64,000 nt of DNA. It comes from Dehalococcoidia bacterium. GTDB lineage: Bacteria; Chloroflexota; Dehalococcoidia; UBA6926. Shown piece by piece: positions 1 to 64,000 of this stretch (its first letter is position 1; the number at the start of each line of letters is the position of its first letter). The stretch spans positions 211,129 to 275,128 of the forward strand of contig OZ244736.1 in NCBI GenBank assembly GCA_965219405.1. Direction: 5' to 3'. The notes beneath the pieces are model-generated. The model was not told where the DNA came from. It saw nothing but the letters and a program-made list of their open reading frames with translations, and did no database searches. A program made the translations under genes and the position numbers.

Positions 1-17
1 TTCGAGCTCTCGGTAGA

Positions 18-302
18 TCACGCAGGGACGAGGGCTTTGTTTTCTACCTGAAGCAGCAACTCAATGGTGATGGGTTGATCGGTTGATTCCTCCACAAAGA
101 GTTCCTTCGGCAGCGGCTGCTTGTCATCTTCGTAGAATTCCAGGACGGTGTAAAAGCAATCGATCGCGTGCTCTATTACCTCCGCAATGGTGTCCCCCTC
201 CGTGAGGAATGCCGGAAGCGCCGCGCATTCGACCGTGTAACCACCCTCCGGCTGCGGCTCCAACACCAACGGCAAGCGAACAGTACGTCCAGCCTTGGAC
301 AT
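18..302 (-). CDS. HicB-family antitoxin (UPF0150-like)
   Basis: 94-aa ORF. 'LEPQPEGGYTVECAALPAFLTEGDTIAEVIEHAIDCF' is the HicB/UPF0150 N-terminal signature, also seen in the ORFs at 13812, 27658 and 57054. Its TGA (18-20) overlaps a GTG (GTGA) that opens a frame 'VIYRELE' running off the window edge. That may be a HicA partner but is too short to call. Confidence 0.7.
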   Translation of the reverse strand: MSKAGRTVRLPLVLEPQPEGGYTVECAALPAFLTEGDTIAEVIEHAIDCFYTVLEFYEDDKQPLPKELFVEESTDQPITIELLLQVENKALVPA

Positions 303-419
303 CTCTTTCTCCCATCATCGCATTAGTACGCATTCATGCGGTCAGCCACCATGATAGCGCACGCCTGAACAAATGCTTGCACCCCTATGGCCATGGCAGC
401 CTACGGAACTGCTAGGTCC

Positions 420-456
420 AAGAGAAAGGCGGGAGGGCTCGTACGAGCCTCCCGCC
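420..456 (-). terminator. intrinsic terminator-like hairpin downstream of the ACAD gene ending at 500
   Basis: GGCGGGAGG(G)CTCG-TA-CGAGCCTCCCGCC, a 12-13 bp GC-rich stem at 428-456. On the minus strand it is followed by TTTCTCTT (reverse complement of 420-427). Confidence 0.55.
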
Positions 457-499
457 TCTTTGTTCCTTGTGGAACCGGCGATGATTCGGACGTGGTGTC

Positions 500-1624
500 C
501 TAGATGTTCATCGCCTGCGCGACGCGCTCGCGGTGGTAGTCGCCATCACCGAAGGAGACCTCCCACGCCTTGAGGCGGCGCGTGAACAGCTGCAGGTCAT
601 GCTCCTGCGTGAAGCCAATAGCGCCGTGGCACTGGTGTGCCGTGGCCGCCACACGCTGCGCGGAGTCGCTGACCCACGCCTTCGCGGAAGAAACCTCGAG
701 GTCGGAGGGCAGGCCCTCACCCAGCCGCCAGATCGCCTGGTAGGTGATGAAGCGGGAGCCGTCGACATCCGTCGCCATGTTCGCGCAGTAGTGCTGGATT
801 GCCTGGAAGGAGCCGATGGGCCGACCGAACTGCACGCGGTTCTTCACGTACTCGACGGTCATGTCCAGGACCTCTTGCAGCGCGCCGACCATCTGCGTGC
901 AGCGAAGCGCCGCGCCCTTCTGGAGCAGCAGCCGAAGCACGGACCAGCCGTTACCGGCCTCGCCCAGCACGTTTGCGCCGGAGACGGAGACGTTGTTGAA
1001 CGTCACTTCACACTGGTTGTCCGTTGCGATGGTCTTGAGCTTGTCGACGGAAACGCCGTCGCTCTGAGCGTCCACCAGCAGCAGCGTGATGCCGTCCTCG
1101 CCGGAGCCGCCGGTGCGGGCCGCGACCAGCAGGTAGTCGGCTGCATGGGCATTTTCGACGAACATCTTTGTGCCGTTCAGGGTGTAGCCATCGCCGGATG
1201 CCGAGGCCTCAAGGTTGATGCCGTTGGCGTCGAGGCGGGAATACGGCTCAAGAATGGCCGCCGTGGCGATCAGGTCGCCCGCCGCGATTCGTGGCAGGAA
1301 TTCCGCTTTCTGCGCGTCAGAGCCGGCATCAAGGATGGCGACTGTCACGAGCGCAGTGTTGAAGAACGGGCCCGGCATGACGCCATGACCAACCTCTTCC
1401 AAGAGGATGCCAAGATCAACCAGGCTCTGCCCGGTTCCACCGTGCTCCTCAGGAACGATCAGGCCGAGCCATCCGACCTGGGCGATCTTCTGCCACATGT
1501 CCGCCGTGAAACCACGGTCATCTTCTTCCATATCCCGGACGAACGTGCGCGGCGTCTCCTGCTCAATGAATTCTCGCGCCATCGACCGCAGCATTTCCTG
1601 GTCTTCAGTCAGTCCCAGATCCAT
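500..1624 (-). CDS. acyl-CoA dehydrogenase family protein, divergent (candidate non-catalytic beta-type subunit)
   Basis: ORF 500..1669 trimmed to ATG 1624, which is preceded by AGGAGGGGG. ACAD-like core ('VKNRVQFGRPIGSFQAIQH'). It has 'LEPYSRLD' instead of EPxxGSD and 'LLLQKG' where the paralogues have 'SFER'. It ends ...RERVAQAMNI rather than ...IIAQRGLGLPR. Confidence 0.85.
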   Translation of the reverse strand: MDLGLTEDQEMLRSMAREFIEQETPRTFVRDMEEDDRGFTADMWQKIAQVGWLGLIVPEEHGGTGQSLVDLGILLEEVGHGVMPGPFFNTALVTVAILDAGSDAQKAEFLPRIAAGDLIATAAILEPYSRLDANGINLEASASGDGYTLNGTKMFVENAHAADYLLVAARTGGSGEDGITLLLVDAQSDGVSVDKLKTIATDNQCEVTFNNVSVSGANVLGEAGNGWSVLRLLLQKGAALRCTQMVGALQEVLDMTVEYVKNRVQFGRPIGSFQAIQHYCANMATDVDGSRFITYQAIWRLGEGLPSDLEVSSAKAWVSDSAQRVAATAHQCHGAIGFTQEHDLQLFTRRLKAWEVSFGDGDYHRERVAQAMNI

Positions 1625-1702
1625 TTCCCCCTCCTGTGTTCCCTTGCTCTTTCTTGTGTCCCCCACCAAAGCGGGGCTTTGTCTGCGTTCTGTATCCCGG
1701 TT

Positions 1703-2920
1703 CTACCGCGGGAGTCCGAGACCCCGCTGGGCGATGATGTTCTTCTGAATCTCGCGCGTGCCGCCGCCGATGCTGGTGCCAATGCTCTGCCAGCCGCGAG
1801 CGGGCAGGAAGCCTTCATCCGGCAGCGGGAAGCGGTCGCCGTTGGTCGGCAACAGATTGCCATAGCCGTCCATGATCTGCGACAGGCCGCGGTAGATGTG
1901 CTGAAACAGCTCATCACCGAAGAACTTGACCATCGAGGATTCCTTCTGCGGAATCATGCCCTCACTCTGCATCCAGCCAACCCGGTAGCAGAGGGAGCGC
2001 AGCGTCTCAATCTCAATTCGCCACTCAGCCAGGCGATGTCGAATCTCGGCGCGATCCACTGGTGTGTCGCCGCCCTCGTCGCGCACCATGCCGCACCAGT
2101 TAGTGAACTGCTCCAGGGTGCGGAGTAGCTGTGCCGGGCGGCCGATGTTGGAGCGCTCAAACGAGAGCGTCGTCATCGCGGCATACCAGCCGCGATTCTC
2201 CTCACCGATGATATTGTTCGCCGGAACACGCCAGTTCTCCATGAACAGCTCATCCCAGCGGTGATTGTTCGTGCCGTCCTTGATACCGCGAACCTGGATG
2301 CCCGGCATGTAGTTGCCGTCCTCATCCTTCAGCCGTGCTAGCAGGTACGTGATGCCGCGGTGCTTGGGCGCGTCCGGATCCGTTCGCACCAGTATGTGAA
2401 TCCAGTCGTTGCGATACGTGCCCCAGATCTTCTGTCCGCTGACGACGTAGTCGTCGCCATCGCGGACTGCGCGTGTCTTGAGTCCGGCGAGGTCGGAACC
2501 GGCGTCCGGTTCCGAGAACCCCTGAGAAAACTCGATGTCCGCGTTTGCGATCTGCGGCAGGAAAAGCTGCTTCTGCCATTCCTGTCCATGCACCATGAGG
2601 ACGGGGGCGACGAGGCCGCCACCCAACGCCGCCGGGGCATCGTGGTAGGACATGACTTCGCGATAAGCGAGTTGCTTCTCAATGGAAGCGTCCTGGCCGC
2701 CGTACTCGCTCGGCCAGTGCATGGTGTACCAGCCCCTGTTGACCAGTTTCTTGGCGAATTGGCGTGCAACCTCGTGACCGGCTTCGCGTTCTTCTTCGTT
2801 GCCGTGCCACCCGGCTAGGCCGCCTGTCAGGTCATAACCGGGATTCTGCCATTCGCTCTTGACGAATTGTTCGGCCTCATCCCGGATGGCCTGCGCCTCC
2901 TCCGAAAATCGAAAGTCCAC
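1703..2920 (-). CDS. acyl-CoA dehydrogenase family protein (paralogue group A)
   Basis: 405 aa with SD AAGGAGGGGGG upstream. Motifs 'FSEPDAGSD', 'NRGWYAAMTTLSFERSNIG' and C-terminus 'GGGTREIQKNIIAQRGLGLPR'. Confidence 0.9.
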   Translation of the reverse strand: MDFRFSEEAQAIRDEAEQFVKSEWQNPGYDLTGGLAGWHGNEEEREAGHEVARQFAKKLVNRGWYTMHWPSEYGGQDASIEKQLAYREVMSYHDAPAALGGGLVAPVLMVHGQEWQKQLFLPQIANADIEFSQGFSEPDAGSDLAGLKTRAVRDGDDYVVSGQKIWGTYRNDWIHILVRTDPDAPKHRGITYLLARLKDEDGNYMPGIQVRGIKDGTNNHRWDELFMENWRVPANNIIGEENRGWYAAMTTLSFERSNIGRPAQLLRTLEQFTNWCGMVRDEGGDTPVDRAEIRHRLAEWRIEIETLRSLCYRVGWMQSEGMIPQKESSMVKFFGDELFQHIYRGLSQIMDGYGNLLPTNGDRFPLPDEGFLPARGWQSIGTSIGGGTREIQKNIIAQRGLGLPR

Positions 2921-2970
2921 TCCCCCCTCCTTTGCTCTACCCCTCTTGCGGAGTAACCTGCGATTCGCCG

Positions 2971-4173
2971 TTAGCGCGGCAAGCCAAGTCCTCGCTGCGC
3001 AATGATCTGTCGCTGAACTTCAGTGGTGCCTCCGGCGACGCTCAGGGTTCCGGACATGAAAGCCCGGTTATTCAGGAATCCTTCATTCGGCATGTCGATG
3101 CCCTCCTGCGTCGGCAGCAGGTTGCCGTACTCATGGAGGCCACGTGCGAGTGTCTTCATCGTCTTCTGGTACTGAACGTCTGCCCAGAGCTTACTCATGG
3201 AGGATTCCTTCTGGGGAATCTCGCCACGGCTCTGCATCCAGCCGACCCGGTAGGCAATCATTCGCAGGGTCTCAATCTCGATGCGGAGATTAGCCATCTG
3301 GTGGCGGAACGGCGCATCATCCAGTGGGCTGAAGCCACGTGTGGCCTTCAACTCGCGGACAAAGGCGAGGTATTCCTCGATTTGGCGCTGCATCGTAGCC
3401 GGCGCCTGGATATTGGAGCGCTCGAAGGAGAGCGTCGTCATCGCCGTGTACCAGCCGCGGTTCTCTTCACCCAAGATGTAGCGGGCGGGAACGCGCCAGT
3501 TCTCCATGAACAGCTCGTCCCAACGATGGCGTCCGAGCGCATCGGGAATCTTGCGCACCTGCACGCCCGGCATGAATTCGCCCTCTGCGTCCTTAAGGGG
3601 CGCAAGGAGGTATGTGATGCCACGGTGCTTGGGCGCGTCAGGATCCGTCCGCACCAGGATGTGAATCCACGGGTTGCGATATGTGCCCCAAATCTTCTGG
3701 CCGCTGATGATATAGTCATCGCCGTCACGGACGGCACGCGTCTTGAGCGATCCGAGATCGGAACCCGCGTCCGGCTCCGAGAAGCCCTGCGAAAACTCGA
3801 GGTCGGCGTTCGCGATTCCCGGCAGGAATTCATCCTGCATCCACTTGGGAGCGGCAAGCATCAGGACAGGGGCGACAAGGCCGCCGCCGAGCGACGCGGG
3901 CGCGCCTGCATAGGACATGGCCTCGCGGTAGGCCAGCTGCACCTCAATTGAGGCGTCCTGTCCGCCAAACTCGCTGGGCCAGTGCATTGTCCACCAGCCC
4001 TTTTGGACGAGCTTCTTTTCAAACTCGTTTATAGCCTCTTCAGCCTCGTCAACCTGATGGTGCCAATTGACTAGAATCTGGGTATCCCAATTGCCGGGCT
4101 CCCACTCCTTGCGGGTGAATTCAATGGCGTCTTGTTGTATTTGCTGCGCCTCAGGCGTGAATCGGAAGTCCAT
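2971..4173 (-). CDS. acyl-CoA dehydrogenase family protein (group A)
   Basis: ORF 2971..4266 trimmed to 'MDFRFTPEAQ' (ATG 4173, SD GAGGGGGGA). Motifs 'FSEPDAGSD', 'TTLSFERSNIQ' and 'AGGTTEVQRQIIAQRGLGLPR'. Confidence 0.9.
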   Translation of the reverse strand: MDFRFTPEAQQIQQDAIEFTRKEWEPGNWDTQILVNWHHQVDEAEEAINEFEKKLVQKGWWTMHWPSEFGGQDASIEVQLAYREAMSYAGAPASLGGGLVAPVLMLAAPKWMQDEFLPGIANADLEFSQGFSEPDAGSDLGSLKTRAVRDGDDYIISGQKIWGTYRNPWIHILVRTDPDAPKHRGITYLLAPLKDAEGEFMPGVQVRKIPDALGRHRWDELFMENWRVPARYILGEENRGWYTAMTTLSFERSNIQAPATMQRQIEEYLAFVRELKATRGFSPLDDAPFRHQMANLRIEIETLRMIAYRVGWMQSRGEIPQKESSMSKLWADVQYQKTMKTLARGLHEYGNLLPTQEGIDMPNEGFLNNRAFMSGTLSVAGGTTEVQRQIIAQRGLGLPR

Positions 4174-4284
4174 GTGGATGGTTCCCCCCTCTTGTTTATC
4201 CCCCAAGCGCCGCGTGACGACCAGCGCGCCGCCTCCCTGACTCAACCCGTGAACGATAGCATGCACGCAATGCGGCGTAAAGTC

Positions 4285-5478
4285 TTAGGAAGGCCGAGCC
4301 GTGGGACCCACAACCTTGTATTTCCTCTCCACCGTTCTTTCTGAGAGCGGCAGGACCTGCACGACAACCCGAGTCAGCCCAACAACTTCGCCATTCGCAT
4401 CAAAACTGTAATTATCACCGATGGCGCCGCTCCACGTGATTTCGTACAGGCAATCTCGAAAGGCGTCAGCGTCACTATCGTCGCCAGTTCGTCTCAAGCA
4501 CTCTGCGGCAATATAGACATCGTCATAGGCAGACCCCAAGTGCCATGGCAATGTCACGTAGTCGTAGCGGTCCCTGAAATCTGCGAGGACTTGCTGTGCC
4601 TTCTCGTTATCAGGGTCCAGGTTGGCGGTAATCGCTTTCATGCCCGTTGCCGCGTCACCGGCGATATCAAGGGCTGTCGTTCCCACTGACACGGTCTCCG
4701 CATAGATCGGCCCCGTGTACCCCAGCTCCCTGGCTTGCTTCATGATGGTCCCTGCCGAGAACTCGGATTGAGGCGCTATGTGGATTGCATCCGGGTTGGA
4801 CTGGAAGAGTTTGGTCAGATGCACCCGGAAATCTATGGATTCCGACTGGTAGCGCTCTGCAGCGACTATCTGCCCGCCATGCATTTCGAATTGCGCAACT
4901 GAGGTCCGCCGAACACCCTCCGCGTAGTCGGTGGTCTCCGTAATTGTCGCGAGTGTGCGTATTCCGTCTTCCCATAGGGTGTTGCCAGTAACAATTCCTA
5001 CCTGCACATCGCTTATCTGCGTCCTGAATATGTAGTCTCCGGCATTGGCAATTTCGGGGTTGCTTGCGAGGCCCGAAAAGAGGATGACGCCGTCGGATTC
5101 CGCCAAGGGAGCAACGGCAAGCATGGCGCTGCTACATGAAGGTCCAAGGATGATCTTCATATCATCAACCTGCGTGAGCTTGTTGTATGCGGCAATGGCA
5201 TCCTGGGCAGCGCATTTCGAATCCTCGACCACAAACTCGAGCGGGCGACCATCAATACCGCCTGCGGCATTGATCTCATCGGCAGCCATGTGTTTGGCCT
5301 GGCTCGCCACCGTGCCGTACGTCTCGCCAGGACCCGTCAGCGATTCCATAACGCCAATGGTGAAGGGGTCCGCTTGCTGATCCTCGTCCGCCTGCGTACA
5401 CGCAAGCAGGGTGAGCGCCAACATCAAGGCAGCTAGAACAGCCGCAATTCTCGTGAGCCTACCGACAGAAAGATTCAT
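4285..5478 (-). CDS. ABC transporter substrate-binding lipoprotein, branched-chain amino acid (LivJ/type I PBP) family
   Basis: Starting at M35 (ATG 5478) gives a signal peptide plus lipobox, 'RIAAVLAALMLALTLLAC'. The body is typical of Leu/Ile/Val-binding proteins ('IGVMESLTGPGETYG', 'KIILGPSCSS'). The longer ORF to 5580 would read through a GC hairpin. No permease or ATPase gene is adjacent. Confidence 0.85.
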   Translation of the reverse strand: MNLSVGRLTRIAAVLAALMLALTLLACTQADEDQQADPFTIGVMESLTGPGETYGTVASQAKHMAADEINAAGGIDGRPLEFVVEDSKCAAQDAIAAYNKLTQVDDMKIILGPSCSSAMLAVAPLAESDGVILFSGLASNPEIANAGDYIFRTQISDVQVGIVTGNTLWEDGIRTLATITETTDYAEGVRRTSVAQFEMHGGQIVAAERYQSESIDFRVHLTKLFQSNPDAIHIAPQSEFSAGTIMKQARELGYTGPIYAETVSVGTTALDIAGDAATGMKAITANLDPDNEKAQQVLADFRDRYDYVTLPWHLGSAYDDVYIAAECLRRTGDDSDADAFRDCLYEITWSGAIGDNYSFDANGEVVGLTRVVVQVLPLSERTVERKYKVVGPTARPS

Positions 5479-5555
5479 TTGGGATTCGGTTTGCCTCTTG
5501 AGGTTTGTTGAGTTCCCATTACTCTCGGGGGCTCTCCTCATTGCAGAGTAGCGTA

Positions 5556-5577
5556 GGGGCGGCCACTTGGCCGCCCC
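5556..5577. repeat. GC-rich palindromic hairpin (GGGGCGGCC-ACTT-GGCCGCCCC)
   Basis: Perfect 9-bp stem just downstream of the ACAD stop at 5602. Same core (GGGGCGGC...GCCGCCCC) as the hairpin at 17865-17889. No clear U-tract on either strand. Confidence 0.45.
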
Positions 5578-5601
5578 CATTATTGTGCTTGCGTGAAGCG
5601 G

Positions 5602-6813
5602 TTACCGCGGCAACCCCAGCCCTCGCTGCGCGATGATGTTGGGGCCCAGAGCCAGTCCGCCACCGCCGCCAAAGCCTGTCGTCATGGACAGGGCGTAGTT
5701 TGTGCCGTACTTGCCATCACCCGGCGCGCGGCTCTCGCCCTTCAGCAGTGCCCGATACGGCCCAATCGCCTTGGCGAGTGCAGGCCAGAACGTGAACTTG
5801 GCTGTCGCGAGCGCACGGTAGCCGGAGATCGCGCCCTCCGCCTGCGGCACCTCTCCATTCGCCTGCATCCACGCCACGCGATAGGCCAGCATTCGATCCG
5901 CCTCCAGCGTGATCCGCGCGTCTGCAAGGATATGGCGAATGACATCGTCCTTGAGCGGCGACTCCCCATTGAACGTGATGCCCCGCATCTCTTGGAGGTA
6001 TCGATCCAACACCCCGATAAGCCGTGCAGCGCCGTCGATACCCGTTCGCTCAAAGTTGAGCGTCGTCATCGCTGCGTACCAGCCGCGGTTGACCTCGCCG
6101 ATGATCTGGTGACGCGGCACACGGACTTCATCCATGAACACTTCGTTCCAGCGTCGGCGCCCGAGCATGTCATACAACGGCCGCAGGGTGATGCCGGGCA
6201 TCTGGTTGCCCTCATCGTCCTTGAGCTGCATGGCAAGATACGTGATGCCGCGATGCTTGGGCGCCTCCGGGTCCGTCCTCACCAGCACGTGATACCAGTT
6301 GGCGAAATGAGAGCCGGACGACCATATCTTCTGGCCGGTAACGACAAAATCGTCGCCGTCCTCTACGCCGCGTGTGGACAGGGAGGCGAGATCAGTTCCC
6401 GCATTCGGCTCAGAAAAACCCTGCGCCCAATTGATCGTGTTGTCGCGCATGCCGGAGAGGAAGTTTTCCTTCATCCAATCCGTGCCATGGATCATGATTG
6501 CGCCTGCGACGTTGGCCTGCGGCTGCGAGGCTGGCGCATTGTGATAGGCCAACTCCTCTGAGTAGACGAGCTGACGTGAGATGGGGGCGTCCTGCCCGCC
6601 ATACTCCTCCGGCCAGGCCATCAGCCAATACCCGCGATCTATGAGCTTCTTCTGGAAATCCTCTGCGTGATCACGCGCTCCGGGGTTGTCATAATCGTAG
6701 GACCATACATTCATCGCATAGGCGTCGTAATCCTTGGGGTCCCACTCTTTGTCAAGGAACTCGCGCAATTCGGCTCGAAAAGCCTCGTCAGCGGGGTTAG
6801 TTGAGAAGTCCAT
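5602..6813 (-). CDS. acyl-CoA dehydrogenase family protein (group B)
   Basis: 403 aa with SD AGGGGAGG. Motifs 'FSEPNAGTD', 'NRGWYAAMTTLNFERTG' and Gly-rich C-terminus 'GFGGGGGLALGPNIIAQRGLGLPR'. Confidence 0.9.
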   Translation of the reverse strand: MDFSTNPADEAFRAELREFLDKEWDPKDYDAYAMNVWSYDYDNPGARDHAEDFQKKLIDRGYWLMAWPEEYGGQDAPISRQLVYSEELAYHNAPASQPQANVAGAIMIHGTDWMKENFLSGMRDNTINWAQGFSEPNAGTDLASLSTRGVEDGDDFVVTGQKIWSSGSHFANWYHVLVRTDPEAPKHRGITYLAMQLKDDEGNQMPGITLRPLYDMLGRRRWNEVFMDEVRVPRHQIIGEVNRGWYAAMTTLNFERTGIDGAARLIGVLDRYLQEMRGITFNGESPLKDDVIRHILADARITLEADRMLAYRVAWMQANGEVPQAEGAISGYRALATAKFTFWPALAKAIGPYRALLKGESRAPGDGKYGTNYALSMTTGFGGGGGLALGPNIIAQRGLGLPR

Positions 6814-6825
6814 CCTGCCTCCCCT

Positions 6826-6842
6826 TCATCGTTCAACGATGA
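6826..6842. promoter_or_regulatory. perfect 17-bp palindrome TCATCGTT-C-AACGATGA next to the SD of the ACAD gene at 5602..6813 (candidate operator)
   Basis: 8-bp arms with a 1-nt centre, read directly. It lies 13-29 nt upstream of ATG 6813, abutting the AAGGGGAGG ribosome-binding site. Confidence 0.3.
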
Positions 6843-6936
6843 TCTAGCGGCGCAGCCACGGCGGCGGCACCGCATTCCTGCGCGCAATGTAGCACCGCAT
6901 GGACGCGGGGTAAAGCTGCGGATGGTGAGGGGCGGT

Positions 6937-7494
6937 TTAGCTAGACTGCGAATCCAGCAGGCGCTCCGCGATGCTCCGGAGTATTCGCCACTCCTCGTGC
7001 GAAGACGCAAACCTCTTCTCGATCCCAATTGCCCACCCATTGAAGTCGTCCTTGGTGTGTCGCTTGATCTCCAGATCCGCGCGCTTCATAACGAGCCGGT
7101 TGACTTGGGGATCGTTTCGCACGGTGGCCAGCAGCTCCGTGTCGTGATCCTCACCATCCCACGTCACGTCGACCGCCCTGCCAAAGATGGGAAAGCTCTT
7201 CTTTCTGGTGGACTTTATAGAGACGGCGCGATCTTTCGAAAAAGGGCGGTCGTCCGGCGCCAGGAAGACGTACCACCACCGCGTGGCGGAATACTGGCTG
7301 CCGTCTATCTTGAAGAGGTTGACGCGGCTGATCGGCCCTTCCGCGACGGCAATGCTCCCGAGGGCGCGCGCCCATCCCGGCTTCTGCACGTTCTCGATGG
7401 GCACGTCTCGTTCGGACATGGACGCGGGGAGGCCCAACGACTGTAGAGCAGCCGCCAGATTGTCCCGTGTCTTGTCTCTGAATCGCTCTCTCAT
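6937..7494 (-). CDS. hypothetical protein (no recognisable domain)
   Basis: 185-aa ORF in a clear intergenic slot between an ACAD and a DUF1761 gene. No motif that I recognise. Confidence 0.5.
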   Translation of the reverse strand: MRERFRDKTRDNLAAALQSLGLPASMSERDVPIENVQKPGWARALGSIAVAEGPISRVNLFKIDGSQYSATRWWYVFLAPDDRPFSKDRAVSIKSTRKKSFPIFGRAVDVTWDGEDHDTELLATVRNDPQVNRLVMKRADLEIKRHTKDDFNGWAIGIEKRFASSHEEWRILRSIAERLLDSQSS

Positions 7495-7578
7495 AACCGC
7501 ATTTTAATCACTCGGCTCCGCGCCCTCGCGTCATCAAACGTGGTCATTTTGGCCCTGCGATCAGGGCGCTGCCGTCCG

Positions 7579-7983
7579 CTAGGACGTCGCGCCAATGATT
7601 GTACCCATCACGGTGAATGTGACGACGTGATAGCCGGCGTTGATGACGAAGAGCGTTGGTGATTTCTTCTCAAAGAGGTAGGTAACGGCAAATGAGGCGG
7701 CGATGAACGCAGCGCCAACGGTGAGCCCGGTACGCAAGCCTTCGAGCAGGGATGAGTCGTCACCGATGACCAGGGAGAGGACGTAACTGGCGATGAGCAG
7801 CATGACGAACGAGCCGCCGAACATGCGAATGAGATTGCCCTGGTGGTCATCCTCCGTGAAGCCGTTCTCACGCATCCACGGCTTGGCAAACAGGATGGGC
7901 GAGTACCAAGCGCCCCCAATCACAAACGCCACAAGTGTCGCGGCAATGATACCGATGTAGTTGAGATCCGTATTGAAATCCAT
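7579..7983 (-). CDS. DUF1761-family membrane protein
   Basis: 134 aa with 4 predicted TM segments. The N-terminus 'YIGIIAATLVAFVIGGAWYSPILFAKPWM' is typical of DUF1761. Confidence 0.7.
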   Translation of the reverse strand: MDFNTDLNYIGIIAATLVAFVIGGAWYSPILFAKPWMRENGFTEDDHQGNLIRMFGGSFVMLLIASYVLSLVIGDDSSLLEGLRTGLTVGAAFIAASFAVTYLFEKKSPTLFVINAGYHVVTFTVMGTIIGATS

Positions 7984-8054
7984 GAGCCCATGTCCTTACT
8001 TCCACTGCTGACGCCCTAGTGTAGAGGAAGTGGGTGCGCCGGGGCTTGGCGAGC

Positions 8055-10277
8055 TTACTCCGCTATCTCATCCTCCGGCGGCGGCTGAATGTTGAAGTCC
8101 TCATTGAAGGAGTGGAATTCGACCGTTTCAATCCTATATCTAACCATGTCATCGTCTTCTGCGGACAGGTTCCATTTGCGAATTATTCGCCGAACTAGCA
8201 AATCCTCAACGCCTATCCAATAAGCAATCGTGTGCTCATGCTCAATTCCATCGTATGAGAATTGCCCGCTGACATGATAAACATCTACGCCGTTCAGAGA
8301 CTCAATTCCGACAATCCGCATGCCGATGAGCCTGGTTAGCCATTCATCGCTCACAAATGAGTCTTCCGCCGGTCGCCATGGAAGCTCCCTGTCAAATTCA
8401 GAGTGCCGCCAGTGCTCATCAGACCCCTCCCGATCATATGTGTTTTGCCCAATTCTTATGTTCTCCCACACCCATACTTCTTGCCTATCCCAGACAATGT
8501 GACCGAGCGTCTTGGCGCGATCGGGCGCCTTACGGGTTGCCTCAACGAGGTTGCATTCTGAGGAACGAATTCGAGATTCGTCCGCCAACGTATCAGCTGT
8601 ATAGTCATAACCAACATGAGCAGTAGCATATGCTATGAGAGCCTGCATGGCTTGAGCCGCCATAGTGAGGAGTGTGGTGGCCGATGTCTGAAATTCATTT
8701 ACGTCTGCCACTGTCACAGGAAGCGGGTCTGGATTTACGGCGTTCGCGCAGGTTGCCGACAATGACGCAGCTAGGACAAATTCTTCCGGGGGCGTCACAG
8801 TGTCAACTGCGGTTAGCGTCTCGGCTGGGATGACATCAAGCGTATTCCATGGCGCTATTTCGTCTATATTTGCCACAACGCCAATACCTCCGAAGAGGAG
8901 AACGCTCCCGTCCGGCATAAGCGTTGCCGAATGATTACGCCGCGGCTCCGCAAGCTCGGGCCCCGCCGCCCATATCGTTGTTGACGGATCATATATCTCG
9001 GTGCGCCTGGAAGGGCGCACATCGAATTGCCCGGCATCCGCGTAACCACCGGCAACCAATAGGCGGCCATCCGGCAATTCAGTCACAGTAGAGTGACTGG
9101 GAATTCCACGGCTATTGTATGAGCTTGTCCATAGATTCGTATCCAGATCGTAGATGTCAACGGAGTTCTCGTAGAACACATAGAGCGTGTCCATAGACGT
9201 CATCATCATGTGCCATGGCTCGTCCCAGTCTGTGCTGAATTGCGCCTCCATCTGCCATGTATCGGTCGCGACATCGTAAATCTCAATGAGACCTTGGTCG
9301 CTCAATTCGCCCGCATCGCCGATTCGCACGAACACCATCCTGTCGCCGGTCATTGGAAACAGCCATTGCGGAGGAGCCAATCCTGTGTTAACTGGCAATG
9401 CGGGCTCCTCGCCTATTGAACTGACCGGAGTCCAGCTATCCGATGCCGGATCATAGATCTCCACGCCTGCCGACGTAGGATCCGCATCCAGGTTCTCACC
9501 AAAATCCAAAAGCAAGCCGCCCACGCGCAGTACGCGGCCATCATCAAGGAGGGCCAACTTTGCGACTGCGGATGGAACTTCCGGCGGAGCCACTTGGCTG
9601 AGCTCAAGAGATTTTGCGTCTATCACAAGAGTATGTGGCGTTGGTTCGCCGTTCTGCTCATCCGGCCACGAAATGCCCACCATCAAGAGTGATCCGTCGC
9701 TCAGCGACACGATTTCGTTGTTGAAGTTAAGACCGGGAGGCAAAGGAACCGTGCACCAAGTGGTCTGTTGTGGATTATAAACTTCAACAGTCGGATGCCA
9801 TTCTGGAACGATGAAATTGTTATTTGCGATACCCGTGAATCCGCCCCCCATAAGTATGCGGCCATCGTCCAGAAGTGAGGCAACATGATCAAAGCGGCGA
9901 AGCGGGTAGTAGTACGGGTCGATTTCTTCCGCAGTCACTCCGCTAGACGCCGATAGTTGGCACAGTATTTTCTCAAGCGTTTCCTGCCCAATGTCTCCAG
10001 TTGAGGGCGTGGCTGTCGGCGTGTTTGGGTCCGGCGTCACGGTGGGTCTTGGGGAGGGTGTCGGCATGGGGCTTGGCGTGGGTGTTGGCGCAGGACTTGG
10101 CGTGGGTGGAGTCACTTCTATCGTCGGTGATGGGGACGCCTGCTCCTCGCTGGATTCGGGCGTTTGTGTAGGCTCATCGCTGCATGCAGCGACCAACAGA
10201 ATCGCCGCCAGTGCCGAGGCAATAATGGCCGTCCCGATAAGTCTTGTCCCAATTCTGTTAAACATTACACGTATCAT
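8055..10277 (-). CDS. secreted Kelch-repeat (beta-propeller) lipoprotein with an unassigned C-terminal domain
   Basis: ORF 8055..10373 trimmed to M33 (M37 at 10265 is an alternative). Signal and lipobox 'ILLVAAC', then a Pro/Thr-rich linker. At least five blades of the type 'DGRILMGGG', 'DGSLLMVG', 'DGRVLRVGG', 'DGRLLVAGG', 'DGSVLLFGG'. The last ~230 aa are unassigned. Visibly low G+C. Confidence 0.75.
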   Translation of the reverse strand: MIRVMFNRIGTRLIGTAIIASALAAILLVAACSDEPTQTPESSEEQASPSPTIEVTPPTPSPAPTPTPSPMPTPSPRPTVTPDPNTPTATPSTGDIGQETLEKILCQLSASSGVTAEEIDPYYYPLRRFDHVASLLDDGRILMGGGFTGIANNNFIVPEWHPTVEVYNPQQTTWCTVPLPPGLNFNNEIVSLSDGSLLMVGISWPDEQNGEPTPHTLVIDAKSLELSQVAPPEVPSAVAKLALLDDGRVLRVGGLLLDFGENLDADPTSAGVEIYDPASDSWTPVSSIGEEPALPVNTGLAPPQWLFPMTGDRMVFVRIGDAGELSDQGLIEIYDVATDTWQMEAQFSTDWDEPWHMMMTSMDTLYVFYENSVDIYDLDTNLWTSSYNSRGIPSHSTVTELPDGRLLVAGGYADAGQFDVRPSRRTEIYDPSTTIWAAGPELAEPRRNHSATLMPDGSVLLFGGIGVVANIDEIAPWNTLDVIPAETLTAVDTVTPPEEFVLAASLSATCANAVNPDPLPVTVADVNEFQTSATTLLTMAAQAMQALIAYATAHVGYDYTADTLADESRIRSSECNLVEATRKAPDRAKTLGHIVWDRQEVWVWENIRIGQNTYDREGSDEHWRHSEFDRELPWRPAEDSFVSDEWLTRLIGMRIVGIESLNGVDVYHVSGQFSYDGIEHEHTIAYWIGVEDLLVRRIIRKWNLSAEDDDMVRYRIETVEFHSFNEDFNIQPPPEDEIAE

Positions 10278-10341
10278 ACGCGTGCCACAGTGAGATACGT
10301 ATCGACCGCCAGGTGCAGTGCATTCCCTCGCCTGTTGGGCG

Positions 10342-12304
10342 CTAGTCCGTCCGAAACACGTACCGCAAGTCAAACAGGCCGTACAGCGTGGCCGTCATGT
10401 TCCCGAAGACATTACGGACGGCGGAGATTCTCTCTGAGAGCGTCGTGTAGATGATCGGCACATTTTCTGCCGCTATTTCCTGCGCCTGGTGGTATAACGC
10501 CACACGCCTTTGCCGATCCAATTCCTTGCTGCCGTTGATGTAAAGCGCGTCGATTTCCGCCTCCCAGTCCATAGCGGGTTCCAACTGGTTGGGATTCCAG
10601 AGGTGTAAACCTTCGCTGCTGTGCCAGACGTTGATTCCGCCATGGGGCCTCCGTCCCGCCCGTGAAGCCGATAACGACCGTTTCCCAATCGTAGGTGGTG
10701 GTCAATTGGCCCACGATTTGGCCAAAGTCGATCACGGTGTAGCCAACATCCAAACCGATAGCTTGCAGTCCCTCATGGACAATTGAACCGACGGTCTCCC
10801 GGACGCTATTTCCCTGGTTCGTTGTCAGCGCGAATGCTATATTCTCTCCGTTCACATCTTCACGGATGCCATCGCCGTCCGTATCGATCCATCCCAGGTT
10901 GTCAAGAATCTCATTCGCTTTGTCGATGCTGTATTCGTACTGCCGGACGTTTGGGTTATGGAAGCTCCCTGCGGCCGGACTGATGGACGACCACTGCGGA
11001 TAGCCGAATCCGTGCTGCGCCTCATCGATGATTCGTTCCTTGTCGATGACGTGAGCGACGGCCTGCCGGAATTGCGTGTTGCTAAACCAGTCACGCTTGC
11101 GAGGGTCCAGGTACGGCTCACCGGTTTCAGGGCTCTGCCCGGGGTTCATATTGAATGCCAGGAAAGTCGTGCCGAAGGTGGGGCCGCGCCTGTAGATGGT
11201 GAAGTTCTGTTCTTCTTGCAACGGTTCCAGTTGAGCGTACTCTTCACCAAGAACGCCGTGTATGTCAGATCTGCCGGACAAGAAGTAAGAGAGTTCATCC
11301 TCTAACTCGGGAACGATTAAATGCATGACCCGATCCAGGTACGGCAAGGTGTTTCCGGAGTCGTCCTCCAGCCAGTAATCGGGATTCCGCACCATGACGA
11401 CGCGCTCGCCCGGAATATAGGTTTCGATGGTGAACGGCCCGGTTCCGATGATGTCTGAGGGGGCAGTGTTAATGTCCCAGGTCGAACTGAATGTGCCGTC
11501 GTCCACGTGCCTTTCAAGAATGTGCCGGGGGTAGATGGCCGTGCCCATGCTACGGAGGAACGGGGCAAATGGCTGCGGCAAAACGCAGACGATTGTGTGC
11601 TCATCCACGGCCACGACGGTCATCGGAGAGACGCGCCACTCTCTGGTCTCCTCATCCAGGTAGCGGAAGTTGAAAGCTGGACGCGCACTTGCCGGGATGT
11701 CGTCGTTGTAAATGATGCTATTGAACGTAAACTCCACGTCCAGGGCGGTGAACGGCGTGCCATCATGCCATCGCACATCGTCGCGCAGGTGGAATGTCCA
11801 CGTCATTCCGTCCTCTGACGCCTCCCATGATCGGGCCAAGGACGGCTCGACGCGATCGTCCAGCCACGAGGTCTCAGTGAGGCCCTCAAAGAGGTAGGAA
11901 AGGACGCCGGACGATGAGGCATCATTCGAAATGGCCAGGTTGAACGTCAGCGGATCGGAGATGGTGGCAACAGTGATTTCCCCTCCGTATTCGCCGGTAA
12001 CGTACTGAAACTCCTCTGCGTTCCCCTTTAGTTGCTCGGTGACCGGCAGTCCAGCTCCAACGTCCGGAGCCGCTGTCGGCTCCGGAGCGGGAGCCGATGC
12101 CACAGTGGGGGTGGGCGTCACGATTGCGGTGGGCAAAGTCGTGGGTGCCATGATGGTGACCGCCGGCAAGGATTGCGCGGCATCACGCGTGCCCGTTTCC
12201 GGTACGTCGTTTCCGCAGCCTGCAAAGATAGAACCGGCAACCACGCACACAATCAATATCAACGTTAGGCGACGGACTGAAACATAGTTAGGCACGAAAT
12301 TCAC
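10342..12304 (-). pseudogene. ABC transporter substrate-binding lipoprotein, family 5 (peptide/nickel, DppA/OppA-like), disrupted by a 1-nt frameshift
   Basis: ORF 10412..12304 has a lipoprotein signal ('IFAGC') and a family-5 SBP body, but its last ~75 aa are out-of-frame nonsense. ORF 10342..10584 encodes the expected C-terminus. Reading that frame upstream gives '...PHGGINVWHSSEGLHLWNPNQLEPAMDWE', which joins cleanly to '...VVIGFTGGTE' at the G4/C run 10644-10650. Confidence 0.8.
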
Positions 12305-12462
12305 TCCCTAGCCGTCCTTCACTGCTCCCGCTATTCCATCTTAATGGACATTGGCTGGGAAGGTGCTGGGCCAGTATCACGTGCCTACGTCAAGCCCCCC
12401 CGCGCGCCAATTGAGGCGCAGGGGGCCGAAACTCAGTCCAACTGAATGCGTCGGCTGGAACC

Positions 12463-13674
12463 CTACCGCGGCAACCCTAGGCCACGCTGGGCGATGATGT
12501 TCGGGCCGAGCAAAATGCCACCGCCGCCGCCGAATCCCAGCGAGAGGGAGATGGCGTTGTAGGCGCCGTAGTAGCCGTTATGGGGCGCTCTGTCCTCGCC
12601 GCGATTCAGGATGCCGTAATCGCCGATAATCTTGGCGAGCGTGGGCCAGAAGTGCAGCTTGGCCGTCACCTGGTTGCGGTAGCCGGAGATCGCGCCCTCG
12701 TGCTGCGGCACATCGCCGCGCGCCTGCATCCATGCCACGCGGTTGGCCAGTTGGCGATCCGCCTCGATGGTGACACGCAGATCGGCCAGCTTGTAGCGAA
12801 CCATCGGGTCTTCCAGGATGGGCTGCCCGTTGAACTTTGTCTCCTTGAGAACGTCCATGAATCGCTCAAGGATGCCGATGTGGCGGACGGGGCCCTCGGT
12901 GCCGGTTCGCTCGAAGTTGAGCGTCGTCATTGCAGCGTACCAGCCACGGTTGACCTCACCGAGCACGTACTTCTTGGGCACACGGACGCCGTCCATGAAG
13001 ACCTCGCACCAGCGCCAGCGGCCCATCATGTCGTACAGGGGGCGAAGGGTTAGTCCGTCCGGGCGCGTCCCCGCTTGGTCCTTGAGGTTCAGGAGCAGGT
13101 ACGTGATTCCCCGGTGCTTGGGAGCCTCCGGGTCTGTTCGGACGAGAACGTGGTACCAGTCGGCAAGGTGCGCGCCGGACGACCATATCTTCTGGCCGGT
13201 GATAACGAAATCGTCGCCATCCTCGACGGCGCGTGTCTGGAGTGAGGCGAGGTCCGTGCCGGCGTTCGGCTCAGAGAAGCCCTGCGCCCATTCGATGTCG
13301 CCGTTGGCCATCTGTGGCAGGAACTCCTGCTTCACCTCATCAGAGGCGTGGTACATGAGCGCGCCGGTAATGTTTCCGGCTGGCGAGCCTGACGGCGCAT
13401 TGGCGTAGGCCAACTCTTCCTTGTAGACGAACTGCTTGTTGATGGGAAAGTCCGTCCCGCCGAACTCCTTGGGCCAGGTCATCGTGTACCAGCCCTTGTC
13501 GACAAGTTTCTTCACGAATTCCTTGTCGTTGTCCCGGGACTCCTGCATATCAAAATCCCAGGAGCGGACGGCCATGCTGTGTCCGTCGAAACCCTTGCTG
13601 TCCCAGTTGTTATTGATGAAGTCACGCACTTCTGCTCGAAATGCCTGATCTTCGGGATCCTCTCGATAGTCCAT
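12463..13674 (-). CDS. acyl-CoA dehydrogenase family protein (group B)
   Basis: ORF trimmed to 'MDYREDPEDQ' (ATG 13674, SD GGAGGG). Motifs 'FSEPNAGTD', 'TTLNFERTG' and 'GFGGGGGILLGPNIIAQRGLGLPR'. Confidence 0.9.
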   Translation of the reverse strand: MDYREDPEDQAFRAEVRDFINNNWDSKGFDGHSMAVRSWDFDMQESRDNDKEFVKKLVDKGWYTMTWPKEFGGTDFPINKQFVYKEELAYANAPSGSPAGNITGALMYHASDEVKQEFLPQMANGDIEWAQGFSEPNAGTDLASLQTRAVEDGDDFVITGQKIWSSGAHLADWYHVLVRTDPEAPKHRGITYLLLNLKDQAGTRPDGLTLRPLYDMMGRWRWCEVFMDGVRVPKKYVLGEVNRGWYAAMTTLNFERTGTEGPVRHIGILERFMDVLKETKFNGQPILEDPMVRYKLADLRVTIEADRQLANRVAWMQARGDVPQHEGAISGYRNQVTAKLHFWPTLAKIIGDYGILNRGEDRAPHNGYYGAYNAISLSLGFGGGGGILLGPNIIAQRGLGLPR

Positions 13675-13811
13675 CGGAGCGCCCTCCTGCCCCACGCATC
13701 GCCCTCGCGATGGCGTTCTGCTAGCCGGTCATCCGACCGACAAGCGTCATCATCTCAAAGCTAGGCGCACTCTAGCACTCACGGTGTACGTGGTAAAGGG
13801 GCAGGGAGGGG

Positions 13812-14159
13812 TTAGCGGGGGGCGGGGGTGGGGAGGTTGACCTCAACCTCAATCATTTCAACGTGGAGGTCGTCTTCGTTGAAGGCGCGGTCTTCCTCTG
13901 TCTCGCCATCAAGTTCGTAATTCATGAGCTCCCGAAACCACTCGACCGCTTCCGCAAATGTGGACATCTTCGGCTCAAAAACGGGCTCGCCATCCTCGAC
14001 AGCCCCCTCGATACAGAACTCAATGATCTCTTTCGCTATCTCTCGGGCGTGCGGCAAGTCATCGGCTGAACTGGCACAGCCAGGAATGTCCGGCACCAGA
14101 ACAGCTATGCCTCCCGGCCCTCCGTCGTCTACGAATAGGCATAGGAACGTACTCTTCAT
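13812..14159 (-). CDS. hicB: HicB-family antitoxin
   Basis: ORF trimmed to 'MKSTFLCLFVDDGGPGGIAVLVPDIPGCASSADDLPHAREIAKEIIEF' (HicB fold). Its ATG shares the A of the upstream HicA TGA (TGATG overlap at 14157-14161). Confidence 0.75.
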   Translation of the reverse strand: MKSTFLCLFVDDGGPGGIAVLVPDIPGCASSADDLPHAREIAKEIIEFCIEGAVEDGEPVFEPKMSTFAEAVEWFRELMNYELDGETEEDRAFNEDDLHVEMIEVEVNLPTPAPR

Positions 14160-14359
14160 CACCACCTCACCGTGAGTCCTGCTTGGTGCATTATACGTGC
14201 CCACGTTCCCTTCGGCACGACTTGGCTGCCCTGACCGCTAATAGTGACTGTGCCGCGCTTGGTCGGATGATGGAAATGCCGATGGCTGCCGTTCTGCCGG
14301 ACAAAGTACCAGCCGTCCCTCTCCACAGTCCGGACGGCGTCTCTATACGTTTTCGCCAC
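14159..14359 (-). CDS. hicA: HicA-family mRNA interferase toxin
   Basis: 66 aa from GTG 14359: 'VAKTYRDAVRTVERDGWYFVRQNGSHRHFHHPTKRGTVTISGQGSQVVPKGTWARIMHQAGL'. It has the canonical HicA length and the 'GSHxxF.HP' catalytic-His region. The longer ORF to 14455 overlaps the HNH gene. Confidence 0.8.
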   Translation of the reverse strand: MAKTYRDAVRTVERDGWYFVRQNGSHRHFHHPTKRGTVTISGQGSQVVPKGTWARIMHQAGLTVRW

Positions 14360-14360
14360 G

Positions 14361-14753
14361 CTAGTCGTGGTGGAGGGGTGAGATCTGCGAGTGGGGATTT
14401 GTCGCGCACTCGAATTGGAGATGCCAGCGGGCACGCGCCTCCCAATAGGCAGCACGGTTCAAAGCATCACGACGTTGCTCCTGTGTCCAGCCGGCGTAAT
14501 CGAACGACGTTGCGTCCTCAGGCCCGTCGCGGAACCACTCCTGCCGCGCCCACCACTCAAGCGGCGTCATCGTGCCGCGCTCGTTCTGGCCGGTCAGGGC
14601 GCGATTGCAGTCCGGGCACGCCTGCACCAGGTTGGCGAGGTGGTCGCACCCACCGCGATCGAGCGGGATCACGTGCTCCCAGCTGGGCTTGGGCCCAAAA
14701 TCGGTGAACGGGTCGGCACAGTACGCGCACTGCGTCCATTCGCGTTCCATCAT
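14361..14753 (-). CDS. HNH endonuclease-domain protein
   Basis: 130 aa. 'CAYC...EHVIPLDRGGCDHLANLVQACPDCN' gives the two CxxC pairs plus the H-N-H core. Its TAG stop is 1 nt from the HicA GTG. Confidence 0.75.
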   Translation of the reverse strand: MMEREWTQCAYCADPFTDFGPKPSWEHVIPLDRGGCDHLANLVQACPDCNRALTGQNERGTMTPLEWWARQEWFRDGPEDATSFDYAGWTQEQRRDALNRAAYWEARARWHLQFECATNPHSQISPLHHD

Positions 14754-14784
14754 GGCAGTGGTTCCTCGGCCACCCTGGGACTAG

Positions 14785-15984
14785 CTACCTCGGCAAGCCC
14801 AGTCCCCGTTGCGCGATGATGTTGCGCTGGATTTCCTTTGTGCCGCCGCCGAATGTCCTGCCCGTCGAGAGGTAGTGGTTCGCGCCCACGTAGCCGCCCA
14901 TCGGCGTCAATCGTTCCGGGCCGCCGGGGATGATTGTCCCCAAGTCCTGCATCAGGCGGGAAGCCGTGCGGAACACGCGCTGCGTCGCCTCACCCGCCCA
15001 CACGCGGGCCAGAGAGCCCTCTGCCTGCGGCATCAGGCCCTTGGTCTGCATCCATGCGACGCGGTAGGCCAGCATCCGCCCCAACTCAATGTAGACCCGC
15101 AGGTCTGCCATCTCATTTCTCACGATGGGGTTGGCCGTGAACGGCTCGCCGTTGATGTTCGTCGTCCGCAGATAATCGAGCACCTTCTCCCACTCGCGGA
15201 GCAAGGAGGCCGGGATGTCCACCGACGCGCGCTCGAAAGACAGCGTCGTCATAGCCGCGTACCACCCACGGTTGAGCTCACCGACGAGGTTACGCGCCGG
15301 AATCCGCACATCCTGCAGGAACCACTCCGACCAGCGTCGGCGGCCAAGCATGTCATACAGCGGCCGCAGCGAGATGCCCTCGCTTTCCATGTCGATGAGG
15401 AAATAGGAGATGCCGCGATGCTTGGCGGCGTCCGGGTCCGTGCGCACGAGGATGTGTCCCCACTTGGCACGGGGATGGTGGGCGGTTGACGTCCATATCT
15501 TCTGTCCGTTGATCACGTAATCGTCGCCGTCCGCCACGGCGCGCGTGGTCAGGGAGCCAAGATCAGAGCCGGCGTTCGGCTCCGAGAATCCCTGCGCGAA
15601 CTCAAACTCGCCGTTAGCGAGGCGCGGAATAAAGTATTCCTTCTGCCAATCCTGGCCGTGGATCATGAGGAGAGGCGCGACGAGGCCGCCGCCAAGCGCG
15701 GACGGCGCGCCCTGATAGGCCATCTCCTCGCGGTAAACGAGTTGGCGCTCGATGCCGGCATCCTGCCCACCGAACTCCTTCGGCCAGTGCATCGTCCACC
15801 AGCCCTTTTGGGCCAGTTTCTGCTCAAATTGGTGTTGGAGTTCCAGCGCGGCGTTGTCATCGAGGTGATACGACGTGTTCATCGTGGAAGTCAGGTCGTA
15901 TCCGTGATCGTCCCACTCGTTCTGGACGAACTCGCGAACCTCCTGACGAAAAGCCTCATCCTCAGTAGAGAACCTGAAATCCAT
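14785..15984 (-). CDS. acyl-CoA dehydrogenase family protein (group A-like)
   Basis: 399 aa with SD GAGGGGG. Motifs 'FSEPNAGSD', 'TTLSFERASVD' and 'GGGTKEIQRNIIAQRGLGLPR'. Confidence 0.9.
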   Translation of the reverse strand: MDFRFSTEDEAFRQEVREFVQNEWDDHGYDLTSTMNTSYHLDDNAALELQHQFEQKLAQKGWWTMHWPKEFGGQDAGIERQLVYREEMAYQGAPSALGGGLVAPLLMIHGQDWQKEYFIPRLANGEFEFAQGFSEPNAGSDLGSLTTRAVADGDDYVINGQKIWTSTAHHPRAKWGHILVRTDPDAAKHRGISYFLIDMESEGISLRPLYDMLGRRRWSEWFLQDVRIPARNLVGELNRGWYAAMTTLSFERASVDIPASLLREWEKVLDYLRTTNINGEPFTANPIVRNEMADLRVYIELGRMLAYRVAWMQTKGLMPQAEGSLARVWAGEATQRVFRTASRLMQDLGTIIPGGPERLTPMGGYVGANHYLSTGRTFGGGTKEIQRNIIAQRGLGLPR

Positions 15985-16061
15985 GACCTTTACCCCCTCA
16001 CCTTTTCGCCAACTCGCGACGGTACGCGGTCATGATACAGCGCGCGGGCGCGGCGCGGTGA

Positions 16062-17750
16062 CTATGCGTCAAGCAGTCCCTCTTGCGGCATCGTCCAGGG
16101 CGGCTGCATCTGGCCCCTGAACATCTTGGCGCGCGGCAGTGAAAGGTCGGTTAGCGGCACGTCGATCACGACTGGCGCATTGCGGGACAGGGCCTCAGGC
16201 AGCAGCGTTTCAAGCTCCTCCGGACTCTTCGCTCTTATTCCCACAGCTCCGAATGATTCCGCAAACTTGACGATGTCGGGGTTCATCAGCTCAGTGCCGT
16301 ACGCTCCGCCGAAGTAGGTATCCAGGTCGCGCGCGACATTGCCGTATGCGTCATCCCGGAAAACCACGGTGACGATGTTGATGCCATACTGCACGGCCGT
16401 CGCCAACTCGACCGCGTTGAACATGAATCCGCCATCTCCGCTCACACACAGGACAGGCGCATCAGGACGCGCCACTTTGATGCCCATAGCCGTTGGGAAC
16501 GCATACCCCAGGTTGAAGGAATAGCCGGAGTCGATGTATGTCTTTGGTCGAATCACTCGGTAGTGGGACCGCGCATAGTATCCGAACTGCGTAACGTCCC
16601 AGGCAATGACAGTTTCCTCAGGTAAGGTATTCCACATCATCTCAAGGATCGGATACTGCGGCTCCTCATCGCGAATGTCGTAGTAGGCCATGAGCCTCTT
16701 CGTCACTTCGACGGCCTCTTCCGGGGACGGGCGATCCTGGGCGCCCGCCTCCGCAAGCAGCGGCAGCAGTGCCTCAATCGTTGCGCCCGCGTCTCCGTGA
16801 AGGGGAATCGTATTCGACTGAACCCGAGTCAACTCCGAATCGTCGATATTGATATTGATCAGTGTGGAGGATTCTCCGGCGGGATTGCCCATGGAGAAAC
16901 GCGCTCCAATCCCTATGACGGCATCGGCGGAAGCCAGAACCTCGTAGATCTGGTTCATCTCATCCATCTCGGCGCGCGGGCCGAAGCACGAGCCATAGGA
17001 AAAGGGGTGGTCATCCGGGATCGTCCCCTTCCCGCCGCTTGAGGTGACGACCGGAATATTAGTCGCCTCTGCAAGCCGAACGAGCGCATCTTCCGCATTG
17101 GACTGCGCCACGCCGCCACCGGCGTAGATGATTGGCAAACGCGAATCCATGATGACCTGCACGGCCCTGCGAAGGTCGTCTGCGCTCGGCACGATATGCG
17201 AAACGGGAGCCGGTTCACGTAGTTGAACGTCTTCACGCTCAACACCCGTTTCCGGTGACATCTCGATGAGGACGGGGCGCGGGCGGCCTGTTCGCATCTG
17301 TCGAAATGCCTCGGTGACGGCATCCGGCGCCTCGCGAGGTCGCAGCACGTGGCGGCGCCACTTGGTTACAGGTCGGACCACCTCGGCCTGATCAAGGACC
17401 TCATGAACCGCGCCGATCCCCTTGCCAATCTGCGCCCGAGGAATCTGGCCGACAATCGCAAGAACCGGCGAGGATCGAGCATATGCGGTTGCGAAGGCTG
17501 AGGCAGCGTTATAAAGTCCCGCGCCCGGCACGAGGAGTACAACCCCCGGCTTACCTGAAACACGCGCGTATCCATCCGCCATGTGGGTGGCTCCCTGCTC
17601 ATGTCGTGTCGTTATCAGCCGAATGGATGGCTCATCTCGCAGGGCGGCCACGATCCCGGACATATGAATGCCAGGAATTCCGAAAACAACCTCGACGCTC
17701 TCTCGAACTAGAGACGCAACAAGGGCTTCGCCGCCGCTCATTCGTGTCAT
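16062..17750 (-). CDS. thiamine diphosphate-dependent enzyme (acetolactate synthase large subunit / 2-hydroxyacyl-CoA lyase superfamily)
   Basis: ORF 16062..17780 trimmed to ATG 17750 (SD GGGAGAGG 7 nt upstream). N-terminal Pyr domain 'GGEALVASLVRESVEVVFGIPG'. ThDP motif 'SGDGGFMFNAVELATAVQYGINIVTVVFRDDAYGN'. Confidence 0.85.
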   Translation of the reverse strand: MTRMSGGEALVASLVRESVEVVFGIPGIHMSGIVAALRDEPSIRLITTRHEQGATHMADGYARVSGKPGVVLLVPGAGLYNAASAFATAYARSSPVLAIVGQIPRAQIGKGIGAVHEVLDQAEVVRPVTKWRRHVLRPREAPDAVTEAFRQMRTGRPRPVLIEMSPETGVEREDVQLREPAPVSHIVPSADDLRRAVQVIMDSRLPIIYAGGGVAQSNAEDALVRLAEATNIPVVTSSGGKGTIPDDHPFSYGSCFGPRAEMDEMNQIYEVLASADAVIGIGARFSMGNPAGESSTLININIDDSELTRVQSNTIPLHGDAGATIEALLPLLAEAGAQDRPSPEEAVEVTKRLMAYYDIRDEEPQYPILEMMWNTLPEETVIAWDVTQFGYYARSHYRVIRPKTYIDSGYSFNLGYAFPTAMGIKVARPDAPVLCVSGDGGFMFNAVELATAVQYGINIVTVVFRDDAYGNVARDLDTYFGGAYGTELMNPDIVKFAESFGAVGIRAKSPEELETLLPEALSRNAPVVIDVPLTDLSLPRAKMFRGQMQPPWTMPQEGLLDA

Positions 17751-17855
17751 GGCTTGCCTCTCCCGACCATCCAGTGTCACATAGACGATTCAACGTGATC
17801 CTGGTTCACCTTGTCCGAATAACGTTGATATTTGCACACCTCGCCTGCAGTGGGC

Positions 17856-17889
17856 AAAAAGTAGATAGGGGCGGCTTGGCCGCCCCTAT
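17856..17889 (-). terminator. intrinsic terminator downstream of the ACAD gene ending at 17920
   Basis: Perfect 11-bp stem ATAGGGGCGGC-TTG-GCCGCCCCTAT (17865-17889). On the minus strand it is followed by CTACTTTTTG. Confidence 0.6.
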
Positions 17890-17919
17890 CGTCACGATTC
17901 CTGTTGAATGAGCCGGCAG

Positions 17920-19125
17920 CTACCTGGGAAGCCCGAGACCGCGCTGAGCAATCAGGCCGGGCGCGAGGAGAATGCCGCCGCCGCCCGCGTAGCCCGTCAC
18001 CATGGACAACGCATAGTTTGTACCGTACATGCCGTTGTCCGGGGAGCGCTTCTCACCCTGGAGCAGGGCGCGATAGGGCCCCATGATGTGCGCCAGGACA
18101 GGCCAGAAGTTGAACTTCGCCATCATTGAGGAGTACAGGTTGGCGATCAGGCTCTCAGACTGCGGCACTTCACCCTTGGACTGGAGCCAGATGAGGCGCA
18201 GCGAGAGCATTCGGCCCGTCTCAACACGGATGCGCAGGTCTGCAAGCTGATGGCGGACGTGCGGATCATTAAGCACCGGCTCGCCATTGAACTTGAGGTC
18301 CTTCGCCATATCGAGGAACTTCTCCAGCACGGCAACGTTCCTGGCGCCAGTGCCGCCCGCACGCTCAAAGTTGAGCGTGGTCATAGCGGCGTACCAGCCA
18401 CGGTTGACCTCGCCGATGACCTGCCGCTTCGGAACACGGACCTCGTCCATGAAGACCTCGTTCCAGCGGCGTCGGCCAAACATGTCATAGAGCGGCCGGA
18501 GCGTGATGCCGGGCATCTGCGCGCCGTCATCATCCTTCAACTGCATGATCAGATACGTGATGCCGCGATGCTTGGGCGCGGACGGGTCCGTGCGTGTCAG
18601 CACGTGGTACCAGTTGGCGTAGTGGGAACCGGATGACCAGATCTTTTGGCCGGTGACGACGAAATCATCACCGTCCTCGACGGCGCGCGTGGTCAGGCTC
18701 GCGAGGTCGGTGCCCGCGTTCGGCTCGGAGAAACCCTGCGCCCAGTCAATATCGTTCGTTGCCATCTTGGGGAGGAACTCATTCTTGATGGACTCTTCGG
18801 CGTGGTACATCATCGCGCCGGTGATGTTTGCACTGGGGCTGCCCTGCGGGGCTCCCGCATAGGCGAGCTCGTCCGCGTAGATGACCTGTCGGGACAACGG
18901 AAGGCCCTGCCCGCCGTACTCCTGCGGCCACGCCATCGTCCAATAGCCCTTTTCAACCAGCTTCTTCTGGAAGATCTTGGTATCCTCGCGGTAATCCGCG
19001 CTGTCAAAGTCATAGCCGAAGACGTTGAGATCCGTGTTGTAGTCCTTGGAATCCCATTCCCGTCGGACGAACTCTCGTATTTCCTGCCGAAACGCCTCAT
19101 CTTCCGGCGCAAACGTGAAATCCAT
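17920..19125 (-). CDS. acyl-CoA dehydrogenase family protein (group B)
   Basis: ORF trimmed to 'MDFTFAPEDEAF' (ATG 19125, SD GGGGAGG). Motifs 'FSEPNAGTD', 'TTLNFERAG' and 'GYAGGGGILLAPGLIAQRGLGLPR'. Confidence 0.9.
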   Translation of the reverse strand: MDFTFAPEDEAFRQEIREFVRREWDSKDYNTDLNVFGYDFDSADYREDTKIFQKKLVEKGYWTMAWPQEYGGQGLPLSRQVIYADELAYAGAPQGSPSANITGAMMYHAEESIKNEFLPKMATNDIDWAQGFSEPNAGTDLASLTTRAVEDGDDFVVTGQKIWSSGSHYANWYHVLTRTDPSAPKHRGITYLIMQLKDDDGAQMPGITLRPLYDMFGRRRWNEVFMDEVRVPKRQVIGEVNRGWYAAMTTLNFERAGGTGARNVAVLEKFLDMAKDLKFNGEPVLNDPHVRHQLADLRIRVETGRMLSLRLIWLQSKGEVPQSESLIANLYSSMMAKFNFWPVLAHIMGPYRALLQGEKRSPDNGMYGTNYALSMVTGYAGGGGILLAPGLIAQRGLGLPR

Positions 19126-19351
19126 TGTTGGCTTGCCTCCCCACCGGCGCGCGCTCGATAGCGCCACCACTTTTCTAGACCATATAAAACGGCATCATTC
19201 CTGTGCGGAATCAACTGTCAGCATACCACGCGAACCATAGTGAAACGGCAGCGGGAACGGGCGAATATGTGTCGAGCTGGGCTGCGCGCCTCCCCACAGG
19301 CGCTCAGACGATTGGCGGTTTTTCTATCCAGGCGGCAATCACGCAGATAAA

Positions 19352-20539
19352 CTACCGCGGCAGGCCGAGAGCCCGCTGCGCGATGATGTTCTTCTGCACT
19401 TCCCGCGTGCCGCCGCCGATGCTCAGACCTGTGGCAAGGATGGAGTTCACACCCATGAATCGGCCGGCGGGCGCCCACTTGTCCTCCGGGCGCAGCTGGC
19501 CGTAGTCGCTCAGAATGGACGCGATTCCCCGATAGATCCCCTGGTGCAGAACATCTCCCCACAGCTTGGTCTGTGACGACTCTTTCACCGGAATCTCGCC
19601 CCGCGTCTGCATCCACGCCACACGGTAGGAGATCATCCGCGCCACTTCAATCTGCAGGCGCATGTCGGCCAATATGTGCCTCACGCGCACGTCGTCAAGC
19701 AGCGGCTGCCCGTTGACCTTTACCTCCTTCGCATAGTCCATAAACTCCTCAACGGTGCGCAGCATCCGCGCGGGACCGCCGATGTTGGAGCGCTCAAAAG
19801 ACAAATGCGTCATCGTGGCATACCAACCGCGGTTGACCTCGCCAACCATGTTGCGCTTGGGAACGCGAACCTCATCCATGAAGACCTCGCTCCAGCGGCG
19901 GCGTCCCAACATGTCATACAGCGGGCGAAGGATGATGCCGGGGGACTTCATGTCGATGATGAGATACGTCAGGCCGCGATGTTTGGCCGCCTCGGGGTCC
20001 GTGCGAACCAGCGCCTGCCCATAGTCAGCCATCTCCGCCATGGACGTCCATATCTTCTGGCCGGTGACGATGAAATCGTCGCCGTCTTCAACGGCGCGTG
20101 TCTGCACGCTGGCAAGGTCTGAGCCCGCGCCGGGCTCGGAGAGCAAGCGGCAGAACTCGATCTCAGCCGTCGCGTAATGCGGCAGCAGGTCGTCCCGATG
20201 CCACTCATTGCCGTGGTACATCAGGACGGGTCCGACGAGGTCGCTTGCGCCGGAAGATGGCGCGCCCCAGTAGGCCATTTCCTCGCGATAGATCAGTTGG
20301 CGGGAGATGGGCGCGCCCATTCCACCAAATTGCTCCGGCCAGTGCAGCGTCCACCAGCCCTTGCCGGCAAGCTTGAGCTGCCATTCCTTGACCAGATCGA
20401 TGGCCTCATGGGTATGCAGATCGTAAGAGGCGATGGACGCCCCAACGGAGTCATAGCCCTTCGGGTCCCACTCGGTGGTGACGAAATCACGCACCTCTTG
20501 TCGGAAGGCTTCGTCTTCCTGCGAAAACCTGAAGTCCAT
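19352..20539 (-). CDS. acyl-CoA dehydrogenase family protein (group A-like)
   Basis: 395 aa. Motifs 'LSEPGAGSD', 'THLSFERSNIG' and 'GGGTREVQKNIIAQRALGLPR'. Confidence 0.9.
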   Translation of the reverse strand: MDFRFSQEDEAFRQEVRDFVTTEWDPKGYDSVGASIASYDLHTHEAIDLVKEWQLKLAGKGWWTLHWPEQFGGMGAPISRQLIYREEMAYWGAPSSGASDLVGPVLMYHGNEWHRDDLLPHYATAEIEFCRLLSEPGAGSDLASVQTRAVEDGDDFIVTGQKIWTSMAEMADYGQALVRTDPEAAKHRGLTYLIIDMKSPGIILRPLYDMLGRRRWSEVFMDEVRVPKRNMVGEVNRGWYATMTHLSFERSNIGGPARMLRTVEEFMDYAKEVKVNGQPLLDDVRVRHILADMRLQIEVARMISYRVAWMQTRGEIPVKESSQTKLWGDVLHQGIYRGIASILSDYGQLRPEDKWAPAGRFMGVNSILATGLSIGGGTREVQKNIIAQRALGLPR

Positions 20540-20635
20540 TGTGTTACTCCCCGTTCCTAACGAACTCCGCCGTCTTTCTCTTTGCCGAATATTTGCGGCA
20601 TAAGCACAATGCGCCGAAGCGCAAGGAAGTCAGAA

Positions 20636-20884
20636 CTACAGGGAAACCGAGAGACAGGTCACAGTGCGCAGAATGCCGCCAATCGTGTGAATCCTGCTCG
20701 CTACGAGACTACCAATCGTATTCAAGTCTTCCGCTTCAATCGTCGCGATGACGTCATACGGGCCCGTCACCGCGTCCACGGATGTCATCTCAGGAACGTT
20801 CTTGAGTTCATTGACAACGTCCTGCGTCCTGCCAACAGAAGTCTCCACCAAAATGAAAGCACGCGTGGCCACATTAACCCCCAA
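20636..20884 (-). CDS. stand-alone Lrp/AsnC ligand-binding (RAM) domain protein
   Basis: 82 aa. 'AFILVETSVGRTQDVVNELKNVPEMTSVDAVTGPYDVIATIEAEDLNTIGSLV' is typical of small AsnC-type effector-domain proteins. No HTH is present. Confidence 0.7.
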   Translation of the reverse strand: MGVNVATRAFILVETSVGRTQDVVNELKNVPEMTSVDAVTGPYDVIATIEAEDLNTIGSLVASRIHTIGGILRTVTCLSVSL

Positions 20885-20945
20885 AATTCTCTACCCACCA
20901 AAGCTGTCAAAGGCGGCTTATTCTAGGCGCGGACGCGAAAGAGTG

Positions 20946-21908
20946 TCAATTGGCCGACCCGCTCTTGAACCGTCCATCGAAGTACTCTGTCACGGCGTCC
21001 AGGTACTCCTCGGCATGGTCGCTGAATGCCGCGCTGTGTCCGCCGGACGGGAACGATCGTAAACGAGTGTCCGGGTGCGAGGCCGCCGCCGCGATCCGTT
21101 CCGAGTGATCGGCGGCAATCCTGTCGTCGTCCTCCGCGTGCGTGAATAGCATCGGAAAGTCGAGCTCACCGACAAATTCCTCGGGTTTCAGCGCTGACAA
21201 TGCAATCCCGTACCGGGTTCGAGCCACGATCTCCATCCCCGGTTTCAGCACGCTGATCGTCCATTCCGGAAGGGGTGTTCGATCGGCTACCTCCACTGCG
21301 AACAGGTCATCAATACTTGCAAAGGCGCTGTCGATGACGAGAGCTCGAAGCCGCGGCTCCTCTGTGGCCGCCAGCAAGGAGGCAACCCCTCCCATCGAGA
21401 ATCCGAGCACGCCGATGCGCGCTGCAGGGATGCCGTACGTCTCCTCAGCAACATCCATCGCCCCCAGCACGTCGTACCGCTCATAGAATCCCGCAGACAT
21501 CACCTCGCCATCGGATTCCCCATGCGCACGCAGGTCGAACATCAACATCGAGAAACCCCTGTCACGGAGATCCCGGATAAGTGGCATGTACAGATCCGGG
21601 TCGCGGGCGCGGTTCGAATCAATGCCGTGAACAACGATGATTGCAGATTCGAGGCTTTCGTTCTGCGTAGACCGCGGTATCCACCAGCCTTGCAGTGTTA
21701 TTGGGTCCTCTTCTGCGCGTTCCTCCGGCATACGGGGAGGGAACTCGATGTCCTCGTACGCCATTTCGTAGTCCAGCGGCGTAATGTCGACAGCCACGCG
21801 CTCTGCCACCACGGCCTGCGAGACCATCGTCCAGGACATGACGGCGATGATGGCGACGATGATGCCCAGCGCCACCATGCCGCCGCGGAGAGCCACGATT
21901 GGATTCAT
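20946..21908 (-). CDS. alpha/beta hydrolase with N-terminal membrane anchor
   Basis: 320 aa with an N-terminal TM helix, nucleophile elbow 'GFSMGG', and late 'D...GGH' residues. Its ATG overlaps the moeA stop (ATGA at 21905-21908). Confidence 0.8.
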   Translation of the reverse strand: MNPIVALRGGMVALGIIVAIIAVMSWTMVSQAVVAERVAVDITPLDYEMAYEDIEFPPRMPEERAEEDPITLQGWWIPRSTQNESLESAIIVVHGIDSNRARDPDLYMPLIRDLRDRGFSMLMFDLRAHGESDGEVMSAGFYERYDVLGAMDVAEETYGIPAARIGVLGFSMGGVASLLAATEEPRLRALVIDSAFASIDDLFAVEVADRTPLPEWTISVLKPGMEIVARTRYGIALSALKPEEFVGELDFPMLFTHAEDDDRIAADHSERIAAAASHPDTRLRSFPSGGHSAAFSDHAEEYLDAVTEYFDGRFKSGSAN

Positions 21909-23218
21909 TCGCTCGCTTGAGCGCCGGCGCCGGAGATTCCGGTCTCACCCACGAGTTCCACGCGCGTCTCGTCACCCGCTTCGAGGCGCTTCACGTCCTC
22001 CGGGCAGATCGCCAAACCGTTGGCCCGCGCCATCGCCGTCAGGATGTTGGAGCCCTGTGGCCCGGACAGGCGCGCATGCATCCGGCCGTCGTCACCGCGA
22101 TACACATGAGCGCGGGCGTACACGCGGCGACCGTCCTCATTCACGATCGGATCATCAAGAACGGCTGTGAGTGATGGAGAGTCCCACGCCTCGTGCCCCA
22201 TCATCTTGCGCAGCGCCGGACGTGCCAGCATGTGGAAAACGACCATCGCGCTGACGGGGTTGCCCGGCAGGCCAAGGTGTGGCACGTCCCGCCCCCACGG
22301 CTCCTCCGCCGTCCCCCGCAGGATGCCGAACACCACAGGCTTGCCGGGGCGCATTCGCACCGCCCACACGCGCACATCACCCAATGATTGCAGCACCTGC
22401 TTCACCAGATCGTAGTAGCCGACGGAGACGCCGGCGGAGGTGATCAGGAAATCGGCCTCGCGCGCCTGCTCCACATGCTTTCGGACTGAATCCTCCGTGT
22501 CGCGGGCAATGCCGAGGGGGCGGGCGATGCCGCCCATCTGCTGAACAAGACCCTGCACAGTGTATGTGTTGATGTCATAGATGTGGCCGACGCCTAACTC
22601 ATCGCCCGGCGCGGCAATCTCGTCGCCGGACGCGAGGATTGCAACGACGGGACGGGGATAGACGGGAACGGTCGCCATGCCGACGGAGGCCAGCACGCCA
22701 AGCCGCGCGGGCGTCAATTCCATCCCCTTCGCCAAAACGACTTCACCCACCTGCACATCCTCACCGGCGGCCCGGATGGAGGTGCCAACTCGAGGTGAAG
22801 CGTAGATTGTTATGGCATCCAGCGGCTGTTCATTCGCTCGACGGCTCTCTTCATCCGTATCTTCAAAGCGGACAATGGCATCCGCGCCGGGAGGGACAGG
22901 AGCGCCGGTCATGATGCGTACTGTCACCCCCGGAACCACGGCAGGTTCGGGCGGCGATCCTGCCGCAATCTCGCCAATGACAGGCAACTCAACGGGCGAG
23001 TCCTGCCGGGCCGACGCCACGTCCTCCGCTCGCACCGCATACCCATCCATCGCAGAATTCGGGAGCGGCGGGATGGAGATTGCGGAGCGTACTTCATCCG
23101 CGAGCACGAGACCGTTGGCGTCGGCAAGCGGGACACGCGTGGGCAGCAGTGGCCGAATATCAGCCAAAACGCGCTCTAGCGCCTCTTCCACCAGGATCAT
23201 GCCGGTCTGTGTCGTCAT
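21905..23218 (-). CDS. moeA: molybdopterin molybdotransferase
   Basis: 437 aa. 'IPPLPNSAMDGYAVRAEDV' and the overall MoeA layout. Confidence 0.9.
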   Translation of the reverse strand: MTTQTGMILVEEALERVLADIRPLLPTRVPLADANGLVLADEVRSAISIPPLPNSAMDGYAVRAEDVASARQDSPVELPVIGEIAAGSPPEPAVVPGVTVRIMTGAPVPPGADAIVRFEDTDEESRRANEQPLDAITIYASPRVGTSIRAAGEDVQVGEVVLAKGMELTPARLGVLASVGMATVPVYPRPVVAILASGDEIAAPGDELGVGHIYDINTYTVQGLVQQMGGIARPLGIARDTEDSVRKHVEQAREADFLITSAGVSVGYYDLVKQVLQSLGDVRVWAVRMRPGKPVVFGILRGTAEEPWGRDVPHLGLPGNPVSAMVVFHMLARPALRKMMGHEAWDSPSLTAVLDDPIVNEDGRRVYARAHVYRGDDGRMHARLSGPQGSNILTAMARANGLAICPEDVKRLEAGDETRVELVGETGISGAGAQASE

Positions 23219-23257
23219 CGTTTCAATGCGCCTCTCGTGATGTGGGGCGCGTGACCA

Positions 23258-25720
23258 TCATGCCTGTGAGCGAAGTGTCGCGCCCGTCTCTCTTTGCAGT
23301 TTATCCAGCAACTGCGTCTCAGCGACATCCACTTCAGTATCCGTCAATGTGCGCGTTGGCGACTGCCAGACAAGAGAAAATGCGAGGGATTTCTTGCCAT
23401 TCGGCACCTGTGGGCCTTGATACACGTCGACGAGCGCAGACCGCACGACGGAGGGGAAGTTACGGATAATATCGCCCACGACGCCCGCCGGCGCCCCCTC
23501 ATCGATCAGCAGGGAGAGCTCCCGCAGCACGCCCGGGTAGCGAGAGACCGACCGCCACGTCCGCTCGACTTCGCGGCGGCTCTGAAGGGCCGCGTGGAGA
23601 TCGATCTCATAGAGGACAACGCGAGGCGCGCGCACATCGAGCGCCGCCAGCGTATCGGGATGTACCTCGCCGATGGTCCCAAACGGCCGTCCGCCAACCT
23701 CCGGCAGAATGTGGGCTGACCGTCCATGCGCCAGGATGCGGTCATCGGCGGCCTCGTACCGCGCGCGAACGCCGAGGGCCTCGAGCAAACTTTCCACCAG
23801 TCCCTTTGCGTCAAAGAAGTCCAGTTCATCGGAGTCGGTATCGCCGCCGCCGATCCAAGAGCGGTTTGCACGCATCCCCGCCATTACGCCGCACACATAC
23901 GTCCGCTCCTCCGGTTGATGCCGCGGGCCATGCGGCAGATATGCCTGCCCGATCTCGAAGAGCCTGTACGACTCCCGACTGATGCCGCGCTCGTTATTCG
24001 CAAGCGTGCGCAGCAGACTCCCACGCAGCGTGGTTCTCAAATACTCCTGGTCAGGCGACATTCGGTTCCAGACGCGTAGCGGATCCTGCGGCGCATCGCC
24101 CGGAATGGTGGTCTGCAACAATTCCATCGACACAAGCGGGTAAGAGATGGTCTCTCGGTGGCCCAATCGAACGAGGACATCGCGCACATCGTCCTTGATC
24201 TGCGTGAGGGGTTCCGGGAGATCAGGCTCTCCCGTGGTCGGCAGCAGTGTGACGGGGACGGCGTCATAGCCCACAATCCGCGCCACTTCTTCGATTAGGT
24301 CGTCCGGGATTCCGATGTCCGTCCGCCAAAACGGCACAACGGCGTCAATAGTGTATTCCCCGTCCTCCCTGTCCGTAGCCGTGACCTCAAAACCGAGCGA
24401 GCGCAGCGTACGCTCCGAGACCTCACGTCCCGGGTCGCTGCCCATCACCTGTTTCATGCGTTCGGACGTCATGGTGACCACCGCCGGCTCCTGCCTGTCC
24501 GGCCAATCGTCGGCAATGCCCTTTGCGGCCTTTCCGTCACACAGTTCAACCAGCATCTTGGCCGCGCGGCGGAGGCCGACGGGCGGAAGTGTTATCGGCA
24601 GATTGCGCTCGAAGCGCTGTGAGGCCTCCGTGCCGCGCTTTCCCCCTACCTCGATCCGGCGGCGCTGAACTGTGCGTCGTGTGCTGGCAAAGCCGAATGA
24701 CGCGGACTCCAGGATGATGTCCGTCGTGGAATCCGAAACCTCAGAGTTCTCCCCGCCCATGATCCCGCCCAAACCGACCGGGCCGCTCTCATCGGCGATG
24801 ACAAGGTCTTCCGTCGAGAGAACGTGCTGGCGTCCGTCCAGCGTTTCGAGGGGCTCATCCGGCGTGGCGCGGCGGACGATGAGTTTGCCGCCAGCGATGC
24901 TATCCCTATCAAAAGCGTGCAGCGGCTGCCCAATCTCCAACATGACGTAGTTCGTGATGTCAACCACGTTTGAGATTGGCCGCACGCCGGCGGACTTCAA
25001 TCGCAGTTGCATCCAATCGGGCGCGGGGCCGATGGTCACGCCTGTGATCAGGGCCGACGTATAGCGCGGCGCGAACTCCGGCGCGCGCAGGTCAACCAGG
25101 TCCTTAGTCGTTATAGGGTCTCCGTCTTCTGCATACTCCAGCGACGGCGTCCTTACCGGATTACCTGTTAGGGCCCCTACCTCCCAGGCCACACCAAGCA
25201 TGGAGAGACAGTCCGGCCGGTTAGCTGTCACTTCCACATCGAGAATGACATCTCCTAGGTAATCTTCCAGCGGCGTGCCTGGGACGGCGTCGTCCGGCAG
25301 CACAAGGATGCCCTCGTGGCCATCGCCCAGCCCAAGCTCCCGCTCGGAGCAGATCATGCCCTCAGACACGACGCCGCGGATGCGCGCCGATTTGAGCGTC
25401 TCCTGATTGCCCGTCTGCGGATTGGTCAGCGTCGCCCCGACGCGGGCGAGCACGATATTCTGTCCGCCCTCCACGTTCGGCGCGCCGCAGATAACCTCCA
25501 ACTCGTCAGACCCCGTGTTGACCGTAGCCAGCTTCAGGCGATCAGCGTTTGGATGTGGGCCGAGACGTTCAACATGGCCAACGAGGATATTGTCCCAGTC
25601 GCCGCCCACGCGCTCGATTGCGCCGACTTCAAGTCCGGCCATGGTCAGCCGATGCGCCAACTCCTCCGGCGTCAAATCAAAATCGACGTATTCTCGCAGC
25701 CACTTGAGCGACACGCGCAT
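23258..25720 (-). CDS. pheT: phenylalanine--tRNA ligase beta subunit
   Basis: 820 aa with the classical N-terminus 'MRVSLKWLREYVDFDLTPEELAHRLTMAGLEV'. Confidence 0.95.
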   Translation of the reverse strand: MRVSLKWLREYVDFDLTPEELAHRLTMAGLEVGAIERVGGDWDNILVGHVERLGPHPNADRLKLATVNTGSDELEVICGAPNVEGGQNIVLARVGATLTNPQTGNQETLKSARIRGVVSEGMICSERELGLGDGHEGILVLPDDAVPGTPLEDYLGDVILDVEVTANRPDCLSMLGVAWEVGALTGNPVRTPSLEYAEDGDPITTKDLVDLRAPEFAPRYTSALITGVTIGPAPDWMQLRLKSAGVRPISNVVDITNYVMLEIGQPLHAFDRDSIAGGKLIVRRATPDEPLETLDGRQHVLSTEDLVIADESGPVGLGGIMGGENSEVSDSTTDIILESASFGFASTRRTVQRRRIEVGGKRGTEASQRFERNLPITLPPVGLRRAAKMLVELCDGKAAKGIADDWPDRQEPAVVTMTSERMKQVMGSDPGREVSERTLRSLGFEVTATDREDGEYTIDAVVPFWRTDIGIPDDLIEEVARIVGYDAVPVTLLPTTGEPDLPEPLTQIKDDVRDVLVRLGHRETISYPLVSMELLQTTIPGDAPQDPLRVWNRMSPDQEYLRTTLRGSLLRTLANNERGISRESYRLFEIGQAYLPHGPRHQPEERTYVCGVMAGMRANRSWIGGGDTDSDELDFFDAKGLVESLLEALGVRARYEAADDRILAHGRSAHILPEVGGRPFGTIGEVHPDTLAALDVRAPRVVLYEIDLHAALQSRREVERTWRSVSRYPGVLRELSLLIDEGAPAGVVGDIIRNFPSVVRSALVDVYQGPQVPNGKKSLAFSLVWQSPTRTLTDTEVDVAETQLLDKLQRETGATLRSQA

Positions 25721-25729
25721 CGCGTCGTC

Positions 25730-26104
25730 TTACTCCGTTCGATCCGTATCGTCAGTCGTTTCAGTCTCGGCATCGTCGTCATCAGCGGCGGGTTCGGCGA
25801 CGCCACCAAAGGGAGCGCCTCCGGAATCCTCCATCTGTTCGTCACCGTGTTCGTGACCCTGGTGTGCGATGGCCTCCGCAGTTGCGAGGTCATTTTGCCC
25901 CGCCGCCATGTGCCTCATCGTTATGCGAAATCTTGGCGGCTTGTGCGACGTTGACCGCACAAGATACACATTCCCGCAAGCATGGCAATGGAAGCGGTGC
26001 GGCACGAGATTCGACGGCAACTCGCTATGTCCCTCGTAGTACACGAGGGCATTGCAGCTGGGGCAATTCTGCTGGGTAGGGACGGACCCGCCGTGTGTCG
26101 TCAT
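25730..26104 (-). CDS. zinc-ribbon protein with acidic C-terminal tail (hypothetical)
   Basis: 124 aa. 'CPSC...(24 aa)...CHAC' pairs, then an Asp/Glu/Thr-rich tail. It stops 9 nt before the pheT ATG. Confidence 0.55.
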   Translation of the reverse strand: MTTHGGSVPTQQNCPSCNALVYYEGHSELPSNLVPHRFHCHACGNVYLVRSTSHKPPRFRITMRHMAAGQNDLATAEAIAHQGHEHGDEQMEDSGGAPFGGVAEPAADDDDAETETTDDTDRTE

Positions 26105-26137
26105 GCGGTCTTCACGCCTCCGACCCAGCGGCTATTC

Positions 26138-26392
26138 CTAGCGGAGTTTTGCAACAGTGGCCTTCTCGAAGTCCTGAATTGCCCTTACGATACCCATTCC
26201 TTCAGCGACGGACATTGGGCCGAGCATGTCCCTCTGTGCGTCCCGCAATTGATCCGCGAGTTCAACGTAGGCGACTCTTTGCTGTCCCGCCACCGCCCGC
26301 TCCGCCGCGGAACTTAGGCAACCTAAAATCGTGCCGAACTCCTCAATTGAGAGCGACAAATTCACCATCACTTGCTCTGCTCGCTCCGTCAT
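26138..26392 (-). CDS. small helical hypothetical protein
   Basis: ORF 26138..26398. GGAAGGAGG ends at the first ATG and lies 6 nt before the third codon (ATG 26392), so the start is placed there. No recognisable domain. Confidence 0.5.
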   Translation of the reverse strand: MTERAEQVMVNLSLSIEEFGTILGCLSSAAERAVAGQQRVAYVELADQLRDAQRDMLGPMSVAEGMGIVRAIQDFEKATVAKLR

Positions 26393-26451
26393 CTCCATCC
26401 TCCTTCCGGTTGTAGGGATCCCTCTCTATCCCTCGCGCTTATCCCACCGAG

Positions 26452-27504
26452 CTAGAACTGCTCGAGAAAATTCAAATCATTGGCATAGAAATGCCGTATG
26501 TCATCGATGCCGTGCCGCAGCATCGCTATCCGCTCCGGACCCATGCCGAATGCGAATCCCGTGTACTCATCCGGGTCGTAGCCGACTCGCCTCAGAACCT
26601 CGGGATGCACCATCCCGGCGCCCATGATCTCCAGCCAACCGGTCTGGCTGCAGACGCGGCAGCCGTCTCCCCGGCAGGCGAAGCAGTCAATAGCCATGTC
26701 CACACCCGGTTCCACGAACGGAAAAAAGTCGCAGCGGAAGCGGAAGCGGCGATCAGGACCGAACATGCGGCGCGCAAAGGCATACAACGTCCCTTTGAGA
26801 TCTGCGAACGTGATGCCGCGGTCGACGGCGAGGCCCTCAACCTGGAAGAAGACCGATTCATGGGAAGCGTCCGTCGCCTCGTGTCTGAACACTCGTCCCG
26901 GGACGAGCACACGAACGGGCGGCTCCTGCGCCTCCATGATGCGCACTTGCATAGGCGATGTATGCGTCCGCAACAACAGCGGCCGCTTGCCGTCATCATC
27001 CTCAATATCCAGCCATAGCGTGTCCCACTGATCACGGGCCGGGTGATCGGCCGGGATATTCAGTGCCTCAAAGTTGTAGTAGTCCCACTCCACCTCAGGA
27101 CCCTCGACGACACGAAATCCCATCGGTCTGAACGCGTCGATAATCTCCCGCAGAGTCTGCGTCGTGGGGTGCAGCCCCCCGGAAGGAACTCCTCGTCCGG
27201 GCAGCGTCACGTCAATGGCTTCTGCGGACAACCTCTGCGCCACGTTCGCGTGTTCCAGGACGGCGCGGCGTTCTTCATAGGCATTCTCGAGAGCAGAACG
27301 CACCCGATTGGCGAGTTGACCGGCCTCACGCCGATCCTCAATGGGAAGCGTTGGCAACTGCTCCAACAACTTTGGGAGACGACCCTGTCGCCGACCCTGC
27401 CACGTCACACGCCATTCTTCCAGCGCATCCCTGTCAGAGATGCGCTCAAGTTCAGCGAGCGCGCTGCTCTCAACGTCCGTAAGTTCGTCGGTGAGTGTGG
27501 ACAT
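26452..27504 (-). CDS. pheS: phenylalanine--tRNA ligase alpha subunit
   Basis: 350 aa. Class II motifs including 'FEALNIPADHPARDQWDTLW' and 'GAGMVHPEVL'. Confidence 0.95.
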   Translation of the reverse strand: MSTLTDELTDVESSALAELERISDRDALEEWRVTWQGRRQGRLPKLLEQLPTLPIEDRREAGQLANRVRSALENAYEERRAVLEHANVAQRLSAEAIDVTLPGRGVPSGGLHPTTQTLREIIDAFRPMGFRVVEGPEVEWDYYNFEALNIPADHPARDQWDTLWLDIEDDDGKRPLLLRTHTSPMQVRIMEAQEPPVRVLVPGRVFRHEATDASHESVFFQVEGLAVDRGITFADLKGTLYAFARRMFGPDRRFRFRCDFFPFVEPGVDMAIDCFACRGDGCRVCSQTGWLEIMGAGMVHPEVLRRVGYDPDEYTGFAFGMGPERIAMLRHGIDDIRHFYANDLNFLEQF

Positions 27505-27548
27505 ATTCCCCGCGCTGTTGTGACTGTCCGTACTCGGAAACTGGTATC

Positions 27549-27572
27549 AAAAACGCCCGTCCCGTGACGGAC
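27549..27572 (-). terminator. hairpin plus U-tract inside the predicted pheS leader (attenuator or upstream-gene terminator)
   Basis: Minus strand reads GTCCGTC-ACGG-GACGGGC (7 bp, one G-U) followed by GTTTTTGA. It lies between the predicted -10 box and the pheS ATG. Confidence 0.35.
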
Positions 27573-27582
27573 AACAGCAGAG

Positions 27583-27612
27583 ATTATACCGTCATACCTA
27601 TTGAGAGGTCAA
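27583..27612 (-). promoter_or_regulatory. sigma70-type promoter upstream of pheS
   Basis: Minus strand reads TTGACC (27612-27607), an 18-nt spacer, then TATAAT (27588-27583), about 80 nt upstream of ATG 27504. Confidence 0.45.
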
Positions 27613-27657
27613 TCTAATGAGGGTACCGTCGCGTATGCAGACTGTGCCAGGGGCGGC

Positions 27658-28176
27658 TCACGCCCCGTCCTCTTGGCCTCCCGTCGGCTGGACTGTGATG
27701 GAGGCGCGCAAATCCGTCATGCGTGCCTCTGTCCGAACGTAAATCTCGAACTCCTCCGGCGTCATTCCGGAGTGCCGGATGAGAGCCTTGAGCGCGCCAC
27801 GTTTGATCATCTCGGCGCCCGGCACGCCCGGCGCGGTAAGGACCGGGGGGCGCTCGTCTTCAAATTCGCTCTGGCTCCGGTCTCCAATGTCAACTTGAAC
27901 CTCGACCGTCTCGCATGTGAGCGGCAGATTATCATCCGCACGGGCGGCAAGAATTTCATACAACTCATCGCCGAGATAGTCGATTGAATCCGCCGGAGGG
28001 GCCATATCATCTTCTGCCCACGCAGAGAGCGACTGTTGAATCGCAGCCGTAATGGCATTAATGGATTCGTCCCGTGTGTCACCCTGCGCGACGCAGCCCG
28101 GCAGAGCCGGACAGTGCACTGAGTATCCACCCGCGGGTTCGGGCTCCAGGATGACGGTATAGGTCGCGATGGGCAT
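27658..28176 (-). CDS. HicB-domain protein with extended C-terminal region
   Basis: 172 aa. The N-terminus 'YTVILEPEPAGGYSVHCPALPGCVAQGDTRDESINAITAAIQ' is HicB/UPF0150-like. The C-terminus 'MIKRGALKALIRHSGMTPEEFEIYV' resembles the last strand and helix of HicA proteins. No partner gene is adjacent. Confidence 0.65.
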   Translation of the reverse strand: MPIATYTVILEPEPAGGYSVHCPALPGCVAQGDTRDESINAITAAIQQSLSAWAEDDMAPPADSIDYLGDELYEILAARADDNLPLTCETVEVQVDIGDRSQSEFEDERPPVLTAPGVPGAEMIKRGALKALIRHSGMTPEEFEIYVRTEARMTDLRASITVQPTGGQEDGA

Positions 28177-28252
28177 GACCAGTCAATTGTAGCCTGCCAA
28201 TTGAGACCGGATACTGCGCTTTTGTGCAAGCCGAGACGTTAATCTGTGGTGT

Positions 28253-29563
28253 ATGGAATCGAGGCCGAAAACGCCTGCGCCGCCCCGTTTGGGACGGCGC
28301 TTCTACTACGGGTGGGTAATTGTCGCGACGATGTTCATCGTCTCGGTCGCCCAAACAGCACAGTACAACCCTGCCATCAGCGTCTTCGTCAAGCCGATTA
28401 CTGAGGATTTTGGTTGGAGCCGCACAACCTTTTCAACCGCGATCGGCATTGGAGGAATCGTCGGAGCCGGTCTTGCATTATTCATCGGGCCGATCCTGGA
28501 CAGGCGCGGCCCGCGGATACCCACGCTGATAGCGTTCATGTTATTGGGTGGAGTTGTGATGTCGTTGAGCCAGATCTCGGAAATCTGGCAATTCTACGGG
28601 ATCATCATCACGAACCGCGCCCTGAACACAGGCTTTCTGTCCATTGTTGCCGGTGTGGTGGTGTCCAAGTGGTTTATTCGACGCCGAGGGCGCGCGATGT
28701 CTTTCTCCATTACGGGCATTCGCTTCGGGCAGGCGATCTTTCCGCCCTACGCGACTTTCTTCATCCTGCGGTCAGGCTGGCAGACTGCGGCAATCGCGCT
28801 TGGCGGACTGGTGTGGCTTATGACGCTGCTGCCGGTCGCGTTATTCCTGCGGCGGCAGCCGGAGGACATGGGGCTGCGGCCTGACGGTGACCCTCCCACG
28901 AATGAGGAGCAGGATGGCTTTGATTCACCGCAGTCATACGCCGCGAGTGAAGAAGTATCTTTCACACTGGCGCAGGCGTTGAGGACGCGTGCCTTCTACC
29001 TAATCCTGTTCGCTACGAGTGCGTTGGCGTTCAACATTGGCGGCATCAATTTCAATCTCTTTCCTTACATGACGGATCAGGGCATGTCAGAAGCGCAAGC
29101 CGCGATGATTCTGGCGGTGTGGTCGCTGATTGGCGCCACAGGTTCGTTGATTGTGGGATTTGTAGCTGAAAAAATGCACGTGCGGTTTGTAATGGCGCTG
29201 GCATTCTCATTCGCGACTGCTGGCGTCGGGCTGCTCGTCATTACGGATGATGTGCCGACTGCGCTGGTGTTCTCACTCGTACATGGCTTGTCATTCGGGT
29301 CGCTGCCGATGCTGATGAACCTGGTGTGGGCGGATTACTATGGCAGGCGGCATCAAGGGGCGATTCGCGGTTTCACCACCCCGTTCCAGGTCATCGTGCA
29401 GGCGGGAGGCCCTGTTATCGGCACGCTCTCCTACGACCTAATCGATACGTACGTGCCTGCGTTCATCCTCTTCGCTGTGCTGTATCTCCTCAGCGCCCTC
29501 GCGATGCTCCTGGCCAAGCCCGTCTCGCTTTCAAATGTGCTGGCACGCCGGAGAGCGCGGTGA
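28253..29563 (+). CDS. MFS transporter
   Basis: 436 aa with ~12 TM segments. The N-terminus 'RRFYYGWVIVATMFIV' is paralogous to the ORF at 52231. Confidence 0.85.
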   Translation: MESRPKTPAPPRLGRRFYYGWVIVATMFIVSVAQTAQYNPAISVFVKPITEDFGWSRTTFSTAIGIGGIVGAGLALFIGPILDRRGPRIPTLIAFMLLGGVVMSLSQISEIWQFYGIIITNRALNTGFLSIVAGVVVSKWFIRRRGRAMSFSITGIRFGQAIFPPYATFFILRSGWQTAAIALGGLVWLMTLLPVALFLRRQPEDMGLRPDGDPPTNEEQDGFDSPQSYAASEEVSFTLAQALRTRAFYLILFATSALAFNIGGINFNLFPYMTDQGMSEAQAAMILAVWSLIGATGSLIVGFVAEKMHVRFVMALAFSFATAGVGLLVITDDVPTALVFSLVHGLSFGSLPMLMNLVWADYYGRRHQGAIRGFTTPFQVIVQAGGPVIGTLSYDLIDTYVPAFILFAVLYLLSALAMLLAKPVSLSNVLARRRAR

Positions 29564-29679
29564 GAGCAACACGCCTTGCCGCTTGCTTAGGAATAGCCCG
29601 CAATCCTACTCTTGAAGCAATCACAGACATGTCGGAGCGGCCTGGCGCGTTCCGGCCAATCAAATAAAGAGTCGGAGAG

Positions 29680-32268
29680 ATGACGACAAACGAAAATGAA
29701 CGGTTCACCCTTCTTCCCCGGTCCGTGAGGCCGTCACACTACAAGCTGGAACTCACGCCGGACCTGGAAAACGCTGCATTTACGGGTTCAGTGGCTATTG
29801 ATGTTCTTGTGACGGAAATCACGAACTTGGTTGTCTTAAACGCCATTGAGCTGGAATTGGGCTCTGCAACGTTCACACCGCGTGGTGGCGAGGCCTCCGC
29901 ATCGACGGGGATCACGTACGACGAGGAACCTGAGACTGCCACGATCAGTTTTGGCGAGCCGCTGCCCGTCGGAACGGGGACGCTTGAGATTTCGTTCACA
30001 GGGATCCTGAACGATCAGCTGCACGGGTTTTACCTGAGTTCGTTCCGTGACAAGGACGGGATTGAGCGGCGGATGGCGGCGACCCAGTTCGAAGCATCGG
30101 ACGCGCGGCGGTGCTTCCCCTGCTGGGACGAGCCTGCGGTCAAGGCCACGTTCCAGGTCGACTTGATCATCCCCGAAGGGTTCTCTGCGATCTCCAACAC
30201 GCTGGAGTCTGCGCCGGAGCCGGAGGACGGGGGTAGGCAGCGGGTCAGCTTCCCCACAACGCCAATCATGTCCACGTACCTGCTCGCGTTCATCGTGGGT
30301 GAAATGGAGTCCATCGAGGCGCGGTCGGCCAATGGAACGCTGACGCGGGTGTGGGCGACGGTGGGACAGGCGGAGCTGGGGCGGTTCGCATTGGAAACGT
30401 CGGTGCGGCTGCTGGACTACTACAACGACTATTTCGGCGTGGCGTACCCGCTGGAGAAGCTGGACCACATCGCGCTGGCGGACTTCGCAGCCGGGGCGAT
30501 GGAGAACTGGGGAGCGGTGACGTACCGCGAGGTGGCGCTGCTGTTCGATCCGGCGAGTTCATCGCCCGGCACACGGCAGCGCATTGTTGAGATCATCGCC
30601 CATGAGATGGCGCACATGTGGTTCGGCGATCTCGTGACGATGGCGTGGTGGAACGACCTGTGGCTCAACGAGAGTTTCGCGTCATGGATGGGGGCCAAGG
30701 CGACAGACACGCTGTACCCGGACTGGGCCATCTGGACGCAGTTCATCGCCACGGACGTCGCGCCGGGCATGAGCCTGGACGGGCTGGAGAACTCCCATCC
30801 AATCGAGTCCGAGGTGCGGAATCCCAACGAGGTCAGCCAACTCTTCGACGCCATCAGCTACGAAAAGGGCGCTTCTATTCTCCGCATGTTGGAGCAACAC
30901 ATCGGCCCGGACGCCTTCCGCAGCGGCCTGAACAGCTATATGCGGGCATACGCGTACTCCAACGCGGAGGGGGCGGATCTATGGCGAGCGATGGCGGATG
31001 CGTCCGGGCAGGATATCCCGGGGATGATGGACTCCTGGATCAAGCAGGTTGGGTATCCGGTGGTGTCTTCGGAGACCACGCGCGGCGACTCCGGCGCGAC
31101 CATCTCCCTAACACAGCGGCGTTTTCTCTATTCCGGGCCGACCGACGACGAAACACTGTGGCACGTGCCCGTCCGCATCACGACGCAGGGGAGTGAAGAC
31201 GAGGCGAGGATGTTGTTCACCGGCCGAACTGAATCCATCGAGGTTCCGTCGGCATCGGCGGACGGGTGGATCAAGGTCAACGCCGGTGGGGCAGGATTCT
31301 ATCGCGTCGGCTACCAACAGGATGAGCTTGACCGACTGATTGCCGCGGTGCGGACACGCGAACTGAGCGCGTCGGATCGCCTGACTCTGCTGGAGGACAC
31401 CTACGCCCTTGCGCGCGCCCGCCACATTCCTGCTCGCAACTACCTCGAATTGGCGCAGGCATATGCGGACGACGAGGACTACAGCATCTGGGCGGCGATG
31501 GCGTCTCAGCTCGGAGCTATCGAGGCGCTATCCCGCAATGAGCCGTATCTGGAACGCTACCAGGAGTTCGCCCGAGGGCTGACGCAGACCGTCGCCGGCA
31601 AGATCGGCTGGGAACAGCCGGAGAATGAGGCGCATCTGCGAACGCTATTGCGGGCGGTGGCGATGAGCGCGGCAGGCGGCTTCGGCGATGAGGCCGTGTT
31701 GTCCGAAGCCGCAGCGCGATTCGCGCGTTTCCTTGAAGATGAGTCATCGCTGCGGCCCGACCTGCGCGCAGTCGTCTACAACCTGACCGCCGAGCAGGGC
31801 GACGACGAGATGTTCGAGACCATGAAGCGCCTGGAGGGGGAATTCGATCTGCAGGAGGAAAAGGTCCGTATGCAGATGGCGCTCACTCAGTTCAGCCAGC
31901 CGGAACTCCTCCAGAGGGCGCTCGAGATGTCGGTCGACCAGGATCAGATTCGCGTGCAGGACGCGCCGCGCATCCTGATGGGGGTGGGCGGCAACCTCCG
32001 AGGCCTGAACCTGACGTGGGAATTCATGAAGAACAATTGGCCGGAGATCGAACGCCGCTATGCAGGCGGGGGGTTCGCAATCATGCGGCTGGTTTCCATC
32101 ACGGGCGGATTCGCGACGGAGGAGGCAGCGCAGGAGGTGCGCTCATTCTTCGAGGAGCATCCGACGCTGTCCGCGACGCGGGCGATCCAGCAGTCGCTGG
32201 AGCGAATAGAGCTCAACCGGCTGTGGCTGGAGCGGAATCGGGGCGAGCTGGCGGCGTGGCTTAGGTAG
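29680..32268 (+). CDS. pepN: M1-family zinc aminopeptidase (aminopeptidase N-like)
   Basis: 862 aa. Exopeptidase motif 'GAMENWG' and zinc site 'HEMAHMWFGDLVTMAWWNDLWLNESFA'. Confidence 0.9.
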   Translation: MTTNENERFTLLPRSVRPSHYKLELTPDLENAAFTGSVAIDVLVTEITNLVVLNAIELELGSATFTPRGGEASASTGITYDEEPETATISFGEPLPVGTGTLEISFTGILNDQLHGFYLSSFRDKDGIERRMAATQFEASDARRCFPCWDEPAVKATFQVDLIIPEGFSAISNTLESAPEPEDGGRQRVSFPTTPIMSTYLLAFIVGEMESIEARSANGTLTRVWATVGQAELGRFALETSVRLLDYYNDYFGVAYPLEKLDHIALADFAAGAMENWGAVTYREVALLFDPASSSPGTRQRIVEIIAHEMAHMWFGDLVTMAWWNDLWLNESFASWMGAKATDTLYPDWAIWTQFIATDVAPGMSLDGLENSHPIESEVRNPNEVSQLFDAISYEKGASILRMLEQHIGPDAFRSGLNSYMRAYAYSNAEGADLWRAMADASGQDIPGMMDSWIKQVGYPVVSSETTRGDSGATISLTQRRFLYSGPTDDETLWHVPVRITTQGSEDEARMLFTGRTESIEVPSASADGWIKVNAGGAGFYRVGYQQDELDRLIAAVRTRELSASDRLTLLEDTYALARARHIPARNYLELAQAYADDEDYSIWAAMASQLGAIEALSRNEPYLERYQEFARGLTQTVAGKIGWEQPENEAHLRTLLRAVAMSAAGGFGDEAVLSEAAARFARFLEDESSLRPDLRAVVYNLTAEQGDDEMFETMKRLEGEFDLQEEKVRMQMALTQFSQPELLQRALEMSVDQDQIRVQDAPRILMGVGGNLRGLNLTWEFMKNNWPEIERRYAGGGFAIMRLVSITGGFATEEAAQEVRSFFEEHPTLSATRAIQQSLERIELNRLWLERNRGELAAWLR

Positions 32269-32302
32269 GAACGAAGGGGACTTACATCGAATCGTTGACA
32301 GG
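32269..32302. repeat. left end of insertion: direct repeat GAACGAAG (32269-32276) plus TIR-L GGGACTTACATCGAATCGTTGACAGG (32277-32302)
   Basis: Read directly. TIR-L is the reverse complement of 33803-33828 at 25/26 positions, with 22 consecutive matches. Confidence 0.9.
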
Positions 32303-32320
32303 GGAGACGTGGACGGTCGT

Positions 32321-32983
32321 TTAGTCCAGTTTGGCGCACGCACGTCTGTAGGCCTCCATGTCTCCGGCGTCGCGGCGCGAGACATAAACAGTCTTCACTT
32401 TGTCAGGGGGCACGTAATATCCGCTTGAGGTCAAAAAACTGGATACACGCCAGACAGCATCTTCTGGGCGAGCGCAACATACTGCGACTTGCACTGAATC
32501 TTCAGCAATATTGTAGACGAGGCTATGGCTTCTCTCACTCATCGGGCGCCACTTGGGACGGGGAGTAGGTTTCGGGGTGGCAAATGGCGAGACTTCGACC
32601 ATCACACTTGCCACGTTACGACTTACAACGTTCTTGACACTTGTAGGCACCTGTTGAATCTCGTCGATGTTTGACGGGAACTCGCCATCATGTTCGCTCT
32701 CGTAAGCGGCGACTGCCCCGCCGGTCAACGCCATAAAAACTCCGACTGAGACCATCGCTCGCATCTTGTGTCGATTCAACACCGAGAAGATAAAAACACC
32801 AAGACTCAGAATAAAGGGGACAAGTGGCAGAAGCCAATAAATCGACGTGGGATTGGATTCCAGTTGCTCGAAAATGGGTACCTCCCCGAGGCGATTGGAC
32901 TCAGCTATTTGAAGTCTCGGCCGAGTGATGGTGACGTAGCTATATGTGTTGACAGTGGGATACACTGTATATACAATGCCCAA
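32321..32983 (-). CDS. hypothetical membrane protein (cargo of the insertion)
   Basis: 220-aa ORF. Two hydrophobic helices ('IYWLLPLVPFILSLGVFIFSVL', 'MVSVGVFMALTGGAVAAY') followed by a soluble C-terminal region. No recognisable domain. Confidence 0.45.
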   Translation of the reverse strand: MGIVYTVYPTVNTYSYVTITRPRLQIAESNRLGEVPIFEQLESNPTSIYWLLPLVPFILSLGVFIFSVLNRHKMRAMVSVGVFMALTGGAVAAYESEHDGEFPSNIDEIQQVPTSVKNVVSRNVASVMVEVSPFATPKPTPRPKWRPMSERSHSLVYNIAEDSVQVAVCCARPEDAVWRVSSFLTSSGYYVPPDKVKTVYVSRRDAGDMEAYRRACAKLD

Positions 32984-33025
32984 TTGCTATGACTTTTCAT
33001 GGTGGGCAAGGAAAGGGAGTGGGCT

Positions 33026-33319
33026 ATGGCTTCGTCGATAATTGATGAGGAACATCTGAAAATTATCGGAGACCCAAAACAAGCTGTGAAAGAACTGGCG
33101 GAGTTTAGTGAGACGGCTAAACTGCTTTCTCGTGCTGACATTTGCAATCAATACAGGGGACAATGGGTCGCATTGTATGAAAGTAGTGTCCGTGCTCACG
33201 CTGAGACCCTAGAGGACATCTTGAGACAAGTTGACGAGCAGGGATTGCCGCGTGGTCAAACACTAGTACATTTCATCGACGATGGCACTCGTACTCTGAT
33301 TCTGAATGCTTCGGGGTAG
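33026..33319 (+). CDS. small protein, DUF5678-like (cargo of the insertion)
   Basis: ORF 32999..33319. The second ATG (33026) is preceded by AAGGAAAGGGAG. 'QYRGQWVALYESSVRAHAETLEDILRQV' resembles the (Y/F)xGxWVA core of DUF5678-type proteins (recognition from memory, low certainty). It overlaps the next gene by 14 nt. Confidence 0.55.
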   Translation: MASSIIDEEHLKIIGDPKQAVKELAEFSETAKLLSRADICNQYRGQWVALYESSVRAHAETLEDILRQVDEQGLPRGQTLVHFIDDGTRTLILNASG

Positions 33320-33755
33320 TTTTGATGCCGACGGGCGTCCCTATGTTAGCGGAATGTTGCTCATCCCTCGTCTGCGGTTACGTGCTAGATTGTCGTTTCT
33401 AGTCGATACTGGTGCGGATACCACCCTCTTGATGCCGTCGGATGCACGGAGCATGGGCATTGACTATCAGCTCCTTGGAGGGATACATGAATCAACAGGA
33501 ATCGGCGGAACAGCAAAAATCTACAAGGAGCCTGCGATAGTTGCTTTCGTGGACGGTCATTCTCTATTGACCTATGCCATCAACTTGGCTATTTTGCCGG
33601 ATAAATCCGTCAATCTGCCCTCGTTGTTGGGACGCGACATACTCAGACATTGGACAATGCTCCACTCGCCAAAGACGGGGGAGCTTCATTTTGAGGCACA
33701 ACAGAGAAATCCTCTCGCCCGTTGGCTGGGTCGGACGTGGCTCGGTCGTCACTAA
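33306..33755 (+). CDS. retropepsin-like (clan AA) aspartic protease
   Basis: 149 aa. Catalytic 'FLVDTGADTTLL' (D-T-G-A) and the downstream 'SLLGRDIL' motif typical of single-domain retropepsin-like proteases. Confidence 0.7.
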   Translation: MLRGSFDADGRPYVSGMLLIPRLRLRARLSFLVDTGADTTLLMPSDARSMGIDYQLLGGIHESTGIGGTAKIYKEPAIVAFVDGHSLLTYAINLAILPDKSVNLPSLLGRDILRHWTMLHSPKTGELHFEAQQRNPLARWLGRTWLGRH

Positions 33756-33802
33756 GCTAATCCGCATTGAGATTGAATCAATCCCAACCTCGCCACTACC
33801 TG

Positions 33803-33836
33803 CCTGTCAACGATTCGATGTAAGTCTCGAACGAAG
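33803..33836. repeat. right end of insertion: TIR-R CCTGTCAACGATTCGATGTAAGTCTC (33803-33828) plus direct repeat GAACGAAG (33829-33836)
   Basis: Read directly. See the left end. Confidence 0.9.
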
Positions 33837-33837
33837 C

Positions 33838-35010
33838 TTATCGCCGCAGGGGTTGGCGTTGGCGGTATGTTCCTGTGCGCCACGCCCATTCCATGGGGCC
33901 GAAGCGGAATCGACTGAGCCATACGGGCGACCACCAGAGTTGCAGCGCCCAGACGGCGAGCACGAAGAGCAAGACTCCCGCGCGGCCAATCTCCACGTCT
34001 GCCAGGAGATGGGTCAGGATCAGAACGCCTAGCACGGTCTGCGCGAGGTAGTTGGTCAGCGCCATACGCCCAACGGCAATGAAGCGCTCCTTAAGCCATG
34101 CCAGCCCTCTTGTTCGCTGCCAGAGGATGATCAGGCCCATGTACCCGAGCGAGGCGGGAATGGTGCCGAGGGTATTCGGAATCTCGCCGATGAACGCAAC
34201 ATCGCGGCCGTAGTCGGCCGCGTGCGTTATCACGACACCGATTGTTGCGAGCGTAAGGCCAATGGCAAGCCCACCGATTGCCATTCTCTGATAGAAACGG
34301 TCAGAAAGCGCGCCCTGCATGAACCCGGTCTTGTAGAGCCCGGCGCCAACGAGTATCAGTCCGAGCGCGCGCATCAAGTAGCCTAGCGCGAGCACACCGG
34401 ACAGGGCCTCATAGTCCGTGCCGGACGGCATCGATCCGTCGTCGGGCAGAAGCCATATGCCGTCCAACGGCACATCCGTTGTGCTGACCCAGTTCTGAAG
34501 AGCAAATGAGGGGATCACGGATGCGAGGAAGATAAGGACGCCTAATACGATCATTGCGCGCGAGGGTAATCGCCTCAGTAGCAGCAGGACAAATGCCGAA
34601 ATCGCATAGGCTGTCAGGACGTCCCCCTCCCACACGGCCATATGGATGAGTCCCATGATGAGCAGCAGGATATTGCGCCACGCGTTCAGGAGGGTCGGAC
34701 GCTTCTCACGCCGGGCAGCGCGTTCGATGAACAGGAAGATGCCCGCGCCAAATAACAGGGAGAAGATGCCCATGAACTTCTGGTCGACCAGGATTTCGCC
34801 CAAAATGGCGATTGCCCAGTCAAGCCCCGTGTCAGACCCGGCGACGCTGATGTTTCGATAGGGAACCATGCCGTAAGCGAAGGAAACGGCATTCATCAGC
34901 AGGATGCCGAGCATGGCTACGCCACGTATCAGATCAAGGCTGAGAATCCTGTCCGACTCTGCAACCGGCCCGCGCGCCGGAGCGTCCGGGGCTGCGGCCT
35001 GTCCGTTCAT
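33838..35010 (-). CDS. DUF418/YeiB-like polytopic membrane protein
   Basis: 390 aa with many TM segments. 'RILSLDLIRGVAMLGILLMN' and the C-terminal 'GPMEWAWR' are typical of the YeiB/DUF418 family. Confidence 0.75.
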   Translation of the reverse strand: MNGQAAAPDAPARGPVAESDRILSLDLIRGVAMLGILLMNAVSFAYGMVPYRNISVAGSDTGLDWAIAILGEILVDQKFMGIFSLLFGAGIFLFIERAARREKRPTLLNAWRNILLLIMGLIHMAVWEGDVLTAYAISAFVLLLLRRLPSRAMIVLGVLIFLASVIPSFALQNWVSTTDVPLDGIWLLPDDGSMPSGTDYEALSGVLALGYLMRALGLILVGAGLYKTGFMQGALSDRFYQRMAIGGLAIGLTLATIGVVITHAADYGRDVAFIGEIPNTLGTIPASLGYMGLIILWQRTRGLAWLKERFIAVGRMALTNYLAQTVLGVLILTHLLADVEIGRAGVLLFVLAVWALQLWWSPVWLSRFRFGPMEWAWRTGTYRQRQPLRR

Positions 35011-35046
35011 ATCGACAAGCGTAGTGCCGACAGGACGAACGGGCCG

Positions 35047-36480
35047 CTAGTAGGCGTAGATTGCGAGACGGCCCTTTGTGAGGACATCACCGACGTGATT
35101 CTTGATGGTCTGCAGCATCGAGAAGTCGTCCTCGCCGACGAATGTGACGGCCTTGCCGACGTTGCCGATTCGGCCGGTGCGGCCAATGCGATGGATGTAT
35201 TCCTCAAGGTTGCCGGGCATATCGTAGTTGATGACGTGCGAGATTTCCGGGATGTCCAGTCCGCGCGACGCGACGTTGGTAGCGACGAGCACCTTGAGTT
35301 CTCCGGAACGGAACGCGCGCATCACCGCCTCACGTTGGTTCTGCCGCATTCCCCCGTGGATTGGCTCCACGCGAATCCTCGCGCGCTGCAGACGCCGTGC
35401 CAGGCGGTCCACGCCCACCTGCGTTCGGCAGAAGATCAGCGACTTTTCTTCCTTCAGTTCTGTTTGGAGAACCTCCTGCAAGCCGGCCAGCTTGTCCTCA
35501 ACAGCTACTTCATAGTAGACCTGCTCAATTGTGTCGGCGGCTCCGGATTCTTCGCCGATACCGATGTGGATCGGGTCTCGCAGGAATCGCTCGATCATGC
35601 GCTTGATGAAAGACGGCATGGTTGCGGAGAACAGGGCTGTCTGGCGCGCACGCGGCGTGGCGCGGAGGATACGAATCATGTCCTCGGCGAAGCCGATGTC
35701 CAGCATCTGGTCTGCCTCATCGAGGATGGCAATACGCACGTCGTTCAGCTTGAGGGTGCCGCGCTGCATGTGATCCTGCACGCGCCCGGGCGTGCCCACG
35801 ATGATCTGCGGGGTTTCCTGCAAGGCTTTGAATTGCACATCGATCTTCTGCCCGCCATAGAGCGTCACGACCTTCAAGCCGCGGTGCTTGGCGAGGCGGT
35901 GCAGCTCACCGGTGACCTGCACGGCGAGTTCCCGCGTCGGAGCGAGAACGATGCCCTGCACCTCGCGGCGCGTTGGGTCAAGCAGCTCAACCATCGGAAT
36001 GCCGAAAGCGGTTGTCTTACCGGTCCCCGTCTGGGCACGGCCGACGACGTCACGCCCTTCAAGCATGACGGGTATCGCCTCCGTCTGGATGGGGGTGGGA
36101 TTCTCGTATCCCATGTCGTCCAGCGCTTGTCGAATCGGCTCGGACACGGCGATGGTTCCGAAGGTCTTGTCTCGTTCGAATGGACCGGCCTGCAATTCAG
36201 TTCGCGGGGCGGCATTTCGTCTGCGGGCGCCGGGTTCCCCAACGCCGTTCGCGGACGGGTTCACGGCTCGGCCGTTTTCAGGCGCCGGCCTGTCCTTGCG
36301 GCGTCGTCGTGGCCGCCTGCGCGCCGGGGCGCCGTCAGGGCGATCCAACGTGGGGGTTGCAGTTCGTACGGGAGGACTCGTAGGAGAGTCTGTTGGGGAC
36401 GGTGAAATGGGGGGAAGGGTTACTGTGGATGCCGTCGGGGACGGCGGGGCCGCTACGCGGCCAAGGATTTTTCGAAGCAC
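35047..36480 (-). CDS. DEAD-box ATP-dependent RNA helicase with ~115-aa Pro/Arg-rich N-terminal extension
   Basis: Q-motif 'PTPIQ', 'AQTGTGKT', 'DEAD', 'SAT' and 'HRIGRTGR' are all present. The start is uncertain within the low-complexity N-terminus. Confidence 0.9.
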   Translation of the reverse strand: MLRKILGRVAAPPSPTASTVTLPPISPSPTDSPTSPPVRTATPTLDRPDGAPARRRPRRRRKDRPAPENGRAVNPSANGVGEPGARRRNAAPRTELQAGPFERDKTFGTIAVSEPIRQALDDMGYENPTPIQTEAIPVMLEGRDVVGRAQTGTGKTTAFGIPMVELLDPTRREVQGIVLAPTRELAVQVTGELHRLAKHRGLKVVTLYGGQKIDVQFKALQETPQIIVGTPGRVQDHMQRGTLKLNDVRIAILDEADQMLDIGFAEDMIRILRATPRARQTALFSATMPSFIKRMIERFLRDPIHIGIGEESGAADTIEQVYYEVAVEDKLAGLQEVLQTELKEEKSLIFCRTQVGVDRLARRLQRARIRVEPIHGGMRQNQREAVMRAFRSGELKVLVATNVASRGLDIPEISHVINYDMPGNLEEYIHRIGRTGRIGNVGKAVTFVGEDDFSMLQTIKNHVGDVLTKGRLAIYAY

Positions 36481-36597
36481 AAATTCCTCTTACAAGAGTT
36501 GGCCAGATATCGCCGGTGGCGATTCTCGCTCAACTTGGTGCGATGTCGATTGATGGGCCCCGCGGTGGGGCTGATGGTGCTCTGTCCGGCGGGACGC

Positions 36598-36960
36598 CTA
36601 GTAACGGTTGTTGGCACTATGGTTCCTGAAGCAGTCAGAGCAATAGACCGGCCGATCGCCGCGCGGCTGAAACGGTACCTCTGCCTCTTTGCCACAGTCT
36701 GCGCAGGTCACGGAGTACATGCGTCGCTCGCGTCGTTCAAAGTTGCCAGCGGGGGCCTGCCCCGCGGATGCTCCGCCCGAGGTGTAGGTGCCGCCAACGT
36801 AACCGCCTTCGCGGTCGCGCTTGCGGTTTGCTCGGCAGTCCGGGCATCGAGTGGGTTCACGTGTGAACCCTTTGCTTGCGTAGAATTCCTGCTCACCCGC
36901 CGTGAATACAAAATCATTGGAGCAATCACGACACGCGAGTGTCTTGTCGGCCATTGTCAT
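36598..36960 (-). CDS. double zinc-ribbon protein (two CxxC...CxxC units)
   Basis: ORF trimmed to 'MTMADKTLACRDC...RCPDCRANRKR...CADCGKEAEVPFQPRGDRPVYCSDCF'. It lies immediately upstream of the DEAD-box helicase on the same strand. Confidence 0.7.
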   Translation of the reverse strand: MTMADKTLACRDCSNDFVFTAGEQEFYASKGFTREPTRCPDCRANRKRDREGGYVGGTYTSGGASAGQAPAGNFERRERRMYSVTCADCGKEAEVPFQPRGDRPVYCSDCFRNHSANNRY

Positions 36961-37194
36961 ACTAGGTCTCTCCCTTGTCTTCCTGATTCTTCCTGCGATC
37001 CCGCCTTCCATACGCAAACAGGCCGGGATCCGCTGCCTGCACACGCATCGGCCATAGTGATACTCACGGTTGCAGCGCCTACAGGTACTGGAGTGAATGA
37101 AGGCCGACTAGATGATTAATGTGAGCTAGAGTGCGGTAAAAGATTCCCCTGGTTCTTGGTTGCGGCTCTATTGTATCAGATTTCGCCCCGTGCG

Positions 37195-37227
37195 GGCGGC
37201 GGCCCAATATGGGCTCCGCCGTTTCTT
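37195..37227 (+). terminator. terminator-like hairpin in the long intergenic region upstream of the ACAD gene at 37358
   Basis: GGCGG(C)GGCCCA-ATA-TGGGCTCCGCC followed by GTTTCTTGCCCCTTT on the plus strand. No upstream plus-strand gene exists for it to terminate. Confidence 0.3.
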
Positions 37228-37357
37228 GCCCCTTTGCCGCGCTTTTACTACAGTGAGCGCAGGATACAGGAAAAACAAGTACCGAAACGGCGCCGGATCT
37301 GACGGCGGACGGTTCACTGGGGCCCGCTCACCAGAAGAGCGCATGGAGGGAAAGGCG

Positions 37358-38575
37358 ATGGACTTTCGATTTTCACCTGAGAATGAACAGCTCCGGCAAG
37401 AGGCAATAGAGTTTACACGCCGCGAGTGGGACGCCAAGGGCCTGGGCGACGGACAGGGCATCTACTACGCCCTGTCCTGGGACCATGAGGACCATGAGGT
37501 TGAGTCGTTGATCAGCGGCTTCGAGAAGAAGCTGGTTGATAAGGGCTGGTGGACGATGCACTGGCCGACGGAATACGGCGGCAAGGGCGCTGACATTGAG
37601 ACGCAGATGGCGTACCGCGAGGCCATGGTCTACGCGGGCGCGCCGGCGACGCTTGGCGGGGGATTGGTCGCGCCGGTGCTCATGGTGCATGGCACGGACG
37701 AACAGAAGGAGTACTTCCTGCCGCGCATCGCGAACGCGGACATCTCGTACATCTCGCAGGGATTCTCAGAGCCGGACTCCGGTTCGGACCTGGCAAGCCT
37801 GCAGACACGGGCCGTGCGTGACGGCGATGACTATGTCATCAACGGCCAAAAGATCTGGAGCACGTATCGCGCGAAGTTTATCCACATCCTGGTGCGGACG
37901 GACCCGGAGCAGCCCAAGCACCGCGGCATCACGTACCTCCTCGCGCGATTGAAGGATGAGGACGGCAATTACCTACCGGGCATCAAGGTCAACGCGATTC
38001 CCGACGCGCTGGGGCGCCATCGCTGGGATGAGGTGTTCTTCGAGGACTGGCGGGTGCCGTCCAATAACATCATCGGGGAGGAGAATCGCGGCTGGTACGC
38101 GGCGATGACCACGCTGAGCTTTGAACGCTCCAACATCGAAGGCCCCGCGATGCTCATTCGCATCATGGAGGACTTCCTCGACTACGCAAAGAACGTGCGG
38201 CAGCACGGCGACAGCCCGCTGGACAATCCGGTGGTGCGGCACCAGATCGCCAATCTGCGGCTGGAGATCGAGGCGATGCGGATGCTGTCGTACCGAGTCG
38301 GGTGGATGCAGAGCCAGGGCGAGATTCCGGTGCGTGAGGCGTCCATGACGAAGTTCTGGGGCGACGAGATCACGCAGAAGGTCTATCGCTACTTCTCTCA
38401 CGTACTTGGCGAGTACGGGCAGGTGCTTCCGACGACGGAGCTGCCGCTCAAGCTGCCGGTGGACGGTTTCCTGAACTCCAACGCAACCAGCACAATCGGC
38501 ATCAGCATCGCCGGCGGCACAACCGAGGTCCAAAAGAACATCATCGCCCAGCGCGGTTTGGGGCTGCCGCGGTAA
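37358..38575 (+). CDS. acyl-CoA dehydrogenase family protein (group A)
   Basis: ORF 37160..38575 trimmed to 'MDFRFSPENEQ' (ATG 37358, SD GGAGGG). Motifs 'FSEPDSGSD', 'TTLSFERSNIE' and 'AGGTTEVQKNIIAQRGLGLPR'. Confidence 0.9.
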   Translation: MDFRFSPENEQLRQEAIEFTRREWDAKGLGDGQGIYYALSWDHEDHEVESLISGFEKKLVDKGWWTMHWPTEYGGKGADIETQMAYREAMVYAGAPATLGGGLVAPVLMVHGTDEQKEYFLPRIANADISYISQGFSEPDSGSDLASLQTRAVRDGDDYVINGQKIWSTYRAKFIHILVRTDPEQPKHRGITYLLARLKDEDGNYLPGIKVNAIPDALGRHRWDEVFFEDWRVPSNNIIGEENRGWYAAMTTLSFERSNIEGPAMLIRIMEDFLDYAKNVRQHGDSPLDNPVVRHQIANLRLEIEAMRMLSYRVGWMQSQGEIPVREASMTKFWGDEITQKVYRYFSHVLGEYGQVLPTTELPLKLPVDGFLNSNATSTIGISIAGGTTEVQKNIIAQRGLGLPR

Positions 38576-38597
38576 GAGGAACTTGATAATCAAATGC

Positions 38598-38635
38598 CGC
38601 GGGCGGGTCGAATGACCCGCCCGCGTTGGTTTTGG
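38598..38635. terminator. bidirectional intrinsic terminator between convergent ACAD and methyltransferase genes
   Basis: Perfect 12-bp stem CGCGGGCGGGTC-GAAT-GACCCGCCCGCG (38598-38625) followed by TTGGTTTTGG. Confidence 0.65.
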
Positions 38636-38647
38636 CGTGCGCGGAAT

Positions 38648-39505
38648 TCAAACTTCGCGTGCTAGCCGCTCCCGCGCTGTCTCCACCGCTGACGCGTTGC
38701 TGTCTATTCCTATCCAGTGTCGGCCCAATCGTTGGGCAGCAACAAGCGTGGTCCCGGAACCGCAGAACGGATCCAGCACCAGATCGCCGGGGTTGGAACT
38801 TGCTTCGATGATGCGCTCGTAGAGGGCGAGGGGTTTCTGCGTTGGGTATCCGGTCCGCTCCTTCGCCATGTTGTTCAACGAGGGAATGTCCCACACGTCC
38901 GTCTCACCCTTCATCCGGCCCTTGAGCCTCTGTGATTTGGCAGGGGTCTGCGGTTTGTTGAACGTGTAGTGATCTGATTTGCTGTAGAAGAGAATCACGT
39001 CATGCTTGCGGGAAAACGTCTGGCGCGATGAGCCGCCCAGGCCGTAGGCCCAGACAATCTCGTTCCTGAAATTGCCGATGCCAAACACGGTGTCCATGAG
39101 CTGTTTCAAATAATGGCTCGATGTCGGATCGCAGTGTACGTAGATACTGCCGTCATTCCTGAGAACACGGCGCATCTCCGCCAGGCGAACGGCCAAAAAG
39201 CAGAGGTAGGCAGCCATGTCATCGCCGTAGGACTGTCGGGTGGACTCGATGACAGCCAGGGCGGATGGGCATTTGTTGGATAGGACCGCGCGCCACTCCG
39301 GATCAACGTCCCGTTCCCAGGACCAGCGGTCGGTGAACGTGGCATCGCCCGCGGCCCTGTTGGAGTCTGCGCGAACCTCTCGCCCTTTATTGAACGGCGG
39401 ATCAGTGGCAATCAGGTTGACGGATTCGTCCGGAAGCTCGCGCAGGATGGGCAGGTTGTCTCCGTGGTGGAGGCTTCCGGAGTCGGAGCCCTGCGACGGC
39501 GACAT
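38648..39505 (-). CDS. beta-class DNA methyltransferase (N6-adenine or N4-cytosine)
   Basis: ORF 38648..39598 trimmed to M32 (ATG 39505) to avoid overlap with the upstream gene. Motif IV 'IATDPPFN' is N-terminal and motif I 'DPFCGSGTT' is C-terminal, which is the beta permutation. No restriction endonuclease gene is adjacent. Confidence 0.85.
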   Translation of the reverse strand: MSPSQGSDSGSLHHGDNLPILRELPDESVNLIATDPPFNKGREVRADSNRAAGDATFTDRWSWERDVDPEWRAVLSNKCPSALAVIESTRQSYGDDMAAYLCFLAVRLAEMRRVLRNDGSIYVHCDPTSSHYLKQLMDTVFGIGNFRNEIVWAYGLGGSSRQTFSRKHDVILFYSKSDHYTFNKPQTPAKSQRLKGRMKGETDVWDIPSLNNMAKERTGYPTQKPLALYERIIEASSNPGDLVLDPFCGSGTTLVAAQRLGRHWIGIDSNASAVETARERLAREV

Positions 39506-39525
39506 GAATAGAAACCGCTGCGAAC

Positions 39526-40923
39526 CTAAAACGCCGGGCCCTCCGACAACGGGAACGGCATCGCGAAGTCCGGATATTTGTCCTGCAGTTGTTTCCATGC
39601 GCGGTGCGCGAGCTCTTCTCCGCGTTGCAGGATGTCGTCCTCGTCAACGTGCAGCAGCTTGCGGTCGCGCATGACCCAGTTGCCCGCGACCATAACGGCC
39701 TCAACGTCTGAGGCCTGCCCGTTGTTCACAAAATCAGAGATGACGCGGAGCACCGGCACCATGTGAGCACGGCGCAGGTCCGTGATGAACAGGTCCGCCT
39801 GCTTGCCCACTTCGAGCGAGCCGAGCGTGTCATCCATACCCATGATGCGCGCGCCGCCGATTGTCGCCCAGTCCATCAATTTTTCGGGCGACGGGCTGAA
39901 CGGATCGTCGCGCCGCACACGTTCCACGAAGTAGCCGGTACGCACGGCCTCAACCATATCCTCGGCCATGTTGTCCGTGCCGATTCCAATCACGCAACCT
40001 GCCTCTTCAAGGTCGAGGGCGGGAGCCGCGGCGCCGCGGCGGGCGGCAATAGCGGGGTTGTTGGACACGCCGGTGCCGTGGCGCCCAAGCGCACGTATCT
40101 CGGATTCGATGATCTCGCGGCAATGCGCCACAACGAGGCGAGGGCCAAGAAACTCGTTCTGCTCCAGGTAGTGCGCGGGCAGGACACCCCACGCGGCCAT
40201 CACTCCCGCCACCTCCTGCTTGCTCTGTGACAAGTGGATGGTGTAGCCGACGCCACGCTCCTCGGCCAGCTCGCGGGATCGGCGCAGCATAGCCGGAGAA
40301 ACGGAATCGGCTGTCGATGGCGAAAAGTAGACCGTTAGCCGTCCGTCCGCCTTGCCATGCCAGGCATCGTAGACATCAACGGCGCGTTGGTAGGCAGCAT
40401 CCGCAAGTTCTTCGGAGAAATCCGACGACGATTTCAGAAGCGTACCGGCACTGATGACGTTGTAGTTCACGTCGGTCATGGGCTCGGTCAGAACGAATCG
40501 GGCGCCGGTGTCGGCCAACTGCTGCGCATAGTTCGATATGCCTAGTCCCTGCTCGAAGAACGTGGTTGTTCCGCTGCGGATGCCCTCAATTGCGCCAAGC
40601 AGGGCAAACACCTGCATCTCCTCCGCAGAGATCATGGCCGCGACCTGCTCCGGAGCGCCTAGAGGGGAGGGGAATCCGAGGTCCTCAAGGATGCCGCGGC
40701 TCAGCGTTGCTGTCAGGTGCGTATGGCAGTTGAAGAAGCCGGGAAAGACGGCCTTGCCACGCGCAGAGACAGTCTCCGCGTTGGGGTGGGCGCTGACCAC
40801 CTCATCCGTCGAGCCGATGGCGACGATGTTGCCGTCGTCGCCGATTGCGATCGCACCGTCGTAGATGATGCGCCCTTCGGGATCACTCGTAACGATGATG
40901 GTGTCTCGGATTACGGTGGCCAT
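39526..40923 (-). CDS. metal-dependent amidohydrolase, nucleobase/MTA-SAH deaminase-like
   Basis: 465 aa. N-terminal 'GFFNCHTHL' H-x-H metal motif and the overall layout of the chlorohydrolase/deaminase subgroup. Confidence 0.8.
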   Translation of the reverse strand: MATVIRDTIIVTSDPEGRIIYDGAIAIGDDGNIVAIGSTDEVVSAHPNAETVSARGKAVFPGFFNCHTHLTATLSRGILEDLGFPSPLGAPEQVAAMISAEEMQVFALLGAIEGIRSGTTTFFEQGLGISNYAQQLADTGARFVLTEPMTDVNYNVISAGTLLKSSSDFSEELADAAYQRAVDVYDAWHGKADGRLTVYFSPSTADSVSPAMLRRSRELAEERGVGYTIHLSQSKQEVAGVMAAWGVLPAHYLEQNEFLGPRLVVAHCREIIESEIRALGRHGTGVSNNPAIAARRGAAAPALDLEEAGCVIGIGTDNMAEDMVEAVRTGYFVERVRRDDPFSPSPEKLMDWATIGGARIMGMDDTLGSLEVGKQADLFITDLRRAHMVPVLRVISDFVNNGQASDVEAVMVAGNWVMRDRKLLHVDEDDILQRGEELAHRAWKQLQDKYPDFAMPFPLSEGPAF

Positions 40924-40946
40924 AGTTGTCTTTCCCCCTCACCTTG

Positions 40947-40973
40947 CCCCTCTCCCGGGAGAGGGGATTTTTT
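40947..40973 (+). repeat. palindromic hairpin CCCCTCTC-CCGG-GAGAGGGG followed by T6 (plus-strand terminator shape between two minus-strand genes)
   Basis: Read directly. 8-bp stem at 40947-40966, then ATTTTTTG. Both flanking genes (tkt and the amidohydrolase) are on the minus strand. Confidence 0.4.
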
Positions 40974-41006
40974 GTATGCCCCCAAATAGGAGGGCGACCA
41001 GCGGCG

Positions 41007-42845
41007 CTAGTTCTGTGCGAGTAGACGCGCGGCGGCCTCAATATGTGCGGCGTCGATGCCCGCCTGTGACAGAAGGTCCGCAGGCTTGCCGGAGCCGGGC
41101 ATCCCTTGAACAGCGATCTTGATCACACGCGGCGGGTTTCGCAGCCCGCCCAGAGCACCCAGCACCGCATCGCCGATTCCGCCCTCCGCCCAATGGTCTT
41201 CGACCGTCAGAATCGTTCCCGTGTCGCTCGCGGCGGCCTCAAGCATTGCCGTGTCTATAGGCTTCACGGAATACAAATCAATCAGCCTGATGTTGATGCC
41301 GTCCGCAGCCATCGCGTCGACGGCCTTGAGTGATTCATGCACCGTGATGCCGGCCGCGACGATGGTGAGGACATCGTTGTCGGATGACCTCAACACACGT
41401 GAACCGCCCACGCGGAACACCTCGTCAGGCTCATAGAGCACGGGGGTCGCTTCACGCGTCGTGCGGATATAGGAGATGCCGTCAAGATCAGCCATTGCGG
41501 CGACAAGCTGTGCAGCCTGGTTGCCGTCGGATGGATAAAGCACGGTGCTGCCGTGGATTGCCCGCATCATTGCGATGTCCTCGAGCGCCATCTGCGAGGG
41601 GCCGTCCTCTCCGATGGAGACGCCGGCGTGTGAGCCGGAGAGGCGGATGCTAGCGCGGCTGACTGCGGCCATGCGGATGAAATCGTAGGCGCGGGTCAGG
41701 AAGGCGGCGAAAGTGGAGACGTACGGCGTCCATCCGCGCACCTGCATCCCGACCGCCGTGGCGACCGCCTGTTGCTCAGCGATGTAGCACTCAAAGAAGC
41801 GGTCCGGGTGTTCCTTGCCAAAGATATCCGCGTGCGTGGAATTGCTGACCTCGCCGTCGAGGGCGACAACGTCGCCGCGACGACCGCCAACGGCAGCCAG
41901 GGCATCGCCATAAGCGCGCCGGGTGGCCATTCGCGAACCAACTTCATACTTCGGCAGGCCGCCACTCGGAGTGACCTTGAAGACGTTTGCTTCAACGGAG
42001 TTGGCGGGCGTCTGTACCGTCACCGTCGCGCCGGTGCTCCCACCGAGTTCCGTGATGGCGGAGTCTGCGTCGCCGAGAGGCCGGCCGTGGAAACCCTCTT
42101 TGTCCTCAACCGCTGACACGCCGCGCCCCTTCATCGTCTTGGCGATGATGGCGGTTGGGCGGCCCTCTGTGGCGACCGCCTCCTGGAAAGCGCCGTTGAT
42201 AGCGTCAACGCTGTGGCCATCAATCTCGACGGTGTGCCAGCCGAATGCCTGCAGGCGGGCTGCGTATGCGCCCGTGTCCCAGCCGTACATGGTCTCGCCG
42301 CGCTGGCCGAGCCGGTTCACGTCGATGATGGCGGTCAGGTTGTCCAGGTTCCAGTAGGCGGCGTGCTCCGCCGCCTCCCACATGGAGCCCTCCGCCATCT
42401 CACTGTCGCCGCAGAAGACCCAAACGCGGTACGGCAGCTTGTCCAGCCGTTTGCCTGCCAACGCGATGCCGACGGCGATGGGCAGACCCTGCCCGAGGGA
42501 GCCGGTTGCCACGTCGACGGTCGGCAGGTTGGGGACGGGATGGCCCTCAAGCCGACTGCCGATGGAGCGATAGGTAAGAAACTCGTCCTCATCGATGGCG
42601 CCGGCCGCTTTCAACATGCTGTAGATGAGGGGGGACGCGTGCCCCTTGGAGAAAACGAGGTGGTCATTGTTGGGGGCATCCCGGCGTTCAAGATCATAGC
42701 GGAGATAGTCGCTGAGAAGGACTGAGGCGAGGTCTGCCGCAGACATGCTGGACGTCGGATGGCCGGAACTCGCCTGCGCCGCCACGCGCACAGAATCCAC
42801 TCTGAGCTGTTGCGCGAGACTCTCCCATGTTGCGACATCACCCAT
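41007..42845 (-). CDS. tkt: transketolase
   Basis: 612 aa with the ThDP motif region 'SGHPTSSMSAADL' and 'GDSEMAEGSMWEA'. This is the short (~610-620 aa) transketolase form. Confidence 0.95.
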   Translation of the reverse strand: MGDVATWESLAQQLRVDSVRVAAQASSGHPTSSMSAADLASVLLSDYLRYDLERRDAPNNDHLVFSKGHASPLIYSMLKAAGAIDEDEFLTYRSIGSRLEGHPVPNLPTVDVATGSLGQGLPIAVGIALAGKRLDKLPYRVWVFCGDSEMAEGSMWEAAEHAAYWNLDNLTAIIDVNRLGQRGETMYGWDTGAYAARLQAFGWHTVEIDGHSVDAINGAFQEAVATEGRPTAIIAKTMKGRGVSAVEDKEGFHGRPLGDADSAITELGGSTGATVTVQTPANSVEANVFKVTPSGGLPKYEVGSRMATRRAYGDALAAVGGRRGDVVALDGEVSNSTHADIFGKEHPDRFFECYIAEQQAVATAVGMQVRGWTPYVSTFAAFLTRAYDFIRMAAVSRASIRLSGSHAGVSIGEDGPSQMALEDIAMMRAIHGSTVLYPSDGNQAAQLVAAMADLDGISYIRTTREATPVLYEPDEVFRVGGSRVLRSSDNDVLTIVAAGITVHESLKAVDAMAADGINIRLIDLYSVKPIDTAMLEAAASDTGTILTVEDHWAEGGIGDAVLGALGGLRNPPRVIKIAVQGMPGSGKPADLLSQAGIDAAHIEAAARLLAQN

Positions 42846-42918
42846 CGGAATGCCCTCCTATTTGCAGTGTTTTCCCCTGCCGTCATCATCAACTTTTTTT
42901 GAAACGGTGTCTATCGAA

Positions 42919-42948
42919 TTGACCCCCAACCGACGCGCCATTGATAAT
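42919..42948 (+). promoter_or_regulatory. sigma70-type promoter giving a near-leaderless transcript for the tandem LbH gene
   Basis: TTGACC (42919-42924), an 18-nt spacer, then GATAAT (42943-42948). ATG 42962 is only ~7 nt from the expected start site and has no SD. Confidence 0.3.
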
Positions 42949-42961
42949 GCGGCCAACTACC

Positions 42962-44044
42962 ATGGCCATTCGCACTGTTCAGGGCAGGACGCCCGTCATC
43001 CATCCGTCCGCGTGGGTCGCCGATACTGCCTATCTTATGGGCGATGTTGAGGTCCAGGAGGGCGCAAGCATTTGGCCGGGCGCGGTTCTGCGGGCGGAGA
43101 TGGGCCACATTGTCATTCGACGCAACGCGGCAGTGCTCGAACGGGCAGTCATTCACGGCGGCGGGGTCGGCGCTATTTCGCGGACAACGGAGATCGGCGA
43201 GGGCGCGCACGTTGGTGTCGGCGCGATGGTGCATTCCATGGGCGTCGGCCGCTACACACGTGTGGGAGACAACGCAACCGTGTTGGAGGCGGCGACGATT
43301 GGCGAATGGTGTTGGATTGAGCCGCGCGCCGTCGTTCTGCCGCGCGCCGTGATTCCCCACTATTCCCGCGTCTCCGGCATCCCCGGCGTTGCCATCCGGA
43401 CGATCAACGACTTTGAGCAGCGCATTCTCTCCGTGCAGGGTCACAACACCAACGCGCTCGCCGCTCAACATCATGAGACACAGCCGACAGGAGGATCGTC
43501 AATGATCCGTTCATTCAACGGAAAGTCGCCAAAGATTCACCCGACGGCGTGGGTGAGCGAGGCCGCGTACGTGGTGGGTGACGTGGAGATCGGCGCGCAA
43601 TGCACAATCTTTCCCGGAGCAGTCGTTCGCGGCGACATGGGCAAGATCGTCATCGGCGACCGCACCAACGTGCAGGACAACTCCGTCGTCCACGCAAGCG
43701 GTGACATTACCATCGGCACGGACAACACGCTGGGCCACGCCGTGACGTTTCACGGTAGTAAACTCGGCAACAATTGTCTGGTTGGCAACAATTCGACGGT
43801 TTCCGAGGGAGTGGAGATTGGCGATTTCTGCGTCGTGGCGGCTGGGGGCGCGGTCGCGCCCTACGCGATTATTCCTGACGACTCGTTCGCGGCGGGCGTG
43901 CCGGCGGAGATCCTGTGGCAGACAGAGCCGGCGCGTCGGGCGCAGATGGAGGCAACCGGCGGGGCGTCATATGCGCGGCTGAGCGAGGTGTACCAAGCGG
44001 AAGGTCTCGGCTCCTGGCCCGCGGGAGAGAACCCTCCAGGGTAG
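42962..44044 (+). CDS. tandem gamma-carbonic-anhydrase-like / hexapeptide (LbH) repeat protein, two YrdA/PaaY-like modules in one frame
   Basis: Module 1 starts 'MAIRTVQGRTPVIHPSAWVADTAYLMGDVEV'. Module 2 starts 'MIRSFNGKSPKIHPTAWVSEAAYVVGDVEI' at ATG 43502, preceded by AGGAGGA (43489-43495). There is no stop codon between them. Confidence 0.8.
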   Translation: MAIRTVQGRTPVIHPSAWVADTAYLMGDVEVQEGASIWPGAVLRAEMGHIVIRRNAAVLERAVIHGGGVGAISRTTEIGEGAHVGVGAMVHSMGVGRYTRVGDNATVLEAATIGEWCWIEPRAVVLPRAVIPHYSRVSGIPGVAIRTINDFEQRILSVQGHNTNALAAQHHETQPTGGSSMIRSFNGKSPKIHPTAWVSEAAYVVGDVEIGAQCTIFPGAVVRGDMGKIVIGDRTNVQDNSVVHASGDITIGTDNTLGHAVTFHGSKLGNNCLVGNNSTVSEGVEIGDFCVVAAGGAVAPYAIIPDDSFAAGVPAEILWQTEPARRAQMEATGGASYARLSEVYQAEGLGSWPAGENPPG

Positions 44045-44051
44045 ATTTCTC

Positions 44052-44741
44052 TCAGTTCTCTAAAGCGCGCTCCGCCATTTCGCGCAGTGCCCTGATGCGT
44101 TCCGGGATTGATTCGGGCCGACCATAGACGGCAGTTCCGGCCACGAAGAGCCGCGCCCCCGCCTTGACGGCTTGCTTGATGGTGTTCTCGTTTATTCCGC
44201 CGTCTACCTCTAGATCAACGTCGGGGCCACGCGAGTCGATGATGCCGCGCATGTGCGCAATTTTGGTCTCGACTTCCGGGATGTACGGCTGGCCTCCATA
44301 CCCCGGATTCACCGTCATCAGCAGCGCAATAGCTATCTCGTCCAGAAAGGGCAGGATTGGGTCGATGGGTGTTTCGGGCCGGACTGCTACACCAACGCCA
44401 GCCCCTGTATTCTTGACGGCGGCCACCGTCGCCGCCAGGTCCGCGCAGGCTTCGGCGTGGACAACAATGATGTCCGCGCCGGCCTTGGCAATGTGCTCTA
44501 TGTGGCGAGCGGGCTCTTCAACCATCATGTGGATGACAAGGGGAACGTCTCCGGCATACGGCTTTATGGCACTAATCATCTGTGCCCCGATGGTGATGGG
44601 CGGAACAAAGTGGCCGTCCATGACATCGACGTGAATATAGTCCGCGCCGCCCTGCGCCGCCGCTGCCACGTCATCGCCGAGCCGCGCAAAATCGGCAGCG
44701 AGGATGGACGGCGCGATCTTGATTCGGTCGTGATGCGACAT
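44052..44741 (-). CDS. rpe: ribulose-phosphate 3-epimerase
   Basis: 229 aa. 'IAPSILAADFARLGDDV' and 'HVDVMDGHFVP'. Confidence 0.95.
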   Translation of the reverse strand: MSHHDRIKIAPSILAADFARLGDDVAAAAQGGADYIHVDVMDGHFVPPITIGAQMISAIKPYAGDVPLVIHMMVEEPARHIEHIAKAGADIIVVHAEACADLAATVAAVKNTGAGVGVAVRPETPIDPILPFLDEIAIALLMTVNPGYGGQPYIPEVETKIAHMRGIIDSRGPDVDLEVDGGINENTIKQAVKAGARLFVAGTAVYGRPESIPERIRALREMAERALEN

Positions 44742-44749
44742 GCAGTCGG

Positions 44750-46108
44750 TCAGCTTTCGCTCGATTCGAGGCGGGCGCGTGCAGCATCGATAGCCTCGCG
44801 GACACGGCTGGGGGCAGTTCCGCCAACAACGTCCCTCTTGGCGACAGCGCTGTCTACCGTGATCTCCAACACATCCTCGCTGAAATGGGCCGATGCGCGT
44901 GTGTAGTCGTCCATCGTGAGATCGCGCAGTTCCTTGCCCTCTGCGAGCGCCGACTCAACAAGGGAGTGGACGATGCCGTGCGCCTCGCGGAACGGTACGC
45001 CCTTTTCAGCCAGGTAATCGGCCAGTTCCGTTGCCAGCAGAAAGCCGCTCTCCGCGGCGGCACGCATCTTGTCCGGCTGGAACTCCAGCGTCGGAATCAT
45101 GCCGGCCATCATTTCCAGGCTGCCGAGCAAAGTGTCAGCCGCATCGAACAGCGGCTCCTTGTCCTCCTGCAGGTCGCGGTTATAGGCGAGTGGGAGGCCC
45201 TTGACACTCATGAGGAGCGCCACCAAGTCACCGCTAACGCGCCCTGCCTTGCCGCGCACAAGCTCCGCAATGTCCGGGTTGCGTTTCTGCGGCATGATGC
45301 TCGAGCCCGACGCGTATTCCCCGCCGACGCGCACGTAGCCGAACTCATCGGACGACCACAGGATGATCTCTTCGCATAGGCGTGAAAGGTGCGTCATGGT
45401 CAGCGCCGCGGCAGACAGGAACTCGATGATATAGTCGCGGTCCGCAACGGCATCCATGCTGTTACGGCTGACCGCGGCGAAACCCAGGTCTTCTGCGAGA
45501 GCTTCGCGGTCGATGGGATAGGCAGTGCCGGTGAGCGCAGCGCTGCCGAGCGGCATGACATCCGCGCGGGTGAGCGCATCGCCCACCCGGCCCACGTCCC
45601 TCTCCGCCATCTCCACGTAGGCAAGCAAGTGATGCGCGAGCAGCACGGGTTGAGCGCGCTGTAAGTGGGTGTACCCGGGCAGAATGACATCGATGCCCTG
45701 CTCTGCTTGATCTAACAGGGCACGGCAATAAGTGTTTAGGCGCTCCAGCGCGGCGACAATAGCGTCTTTCACATAGAGGCGGGTATCAGTCGCGATCTGG
45801 TCGTTGCGGGAACGGCCCGTATGGAGCTTGCCGCCGAGCGGGCCGATGAGTTCAATCAGCCGCCGCTCGACGTTGAAGTGGATGTCCTCCAACTCCGGCC
45901 GGAACGGAAACTCTCCCGACTCAAGCTCGGCCCGAACGGACTCCAGCCCGCCGATAATTGACCGCGCTTCATCGCCGGTCAGAACTCCCGCACGCTCCAA
46001 TGCACGCGCCCACGCGATGGAGCCCGTGACGTCATACGCCGCAAGCCGCCGGTCAAACGGCAGAGACGCAAGAAAATCCGCGGGGTTCGTACTCAATTCA
46101 TCCGCCAT
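44750..46108 (-). CDS. argH: argininosuccinate lyase
   Basis: Fumarate-lyase signature 'GSSIMPQKRNPD'. Start set at 'MADELST' (ATG 46108, with 46126 as an alternative). The usual N-terminal LWGGRF motif is absent. Confidence 0.9.
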   Translation of the reverse strand: MADELSTNPADFLASLPFDRRLAAYDVTGSIAWARALERAGVLTGDEARSIIGGLESVRAELESGEFPFRPELEDIHFNVERRLIELIGPLGGKLHTGRSRNDQIATDTRLYVKDAIVAALERLNTYCRALLDQAEQGIDVILPGYTHLQRAQPVLLAHHLLAYVEMAERDVGRVGDALTRADVMPLGSAALTGTAYPIDREALAEDLGFAAVSRNSMDAVADRDYIIEFLSAAALTMTHLSRLCEEIILWSSDEFGYVRVGGEYASGSSIMPQKRNPDIAELVRGKAGRVSGDLVALLMSVKGLPLAYNRDLQEDKEPLFDAADTLLGSLEMMAGMIPTLEFQPDKMRAAAESGFLLATELADYLAEKGVPFREAHGIVHSLVESALAEGKELRDLTMDDYTRASAHFSEDVLEITVDSAVAKRDVVGGTAPSRVREAIDAARARLESSES

Positions 46109-46191
46109 ACATACAGGATAAGGCACGGTGGTTGCGTGGAGACGGAAGACTCAGTAATACAGTAGGAGACACTAAGGGGAGGGGCGACGTG

Positions 46192-46644
46192 AGGAGCGCG
46201 GCAACAACGGTTGATGAGTATCTGGCCAGCCTGCCGGAAGGGCGACGGGAGGCGGTACAAGCGGTGCGCCAAGTGGTGCTGGACAATCTGCCGGATGGAT
46301 TCGAGGAGTGCATGGCATTTGGGATGATCGGTTACGTCGTGCCGCTCAGCCGCTATCCGGACACATACAACAAGCAGCCGTTGGGACTGGCTGCCCTCGC
46401 GTCTCAGAAGCGCCACATGGCAATTTACCTGAATAGCGTCTACGAGAATCCGGAGACACTGGAGTGGTTCACGTCCATGTACACCGCGAGCGGCAAGCCG
46501 TTGGATATGGGAAAGTCATGCGTACGCTTCAAGCGCCTTGATGATCTGCCGCTGGATGTAATTGGCCAAGCTATAGCGCACACGAGCCTGGACGATTTTC
46601 TAATTTCATATGAAAAGGCGCGAAGCGGCAATAAGGGTGGGTGA
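46192..46644 (+). CDS. DUF1801 (YdhG-like) domain protein
   Basis: ORF 46132..46644 trimmed to GTG 46192, preceded by AAGGGGAGGGG. 'TVDEYLASLPEGRREAVQAVRQVVLDNLP' is the typical DUF1801 N-terminus. Confidence 0.7.
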   Translation, partial: RSAATTVDEYLASLPEGRREAVQAVRQVVLDNLPDGFEECMAFGMIGYVVPLSRYPDTYNKQPLGLAALASQKRHMAIYLNSVYENPETLEWFTSMYTASGKPLDMGKSCVRFKRLDDLPLDVIGQAIAHTSLDDFLISYEKARSGNKGG

Positions 46645-46845
46645 AGCGGCGTATTGAACAAACCAGCCATCACTATACGAGGGAGCATGGCGTGAGCAAG
46701 GTACGAATTCTGGTCGGCCACTCACCAACTGGATGCGCTGGTTGTCACAGCCGATAGCCGATTCGTGAATGCCTTGGTCGGCACAACTCATGAGGGTGCC
46801 GCGAGGACGCTCATCAACTCGCGGTCACGTAAGATTGGACTCCCC

Positions 46846-48042
46846 CTACTCCTCCGGTCTCACACGCGCCTGCGTCCTGATCGGCAAGCCCCAAAGGTGG
46901 ATGAAGCCCGGCGAGGCTGATTGGTCAAAGGTGTCACCTTCGTCGTAGGTGGCGAGCGCGTGCTGATAGAGGGCGTAGTCGCTCTTGCGGCCCACCACCG
47001 TCGCGTGGCCTTTGTGTAGCTTCACACGAACCGCGCCGGTTACTGCCCGCTGGCTGCTATCGACGTAGGACTGCAGGTCTTCACGCAGCTGGCTGAACCA
47101 TAGACCGTCATACACAAGCTGCGCGTATTCGCGGGAGACTGTCTCGCCGAACCGCACCTGGTCTTTGGTCAGAACCATGCCTTCAAGGGATCTGTGCGCG
47201 TTGATGAGAATGGTCGCCGCGGGGGCCTCATAGATCTCGCGCGACTTGATGCCGACTAGCCGGTCCTCGATGTGGTCGATGCGGCCGACCCCATGCTCCC
47301 CGCCGATCTTTGACAGCACCTCCACCAAGTCGACCGCCTCCATCTCTGCGCCGTCCAACGCGACGGGCACGCCCTGCTCGAACTGCACCTCGACGTATCG
47401 AGGCTCATCCGGCGCTTCATGCGGCGCGACCGTCCACTCGTATGCGTTTGCAGGCGGCTCAAGCCACGCGTCCTCAAGGACACCTGCCTCGATGCTGCGG
47501 CCCCAGAGGTTGTCGTCGGTGGAGTATGGCTTTTCGAGGGTGGAGGGGACGGGAATCTCATGCTCGCGGGCGTAGGCGATCTCTTCAACTCGCGTCATGC
47601 CCCACTCCCGGGCAGGCGCGACGACCTTGAGATCAGGAGCGAGCGCGCCAACGGAAACATCGAGCCGAACCTGATCATTGCCCTTGCCGGTGCACCCATG
47701 GGCGACTGCCGTCGCGCCCTCCTGCCGCGCCGCTTCAACCATCAGACGGGCAATCAGGGGGCGTCCGAGCGCGGTGGCGACAGGATAGACGCCCTGGTAG
47801 AGAGCGTTGGCCTTGAGGGCCGGAAAAACAAACTCGCGGATGAACTCATCGCGGACATCGGCGACGTGCGCACCGACCGCGCCGGATTCAAGCGCGCGCT
47901 GGCGAATCTCCTCCAGGTTATCGACGTTGCCGAGGTTCGCCGTCAGCGTGACAACGTCGTACCCATAGTTCTCCTGGATCCACCGCACGGCGACGGACGT
48001 ATCCAGCCCTCCGCTATACGCAAGAACAAGTTTCTCCGCCAT
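46846..48042 (-). CDS. argG: argininosuccinate synthase
   Basis: ORF 46846..48369 trimmed to 'MAEKLVLAYSGGLDTSV' (ATG 48042). The 109-aa upstream extension is low-complexity and not ArgG-like. Confidence 0.95.
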   Translation of the reverse strand: MAEKLVLAYSGGLDTSVAVRWIQENYGYDVVTLTANLGNVDNLEEIRQRALESGAVGAHVADVRDEFIREFVFPALKANALYQGVYPVATALGRPLIARLMVEAARQEGATAVAHGCTGKGNDQVRLDVSVGALAPDLKVVAPAREWGMTRVEEIAYAREHEIPVPSTLEKPYSTDDNLWGRSIEAGVLEDAWLEPPANAYEWTVAPHEAPDEPRYVEVQFEQGVPVALDGAEMEAVDLVEVLSKIGGEHGVGRIDHIEDRLVGIKSREIYEAPAATILINAHRSLEGMVLTKDQVRFGETVSREYAQLVYDGLWFSQLREDLQSYVDSSQRAVTGAVRVKLHKGHATVVGRKSDYALYQHALATYDEGDTFDQSASPGFIHLWGLPIRTQARVRPEE

Positions 48043-48202
48043 TTGACCCCCATGTGAATGAACTGCATGTGGAATGATTCTAGCAGGGGGAGTCGGAGAG
48101 TCCGGTGAAAAGCAAATCGATATAGGAGTATTGACACACCTGTTCGACAATTTGTACCATATCGGTTCACCCGCTCCTGCGTGCGGCCCCGAGGAGATGC
48201 CT

Positions 48203-49183
48203 ATGAGTGTGTTCGCCACCGCAATGGAAGTCCTTGATGAAACTACAGCTGAGCTTGCTTGGGAACAGTTCGGTCGTCTACAGCACGAGGAAAGGAACAG
48301 CAGACAAGAAACGGCGCTCGCGATTCTGCACGCGCTGGAGGAACTGGATAAGTTGCGAAGAGGATTCACCCCAGACTATGACTATCCATGGCTAGCCCCA
48401 ATGTACGCTCTGTGGTATCAGAGCTCTCACACGCAGATGGCATATCACCTCGCCAAATCGATTCCAAACGAATCAAATCCGTTTCTTCCAGAGGGCCCAG
48501 AGCCTCTCCTGTTGGTTGACTTTGCCTGTGGCACCATGGCAATGCAATTTGGTGCTGCGATCGCCGCAGCGGAGCTATTGGAGTCCACTGGACAGCTCAT
48601 CACTGTGTACGCCAGGTCAAGTGACAATAGCGGTCCTATGCGGTCTTTTGGGAGAGAGCTCTGGCAGGAGTTCTACAGGCGAGCGGCGGAACAGTCCAAC
48701 AACGGCGCTGCAGCCGCAATTCAAAACGCTTGCTATATTGATCGTTTCATTTTCTCCAAATCAATAGTTGCAATACCGCCCAAAATACGTTGGCTCACGA
48801 TTTTACATGCGGCTTATGAAGCTGAAAGAGACGAGATTAAGGAAGCGGTGGACAGAATCGTGAGGAATTCCACTCCTGATGTCATAGCTGTAACTGCTCA
48901 TCGCCGAAGCGTCGAATTGAAACAAGCATTTTCACCGTCTGAAGCCGATTATGATGACCGGAGTCTTGCGTTTTCCTCGGAACAATGGTCGCTCCGTCAC
49001 TTTGCGTCCAAGGTGGATAAGATGAGGAATCGAATCTTTGAAGAGATGATTCGAGACGTATCCGGCATATCCCAGAACAGTAAGGCATGGGCTCAGGATT
49101 ACTTGGTCAACGATTCCCTCCATAGACAGCGTCACTTACCCCGGGATACTTCAAGAATGCTTTATGTTCGAAAAGATGGGTAG
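48203..49183 (+). CDS. hypothetical protein with degenerate class I SAM-methyltransferase-like fold signature
   Basis: ORF 48074..49183 trimmed to ATG 48203 (GAGGAG 6 nt upstream). 'LLLVDFACGTMAMQFG' (motif I-like), 'ITVYARSSDNSGPM' (motif II-like) and 'IRWLTILHAAYE' (motif IV-like). Low G+C. The assignment is tentative. Confidence 0.5.
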   Translation: MSVFATAMEVLDETTAELAWEQFGRLQHEERNSRQETALAILHALEELDKLRRGFTPDYDYPWLAPMYALWYQSSHTQMAYHLAKSIPNESNPFLPEGPEPLLLVDFACGTMAMQFGAAIAAAELLESTGQLITVYARSSDNSGPMRSFGRELWQEFYRRAAEQSNNGAAAAIQNACYIDRFIFSKSIVAIPPKIRWLTILHAAYEAERDEIKEAVDRIVRNSTPDVIAVTAHRRSVELKQAFSPSEADYDDRSLAFSSEQWSLRHFASKVDKMRNRIFEEMIRDVSGISQNSKAWAQDYLVNDSLHRQRHLPRDTSRMLYVRKDG

Positions 49184-49218
49184 AATGATGCTAACGGCCA
49201 GACTGTAGGGGGTGCAGC

Positions 49219-50145
49219 ATGGCGACAGCTAAATCGGTCCAGCCGCCCCTCCCCGGCATTCCAACGCCGGACCATGAGCCCGTCAGCGGGCCGGGCGAAA
49301 TCGGCCACGTTGAAATCAAATATGTGGCGGTCAAGGAAATCCTCACCCGTGCGAGCGGGTTTATGGAAGAGTACGACTACACTCTGAACCCATACAGCGG
49401 CTGTTTCTTCGGTTGCGCGTACTGCTATGCCGCATTCTTCAGCCCTATCGTTGAGCTACGCGACACGTGGGGTAACTGGGTGACCGTTAAGGAGAATGGG
49501 CCTGACCTGCTGAGGCGTCGCAAAGTGGGCAACCTGGACGGCAAGCTCATTTATATGAGCAGTGTCACCGATCCCTATCAACCCGTAGAGCGCCAAGTCG
49601 GCCTAACGCGGCAACTGCTGGAAATCCTTGCGGAGCGGCACAAACCGAAGCTCGTTGTTCAGACGAGAAGCCCTGACGTAGTGCGTGATTGTGACCTGTT
49701 TAAGGAAATCCAGGACAGAGGTGGCCGTGTTCAAGTCAACATGACCGTCACCACCGATGATGAGGACATTCGCAAGACCTTCGAACCGCATTGCCCCTCC
49801 AACATGGCGAGGATTCGCGCAATCGCCGATGTTGCTGCACAGGGAATCGATACCTGCATCACCCTGACGCCTCTGCTGATGGTCACTAACGCCGAGCAGT
49901 TTGCTAACGACTTACTGGAGACAGGAGTCTCCAAGTTCATTGTTCAGCCGTTCCACTTCGCGAAGGGCAAGTTCGTGGCCAACACACGGGACGGCGCATT
50001 TGAACTCATGGCTGAGAAACTGGAATGCCCAGTTGGATTGTTCAAGGAACGATACCTGGAGCACTACGAGGCCGTTGAGCAGGTTCTAGAGTCGCGGCTA
50101 CCTTCCCTCGGCAAGGGCAAGGAGGGCTTTAGCCCGCCGTTTTAG
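49219..50145 (+). CDS. radical SAM protein, SplB/'DNA photolyase'-like (COG1533-type)
   Basis: 308 aa. 'NPYSGCFFGCAYCYA' gives the Cx3Cx2C cluster motif in the position and context typical of the spore-photoproduct-lyase-like branch. Confidence 0.8.
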   Translation: MATAKSVQPPLPGIPTPDHEPVSGPGEIGHVEIKYVAVKEILTRASGFMEEYDYTLNPYSGCFFGCAYCYAAFFSPIVELRDTWGNWVTVKENGPDLLRRRKVGNLDGKLIYMSSVTDPYQPVERQVGLTRQLLEILAERHKPKLVVQTRSPDVVRDCDLFKEIQDRGGRVQVNMTVTTDDEDIRKTFEPHCPSNMARIRAIADVAAQGIDTCITLTPLLMVTNAEQFANDLLETGVSKFIVQPFHFAKGKFVANTRDGAFELMAEKLECPVGLFKERYLEHYEAVEQVLESRLPSLGKGKEGFSPPF

Positions 50146-50149
50146 GCAA

Positions 50150-50338
50150 CTACTTCGCCGATTTGGCGGCGGTGCGCAGGCAGCGCGTACACATGCGAAC
50201 CTGCGTGCGCGTCCCATTCGCGTCGTACTGCGAGATTCGCTGCACGTTGACGTTCCAGCGACGTCGCGTCTTGCGATGCGAGTGGCTGACGTTGTTTCCG
50301 AATTGCGGGCCTTTGCCGCAGACTTGACATTTTGCCAT
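50150..50338 (-). CDS. rpmB: 50S ribosomal protein L28
   Basis: ORF 50150..50506 trimmed to 'MAKCQVCGKGPQFGNNVSHSHRKTRRRWNVN' (ATG 50338), 62 aa. Confidence 0.9.
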   Translation of the reverse strand: MAKCQVCGKGPQFGNNVSHSHRKTRRRWNVNVQRISQYDANGTRTQVRMCTRCLRTAAKSAK

Positions 50339-50499
50339 GATGTTTCGTTCAGTTTCGCTCGTTGGTGAGTATTCAAACCGGCCGATCTCGCCTTGAGGCG
50401 TGGGCCGGCTGCATAGCTGCCGTACAGCGTCGTATGCTACCAGAGTCGGGGAGATTGGGCAATGAGCCGGAGAGCGCGGACACCGCAGGAGGACGAACA

Positions 50500-52125
50500 A
50501 TGACAAGCAGCGGCGGGTCAGGGACTCTGGATGGGCAAGGATTGCTTGAGGCGTTGATGGGCGGCGCGGAGTGGCTGCAGGCGAACATGGATGCCGTGAA
50601 CGCGCTCAACGTGTATCCGGTACCCGACGGCGACACGGGCACGAACATGATGCTCACACTGCAGACGGCCCTCCGTGACGCGCAGGAGAACCCCGGCGAC
50701 GGCACAGTTGGCGCGATGTCCGCCGTCATCGGACAGGGAGCGCTGCGCGGCGCCCGCGGCAACAGCGGCGTCATCCTCTCCCAGTATCTAAAGGGCTTCG
50801 CACAGGGCCTCGACGGCGTCGGCACGATGGACGGCCACGCGCTCGCAAAGGGCCTGCAGGCGGCGTCAGACGCTGCCTATGGGGCCATGAGCAAGCCCGT
50901 TGAGGGCACGATGTTGACCGTCGGGCGCGAGGCGGGCGAGGCAGCAAACGCAAGCGGCTCAGCAGACGTTATCGAGACGCTGCTCGCCGCCGCGAACGAG
51001 GCGGATGCATCAACCGCGAGGACGCCGGAGCTGTTGCCGGTGTTGGCGAGCGCGGGCGTCGTTGATTCCGGCGGACAGGGCATTGCGGTGCTGTTGCGCG
51101 GCGCGCTGGCGCGGCTGACGGGAGAAGACCCAGGCCCGGCGCTTGAAGCCCCAACAATCTCCGCCATCGACCCAAGCCTCTATGCGGGTGGCGCGGGCGA
51201 GGCGTGGGGCTATTGCACGGAGTTCGTGCTGATGGAGCCTTCGTCCAACATGGACACTATCCGCGCGACGATGGCGTTGTTCGGCGAGTCCGAGTCCATC
51301 GTTGAAGGCGATGGGCTGGTGCGTGTGCATCTGCATACGGCCGAGCCGGAGATTGTACTAACCGAGGCCGAGGGGATGGGTCAGCTGGAGCAGGTATCCA
51401 TCCGCGACATGGATCAGCAGCATCAGCAGTTCCTGGCAGGGCACGGCGAAGACATTGATGACGTGGTCTGTGGCGTCGTGTCAGTGGCTGCAGGCCCCGG
51501 TTTCGTTCGCATCATGCGGGGACTGGGCGCCGGTTCCATCATCTGGGGCGGCCAATCCATGAACCCCTCCGCGGAGGAGATTGCGGAGGCTGTGGAGTCC
51601 ATCCCTGCCCGGGACATCATCATTCTGCCCAATAACAAGAACATCGCAGCGACTGCCGAAGTCTCACGCGACCTCATTCACACCAAGACCGTCACCGTGC
51701 TGCCAACGGAGTCCGTGCAGCAGGGAATCGCCGCTCTGCTGACCTACTCGGCAACCGACACCGTCCAGGACAACCTGGACGGGATGCGCGGGGCAGTCGA
51801 CGAGCTCCGATGGGCGGAGGTGACATTTGCGGTGCGCAACGGCCAGTCCGGCGAAGTGACGTACGCGGCGGAACAGCCAATCGGCTTGCTTGAGGGCGAG
51901 TTGGTCGTCTCGGGTGAGACACCCGAGGCGGTGGCGCAGGCGTTGGTGGAGCGCATCGCGCCGGAGGGCGAAATGATCGTCACGCTGTACTACGGCGCGG
52001 GGATCACCGAAGAGGAGGCTGAGGCAGCAGCGGATGCCGTGAAAGCGGTCTGTTCCGACGAAGTAGAAGTGGAAATCCAGAACGGCGGCCAACCGCTGTA
52101 TCCGTACCTCATCTCTGTCGAATAG
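50500..52125 (+). CDS. DAK2-domain protein (YloV / fatty acid kinase FakA-like)
   Basis: ORF trimmed to ATG 50500 (SD GGAGGA). 'LNVYPVPDGDTGTNM' is the DAK2 phosphate-binding signature. The length and C-terminal domain are as in YloV/FakA. Confidence 0.85.
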   Translation: MTSSGGSGTLDGQGLLEALMGGAEWLQANMDAVNALNVYPVPDGDTGTNMMLTLQTALRDAQENPGDGTVGAMSAVIGQGALRGARGNSGVILSQYLKGFAQGLDGVGTMDGHALAKGLQAASDAAYGAMSKPVEGTMLTVGREAGEAANASGSADVIETLLAAANEADASTARTPELLPVLASAGVVDSGGQGIAVLLRGALARLTGEDPGPALEAPTISAIDPSLYAGGAGEAWGYCTEFVLMEPSSNMDTIRATMALFGESESIVEGDGLVRVHLHTAEPEIVLTEAEGMGQLEQVSIRDMDQQHQQFLAGHGEDIDDVVCGVVSVAAGPGFVRIMRGLGAGSIIWGGQSMNPSAEEIAEAVESIPARDIIILPNNKNIAATAEVSRDLIHTKTVTVLPTESVQQGIAALLTYSATDTVQDNLDGMRGAVDELRWAEVTFAVRNGQSGEVTYAAEQPIGLLEGELVVSGETPEAVAQALVERIAPEGEMIVTLYYGAGITEEEAEAAADAVKAVCSDEVEVEIQNGGQPLYPYLISVE

Positions 52126-52230
52126 CCGCACGCCGCTTGACAGTGGTCAGCGTTGCGCTCACGCTCACGCCAGTATTGCGGAGGGCTCGGGCCACTCTTA
52201 TCGGAGCGCCCACGGATAAGCGGGCGATAA

Positions 52231-53517
52231 ATGGCGGTTGAAACGCGGTCGTCACTCGGTTTATTGAATCCCCGTCGGGTGTTCTACGGGTGGTGGATTG
52301 TCCTGTCGGGCTTTCTGTTGATGCTGTTCTCCACGGGCGTCGGCTTCTACGGCTTCTCGGCGTTTGTGAATCCGATTGCGGACTCTATTGCAGGCGGCAG
52401 CCGTGCGATTGTTGCGACGGCGGTGTCGATCCAGCGCGCCGAATCGGGAATCCTGGGGCCGATCATGGGATTCCTCGTTGATCGGGTGGGGCCACGCATT
52501 ATCCTCATCGGTGGATTCGTCATTGGCGGGACGGGGTTCATCCTTGTGTCGCTGACACAGAATGTGGTCCAGTTCTACGCGGCGTATTTCTTCCTGGCCC
52601 TCGGACTTGGCGCGGGGTCGTTCCTGATCGTCAGCACGGCGGTCACAAACTGGTTCAGCCGCAAGCGCGGCCGTGCGCTCGGATTCTTGTTCCTCGGTCC
52701 GGGGTTTGCGGGCTTCCTGGTACTGGGCATCGTCGAGTTGATCGACATGTTCGGCTGGCGGGCCACATTGGCGGGCATCGGGGTCGCCATGTGGATCATC
52801 TGCATCCCATTGGCACTGATTATGCGGCGCGCGCCGGAGGCATATGGGCAACGTCCGGACGGTGATCCGCCGGTTGAAGAATCGTCAGGAAGGCCGATGC
52901 AGCTGACAGGGGGAGGGGTGCCTGTCGAAGAGGCATCTCTGATTCGAATCGGCAGTGTTCTGCGGAGTGTCGGTTATTACCAGTACATATCTGCGTTCGG
53001 GCTGCAGCAGATGGGATTCTCTGCGCTGGTCATCTTCCAGATTCCGGCACTTCAGACCTTTGGACTGTCGTCAACTGAGGCGGGTCTGGCCGTACTGATC
53101 TGGACGGTCGGCGGACTTCCAGGGCGTCTTGCCTCCGGCTTTTTGGCCGACAAGTTCGACAAGCGGCTGGTGCTGGCGGCAGCGTTCATCATGCAGCTAA
53201 TCGGCTTGTTCTTCTTCTTGACGACGACGAATCTGAGCGGCGCAGTCTTGTACGGCGTGACGCACGGCATCGGGTGGGGCATGACGACTCCGTCCCGGCT
53301 GGCATTGCAAGGCGAGCTGTGGGGGCGGGCGATATTCGGTCGGTTGATGGGGATTCAAACCGGGACATCCGCGATCGGGTCCATCATCTCGCCGATATTC
53401 GTCGGGTGGTGGTTCGATACGTTCGACGAGTACAAGACGCCGATCATGTTGCTGTTCATGCCGCTGTTCATCTGCATTGTGTTGGTGCTGACACTGAGGC
53501 GACCAAACCTGGGCTAA
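52231..53517 (+). CDS. MFS transporter
   Basis: 428 aa with ~12 TM segments. 'RRVFYGWWIVLSGFLLM' is paralogous to the ORF at 28253. Confidence 0.85.
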   Translation: MAVETRSSLGLLNPRRVFYGWWIVLSGFLLMLFSTGVGFYGFSAFVNPIADSIAGGSRAIVATAVSIQRAESGILGPIMGFLVDRVGPRIILIGGFVIGGTGFILVSLTQNVVQFYAAYFFLALGLGAGSFLIVSTAVTNWFSRKRGRALGFLFLGPGFAGFLVLGIVELIDMFGWRATLAGIGVAMWIICIPLALIMRRAPEAYGQRPDGDPPVEESSGRPMQLTGGGVPVEEASLIRIGSVLRSVGYYQYISAFGLQQMGFSALVIFQIPALQTFGLSSTEAGLAVLIWTVGGLPGRLASGFLADKFDKRLVLAAAFIMQLIGLFFFLTTTNLSGAVLYGVTHGIGWGMTTPSRLALQGELWGRAIFGRLMGIQTGTSAIGSIISPIFVGWWFDTFDEYKTPIMLLFMPLFICIVLVLTLRRPNLG

Positions 53518-53550
53518 GGGCGCTGCGACAAGGCGGGTTAGAATCCCAGC

Positions 53551-54669
53551 ATGGGCGAGTGGCCGAGACCTTGGCGGTACATTTTTCACGCTGATATGGA
53601 CGCGTTCTTTGCGGCTGTTGCGCAGCGGGATGATCCGAGTTTGCGCGGTAAGCCTATCGTCGTGGGTGGGCGACCGGAATCGCGCGGTGTGGTGGCTGCC
53701 GCGTCCTATGAAGCACGCAAGCTCGGGGCGAGATCCGCAATGCCCATGGCGACCGCGCTGCGTCTCAGCCCGGATATCATTCGCGTCGGGCATCGCCCCG
53801 GAGGCTACGGCAACATCTCGCGGCAGGTCATGACCATCCTGCGTCGCGTGACGCCATTGGTACAGCAGATCTCCGTGGATGAGGCATACGTGGATGTGAC
53901 GGACGTAGCGGGGCCGGACAAGCTGGAGCCGTTGGGCAGGGAGATCAAGCGGCAGGTACGACGCGCCACAGGCCTCGCCGTCACAATCGGCGGCGGCGTC
54001 AACCGGACTGTGGCAAAAGTAGCGTCACAGGTAGGTAAACCGGATGGGCTGCTGCTTGTGCCCCCCGCGACCGAGGATGAGTTTCTCGCGCCGCTTGACG
54101 TTTCACTCCTGAGTGGTGTCGGGCCGGCGACACTCGCGACCTTGCACAAGCAGGACATTCGCACAATGGGACAACTCGCCAAAGCGGACGATGAGTGGCT
54201 GATGGAGCACTTCGGCCGCCGCGGAGTGTGGCTCAAGGAGCGCGCGCTTGGCGCCGGCTCCTCCGAGCTGGAGTTCGAGGACGAGCGGCAGGTCAAGTCG
54301 ATAAGCAGCGAGACGACGATGAGGACGGACACTGCTGACGGGGAAATCTTGCTGAAGCTGGTGCACGAGCAGGGGGCCGACGTGGTTCGACAGATGCGGA
54401 GCAAGGGGCTGCGAGCGCGGACTGTCCGCCTCAAGCTGCGCCTTTCAGATTTCACGACATTCACACGGCAGCAGTCGCTTCCTCGCCCCACGGATGATGA
54501 GGCAGCAGTGCTTGGGGTGGCGGGTGAGCTTTTGCGGCGGGAATTGGAGCCGGGGCGGGAGTTTCGGCTTATCGGGGTGGCGGTGGCGTCGTTGGAGCCT
54601 GCGCTGGACCAGCCGCAAGAGTCAGACAAGGGACCGGCGGCGGGCGGTCAGATACGGATGAGAATCTAG
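53551..54669 (+). CDS. dinB: DNA polymerase IV (Y-family)
   Basis: 'IFHADMDAFFAAVAQRDDPSLRGKPIVVGG' and 'SVDEAYVDVT' catalytic motifs. Confidence 0.9.
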   Translation: MGEWPRPWRYIFHADMDAFFAAVAQRDDPSLRGKPIVVGGRPESRGVVAAASYEARKLGARSAMPMATALRLSPDIIRVGHRPGGYGNISRQVMTILRRVTPLVQQISVDEAYVDVTDVAGPDKLEPLGREIKRQVRRATGLAVTIGGGVNRTVAKVASQVGKPDGLLLVPPATEDEFLAPLDVSLLSGVGPATLATLHKQDIRTMGQLAKADDEWLMEHFGRRGVWLKERALGAGSSELEFEDERQVKSISSETTMRTDTADGEILLKLVHEQGADVVRQMRSKGLRARTVRLKLRLSDFTTFTRQQSLPRPTDDEAAVLGVAGELLRRELEPGREFRLIGVAVASLEPALDQPQESDKGPAAGGQIRMRI

Positions 54670-54763
54670 TTTCGCGGTATGATTCAGATGCGGCGCTGCG
54701 GCGTCGTTGTTTATATCTCGGTCTGATTCAATCGGGCCTATCCACTTGGGAGGGGAAGTCATC

Positions 54764-57007
54764 GTGACACAGCTTGCGTCTTATAACATCGTTGGCCATG
54801 CGACGCCTCGGGCAGAGGGTCCGGACAAGGTAACGGGCCTGGGCAAATACGGGATGGATCGGGCGATGGAGGGGATGCTGTGGTGCAAGATACTGCGCAG
54901 CCCGTTCGCGCACGCTCGCATCGTCAGCATTGATACGAGCGAGGCCTCGGCGCTGCCGGGCGTCCACATGGTGCTGACGGGCAAGGACATGGAGGGGGTG
55001 CGGACGAATCGCTCCACCTATAAGGACGAGCCGGCGCTGTGCTGGGATACGGTGCTCTATGTGGGCGACAAGGTGGCAGCCGTCGTCGCCGAGGATGAGG
55101 ACATCGCCGAGCGCGCCCTGGAGCTTATCCAGGTGGAATACGAAGAGTTTGCGCCCGTGCTGACTGCGCGGGAGGCCGCGCAGCCGGATGCGACGATTCT
55201 GCACCCGGACTTTGCCAACTATGTCGGCGTGGAAGATGCGCCGGAGACGCCGACCAACATCCTTGTCACGCTGAATCGCGGGCGGGGGGATGTTGAGGCG
55301 GGTTTCGCAGCGGCGGACGTTATCGTCGAGGAATCGTACACGACGCCGCATCAGCACCAGGCCTATCTTGAGCCTCACTCCGTCCTCATGGACGTCGAGG
55401 ATGACGGCACGGTGCAGATCTGGATGTCGTGCCAGTTGCCGGCGGCCAACGTCGGGGAGCTGCTGCGCGTTCTCGATCTGCCGCCGGAGAAAGTCGTTAT
55501 CAATACGTCGTACATCGGCGGCTCGTTCGGCGGCAAGACGGACGCGACGGGCGTCTACATCATGCAGGAATTCTCGAAGCGGACAGGACGTCCCATCAAG
55601 CTGGTATTTGACTATTCAGAGGAGTTGATGGCATCCAATCCGCGCCACCCCTCCGAGATCCGCATCAGGGCGGGCGTCAAGCGGGACGGGACGATCACGG
55701 CGTGGCAGGCGGAGGCGTACATGGCGGTAGGGGCGTACGCTTCCTACGCGCCTATCCCGAACGGTCTGCGCGGCGTGTTTGAGATGGGCGGGGCATATCG
55801 CTGTGAGAACGTCGCGATGAACATCACGCACACGTACGCCAATCTTGTGCCGTGCGGATTCGCACGAGCGCCGGGGATGCCGCAGGGGCTGTGGGCCGGG
55901 GAATCGCACATTGACCTCTGTGCGCGTGCCATCGGCATGGATCCGGCGGAGTTCCGGTCGCAGAATATCGTCCATGAGGGCGAGGCGCTGATGACGGGGG
56001 ACGAGTTCCAGGCGATGAGGGCAGACACAACGCTGGAGGAGGCGCTGAGGGCGGCGGATTACTCTGCTGCCAAGCCGACGAACATCGGGCGCGGCATCGG
56101 CACCGGCCATCACTCGCAGGGCGGCGGCGCGGCAGTGTGCCAGGTGACGATCACTGCGGACGGCGGAATCACGGCGCACTTCTCGACGTTCGATACGGGC
56201 GGCGGGACGTTCACCATCATCGCGCAGGTTGTGGCAGAGCAGCTTGGGGTGTCGCCTCAAGATGTAGAAGCCCTCTCATTTTCGACAAATCAGATTGGTC
56301 CTTTGCAGGGGATCGGTGGGAGCCGCGGGGCACGCGTCACGAGCACTGTCGGCCACCAGGCGGCAGCTGAGACGGCAGACAAGCTGCGACGGCTGGCGGC
56401 GGAGTTCCAGGGCTGGGACGAGGAGCGGCTGACACTGACGGGCGGGAACGTCGTCAACGATAGCGGTGAAACGATTTCGTTTGGTCAGATTGCGGCGCGG
56501 ACGGGGGAGCCAATTGTCACGCGCGTCGACATCCAGGAAGGCAGCAGCCCGTACACCGCCTTTGGAACGCAGATCGCCGAAGTGGAGGTGGACCCGGAGA
56601 CGGGCGAGGTGTGCGTACTGAAGATCACCGCCGTGCATGAGACGGGGCGCGTGCTGAATCCGGTCGCATTCTACGGACAGCTTGAGGGGGGCGTCGTGTA
56701 CGGCTTTGGCGAGACGGTGATGACGGAGACGGTCTATGACGAGTCGGGCCGTGTGACCAATCCATCATTCGCAGATATGAAGCTGCCGACGGTGCGAGAT
56801 TTGCCGGAGTTGAATGAGATCGTGTTGGAGTCGGACGTGGGCGACGGACCTTATGCGGTGCGGGGCATCGGCGAGCACACGAACATCATGACCGCGCCAG
56901 CCATTGCGAACGCGATTGAGGACGCCGTTGGCGTACGGATCACGGCGCTGCCGATCACAGCGGAGAAGGTTTATGCGGCGCTGCAGGAGAAGCGCAACGG
57001 GGGGTAG
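54764..57007 (+). CDS. xanthine dehydrogenase/aldehyde oxidase family molybdopterin-binding large subunit
   Basis: ORF 54707..57007. GTG 54764 is preceded by GGGAGGGG. 'GHATPRAEGPDKVTGLGKY' N-terminus and the molybdopterin-binding domains. No 2Fe-2S or FAD subunit genes are nearby. Confidence 0.85.
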   Translation: MTQLASYNIVGHATPRAEGPDKVTGLGKYGMDRAMEGMLWCKILRSPFAHARIVSIDTSEASALPGVHMVLTGKDMEGVRTNRSTYKDEPALCWDTVLYVGDKVAAVVAEDEDIAERALELIQVEYEEFAPVLTAREAAQPDATILHPDFANYVGVEDAPETPTNILVTLNRGRGDVEAGFAAADVIVEESYTTPHQHQAYLEPHSVLMDVEDDGTVQIWMSCQLPAANVGELLRVLDLPPEKVVINTSYIGGSFGGKTDATGVYIMQEFSKRTGRPIKLVFDYSEELMASNPRHPSEIRIRAGVKRDGTITAWQAEAYMAVGAYASYAPIPNGLRGVFEMGGAYRCENVAMNITHTYANLVPCGFARAPGMPQGLWAGESHIDLCARAIGMDPAEFRSQNIVHEGEALMTGDEFQAMRADTTLEEALRAADYSAAKPTNIGRGIGTGHHSQGGGAAVCQVTITADGGITAHFSTFDTGGGTFTIIAQVVAEQLGVSPQDVEALSFSTNQIGPLQGIGGSRGARVTSTVGHQAAAETADKLRRLAAEFQGWDEERLTLTGGNVVNDSGETISFGQIAARTGEPIVTRVDIQEGSSPYTAFGTQIAEVEVDPETGEVCVLKITAVHETGRVLNPVAFYGQLEGGVVYGFGETVMTETVYDESGRVTNPSFADMKLPTVRDLPELNEIVLESDVGDGPYAVRGIGEHTNIMTAPAIANAIEDAVGVRITALPITAEKVYAALQEKRNGG

Positions 57008-57053
57008 GTGCTCCCGGCGCGACTATACTGTTGGGGCGAAGGGGGCGGTGATT

Positions 57054-57275
57054 ATGGACGCAGCGCCGAAGGAAATCACGTTTCTTGTAAGGGAATCACC
57101 GGAGGGCGGCTTCGAGGCGGAGGCCCTCGGTTACAGCATCTTCACATTCGCGGACGATTGGGCAGGCATCAAGTACATGATTCGGGATGCGGTGCTGTGC
57201 CACTTCGAGGATGGAGAAGCACCGAAGACAATCTCTATCGAGCGAGTCACTAACAAAGAAGTCATCGCAGTGTGA
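57054..57275 (+). CDS. HicB-like antitoxin (short form)
   Basis: 73 aa from ATG 57054. 'ITFLVRESPEGGFEAEALGYSIFTFADDWAGIKYMIRDAVLCHFEDGEAP' matches the HicB-like antitoxin pattern. Its TGA overlaps the GTG of the next gene (GTGA). Confidence 0.6.
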   Translation: MDAAPKEITFLVRESPEGGFEAEALGYSIFTFADDWAGIKYMIRDAVLCHFEDGEAPKTISIERVTNKEVIAV

Positions 57276-57523
57276 GGGCACCCCGCGATCTCTCGGGGCA
57301 AGAGCTGGCCGCGCTGCTGCGTAGGCACTATGACTACATCTCTCGGCGCCAACGGGGAAGTCATATGCGGCTCGTCAGTACTCGGATGGGTGTTCCCCAC
57401 CATGTAACGGTGCCCAGAAATGACCCACTGCCTGTAGGCACTCTTGATAGTATTTTGCGCGACGTGGCCAATTACCTTGAGATTACGAAGGACGAGCTTA
57501 TTCAAGAATTATTTGGCAGGTAG
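57272..57523 (+). CDS. hicA: HicA/YcfA-family toxin
   Basis: 83 aa. 'SGQELAALLRRHYDYISRRQRGSHMRL...VPRNDPLPVGTLDSILRDV' has the GSH catalytic region and the C-terminal 'GTLxxIL' of HicA. Confidence 0.7.
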   Translation: MRAPRDLSGQELAALLRRHYDYISRRQRGSHMRLVSTRMGVPHHVTVPRNDPLPVGTLDSILRDVANYLEITKDELIQELFGR

Positions 57524-57574
57524 CTGACCTACCCATGTCTTTGTCTACTCCGTAACACTCCAATGGAGATTCAG

Positions 57575-57671
57575 ATTCCCGCCTGCGCGGGAATGACGGG
57601 GGACGGCGGGTGGGGCGGAAGTGATGGGGGGAGCGCCCTGCGGGCGGCGTGGGCCCCCGCCTTCGCGGGGG
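57575..57671. repeat. cluster of REP-like GC-rich palindromes between convergent genes
   Basis: ATTCCCGC-CTGC-GCGGGAAT (57575-57594), CGCCC-TGC-GGGCG (~57633-57645) and CCCCCGC-CTTC-GCGGGGG (57654-57671). They produce the spurious ORF 'IPACAGMTG...PAFAGDS'. Confidence 0.5.
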
Positions 57672-57687
57672 ATTCGGAGGGGTTTGT

Positions 57688-60156
57688 CTATTCCATCACC
57701 CTCAGCGTGGAGGGGATGTCTGTGCGGCGGAGGCGGCGGGTTGTCAGGAGCGGGGCTAGGCCTACGGCTATTACGCCCAGGGCTATCAAGGTCAGCACGG
57801 ACGTTATTGAGAAGGTGATGATCAGACCAAAATCAGGAGTCGTTCGCGGCAGCAGCACTTCTGTGATGTAGAGCATCAGTCCAAACCCGAGCACCGAGCC
57901 AACAACGGTCGCCAACGCGCCCAGGATCGCGCTTTCTATGACAGCCATGCGCAGCACGGTTCTATATGGCACGCCGAACGCGGCCATCGTGGCGTGCTCG
58001 CGGCGACGTTCGTCCATCGCGATGTTCGCGGTGTTATAGGCAATCAGGATGGCTAACAACAGCGGCACCGTCTGCATCAGCCGCATGACGCTGATGAACT
58101 GATTAAGCAGCTCCTCGGTCAGATTCGCCTCCTCAGCCACAGTCGCAACGGAAACGATACCACTGACGGGAAAGAGTTCCTCCTTGACTTCAATGATTTC
58201 AGCGCCTGGAACGGCCAACGCCGTGATGCGATTGGTCACGTCCGGCACGTTGAGCAGATCCAGGTGGTTGTTGTCCATGTAGACCGTGTTGCGGATGTAA
58301 TGCGGATGGACAGCGAGAATCGGCAGGCGTGAGTCCTCCAACGAGAAAGAGGTGAGTCCCTCACGGACGGGATGCGTCAGAATGATCGCATCGCCAACGT
58401 CGACGCCCAGATCTGTGGCAGCCTTCTCCGACAGCACAACACCGAGAGTCGATGCATCCAGGGAGCCCCGCACGGCGGTTGGCGTCCAGATCTCACTGTT
58501 GAAGTCCATGAACCGAATCAGTACATCGAATTCTTCATCGGTGTCCGGCGCAGAAAGCGCCCCAAAGATTCGGAGTCCGGGCTCAATTGTCTCGATCGTG
58601 TTCGCGTTCCGAATATCGTCCACGACGGATGAGCTGAGCGGCACGGGAAGGGCAAGATCGATTTGCAGGCGCTCCTCCGATGTACTGAGCAACTCGTCAC
58701 GCCCTTGTCGCAACGTTTCAAGGTACGAATCGAGTATCCCAACCAGAACCACCGTGACCGCCACGGCGGCAGCGATGCCCATGATTGTGAGGAATGCGCG
58801 CCGCGGCGCCCGCGCGACGTTGCGGAACGGCAATTGCGCGAAGGTTGCGCCGGGTATCGGCAGTCGGGTAATCAGTGGGGCGAGTCCGCCGCCCCGCGCG
58901 GCAAGGTGTCCCGTCCTGATGGCGTCGATGGGATTGACGCCGACGGCTCGCCAAACCGGATAGCCAATCGAGAACAGCAGGACGAGCAACCCGACAATGC
59001 TGACGGCGATGAAGATCTCATACTGGAACGGCGACACCCAGATGGGCAACGGAACAAACTCGTTCAGAACGCCCTTGAGCGCCTGCGCCAGCAACCACCC
59101 GACAGCCAGCCCAAAGATCACGCCGGTCACTGCTATCTGGCCCCCAACAATGAGGGGCCGCAGCGCGATCTGCCGCGGAGGCACGCCAAGGGCCATGGCC
59201 ACGCCGATTTCGCGCCGCTGGGTTTCGACCATCCTCGACGTGAGATTGAAGGCGGCAAACACCGCGCCAATAAAGATGGCGAATGCGATGATGTTTGTCG
59301 TTTGCTGATCGCCCTCGACATCCTCTGTAATTGAGCGGTAGACCGGGTCATCGATGTCCTGCGTGACATCGACACCCACAAGCGGCAGTTGCGTGCGCAG
59401 CGCCTGCTCAAGCTCGGCGATGACTGTTTCGCGCGAGGCATCGTCGCTGATACGGAGGATGGCCTCATCGACCAGACCGGCGCGTCCTGCAGTATCCTGC
59501 ACCGTCTCCAGTGAGGAGAACATGACTACGTAGCTGGCATGAGCCAGGAACCCTCCGCCCTCCGTGATAACGATGAAGTGCTCCGGCGCAAGCGCGTGCC
59601 CGACATAACGAACCGTTCGACCACCTGCGAGCAGGGCTTCGCCCTCCGGCGGCAGGTTATGAGCCAAGGCGAATTTGTGCTCCAGGAGAACGTTGAGTTG
59701 GCCGGCGTCGGACGGGCCGAGTTCCCGGCCCTCGGTCAGGTGAACACGATTGACCGATATTCCATCGGGGTCTGCGAAGTCCATACCGACCAACTCGCCG
59801 GGAACGAGGATGGTTTCCTCGTTGCCTTCCTCATCGACTGCTACGACCTTAAGCTGCGTCGGGATGGTTAGGCGTTCTTCGACGCCCTCAATTGCACTCG
59901 CAGACGGGATGGACTCAATGATCCGGGTGAGTTGATCTTTTGGCACAAAACTGCCATCGCTGAGGCCAACACGCAGGTCGTACATGCGGGTTGCCTCGAA
60001 GCTGGCGGTGTTTGAGGCTTTGCGCCACTCCGTCATGCTGTTGAACGAGGCGAACGTGCCGATACCCAAGCCGATGACCAGGGATATGGTGACGACCTGT
60101 ATCCAGCGCGCGCGCAGGTCGCGCAAGGACCACTTGATCAGTAAGCGGAGTGTCAT
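57688..60156 (-). CDS. ABC transporter permease with two FtsX-type domains (MacB/YbbP-like)
   Basis: ORF 57688..60222. Start set at 'MTLRLLIKWSLRDLRARW' (ATG 60156). Two 4-TM FtsX modules are separated by large extracytoplasmic regions. Confidence 0.85.
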   Translation of the reverse strand: MTLRLLIKWSLRDLRARWIQVVTISLVIGLGIGTFASFNSMTEWRKASNTASFEATRMYDLRVGLSDGSFVPKDQLTRIIESIPSASAIEGVEERLTIPTQLKVVAVDEEGNEETILVPGELVGMDFADPDGISVNRVHLTEGRELGPSDAGQLNVLLEHKFALAHNLPPEGEALLAGGRTVRYVGHALAPEHFIVITEGGGFLAHASYVVMFSSLETVQDTAGRAGLVDEAILRISDDASRETVIAELEQALRTQLPLVGVDVTQDIDDPVYRSITEDVEGDQQTTNIIAFAIFIGAVFAAFNLTSRMVETQRREIGVAMALGVPPRQIALRPLIVGGQIAVTGVIFGLAVGWLLAQALKGVLNEFVPLPIWVSPFQYEIFIAVSIVGLLVLLFSIGYPVWRAVGVNPIDAIRTGHLAARGGGLAPLITRLPIPGATFAQLPFRNVARAPRRAFLTIMGIAAAVAVTVVLVGILDSYLETLRQGRDELLSTSEERLQIDLALPVPLSSSVVDDIRNANTIETIEPGLRIFGALSAPDTDEEFDVLIRFMDFNSEIWTPTAVRGSLDASTLGVVLSEKAATDLGVDVGDAIILTHPVREGLTSFSLEDSRLPILAVHPHYIRNTVYMDNNHLDLLNVPDVTNRITALAVPGAEIIEVKEELFPVSGIVSVATVAEEANLTEELLNQFISVMRLMQTVPLLLAILIAYNTANIAMDERRREHATMAAFGVPYRTVLRMAVIESAILGALATVVGSVLGFGLMLYITEVLLPRTTPDFGLIITFSITSVLTLIALGVIAVGLAPLLTTRRLRRTDIPSTLRVME

Positions 60157-60169
60157 GGATCTGGCCCGG

Positions 60170-60901
60170 CTACCAGCGCAGATCGGAGATAGCGGCGCGG
60201 CCGCCCTCCGGCGGCCCATCATGCACGATGTTGCCGCTGCTCAACTCGATGACCCTGTCCGCCATGCGGGAAATCTCCCTGTTGTGCGTAACAACCAGGA
60301 TTGTCTTTCCGGATTCCGATTGGCGGCGCAGGAGTTCGAGGATCTGGGCGCCGGTGGTGAAATCAAGCTCGCCCGTCGGCTCATCGGCAAGAACAACAGG
60401 ATTACCGGTGGCGAGGGCGCGAGCGATGGCAACACGCTGCTGCTCGCCGCCGGAGAGTTCATGGGGGAAGTGGGCGACGCGCTCACCAAGACCAACATCG
60501 GTCAGCACATCCACCGCGCCGGACCCGTCACCGTTGCGCTTCCCGGCGGCATCAATCCCAAACTGCACGTTCTCGCGAGCGGTCAGGCCGGGGAACAGGT
60601 TGAAGCTCTGGAAGATGAAACTGACCTTTGAGCGTCGATAGGCAAAGAGCTGGCCTTTTGACGCGCCCGTGACCTCTTGTCCATCGACGATTACACGGCC
60701 CTCGGTGGGAGTATCCAACGCGCCGATCATATTTAGCAGTGTCGTTTTGCCACTGCCGGATGGGCCTAGAACCACGACGAATTCGCCCTCATTGATGGTC
60801 AGGTCGACGTTCTCCAGGGCGGTGACAGTAATTGCGCCAACCTCGTAGCGCTTGGCAATAGCTTCAAGCTCGATCACGACTGTGTCCTTACTCGTCTCCA
60901 A
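60170..60901 (-). CDS. ABC transporter ATP-binding protein (MacB/LolD-type)
   Basis: Walker A 'GPSGSGKTT', signature 'LSGGEQQRVAIARAL' and Walker B 'VVLADEPTG'. Confidence 0.9.
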   Translation of the reverse strand: METSKDTVVIELEAIAKRYEVGAITVTALENVDLTINEGEFVVVLGPSGSGKTTLLNMIGALDTPTEGRVIVDGQEVTGASKGQLFAYRRSKVSFIFQSFNLFPGLTARENVQFGIDAAGKRNGDGSGAVDVLTDVGLGERVAHFPHELSGGEQQRVAIARALATGNPVVLADEPTGELDFTTGAQILELLRRQSESGKTILVVTHNREISRMADRVIELSSGNIVHDGPPEGGRAAISDLRW

Positions 60902-61357
60902 CTCGCCTCACTATACAACCGACGAATGACCCTGAAGGGCATATTTGCTTGAGTTTTGCATTATGGAACGCACGTGCTATTCTGTACAGAGCAGAACAAA
61001 AGAGCGTGCCTTATTTGCATTAGTGCGTTGAATGGCAGTAGGGGCGTTCAGAGGGAGACAAGGGGATAAGAACATGACGACGACACCCAGGAGTTCACAA
61101 CGTAAGCCGTCAGCCGGTAGTGCAGCGTCACGGAACCCCGCCACTTATGGTCCCGGGCGGTATCGCCGCGAGGTTCAGTGGGGCCTCAGGCAGCCGCCGT
61201 CGCCGGCAGAACGGCGGCGCGGAGTCCGCCGAGCCGCCTAAACATCTGCTCAAGTACTGTCATACCGGCTGAGCCTCACTTGCGTTGACAGGGGGCGGGG
61301 TTGTTGGCATTGTGCCAATAGCGTCTGAACAGGCGTGGGAGGAGGCTTGGCACAAGT

Positions 61358-62242
61358 ATGAAGGCCGTCGACGTTCATGTTCATCCGCCGATGAGCCCGG
61401 CCGTCCGCGAAGCTACGGAAAGGCAGCGGTCGGAAGACCAGACGCGGCAGATGCGCCAGTACTTCCGCCGTACTGAGCCTGATCTCACCACACCCGAGGA
61501 ATACGTCGAGCTGTATGAGAAGCACGACATCGTGGGCGTGCTGCTGCCCTCTGACAATCGACAGCCCGGCGACACGGAATCGCCTGACCCCAATGACTGG
61601 GTGGACGAGATTGTGCGGCGCGCTCCGAATCGTTGGATACCGTTCTGCTCGGTGAATCCCAACCGAGGAGAGCAGGCGATCAAGGACCTGGAGCGGGCGG
61701 CGGCTGAGTTTGACGCCAAGGGCATCAAGCTGCTGCCGACGGGAATGAATTTCTTTGCCAATGAGAAGCAGTTCTACCCTTTGTGGGAAAAGGCGCAGGA
61801 GCTTGGTCTCGTCATCCTGACGCACAGCGGGCACAACGGTGTTGGCTCCGGGCTGCCGGGGGGTGGCGGGCGCAAGCAGTGGTATTCCAACCCCATCTGG
61901 TGGGACGACGTGGCGGCGGACCTCCCGGAGTTGAAAATCATCCTTGCGCATCCGGCGTGGCCGTGGTTTGAGGAGCAAGTGTCCATGCTGGTACACAAGG
62001 CCAACGTGTTCATGGACATCTCGGGCTGGTCGCCCTGGTACTTCCCGCAGGAGTTGATCCGAGAGATGCAGACGCGCCTGCAGAACAAAGTCCTGTTTGG
62101 CTCGGATTTCCAGGCGCTGCACATTGAGCGGTGGCTGCGTGATTTCCAGGATCTGGACATTTCTGACGATGTCCGGCAGAAGATCTTCCTTGATAACGCC
62201 AAGCGGGTGTTGTCCAATGTGGACTGGAGCAGGTACGAATAG
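61358..62242 (+). CDS. TIM-barrel metal-dependent hydrolase (amidohydrolase-2-like)
   Basis: 294 aa. 'MKAVDVHVHPP' H-x-H start, 'ILTHSG' and 'IILAHPAWPW...FGSDF' are typical of this family. SD GGGAGGAGG is upstream. Confidence 0.8.
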   Translation: MKAVDVHVHPPMSPAVREATERQRSEDQTRQMRQYFRRTEPDLTTPEEYVELYEKHDIVGVLLPSDNRQPGDTESPDPNDWVDEIVRRAPNRWIPFCSVNPNRGEQAIKDLERAAAEFDAKGIKLLPTGMNFFANEKQFYPLWEKAQELGLVILTHSGHNGVGSGLPGGGGRKQWYSNPIWWDDVAADLPELKIILAHPAWPWFEEQVSMLVHKANVFMDISGWSPWYFPQELIREMQTRLQNKVLFGSDFQALHIERWLRDFQDLDISDDVRQKIFLDNAKRVLSNVDWSRYE

Positions 62243-62308
62243 CAGGCCGGAGCCGGCGGCGCATGATCTCCGCCCCGCAAATCTCAAGGAGACCATTCGG
62301 AGGTTGAT

Positions 62309-63178
62309 GTGACAAGCGCATCTCAGGGCACAGTGCAAATCGTGACCGACAGCACGTCCGACATCAAGCAGGAGGACGCTGAGCGAGCCGGAATCACAAT
62401 CGTTCCCGCGTATGTCTTCTTTGGGGAGGAGCAGTTCCGCGACGGTGTCACGATTGGCAGCAGTGAGTTCTATCGCCGACTGCAGCAGCGCGGGGTAACG
62501 CCCAAGACCGCTCAGCCATCGCCGCAGGACTTCGCGGATGCATTCTCTGCATTGGCGCCCAACGGCCCTGTGTTGGCGTTAACCGTCTCGTCCAAAATGA
62601 GCGGAACGTATAACTCGGCGTTGATTGGCAGGGATATGGCACTAAAGGACCACCCCGATTCGACGATTGAGGTTGTGGACTCCCTGCTTGTCGCAATGGG
62701 CCTCGGGGTTCTCGCGCAGGGCGCGGCGCAAAGGGCGCGGGATGGGATGGGCATCGAGGAACTCGCCGCCTGGGCGCGGGATACAGCCAGTCGTACCCGC
62801 ATCTATTTCGCAGTCGATACACTAGAGTACCTGGCGCGCGGCGGCCGAATCGGCAAGGCGCAGCGGTTCCTCGGGGGACTGCTGAGTGTCAAGCCGGTCC
62901 TGGAGTTCCGGGACGGCGAGGTTCATCCGTTGGAGCGTGTACGCTCTCGCGCCAAGGCGCACGCCCTCCTTGAATCACTCGCGCAAAAGAGTGGCAACCC
63001 CGAGCAGCTCGCCTACGCAACCACGACAGATCACGATCGGGCGCGTGAGATGGCTGACCGCGCCATGGAGCGCCTCAATCTTGATGACGTGCCCGTTTAC
63101 ACCATCGGCGCGGCGGTAGGGACCTACGCGGGGCCGGGGTGCGTCGGTGTTGCAATAGTTTCATCGCCCGGACAGTGA
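62309..63178 (+). CDS. DegV-family fatty-acid-binding protein (FakB-like)
   Basis: 289 aa from GTG 62309 (SD GGAGG). 'VQIVTDSTSDI' and 'SSKMSGTYNSA' are DegV signatures. Confidence 0.9.
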   Translation: MTSASQGTVQIVTDSTSDIKQEDAERAGITIVPAYVFFGEEQFRDGVTIGSSEFYRRLQQRGVTPKTAQPSPQDFADAFSALAPNGPVLALTVSSKMSGTYNSALIGRDMALKDHPDSTIEVVDSLLVAMGLGVLAQGAAQRARDGMGIEELAAWARDTASRTRIYFAVDTLEYLARGGRIGKAQRFLGGLLSVKPVLEFRDGEVHPLERVRSRAKAHALLESLAQKSGNPEQLAYATTTDHDRAREMADRAMERLNLDDVPVYTIGAAVGTYAGPGCVGVAIVSSPGQ

Positions 63179-63191
63179 CGGGGATTCGACC

Positions 63192-64000
63192 ATGACACAG
63201 GGCCGCTTGCCTGCCGGCCCCAGCCGCGCATCCCAAAACGAATCGTCGTCTGCCCCTGCGGCACATGACGACCGTGTCGCGCGCAAAGTGGAAACAATCC
63301 GCCACGTTCTACGCCTCGAACGCGACCAGAACCATGCAAACCACGCCGTCATCGGTGGCCTGGACGCGTTCCTTGAGAGATGGATTGAAGACCCGGACAT
63401 CAAGCGCACTTTGGAAGACGCGGGCATCGGCTTGCCGGGTTATGACGGCCTGCCGCCGGACGGGCGCGCGGCGTGGGTGCGCGAGACTTTGGAACGACTG
63501 CGCGATTCCGAGCCAGCCACGAAATCAGAGCGGCTTGAGACGGAGAGACCGGACGAACCGTCAGAGAGTCGTGCCGTTCCACGTGGCCCTGCCGTGACGG
63601 ACAACGTCGAACGGCAACCGCCTCCGGCGCGCATGGACGTGCCGCCCGACCCGGGGTGGGATCGTGTTCAACAAGTCTCGACCACTCGTGTTAGTAGTCC
63701 GACGCGTTCTCCGGCAGAGAGAATCGCCCCTCCAAAAACCGCACGGCGCAAAGCCGCGAAGCCCGCGCCAAAGGTGACGCCGGTCAAGTCGCTCGACGAG
63801 CCTTTGGACGCGCCATCTCGCATGAAAGCGGGCCTCAGAAAGTTAGGGGTCGAGACGTATCGCGATGCGTTGTGGGCGTTTCCGCGGCGGTACGTGCCGG
63901 TCTCACCCATCGCTCGGCTGACCTACGGCGAGCAAACAGCGATCTCCGTTCGCGTTGAAAGGGCTGGCGGAGGCGGTTACACGAGGGGCCGGCAGGTCAT
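63192..64000 (+). CDS. recG: ATP-dependent DNA helicase RecG, 5' partial, with long N-terminal extension
   Basis: This frame is not in the ORF track because it has no stop before the window end. My own translation from ATG 63192 gives 'MTQGRLPAG...' with a ~200-aa Pro/Arg/Lys-rich region. It then reads '...LRKLGVETYRDALWAFPRRYVPVSPIARL', the typical RecG N-terminal wedge-domain entry. Its position after degV fits common synteny. Confidence 0.6.
   Translation, partial: MTQGRLPAGPSRASQNESSSAPAAHDDRVARKVETIRHVLRLERDQNHANHAVIGGLDAFLERWIEDPDIKRTLEDAGIGLPGYDGLPPDGRAAWVRETLERLRDSEPATKSERLETERPDEPSESRAVPRGPAVTDNVERQPPPARMDVPPDPGWDRVQQVSTTRVSSPTRSPAERIAPPKTARRKAAKPAPKVTPVKSLDEPLDAPSRMKAGLRKLGVETYRDALWAFPRRYVPVSPIARLTYGEQTAISVRVERAGGGGYTRGRQV

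Follow-up and report, generated by a model that had tools for sequence, protein, structure and literature searches.

A 1.55-kb transposase-less insertion, probably of the mobile insertion cassette type, in the genome of an uncultured Chloroflexota bacterium

Results and discussion

The window, that is the whole 64-kb stretch of DNA that was analysed, contains a unit of 1,552 bp (1.55 kb; 32277-33828) which is probably, at a probability of about 0.7, a non-autonomous transposon of the mobile insertion cassette (MIC) type. Indeed, this unit combines terminal inverted repeats (TIRs), a target-site duplication (TSD), passenger genes without a transposase and an empty site in related genomes. Its mobilisation in trans, the type of its transposase and the function of its cargo are what we infer beyond these features. 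The element is a clean textbook case of a cargo transposon without a transposase, from an uncultured and little-studied lineage of Chloroflexota.

Terminal inverted repeats and target-site duplication

The left end of the element (32269-32302) reads GAACGAAG followed by GGGACTTACATCGAATCGTTGACAGG, and the right end (33803-33836) reads CCTGTCAACGATTCGATGTAAGTCTC followed by GAACGAAG. Comparison of both ends bore out the 26-bp TIRs of the first-pass annotation: the left TIR (26 nt, GGGACTTACATCGAATCGTTGACAGG; 32277-32302, plus strand) and the right TIR (26 nt; 33803-33828, minus strand, which reads GAGACTTACATCGAATCGTTGACAGG) are complementary at 25 of 26 positions when the two outer bases are included, the single mismatch (G against A) falling on position 2 of the TIR. 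The inner arms (32279-32302 and 33803-33826) are complementary at 24/24 positions, so that the run of consecutive matches, previously given as 22, is in fact 24. The perfect 8-bp TSD was likewise confirmed, as the same 8-mer, GAACGAAG, abuts both TIRs in direct orientation and at zero offset (left copy 32269-32276, right copy 33829-33836, neither assigned to a strand).

The TIR pair is the sole strong inverted repeat in the 64-kb window, where the TIR 24-mer has no third site even with up to three mismatches allowed, and 100 dinucleotide-preserving shuffles yielded no match to this 24-mer. Once such a repeat pair is given, the chance that the 8-mers on its two outer sides are identical is 4^-8 (approximately 1.5e-5). 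The combination of TIRs and TSD is far beyond chance and is a genuine transposition footprint.

Insertion site and empty sites in related genomes

The unit occupies the whole gap between the stop codons of two convergent genes, namely an M1 aminopeptidase gene (stop TAG, ending at 32268) and a DUF418 gene (minus strand, ending at 33838-33840), and these ORF ends validate the placement proposed earlier. Removal of the element and of one TSD copy leaves TAG-GAACGAAG-C-TTA, i.e. a spacer of 9 nt, which is also the spacer length in the related genomes L002, L003 and L004. In L001, L003 and L004, which share 80-85% nucleotide identity with the window, the two genes are separated by only 7-9 nt (TAA-GAAGGAC-CTA in L001; TAG-CCTGGGCGC-TTA in L003 and L004). 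Since the spacer of the relatives is 7-9 nt long and 9 nt are left after removal, the segment 32277-33828 is an insertion relative to related genomes, and the empty-site comparison put forward in the first-pass annotation thus turned out positive at genus level. The three genes of the element are absent from the M1/DUF418 locus in the relatives, so that the arrangement which would have spoken against an insertion, i.e. the same three genes without the repeats, was not seen there. Because no empty site was found in the conspecific contigs (L005-L007; 98-99% nucleotide identity), where the junction is occupied by other inserts in all three cases, the sequence before insertion was deduced, and it probably read GAACGAAGC.

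Both flanking genes are intact (M1 aminopeptidase, 862 aa; DUF418 protein, 390 aa), as in their respective 90% clusters, and their collinearity with the relatives extends all the way to the stop codons. The G+C content is 0.509 for 32277-33828, versus 0.626 for the M1 gene, 0.604 for the DUF418 gene and 0.602 for the window. The low-G+C islet noticed earlier is therefore real (approximately 0.51 inside versus 0.60-0.63 outside), and the cargo is foreign by composition.

Passenger genes

Passenger gene 1 (32321-32875, minus strand) encodes a small protein whose N-terminal part contains two hydrophobic helices (2-TM protein) and comprises 184 codons when read from an ATT codon (32873-32875). The ORF is open upstream as far as a TTG at 32983, and the source annotation gives 137 aa only (P0139). 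The sole close homolog is P0140 (locus L090; 71% identity by BLASTP and 74% by phmmer), whose ATG start aligns exactly with the ATT of the window, a conserved GGGGAGG preceding it. The comparison of gene 1 with L090 gave a dN/dS of 0.20, which shows the cargo to be under purifying selection. The family is rare, with just 7 representatives among 1.8e9 proteins, and gene 1 has no family match in Pfam, NCBIfam, PADLOC or PHROGs. Its homologs at L090, L092 and L093 are found there without the TIR.

Passenger gene 2 (33026-33319, plus strand; source call P0146) encodes a small DUF5678-family protein of 97 aa (Pfam DUF5678, E 4e-7) and is preceded by GGAAAGGGAG. Passenger gene 3 (33306-33755, plus strand), which overlaps gene 2 by 14 nt, encodes a protein of 149 aa with the motifs FLVDTGAD, GIGG and PSLLGRD, matched by the Pfam families gag-asp_proteas, Asp_protease_2 and RVP (E 7e-8 to 2e-5, above the gathering cut-offs). 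The motifs DTG and SLLGRD are invariant in an alignment of 40 sequences, FLVDTGAD and GIGG also being given as invariant. The AlphaFold2 model of this protein (pLDDT 89) has Rickettsia APRc and retroviral (FIV/HIV) proteases as its best Foldseek matches in the PDB (probability 1.00). The gene 3 product is thus predicted to be a clan AA retropepsin-like aspartic protease, with the D-T/S-G-A motif, the flap glycine pair and the modelled retropepsin fold. The identities proposed from the ORFs in the first reading, DUF5678-like and retropepsin-like, were both upheld by Pfam, and for the protease also by the fold of the model. For the DUF5678 protein, the AlphaFold2 prediction built on a 2-sequence alignment has a pLDDT of only 54, a confidence too low for a fold test, and a profile of the DUF5678 partners had no significant match among the PDB sequences.

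A sigma-70-like promoter, TTGACA-17-TACAAT, is predicted for this operon (32949-32977, plus strand; 11 of 12 consensus matches), and a perfect 10-nt palindrome, TGTATATACA (32966-32975), overlaps its spacer and its -10 hexamer. This palindrome is a possible operator. In 78 of 80 other loci, from several phyla, the gene directly preceding that of the protease encodes a DUF5678 homolog, and the two genes overlap by 4 nt in 29 of 67 loci. The conserved pairing, the small overlaps and the palindrome within the promoter would be in keeping with a type II toxin-antitoxin-like module. The operon is a putative toxin-antitoxin-like or defence-like addiction pair, in which the role of effector would fall to the protease and that of regulator or inhibitor to the DUF5678 protein; such a role, if true, would be unusual for a retropepsin. 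A literature search on DUF5678, PDC-M08 and retropepsin toxin-antitoxin systems returned nothing relevant. The operon of DUF5678 and retropepsin-like genes is widespread, often present in several copies and uncharacterised, with a layout resembling that of a toxin-antitoxin module.

The component B profiles of the PADLOC candidate defence system PDC-M08 match the gene 3 protease (E 4e-7), as they do 12 of 40 members of its family. The DUF5678 partner matches neither the components of PDC-M08 nor any other PADLOC model, and membership of this candidate system was rejected, only the B-like similarity being present. This similarity may be due solely to the retropepsin fold common to both.

Absence of a transposase and search for related copies

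The three ORFs of the element have no transposase or recombinase match in Pfam, NCBIfam, PHROGs or PADLOC. This result, together with the retropepsin fold of the protease model, upholds the earlier view that the element contains no internal transposase of the DDE or HUH type and no Ser/Tyr recombinase. An autonomous insertion sequence (IS) was accordingly ruled out, no transposase of its own being found among the three ORFs, and an integron-type cassette reading was also rejected. Scanning the element for Rfam families and tRNAs gave nothing meaningful.

The exact 20-mer core of the TIR has no match in 185,579 GTDB representative genomes. In the JGI metagenomes, it has two matches, both in an unrelated AT-rich coding region; these were attributed to chance, as the similarity ends at 20-21 nt. 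Exact 18-mer and 19-mer TIR sub-patterns gave no match each in IMG/VR, and a blastn search with a 34-nt query (TIR plus 8 nt) gave none against the PLSDB plasmids. An approximate search, in which at most 8 mismatches were tolerated for the 26-mer and at most 2 for 14-mer sub-blocks, of approximately 0.8 Mb of retrieved loci and of the 64-kb window returned chance-level matches only; a TIR-like match at position 3465 of L029 (8 mismatches) was discarded, as it is without an inverted partner. No related element was revealed when the surroundings of 80 loci with protease homologs were scanned for inverted repeats with TSDs, or when all loci were scanned in general; the only hits, in L058 and L057, are IS-like elements unrelated to this one. 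Each protein of the element (P0019, P0139, P0146) is recorded on one contig only, the nearest relatives being 54-74% identical. The search for further TIR copies suggested by the first-pass annotation thus covered the window, the GTDB representatives, the JGI metagenomes, IMG/VR and PLSDB, and neither a second copy nor a transposase-bearing relative was recovered from them.

Comparison with known mobile elements

MICs are an established category, for which a definition has been described, as has the ability of the IS231A transposase to mobilise MIC231 in trans (PMC3913671). Like the element, the known MICs (MIC231 of Bacillus cereus; mic-qnrD and mic-qnrS2 of Proteeae and Aeromonas) measure approximately 1.5 kb, have inverted repeats of approximately 24-26 bp and a TSD, lack a transposase and carry expressed passenger genes with their own promoter, which in the element is a predicted one (PMC3913671). 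However, the cognate IS231A of MIC231 is known and its trans-mobilisation was shown, whereas no cognate IS was found for the element; the TSD of mic-qnrD is 2 bp long versus 8 bp here; the cargo of these MICs is a resistance or peptidase gene, whereas that of the element is a DUF5678/retropepsin pair and a 2-TM protein; and the host, an uncultured Chloroflexota bacterium, is unlike the hosts of these MICs. The class of transposase-less cassettes with TIRs and TSDs is already established; the element would be a further member and opens no new question.

TIMEs (Tn3-derived inverted-repeat miniature elements) resemble the element in that they are reported to be non-autonomous, to have transposon-type inverted repeats and to be able to carry or assemble passenger genes (PMC4133298). 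A Tn3-type parent is nevertheless unlikely for the element, whose repeats are 26 bp long and whose duplication measures 8 bp and not 5 bp. Members of the Tn3 family have inverted repeats of approximately 38 bp starting with GGGG and make 5-bp duplications, and addiction-type gene pairs are known passengers of transposons of this family. Another type of small, transposase-less unit is represented by the pdif (Xer) modules of Acinetobacter plasmids, which have inversely oriented sites of approximately 28 bp and often contain toxin-antitoxin genes. pdif sites have an 11-6-11 dyad and no flanking duplication, whereas the TIR of the element has no such dyad and is flanked on its outer side by the 8-bp duplication; a Xer/pdif module was ruled out on these two grounds.

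In the MIC reading, a transposase encoded elsewhere would have bound both 26-bp TIRs, most likely a DDE enzyme of an IS family making 8-bp staggered target cuts. Families with 8-bp duplications and G-rich termini include IS256, ISL3, IS6, IS1595, IS1, IS66 and ISAs1. The unit would have been inserted into the 9-nt spacer between the convergent M1 aminopeptidase and DUF418 stop codons, and repair of the staggered cut would have duplicated GAACGAAG. Its cargo would consist of the gene for a rare 2-TM protein and of a translationally coupled DUF5678/retropepsin-like operon that has a strong promoter to itself and a palindrome as candidate operator, and the putative addiction pair would favour retention of the cassette. 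If so, the element illustrates that addiction-like gene pairs can ride on IS-type ends in this Chloroflexota lineage. The weak point of this reading is the missing partner, as no second copy or parent IS was found in the collections searched. As regards the non-autonomous MIC-type cargo element proposed in the first reading, the TIRs, the TSD, the passengers and the lack of a transposase therefore stand as observations, and movement in trans as a proposed mechanism.

Alternative explanations

It is rather unlikely that the unit was never mobilised as a cassette and is the fossil of a complete IS or transposon which inserted, made the TSD and was later stripped of its transposase gene in situ, through either a deletion or a replacement. 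Such a history would be in keeping with the singleton status of the element, and the ATT start of gene 1, where the homolog has ATG, may indicate incipient decay. However, the gene 1 stop is just 18 nt away from the left TIR, the protease stop is just 47 nt away from the right one, and the central intergenic stretch is the promoter region; therefore, no room is left for a transposase remnant. Moreover, the TIRs (25/26) and the TSD (8/8) are essentially perfect, which argues against a long internal rearrangement, and the dN/dS of 0.20 points to cargo under purifying selection. More improbable still is a cassette exchange at a hot spot by site-specific or homologous recombination, in which the TIRs would be recombinase sites, as in Xer/pdif systems, and GAACGAAG the crossover core. 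At least five other kinds of insert do occur at the same junction in related genomes, repeats bound cassettes there and elsewhere in the clade, and pdif modules offer a parallel in their lack of a transposase, their inverted sites and their toxin-antitoxin genes. These other inserts, however, have direct repeats of 22-170 nt or REP-like hairpins at their boundaries, and none of them has inverted repeats or any sequence in common with the TIR. The 26-nt TIR has merely a weak CGA-A-TCG centre in place of an 11-6-11 dyad, and the duplicated 8-mer is found on the outer side of the repeats, which is its place in transposition, rather than within a recombination core; it makes up nearly the entire spacer, whose length matches that of the empty sites.

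A transposition footprint without any known transposase, in a unit encoding a DUF5678 protein without known function on which the literature search found no paper, might also suggest an autonomous element with an undescribed mobility function in its own genes, for instance in the DUF5678/retropepsin pair or in the 2-TM protein. This is very improbable, since the cargo genes are independent of such ends elsewhere. Indeed, the DUF5678-protease pairs of the other loci are not surrounded by TIRs and a TSD, none of the 80 other protease loci having such TIRs and TSD or a TIR-like sequence, and the 2-TM gene occurs without the TIR in L090, L092 and L093. Furthermore, the protease model is simply a retropepsin fold and contains no nucleic-acid-binding domain, a 97-aa protein or a two-membrane-helix protein is implausible as a transposase, and the element has not multiplied. 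The undescribed mobility function envisaged as an alternative in the first reading thus found no positive evidence. In a broader form, in which the unit would be no passive cassette of an ordinary IS and which covers either movement by an undescribed function (encoded by the element or by a clade-specific host system) or a dedicated cassette-exchange system repeatedly targeting the M1 stop-to-stop junction, the idea is still very improbable. Finally, chance similarity or an assembly artefact deserves practically no credence: the source contig is metagenome-assembled, but the shuffles gave no match, the TSD is at zero offset, the flanking genes are intact and collinear with the relatives up to their stop codons, and a chimeric join would not yield matched inverted ends together with a duplication.

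Gene content of the M1|DUF418 junction

Different cargo genes are present at the M1|DUF418 junction in conspecific and related strains, and at least six different contents were found there in related genomes. This convergent junction is a natural hot spot where gene cassettes turn over between strains of 98-99% identity, and it could serve as a model for the formation of small flexible islets in reduced, symbiont-type genomes.

Structure and position of the element

The convergent genes for an M1 aminopeptidase (862 aa; stop codon TAG at 32266-32268) and a DUF418 protein (390 aa, minus strand, ending at 33838-33840) enclose a unit of 1,552 bp (32277-33828). Its ends are a left terminal inverted repeat (TIR; 32277-32302, GGGACTTACATCGAATCGTTGACAGG) and a right one (33803-33828, CCTGTCAACGATTCGATGTAAGTCTC), each adjoined on its outer side by the same 8-mer, GAACGAAG (32269-32276 and 33829-33836). 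These end sequences and the placement between two convergent stop codons are as described in the first-pass annotation, and the low-G+C islet reported there is confirmed, with a G+C content of 0.509 within the repeats versus 0.626 in the M1 gene, 0.604 in the DUF418 gene and 0.602 in the window. A repeat finder detected arms complementary at 24 of 24 positions (32279-32302 and 33803-33826), or 25 of 26 once the two outer bases are included; the 25/26 match noted earlier therefore stands, with 24 consecutive matches instead of 22. With up to three mismatches allowed over the whole window, the 24-mer matches at the two element ends only, and it has no match in 100 shuffles. The pair is the sole strong inverted repeat across the whole 64 kb. 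Such TIRs with an 8-bp duplication are the footprint of a transposase making staggered cuts. Several diverged direct repeats (100-300 nt, 60-80% identity) at 1700-20400 are unrelated to the element and appear to be paralogous genes, ACAD genes having been annotated in that part.

Comparison with relatives

The 90%-identity cluster of the M1 protein has 34 members, from MAGs of Chloroflexota/Dehalococcoidia, and loci from several of these were compared. In three loci with 80-85% nucleotide identity to the window, the convergent genes are separated by 7 nt (L001, TAA-GAAGGAC-CTA) or 9 nt (L003 and L004, TAG-CCTGGGCGC-TTA). Removal of the element and one 8-mer copy from the window leaves TAG-GAACGAAGC-TTA, a 9-nt spacer of the same length as in L002, L003 and L004, and the three element genes were found at this locus in none of the relatives examined. 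The comparison shows that the element is an insertion. The empty site anticipated from the sequence is present as 7-9-nt spacers in these three relatives, but not in the conspecific contigs L005-L007 (98-99% nucleotide identity to the window in both flanks), which hold different inserts at precisely the window's junction; the pre-insertion sequence of the window is consequently inferred, not observed.

Gene content

Three genes are carried, namely a membrane-protein gene (32321-32875, minus strand) with two N-terminal hydrophobic helices, a gene for a 97-aa DUF5678 protein (33026-33319, plus strand) and a gene for a 149-aa retropepsin-like aspartic protease (33306-33755, plus strand), which overlaps the preceding one by 14 nt. 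These are the product types recognized in the first-pass annotation and, as it stated, no transposase is among them.

The motifs FLVDTGAD, GIGG and PSLLGRD of the protease are conserved in an alignment of 40 sequences, and its AlphaFold2 model (pLDDT 89) has its best PDB matches in the Rickettsia retropepsin APRc and retroviral proteases. The source annotation contains only 100 aa of it (P0019, start at M50), lacking the catalytic DTG motif; homologues show that the gene in fact extends over the whole 149-aa ORF. Ahead of the DUF5678 gene lies a promoter close to consensus, TTGACA-17-TACAAT (32949-32977, plus strand), which contains the palindrome TGTATATACA.

A scan of GTDB representative genomes yielded 80 loci with protease relatives (L010-L089; match mostly at 4001-44xx), in Dehalococcoidia and other Chloroflexota, Latescibacterota, Alpha- and Gammaproteobacteria and others, with 2-3 copies in several genomes. 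A DUF5678-like ORF lies directly upstream in 78 of the 80, most frequently with a 4-nt stop/start overlap (ATGA; 29 of 67 loci); the pair also occurs at 1370-2042 of locus L091. The membrane-protein gene, a TIR-like sequence and an inverted repeat with duplication comparable to the window's were each present at 0 of the 80 loci. Since the pair is kept at 78 loci without TIR or duplication, it is a self-standing two-gene module captured by the element, and the genes carried are most probably cargo and not the mobility function. The small partner gene, translational coupling, multiple copies, presence in flexible islets and promoter palindrome resemble a toxin-antitoxin operon, and by this analogy the pair may represent a module of toxin-antitoxin or defence type that has yet to be characterised. 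Among PADLOC systems, the protease bears just a remote resemblance to the candidate PDC-M08B and the DUF5678 partner matched no model; no literature on DUF5678 was found. IS-like elements unrelated to the window's lie beside the pair in two other genomes: one in L058 (1163-3510; 32-34-nt TIR with CTAGAAAA as 8-bp direct repeat), whose end is 180 nt upstream of the pair, and one in L057 (5784-8339; 41-nt TIR, 6-bp direct repeat).

The membrane protein matched no known family, and even when phmmer was run exhaustively against 1.8 billion representative proteins, its family comprised only 7 members. Its sole close relative, P0140 (71% identity by BLASTP, 74% by phmmer), shares an operon with a trypsin-like protease in another genome (L090), within a cassette (G+C 0.52-0.53 versus 0.64-0.66 in the flanks) bordered by REP-like hairpin arrays and not by the window's TIR; DNA similarity between the two loci is limited to this gene. 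An ATT codon (32873-32875, minus strand) occupies the position of the ATG of P0140 (L090, 6001), with a conserved GGGGAGG ahead; the ORF is open further upstream to GTG and TTG codons within the divergent promoter region, and the source annotation has the C-terminal 137 aa only. The dN/dS of 0.20 between the two copies implies past purifying selection. Distant homologues of this two-helix protein (39% identity) in L092 (3767-4852) and L093 (488-1573) have a HicB-like antitoxin gene following them, in L092 near a serine recombinase (Resolvase) gene, which suggests that this family moves together with genes of mobile or addiction type.

Mobilization of the element

Mobile insertion cassettes (MICs) have inverted repeats and no transposase, usually with a target duplication, and mobilization of MIC231 in trans by the IS231A transposase has been demonstrated (PMC3913671). 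Having TIRs, a duplication and no transposase gene inside, the unit fits this definition, and the reading with the best support is that it is a non-autonomous transposon of the MIC type that lacks a transposase (probability about 0.7). Further copies of the TIR or a parent IS, which the first-pass annotation had envisaged, did not emerge: the TIR core has 0 matches in GTDB representative genomes, was not found in IMG/VR or PLSDB and does not recur in the window, and two matches in JGI metagenomes, inside a coding region, are due to chance. Each of the three proteins is recorded on one contig only, with nearest relatives 54-74% identical. Across these collections and the window the element is a singleton, with neither a parent IS nor a second copy found, and its mobilization in trans is putative.

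The main rival is that the unit is the fossil of a formerly autonomous transposon, against which speak its near-perfect ends and its compact layout, with gaps of only 18 nt and 47 nt between TIRs and cargo. Recombination sites of a pdif-like or integron-like kind fit poorly, since no dyad core is present in the repeat and the duplicated 8-mer flanks the repeats on their outer sides. It is very improbable that an undescribed mobility function, or a cassette-exchange system dedicated to the M1|DUF418 junction, is involved.

The M1|DUF418 junction as an insertion hot spot

In related genomes, three conspecific contigs among them, the stop-to-stop junction 3' of the M1 gene varies strikingly, with six or more different contents. 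It is empty in L001 (7589-7597), L003 (7589-7599) and L004, and holds the TIR element in the window (32268/33837), a SLFN_AlbA_2 gene in L002 (7589-9312), a MatE transporter gene in L005 (5173-6806), a 258-aa ORF between 50-nt direct repeats in L006 (5173-6488) and L007, DUF1828/1829 and DUF6978 genes between 22-nt direct repeats in L094 (5589-7313), and two small ORFs (97 and 218 aa) in L095-L097 (L095, 5589-7049). Several inserts have a similar sequence just 3' of the stop codon (…GCCTAC.GC…GTTCGCGATCAG.ATTGA.TGG). In L002 the insert lies between imperfect direct copies of the junction (7522-7691 and 9238-9375, about 82-87% identity), covering the M1 3' end, the spacer and the DUF418 3' end, the expected product of Campbell-type integration by a circle with a diverged junction copy. 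The borders of the other inserts are direct repeats or REP-like hairpins and not TIRs; these inserts probably came by different routes than the TIR element, and the simplest reading is that the convergent junction accepts insertions of whatever origin. The REP-like hairpins (e.g. GGATTCCGGCTTTCGCCGGAATGA, TGTCATTCTGAGCGGAGCGCAGCGGAGTCGAAGAATC) edge low-G+C gene cassettes as arrays in L090 (5670-5830 and 7620-7880), as flanking direct copies in L091 (1045-1082 and 2219-2256), and at about 5190-5340 in L005 and L006.
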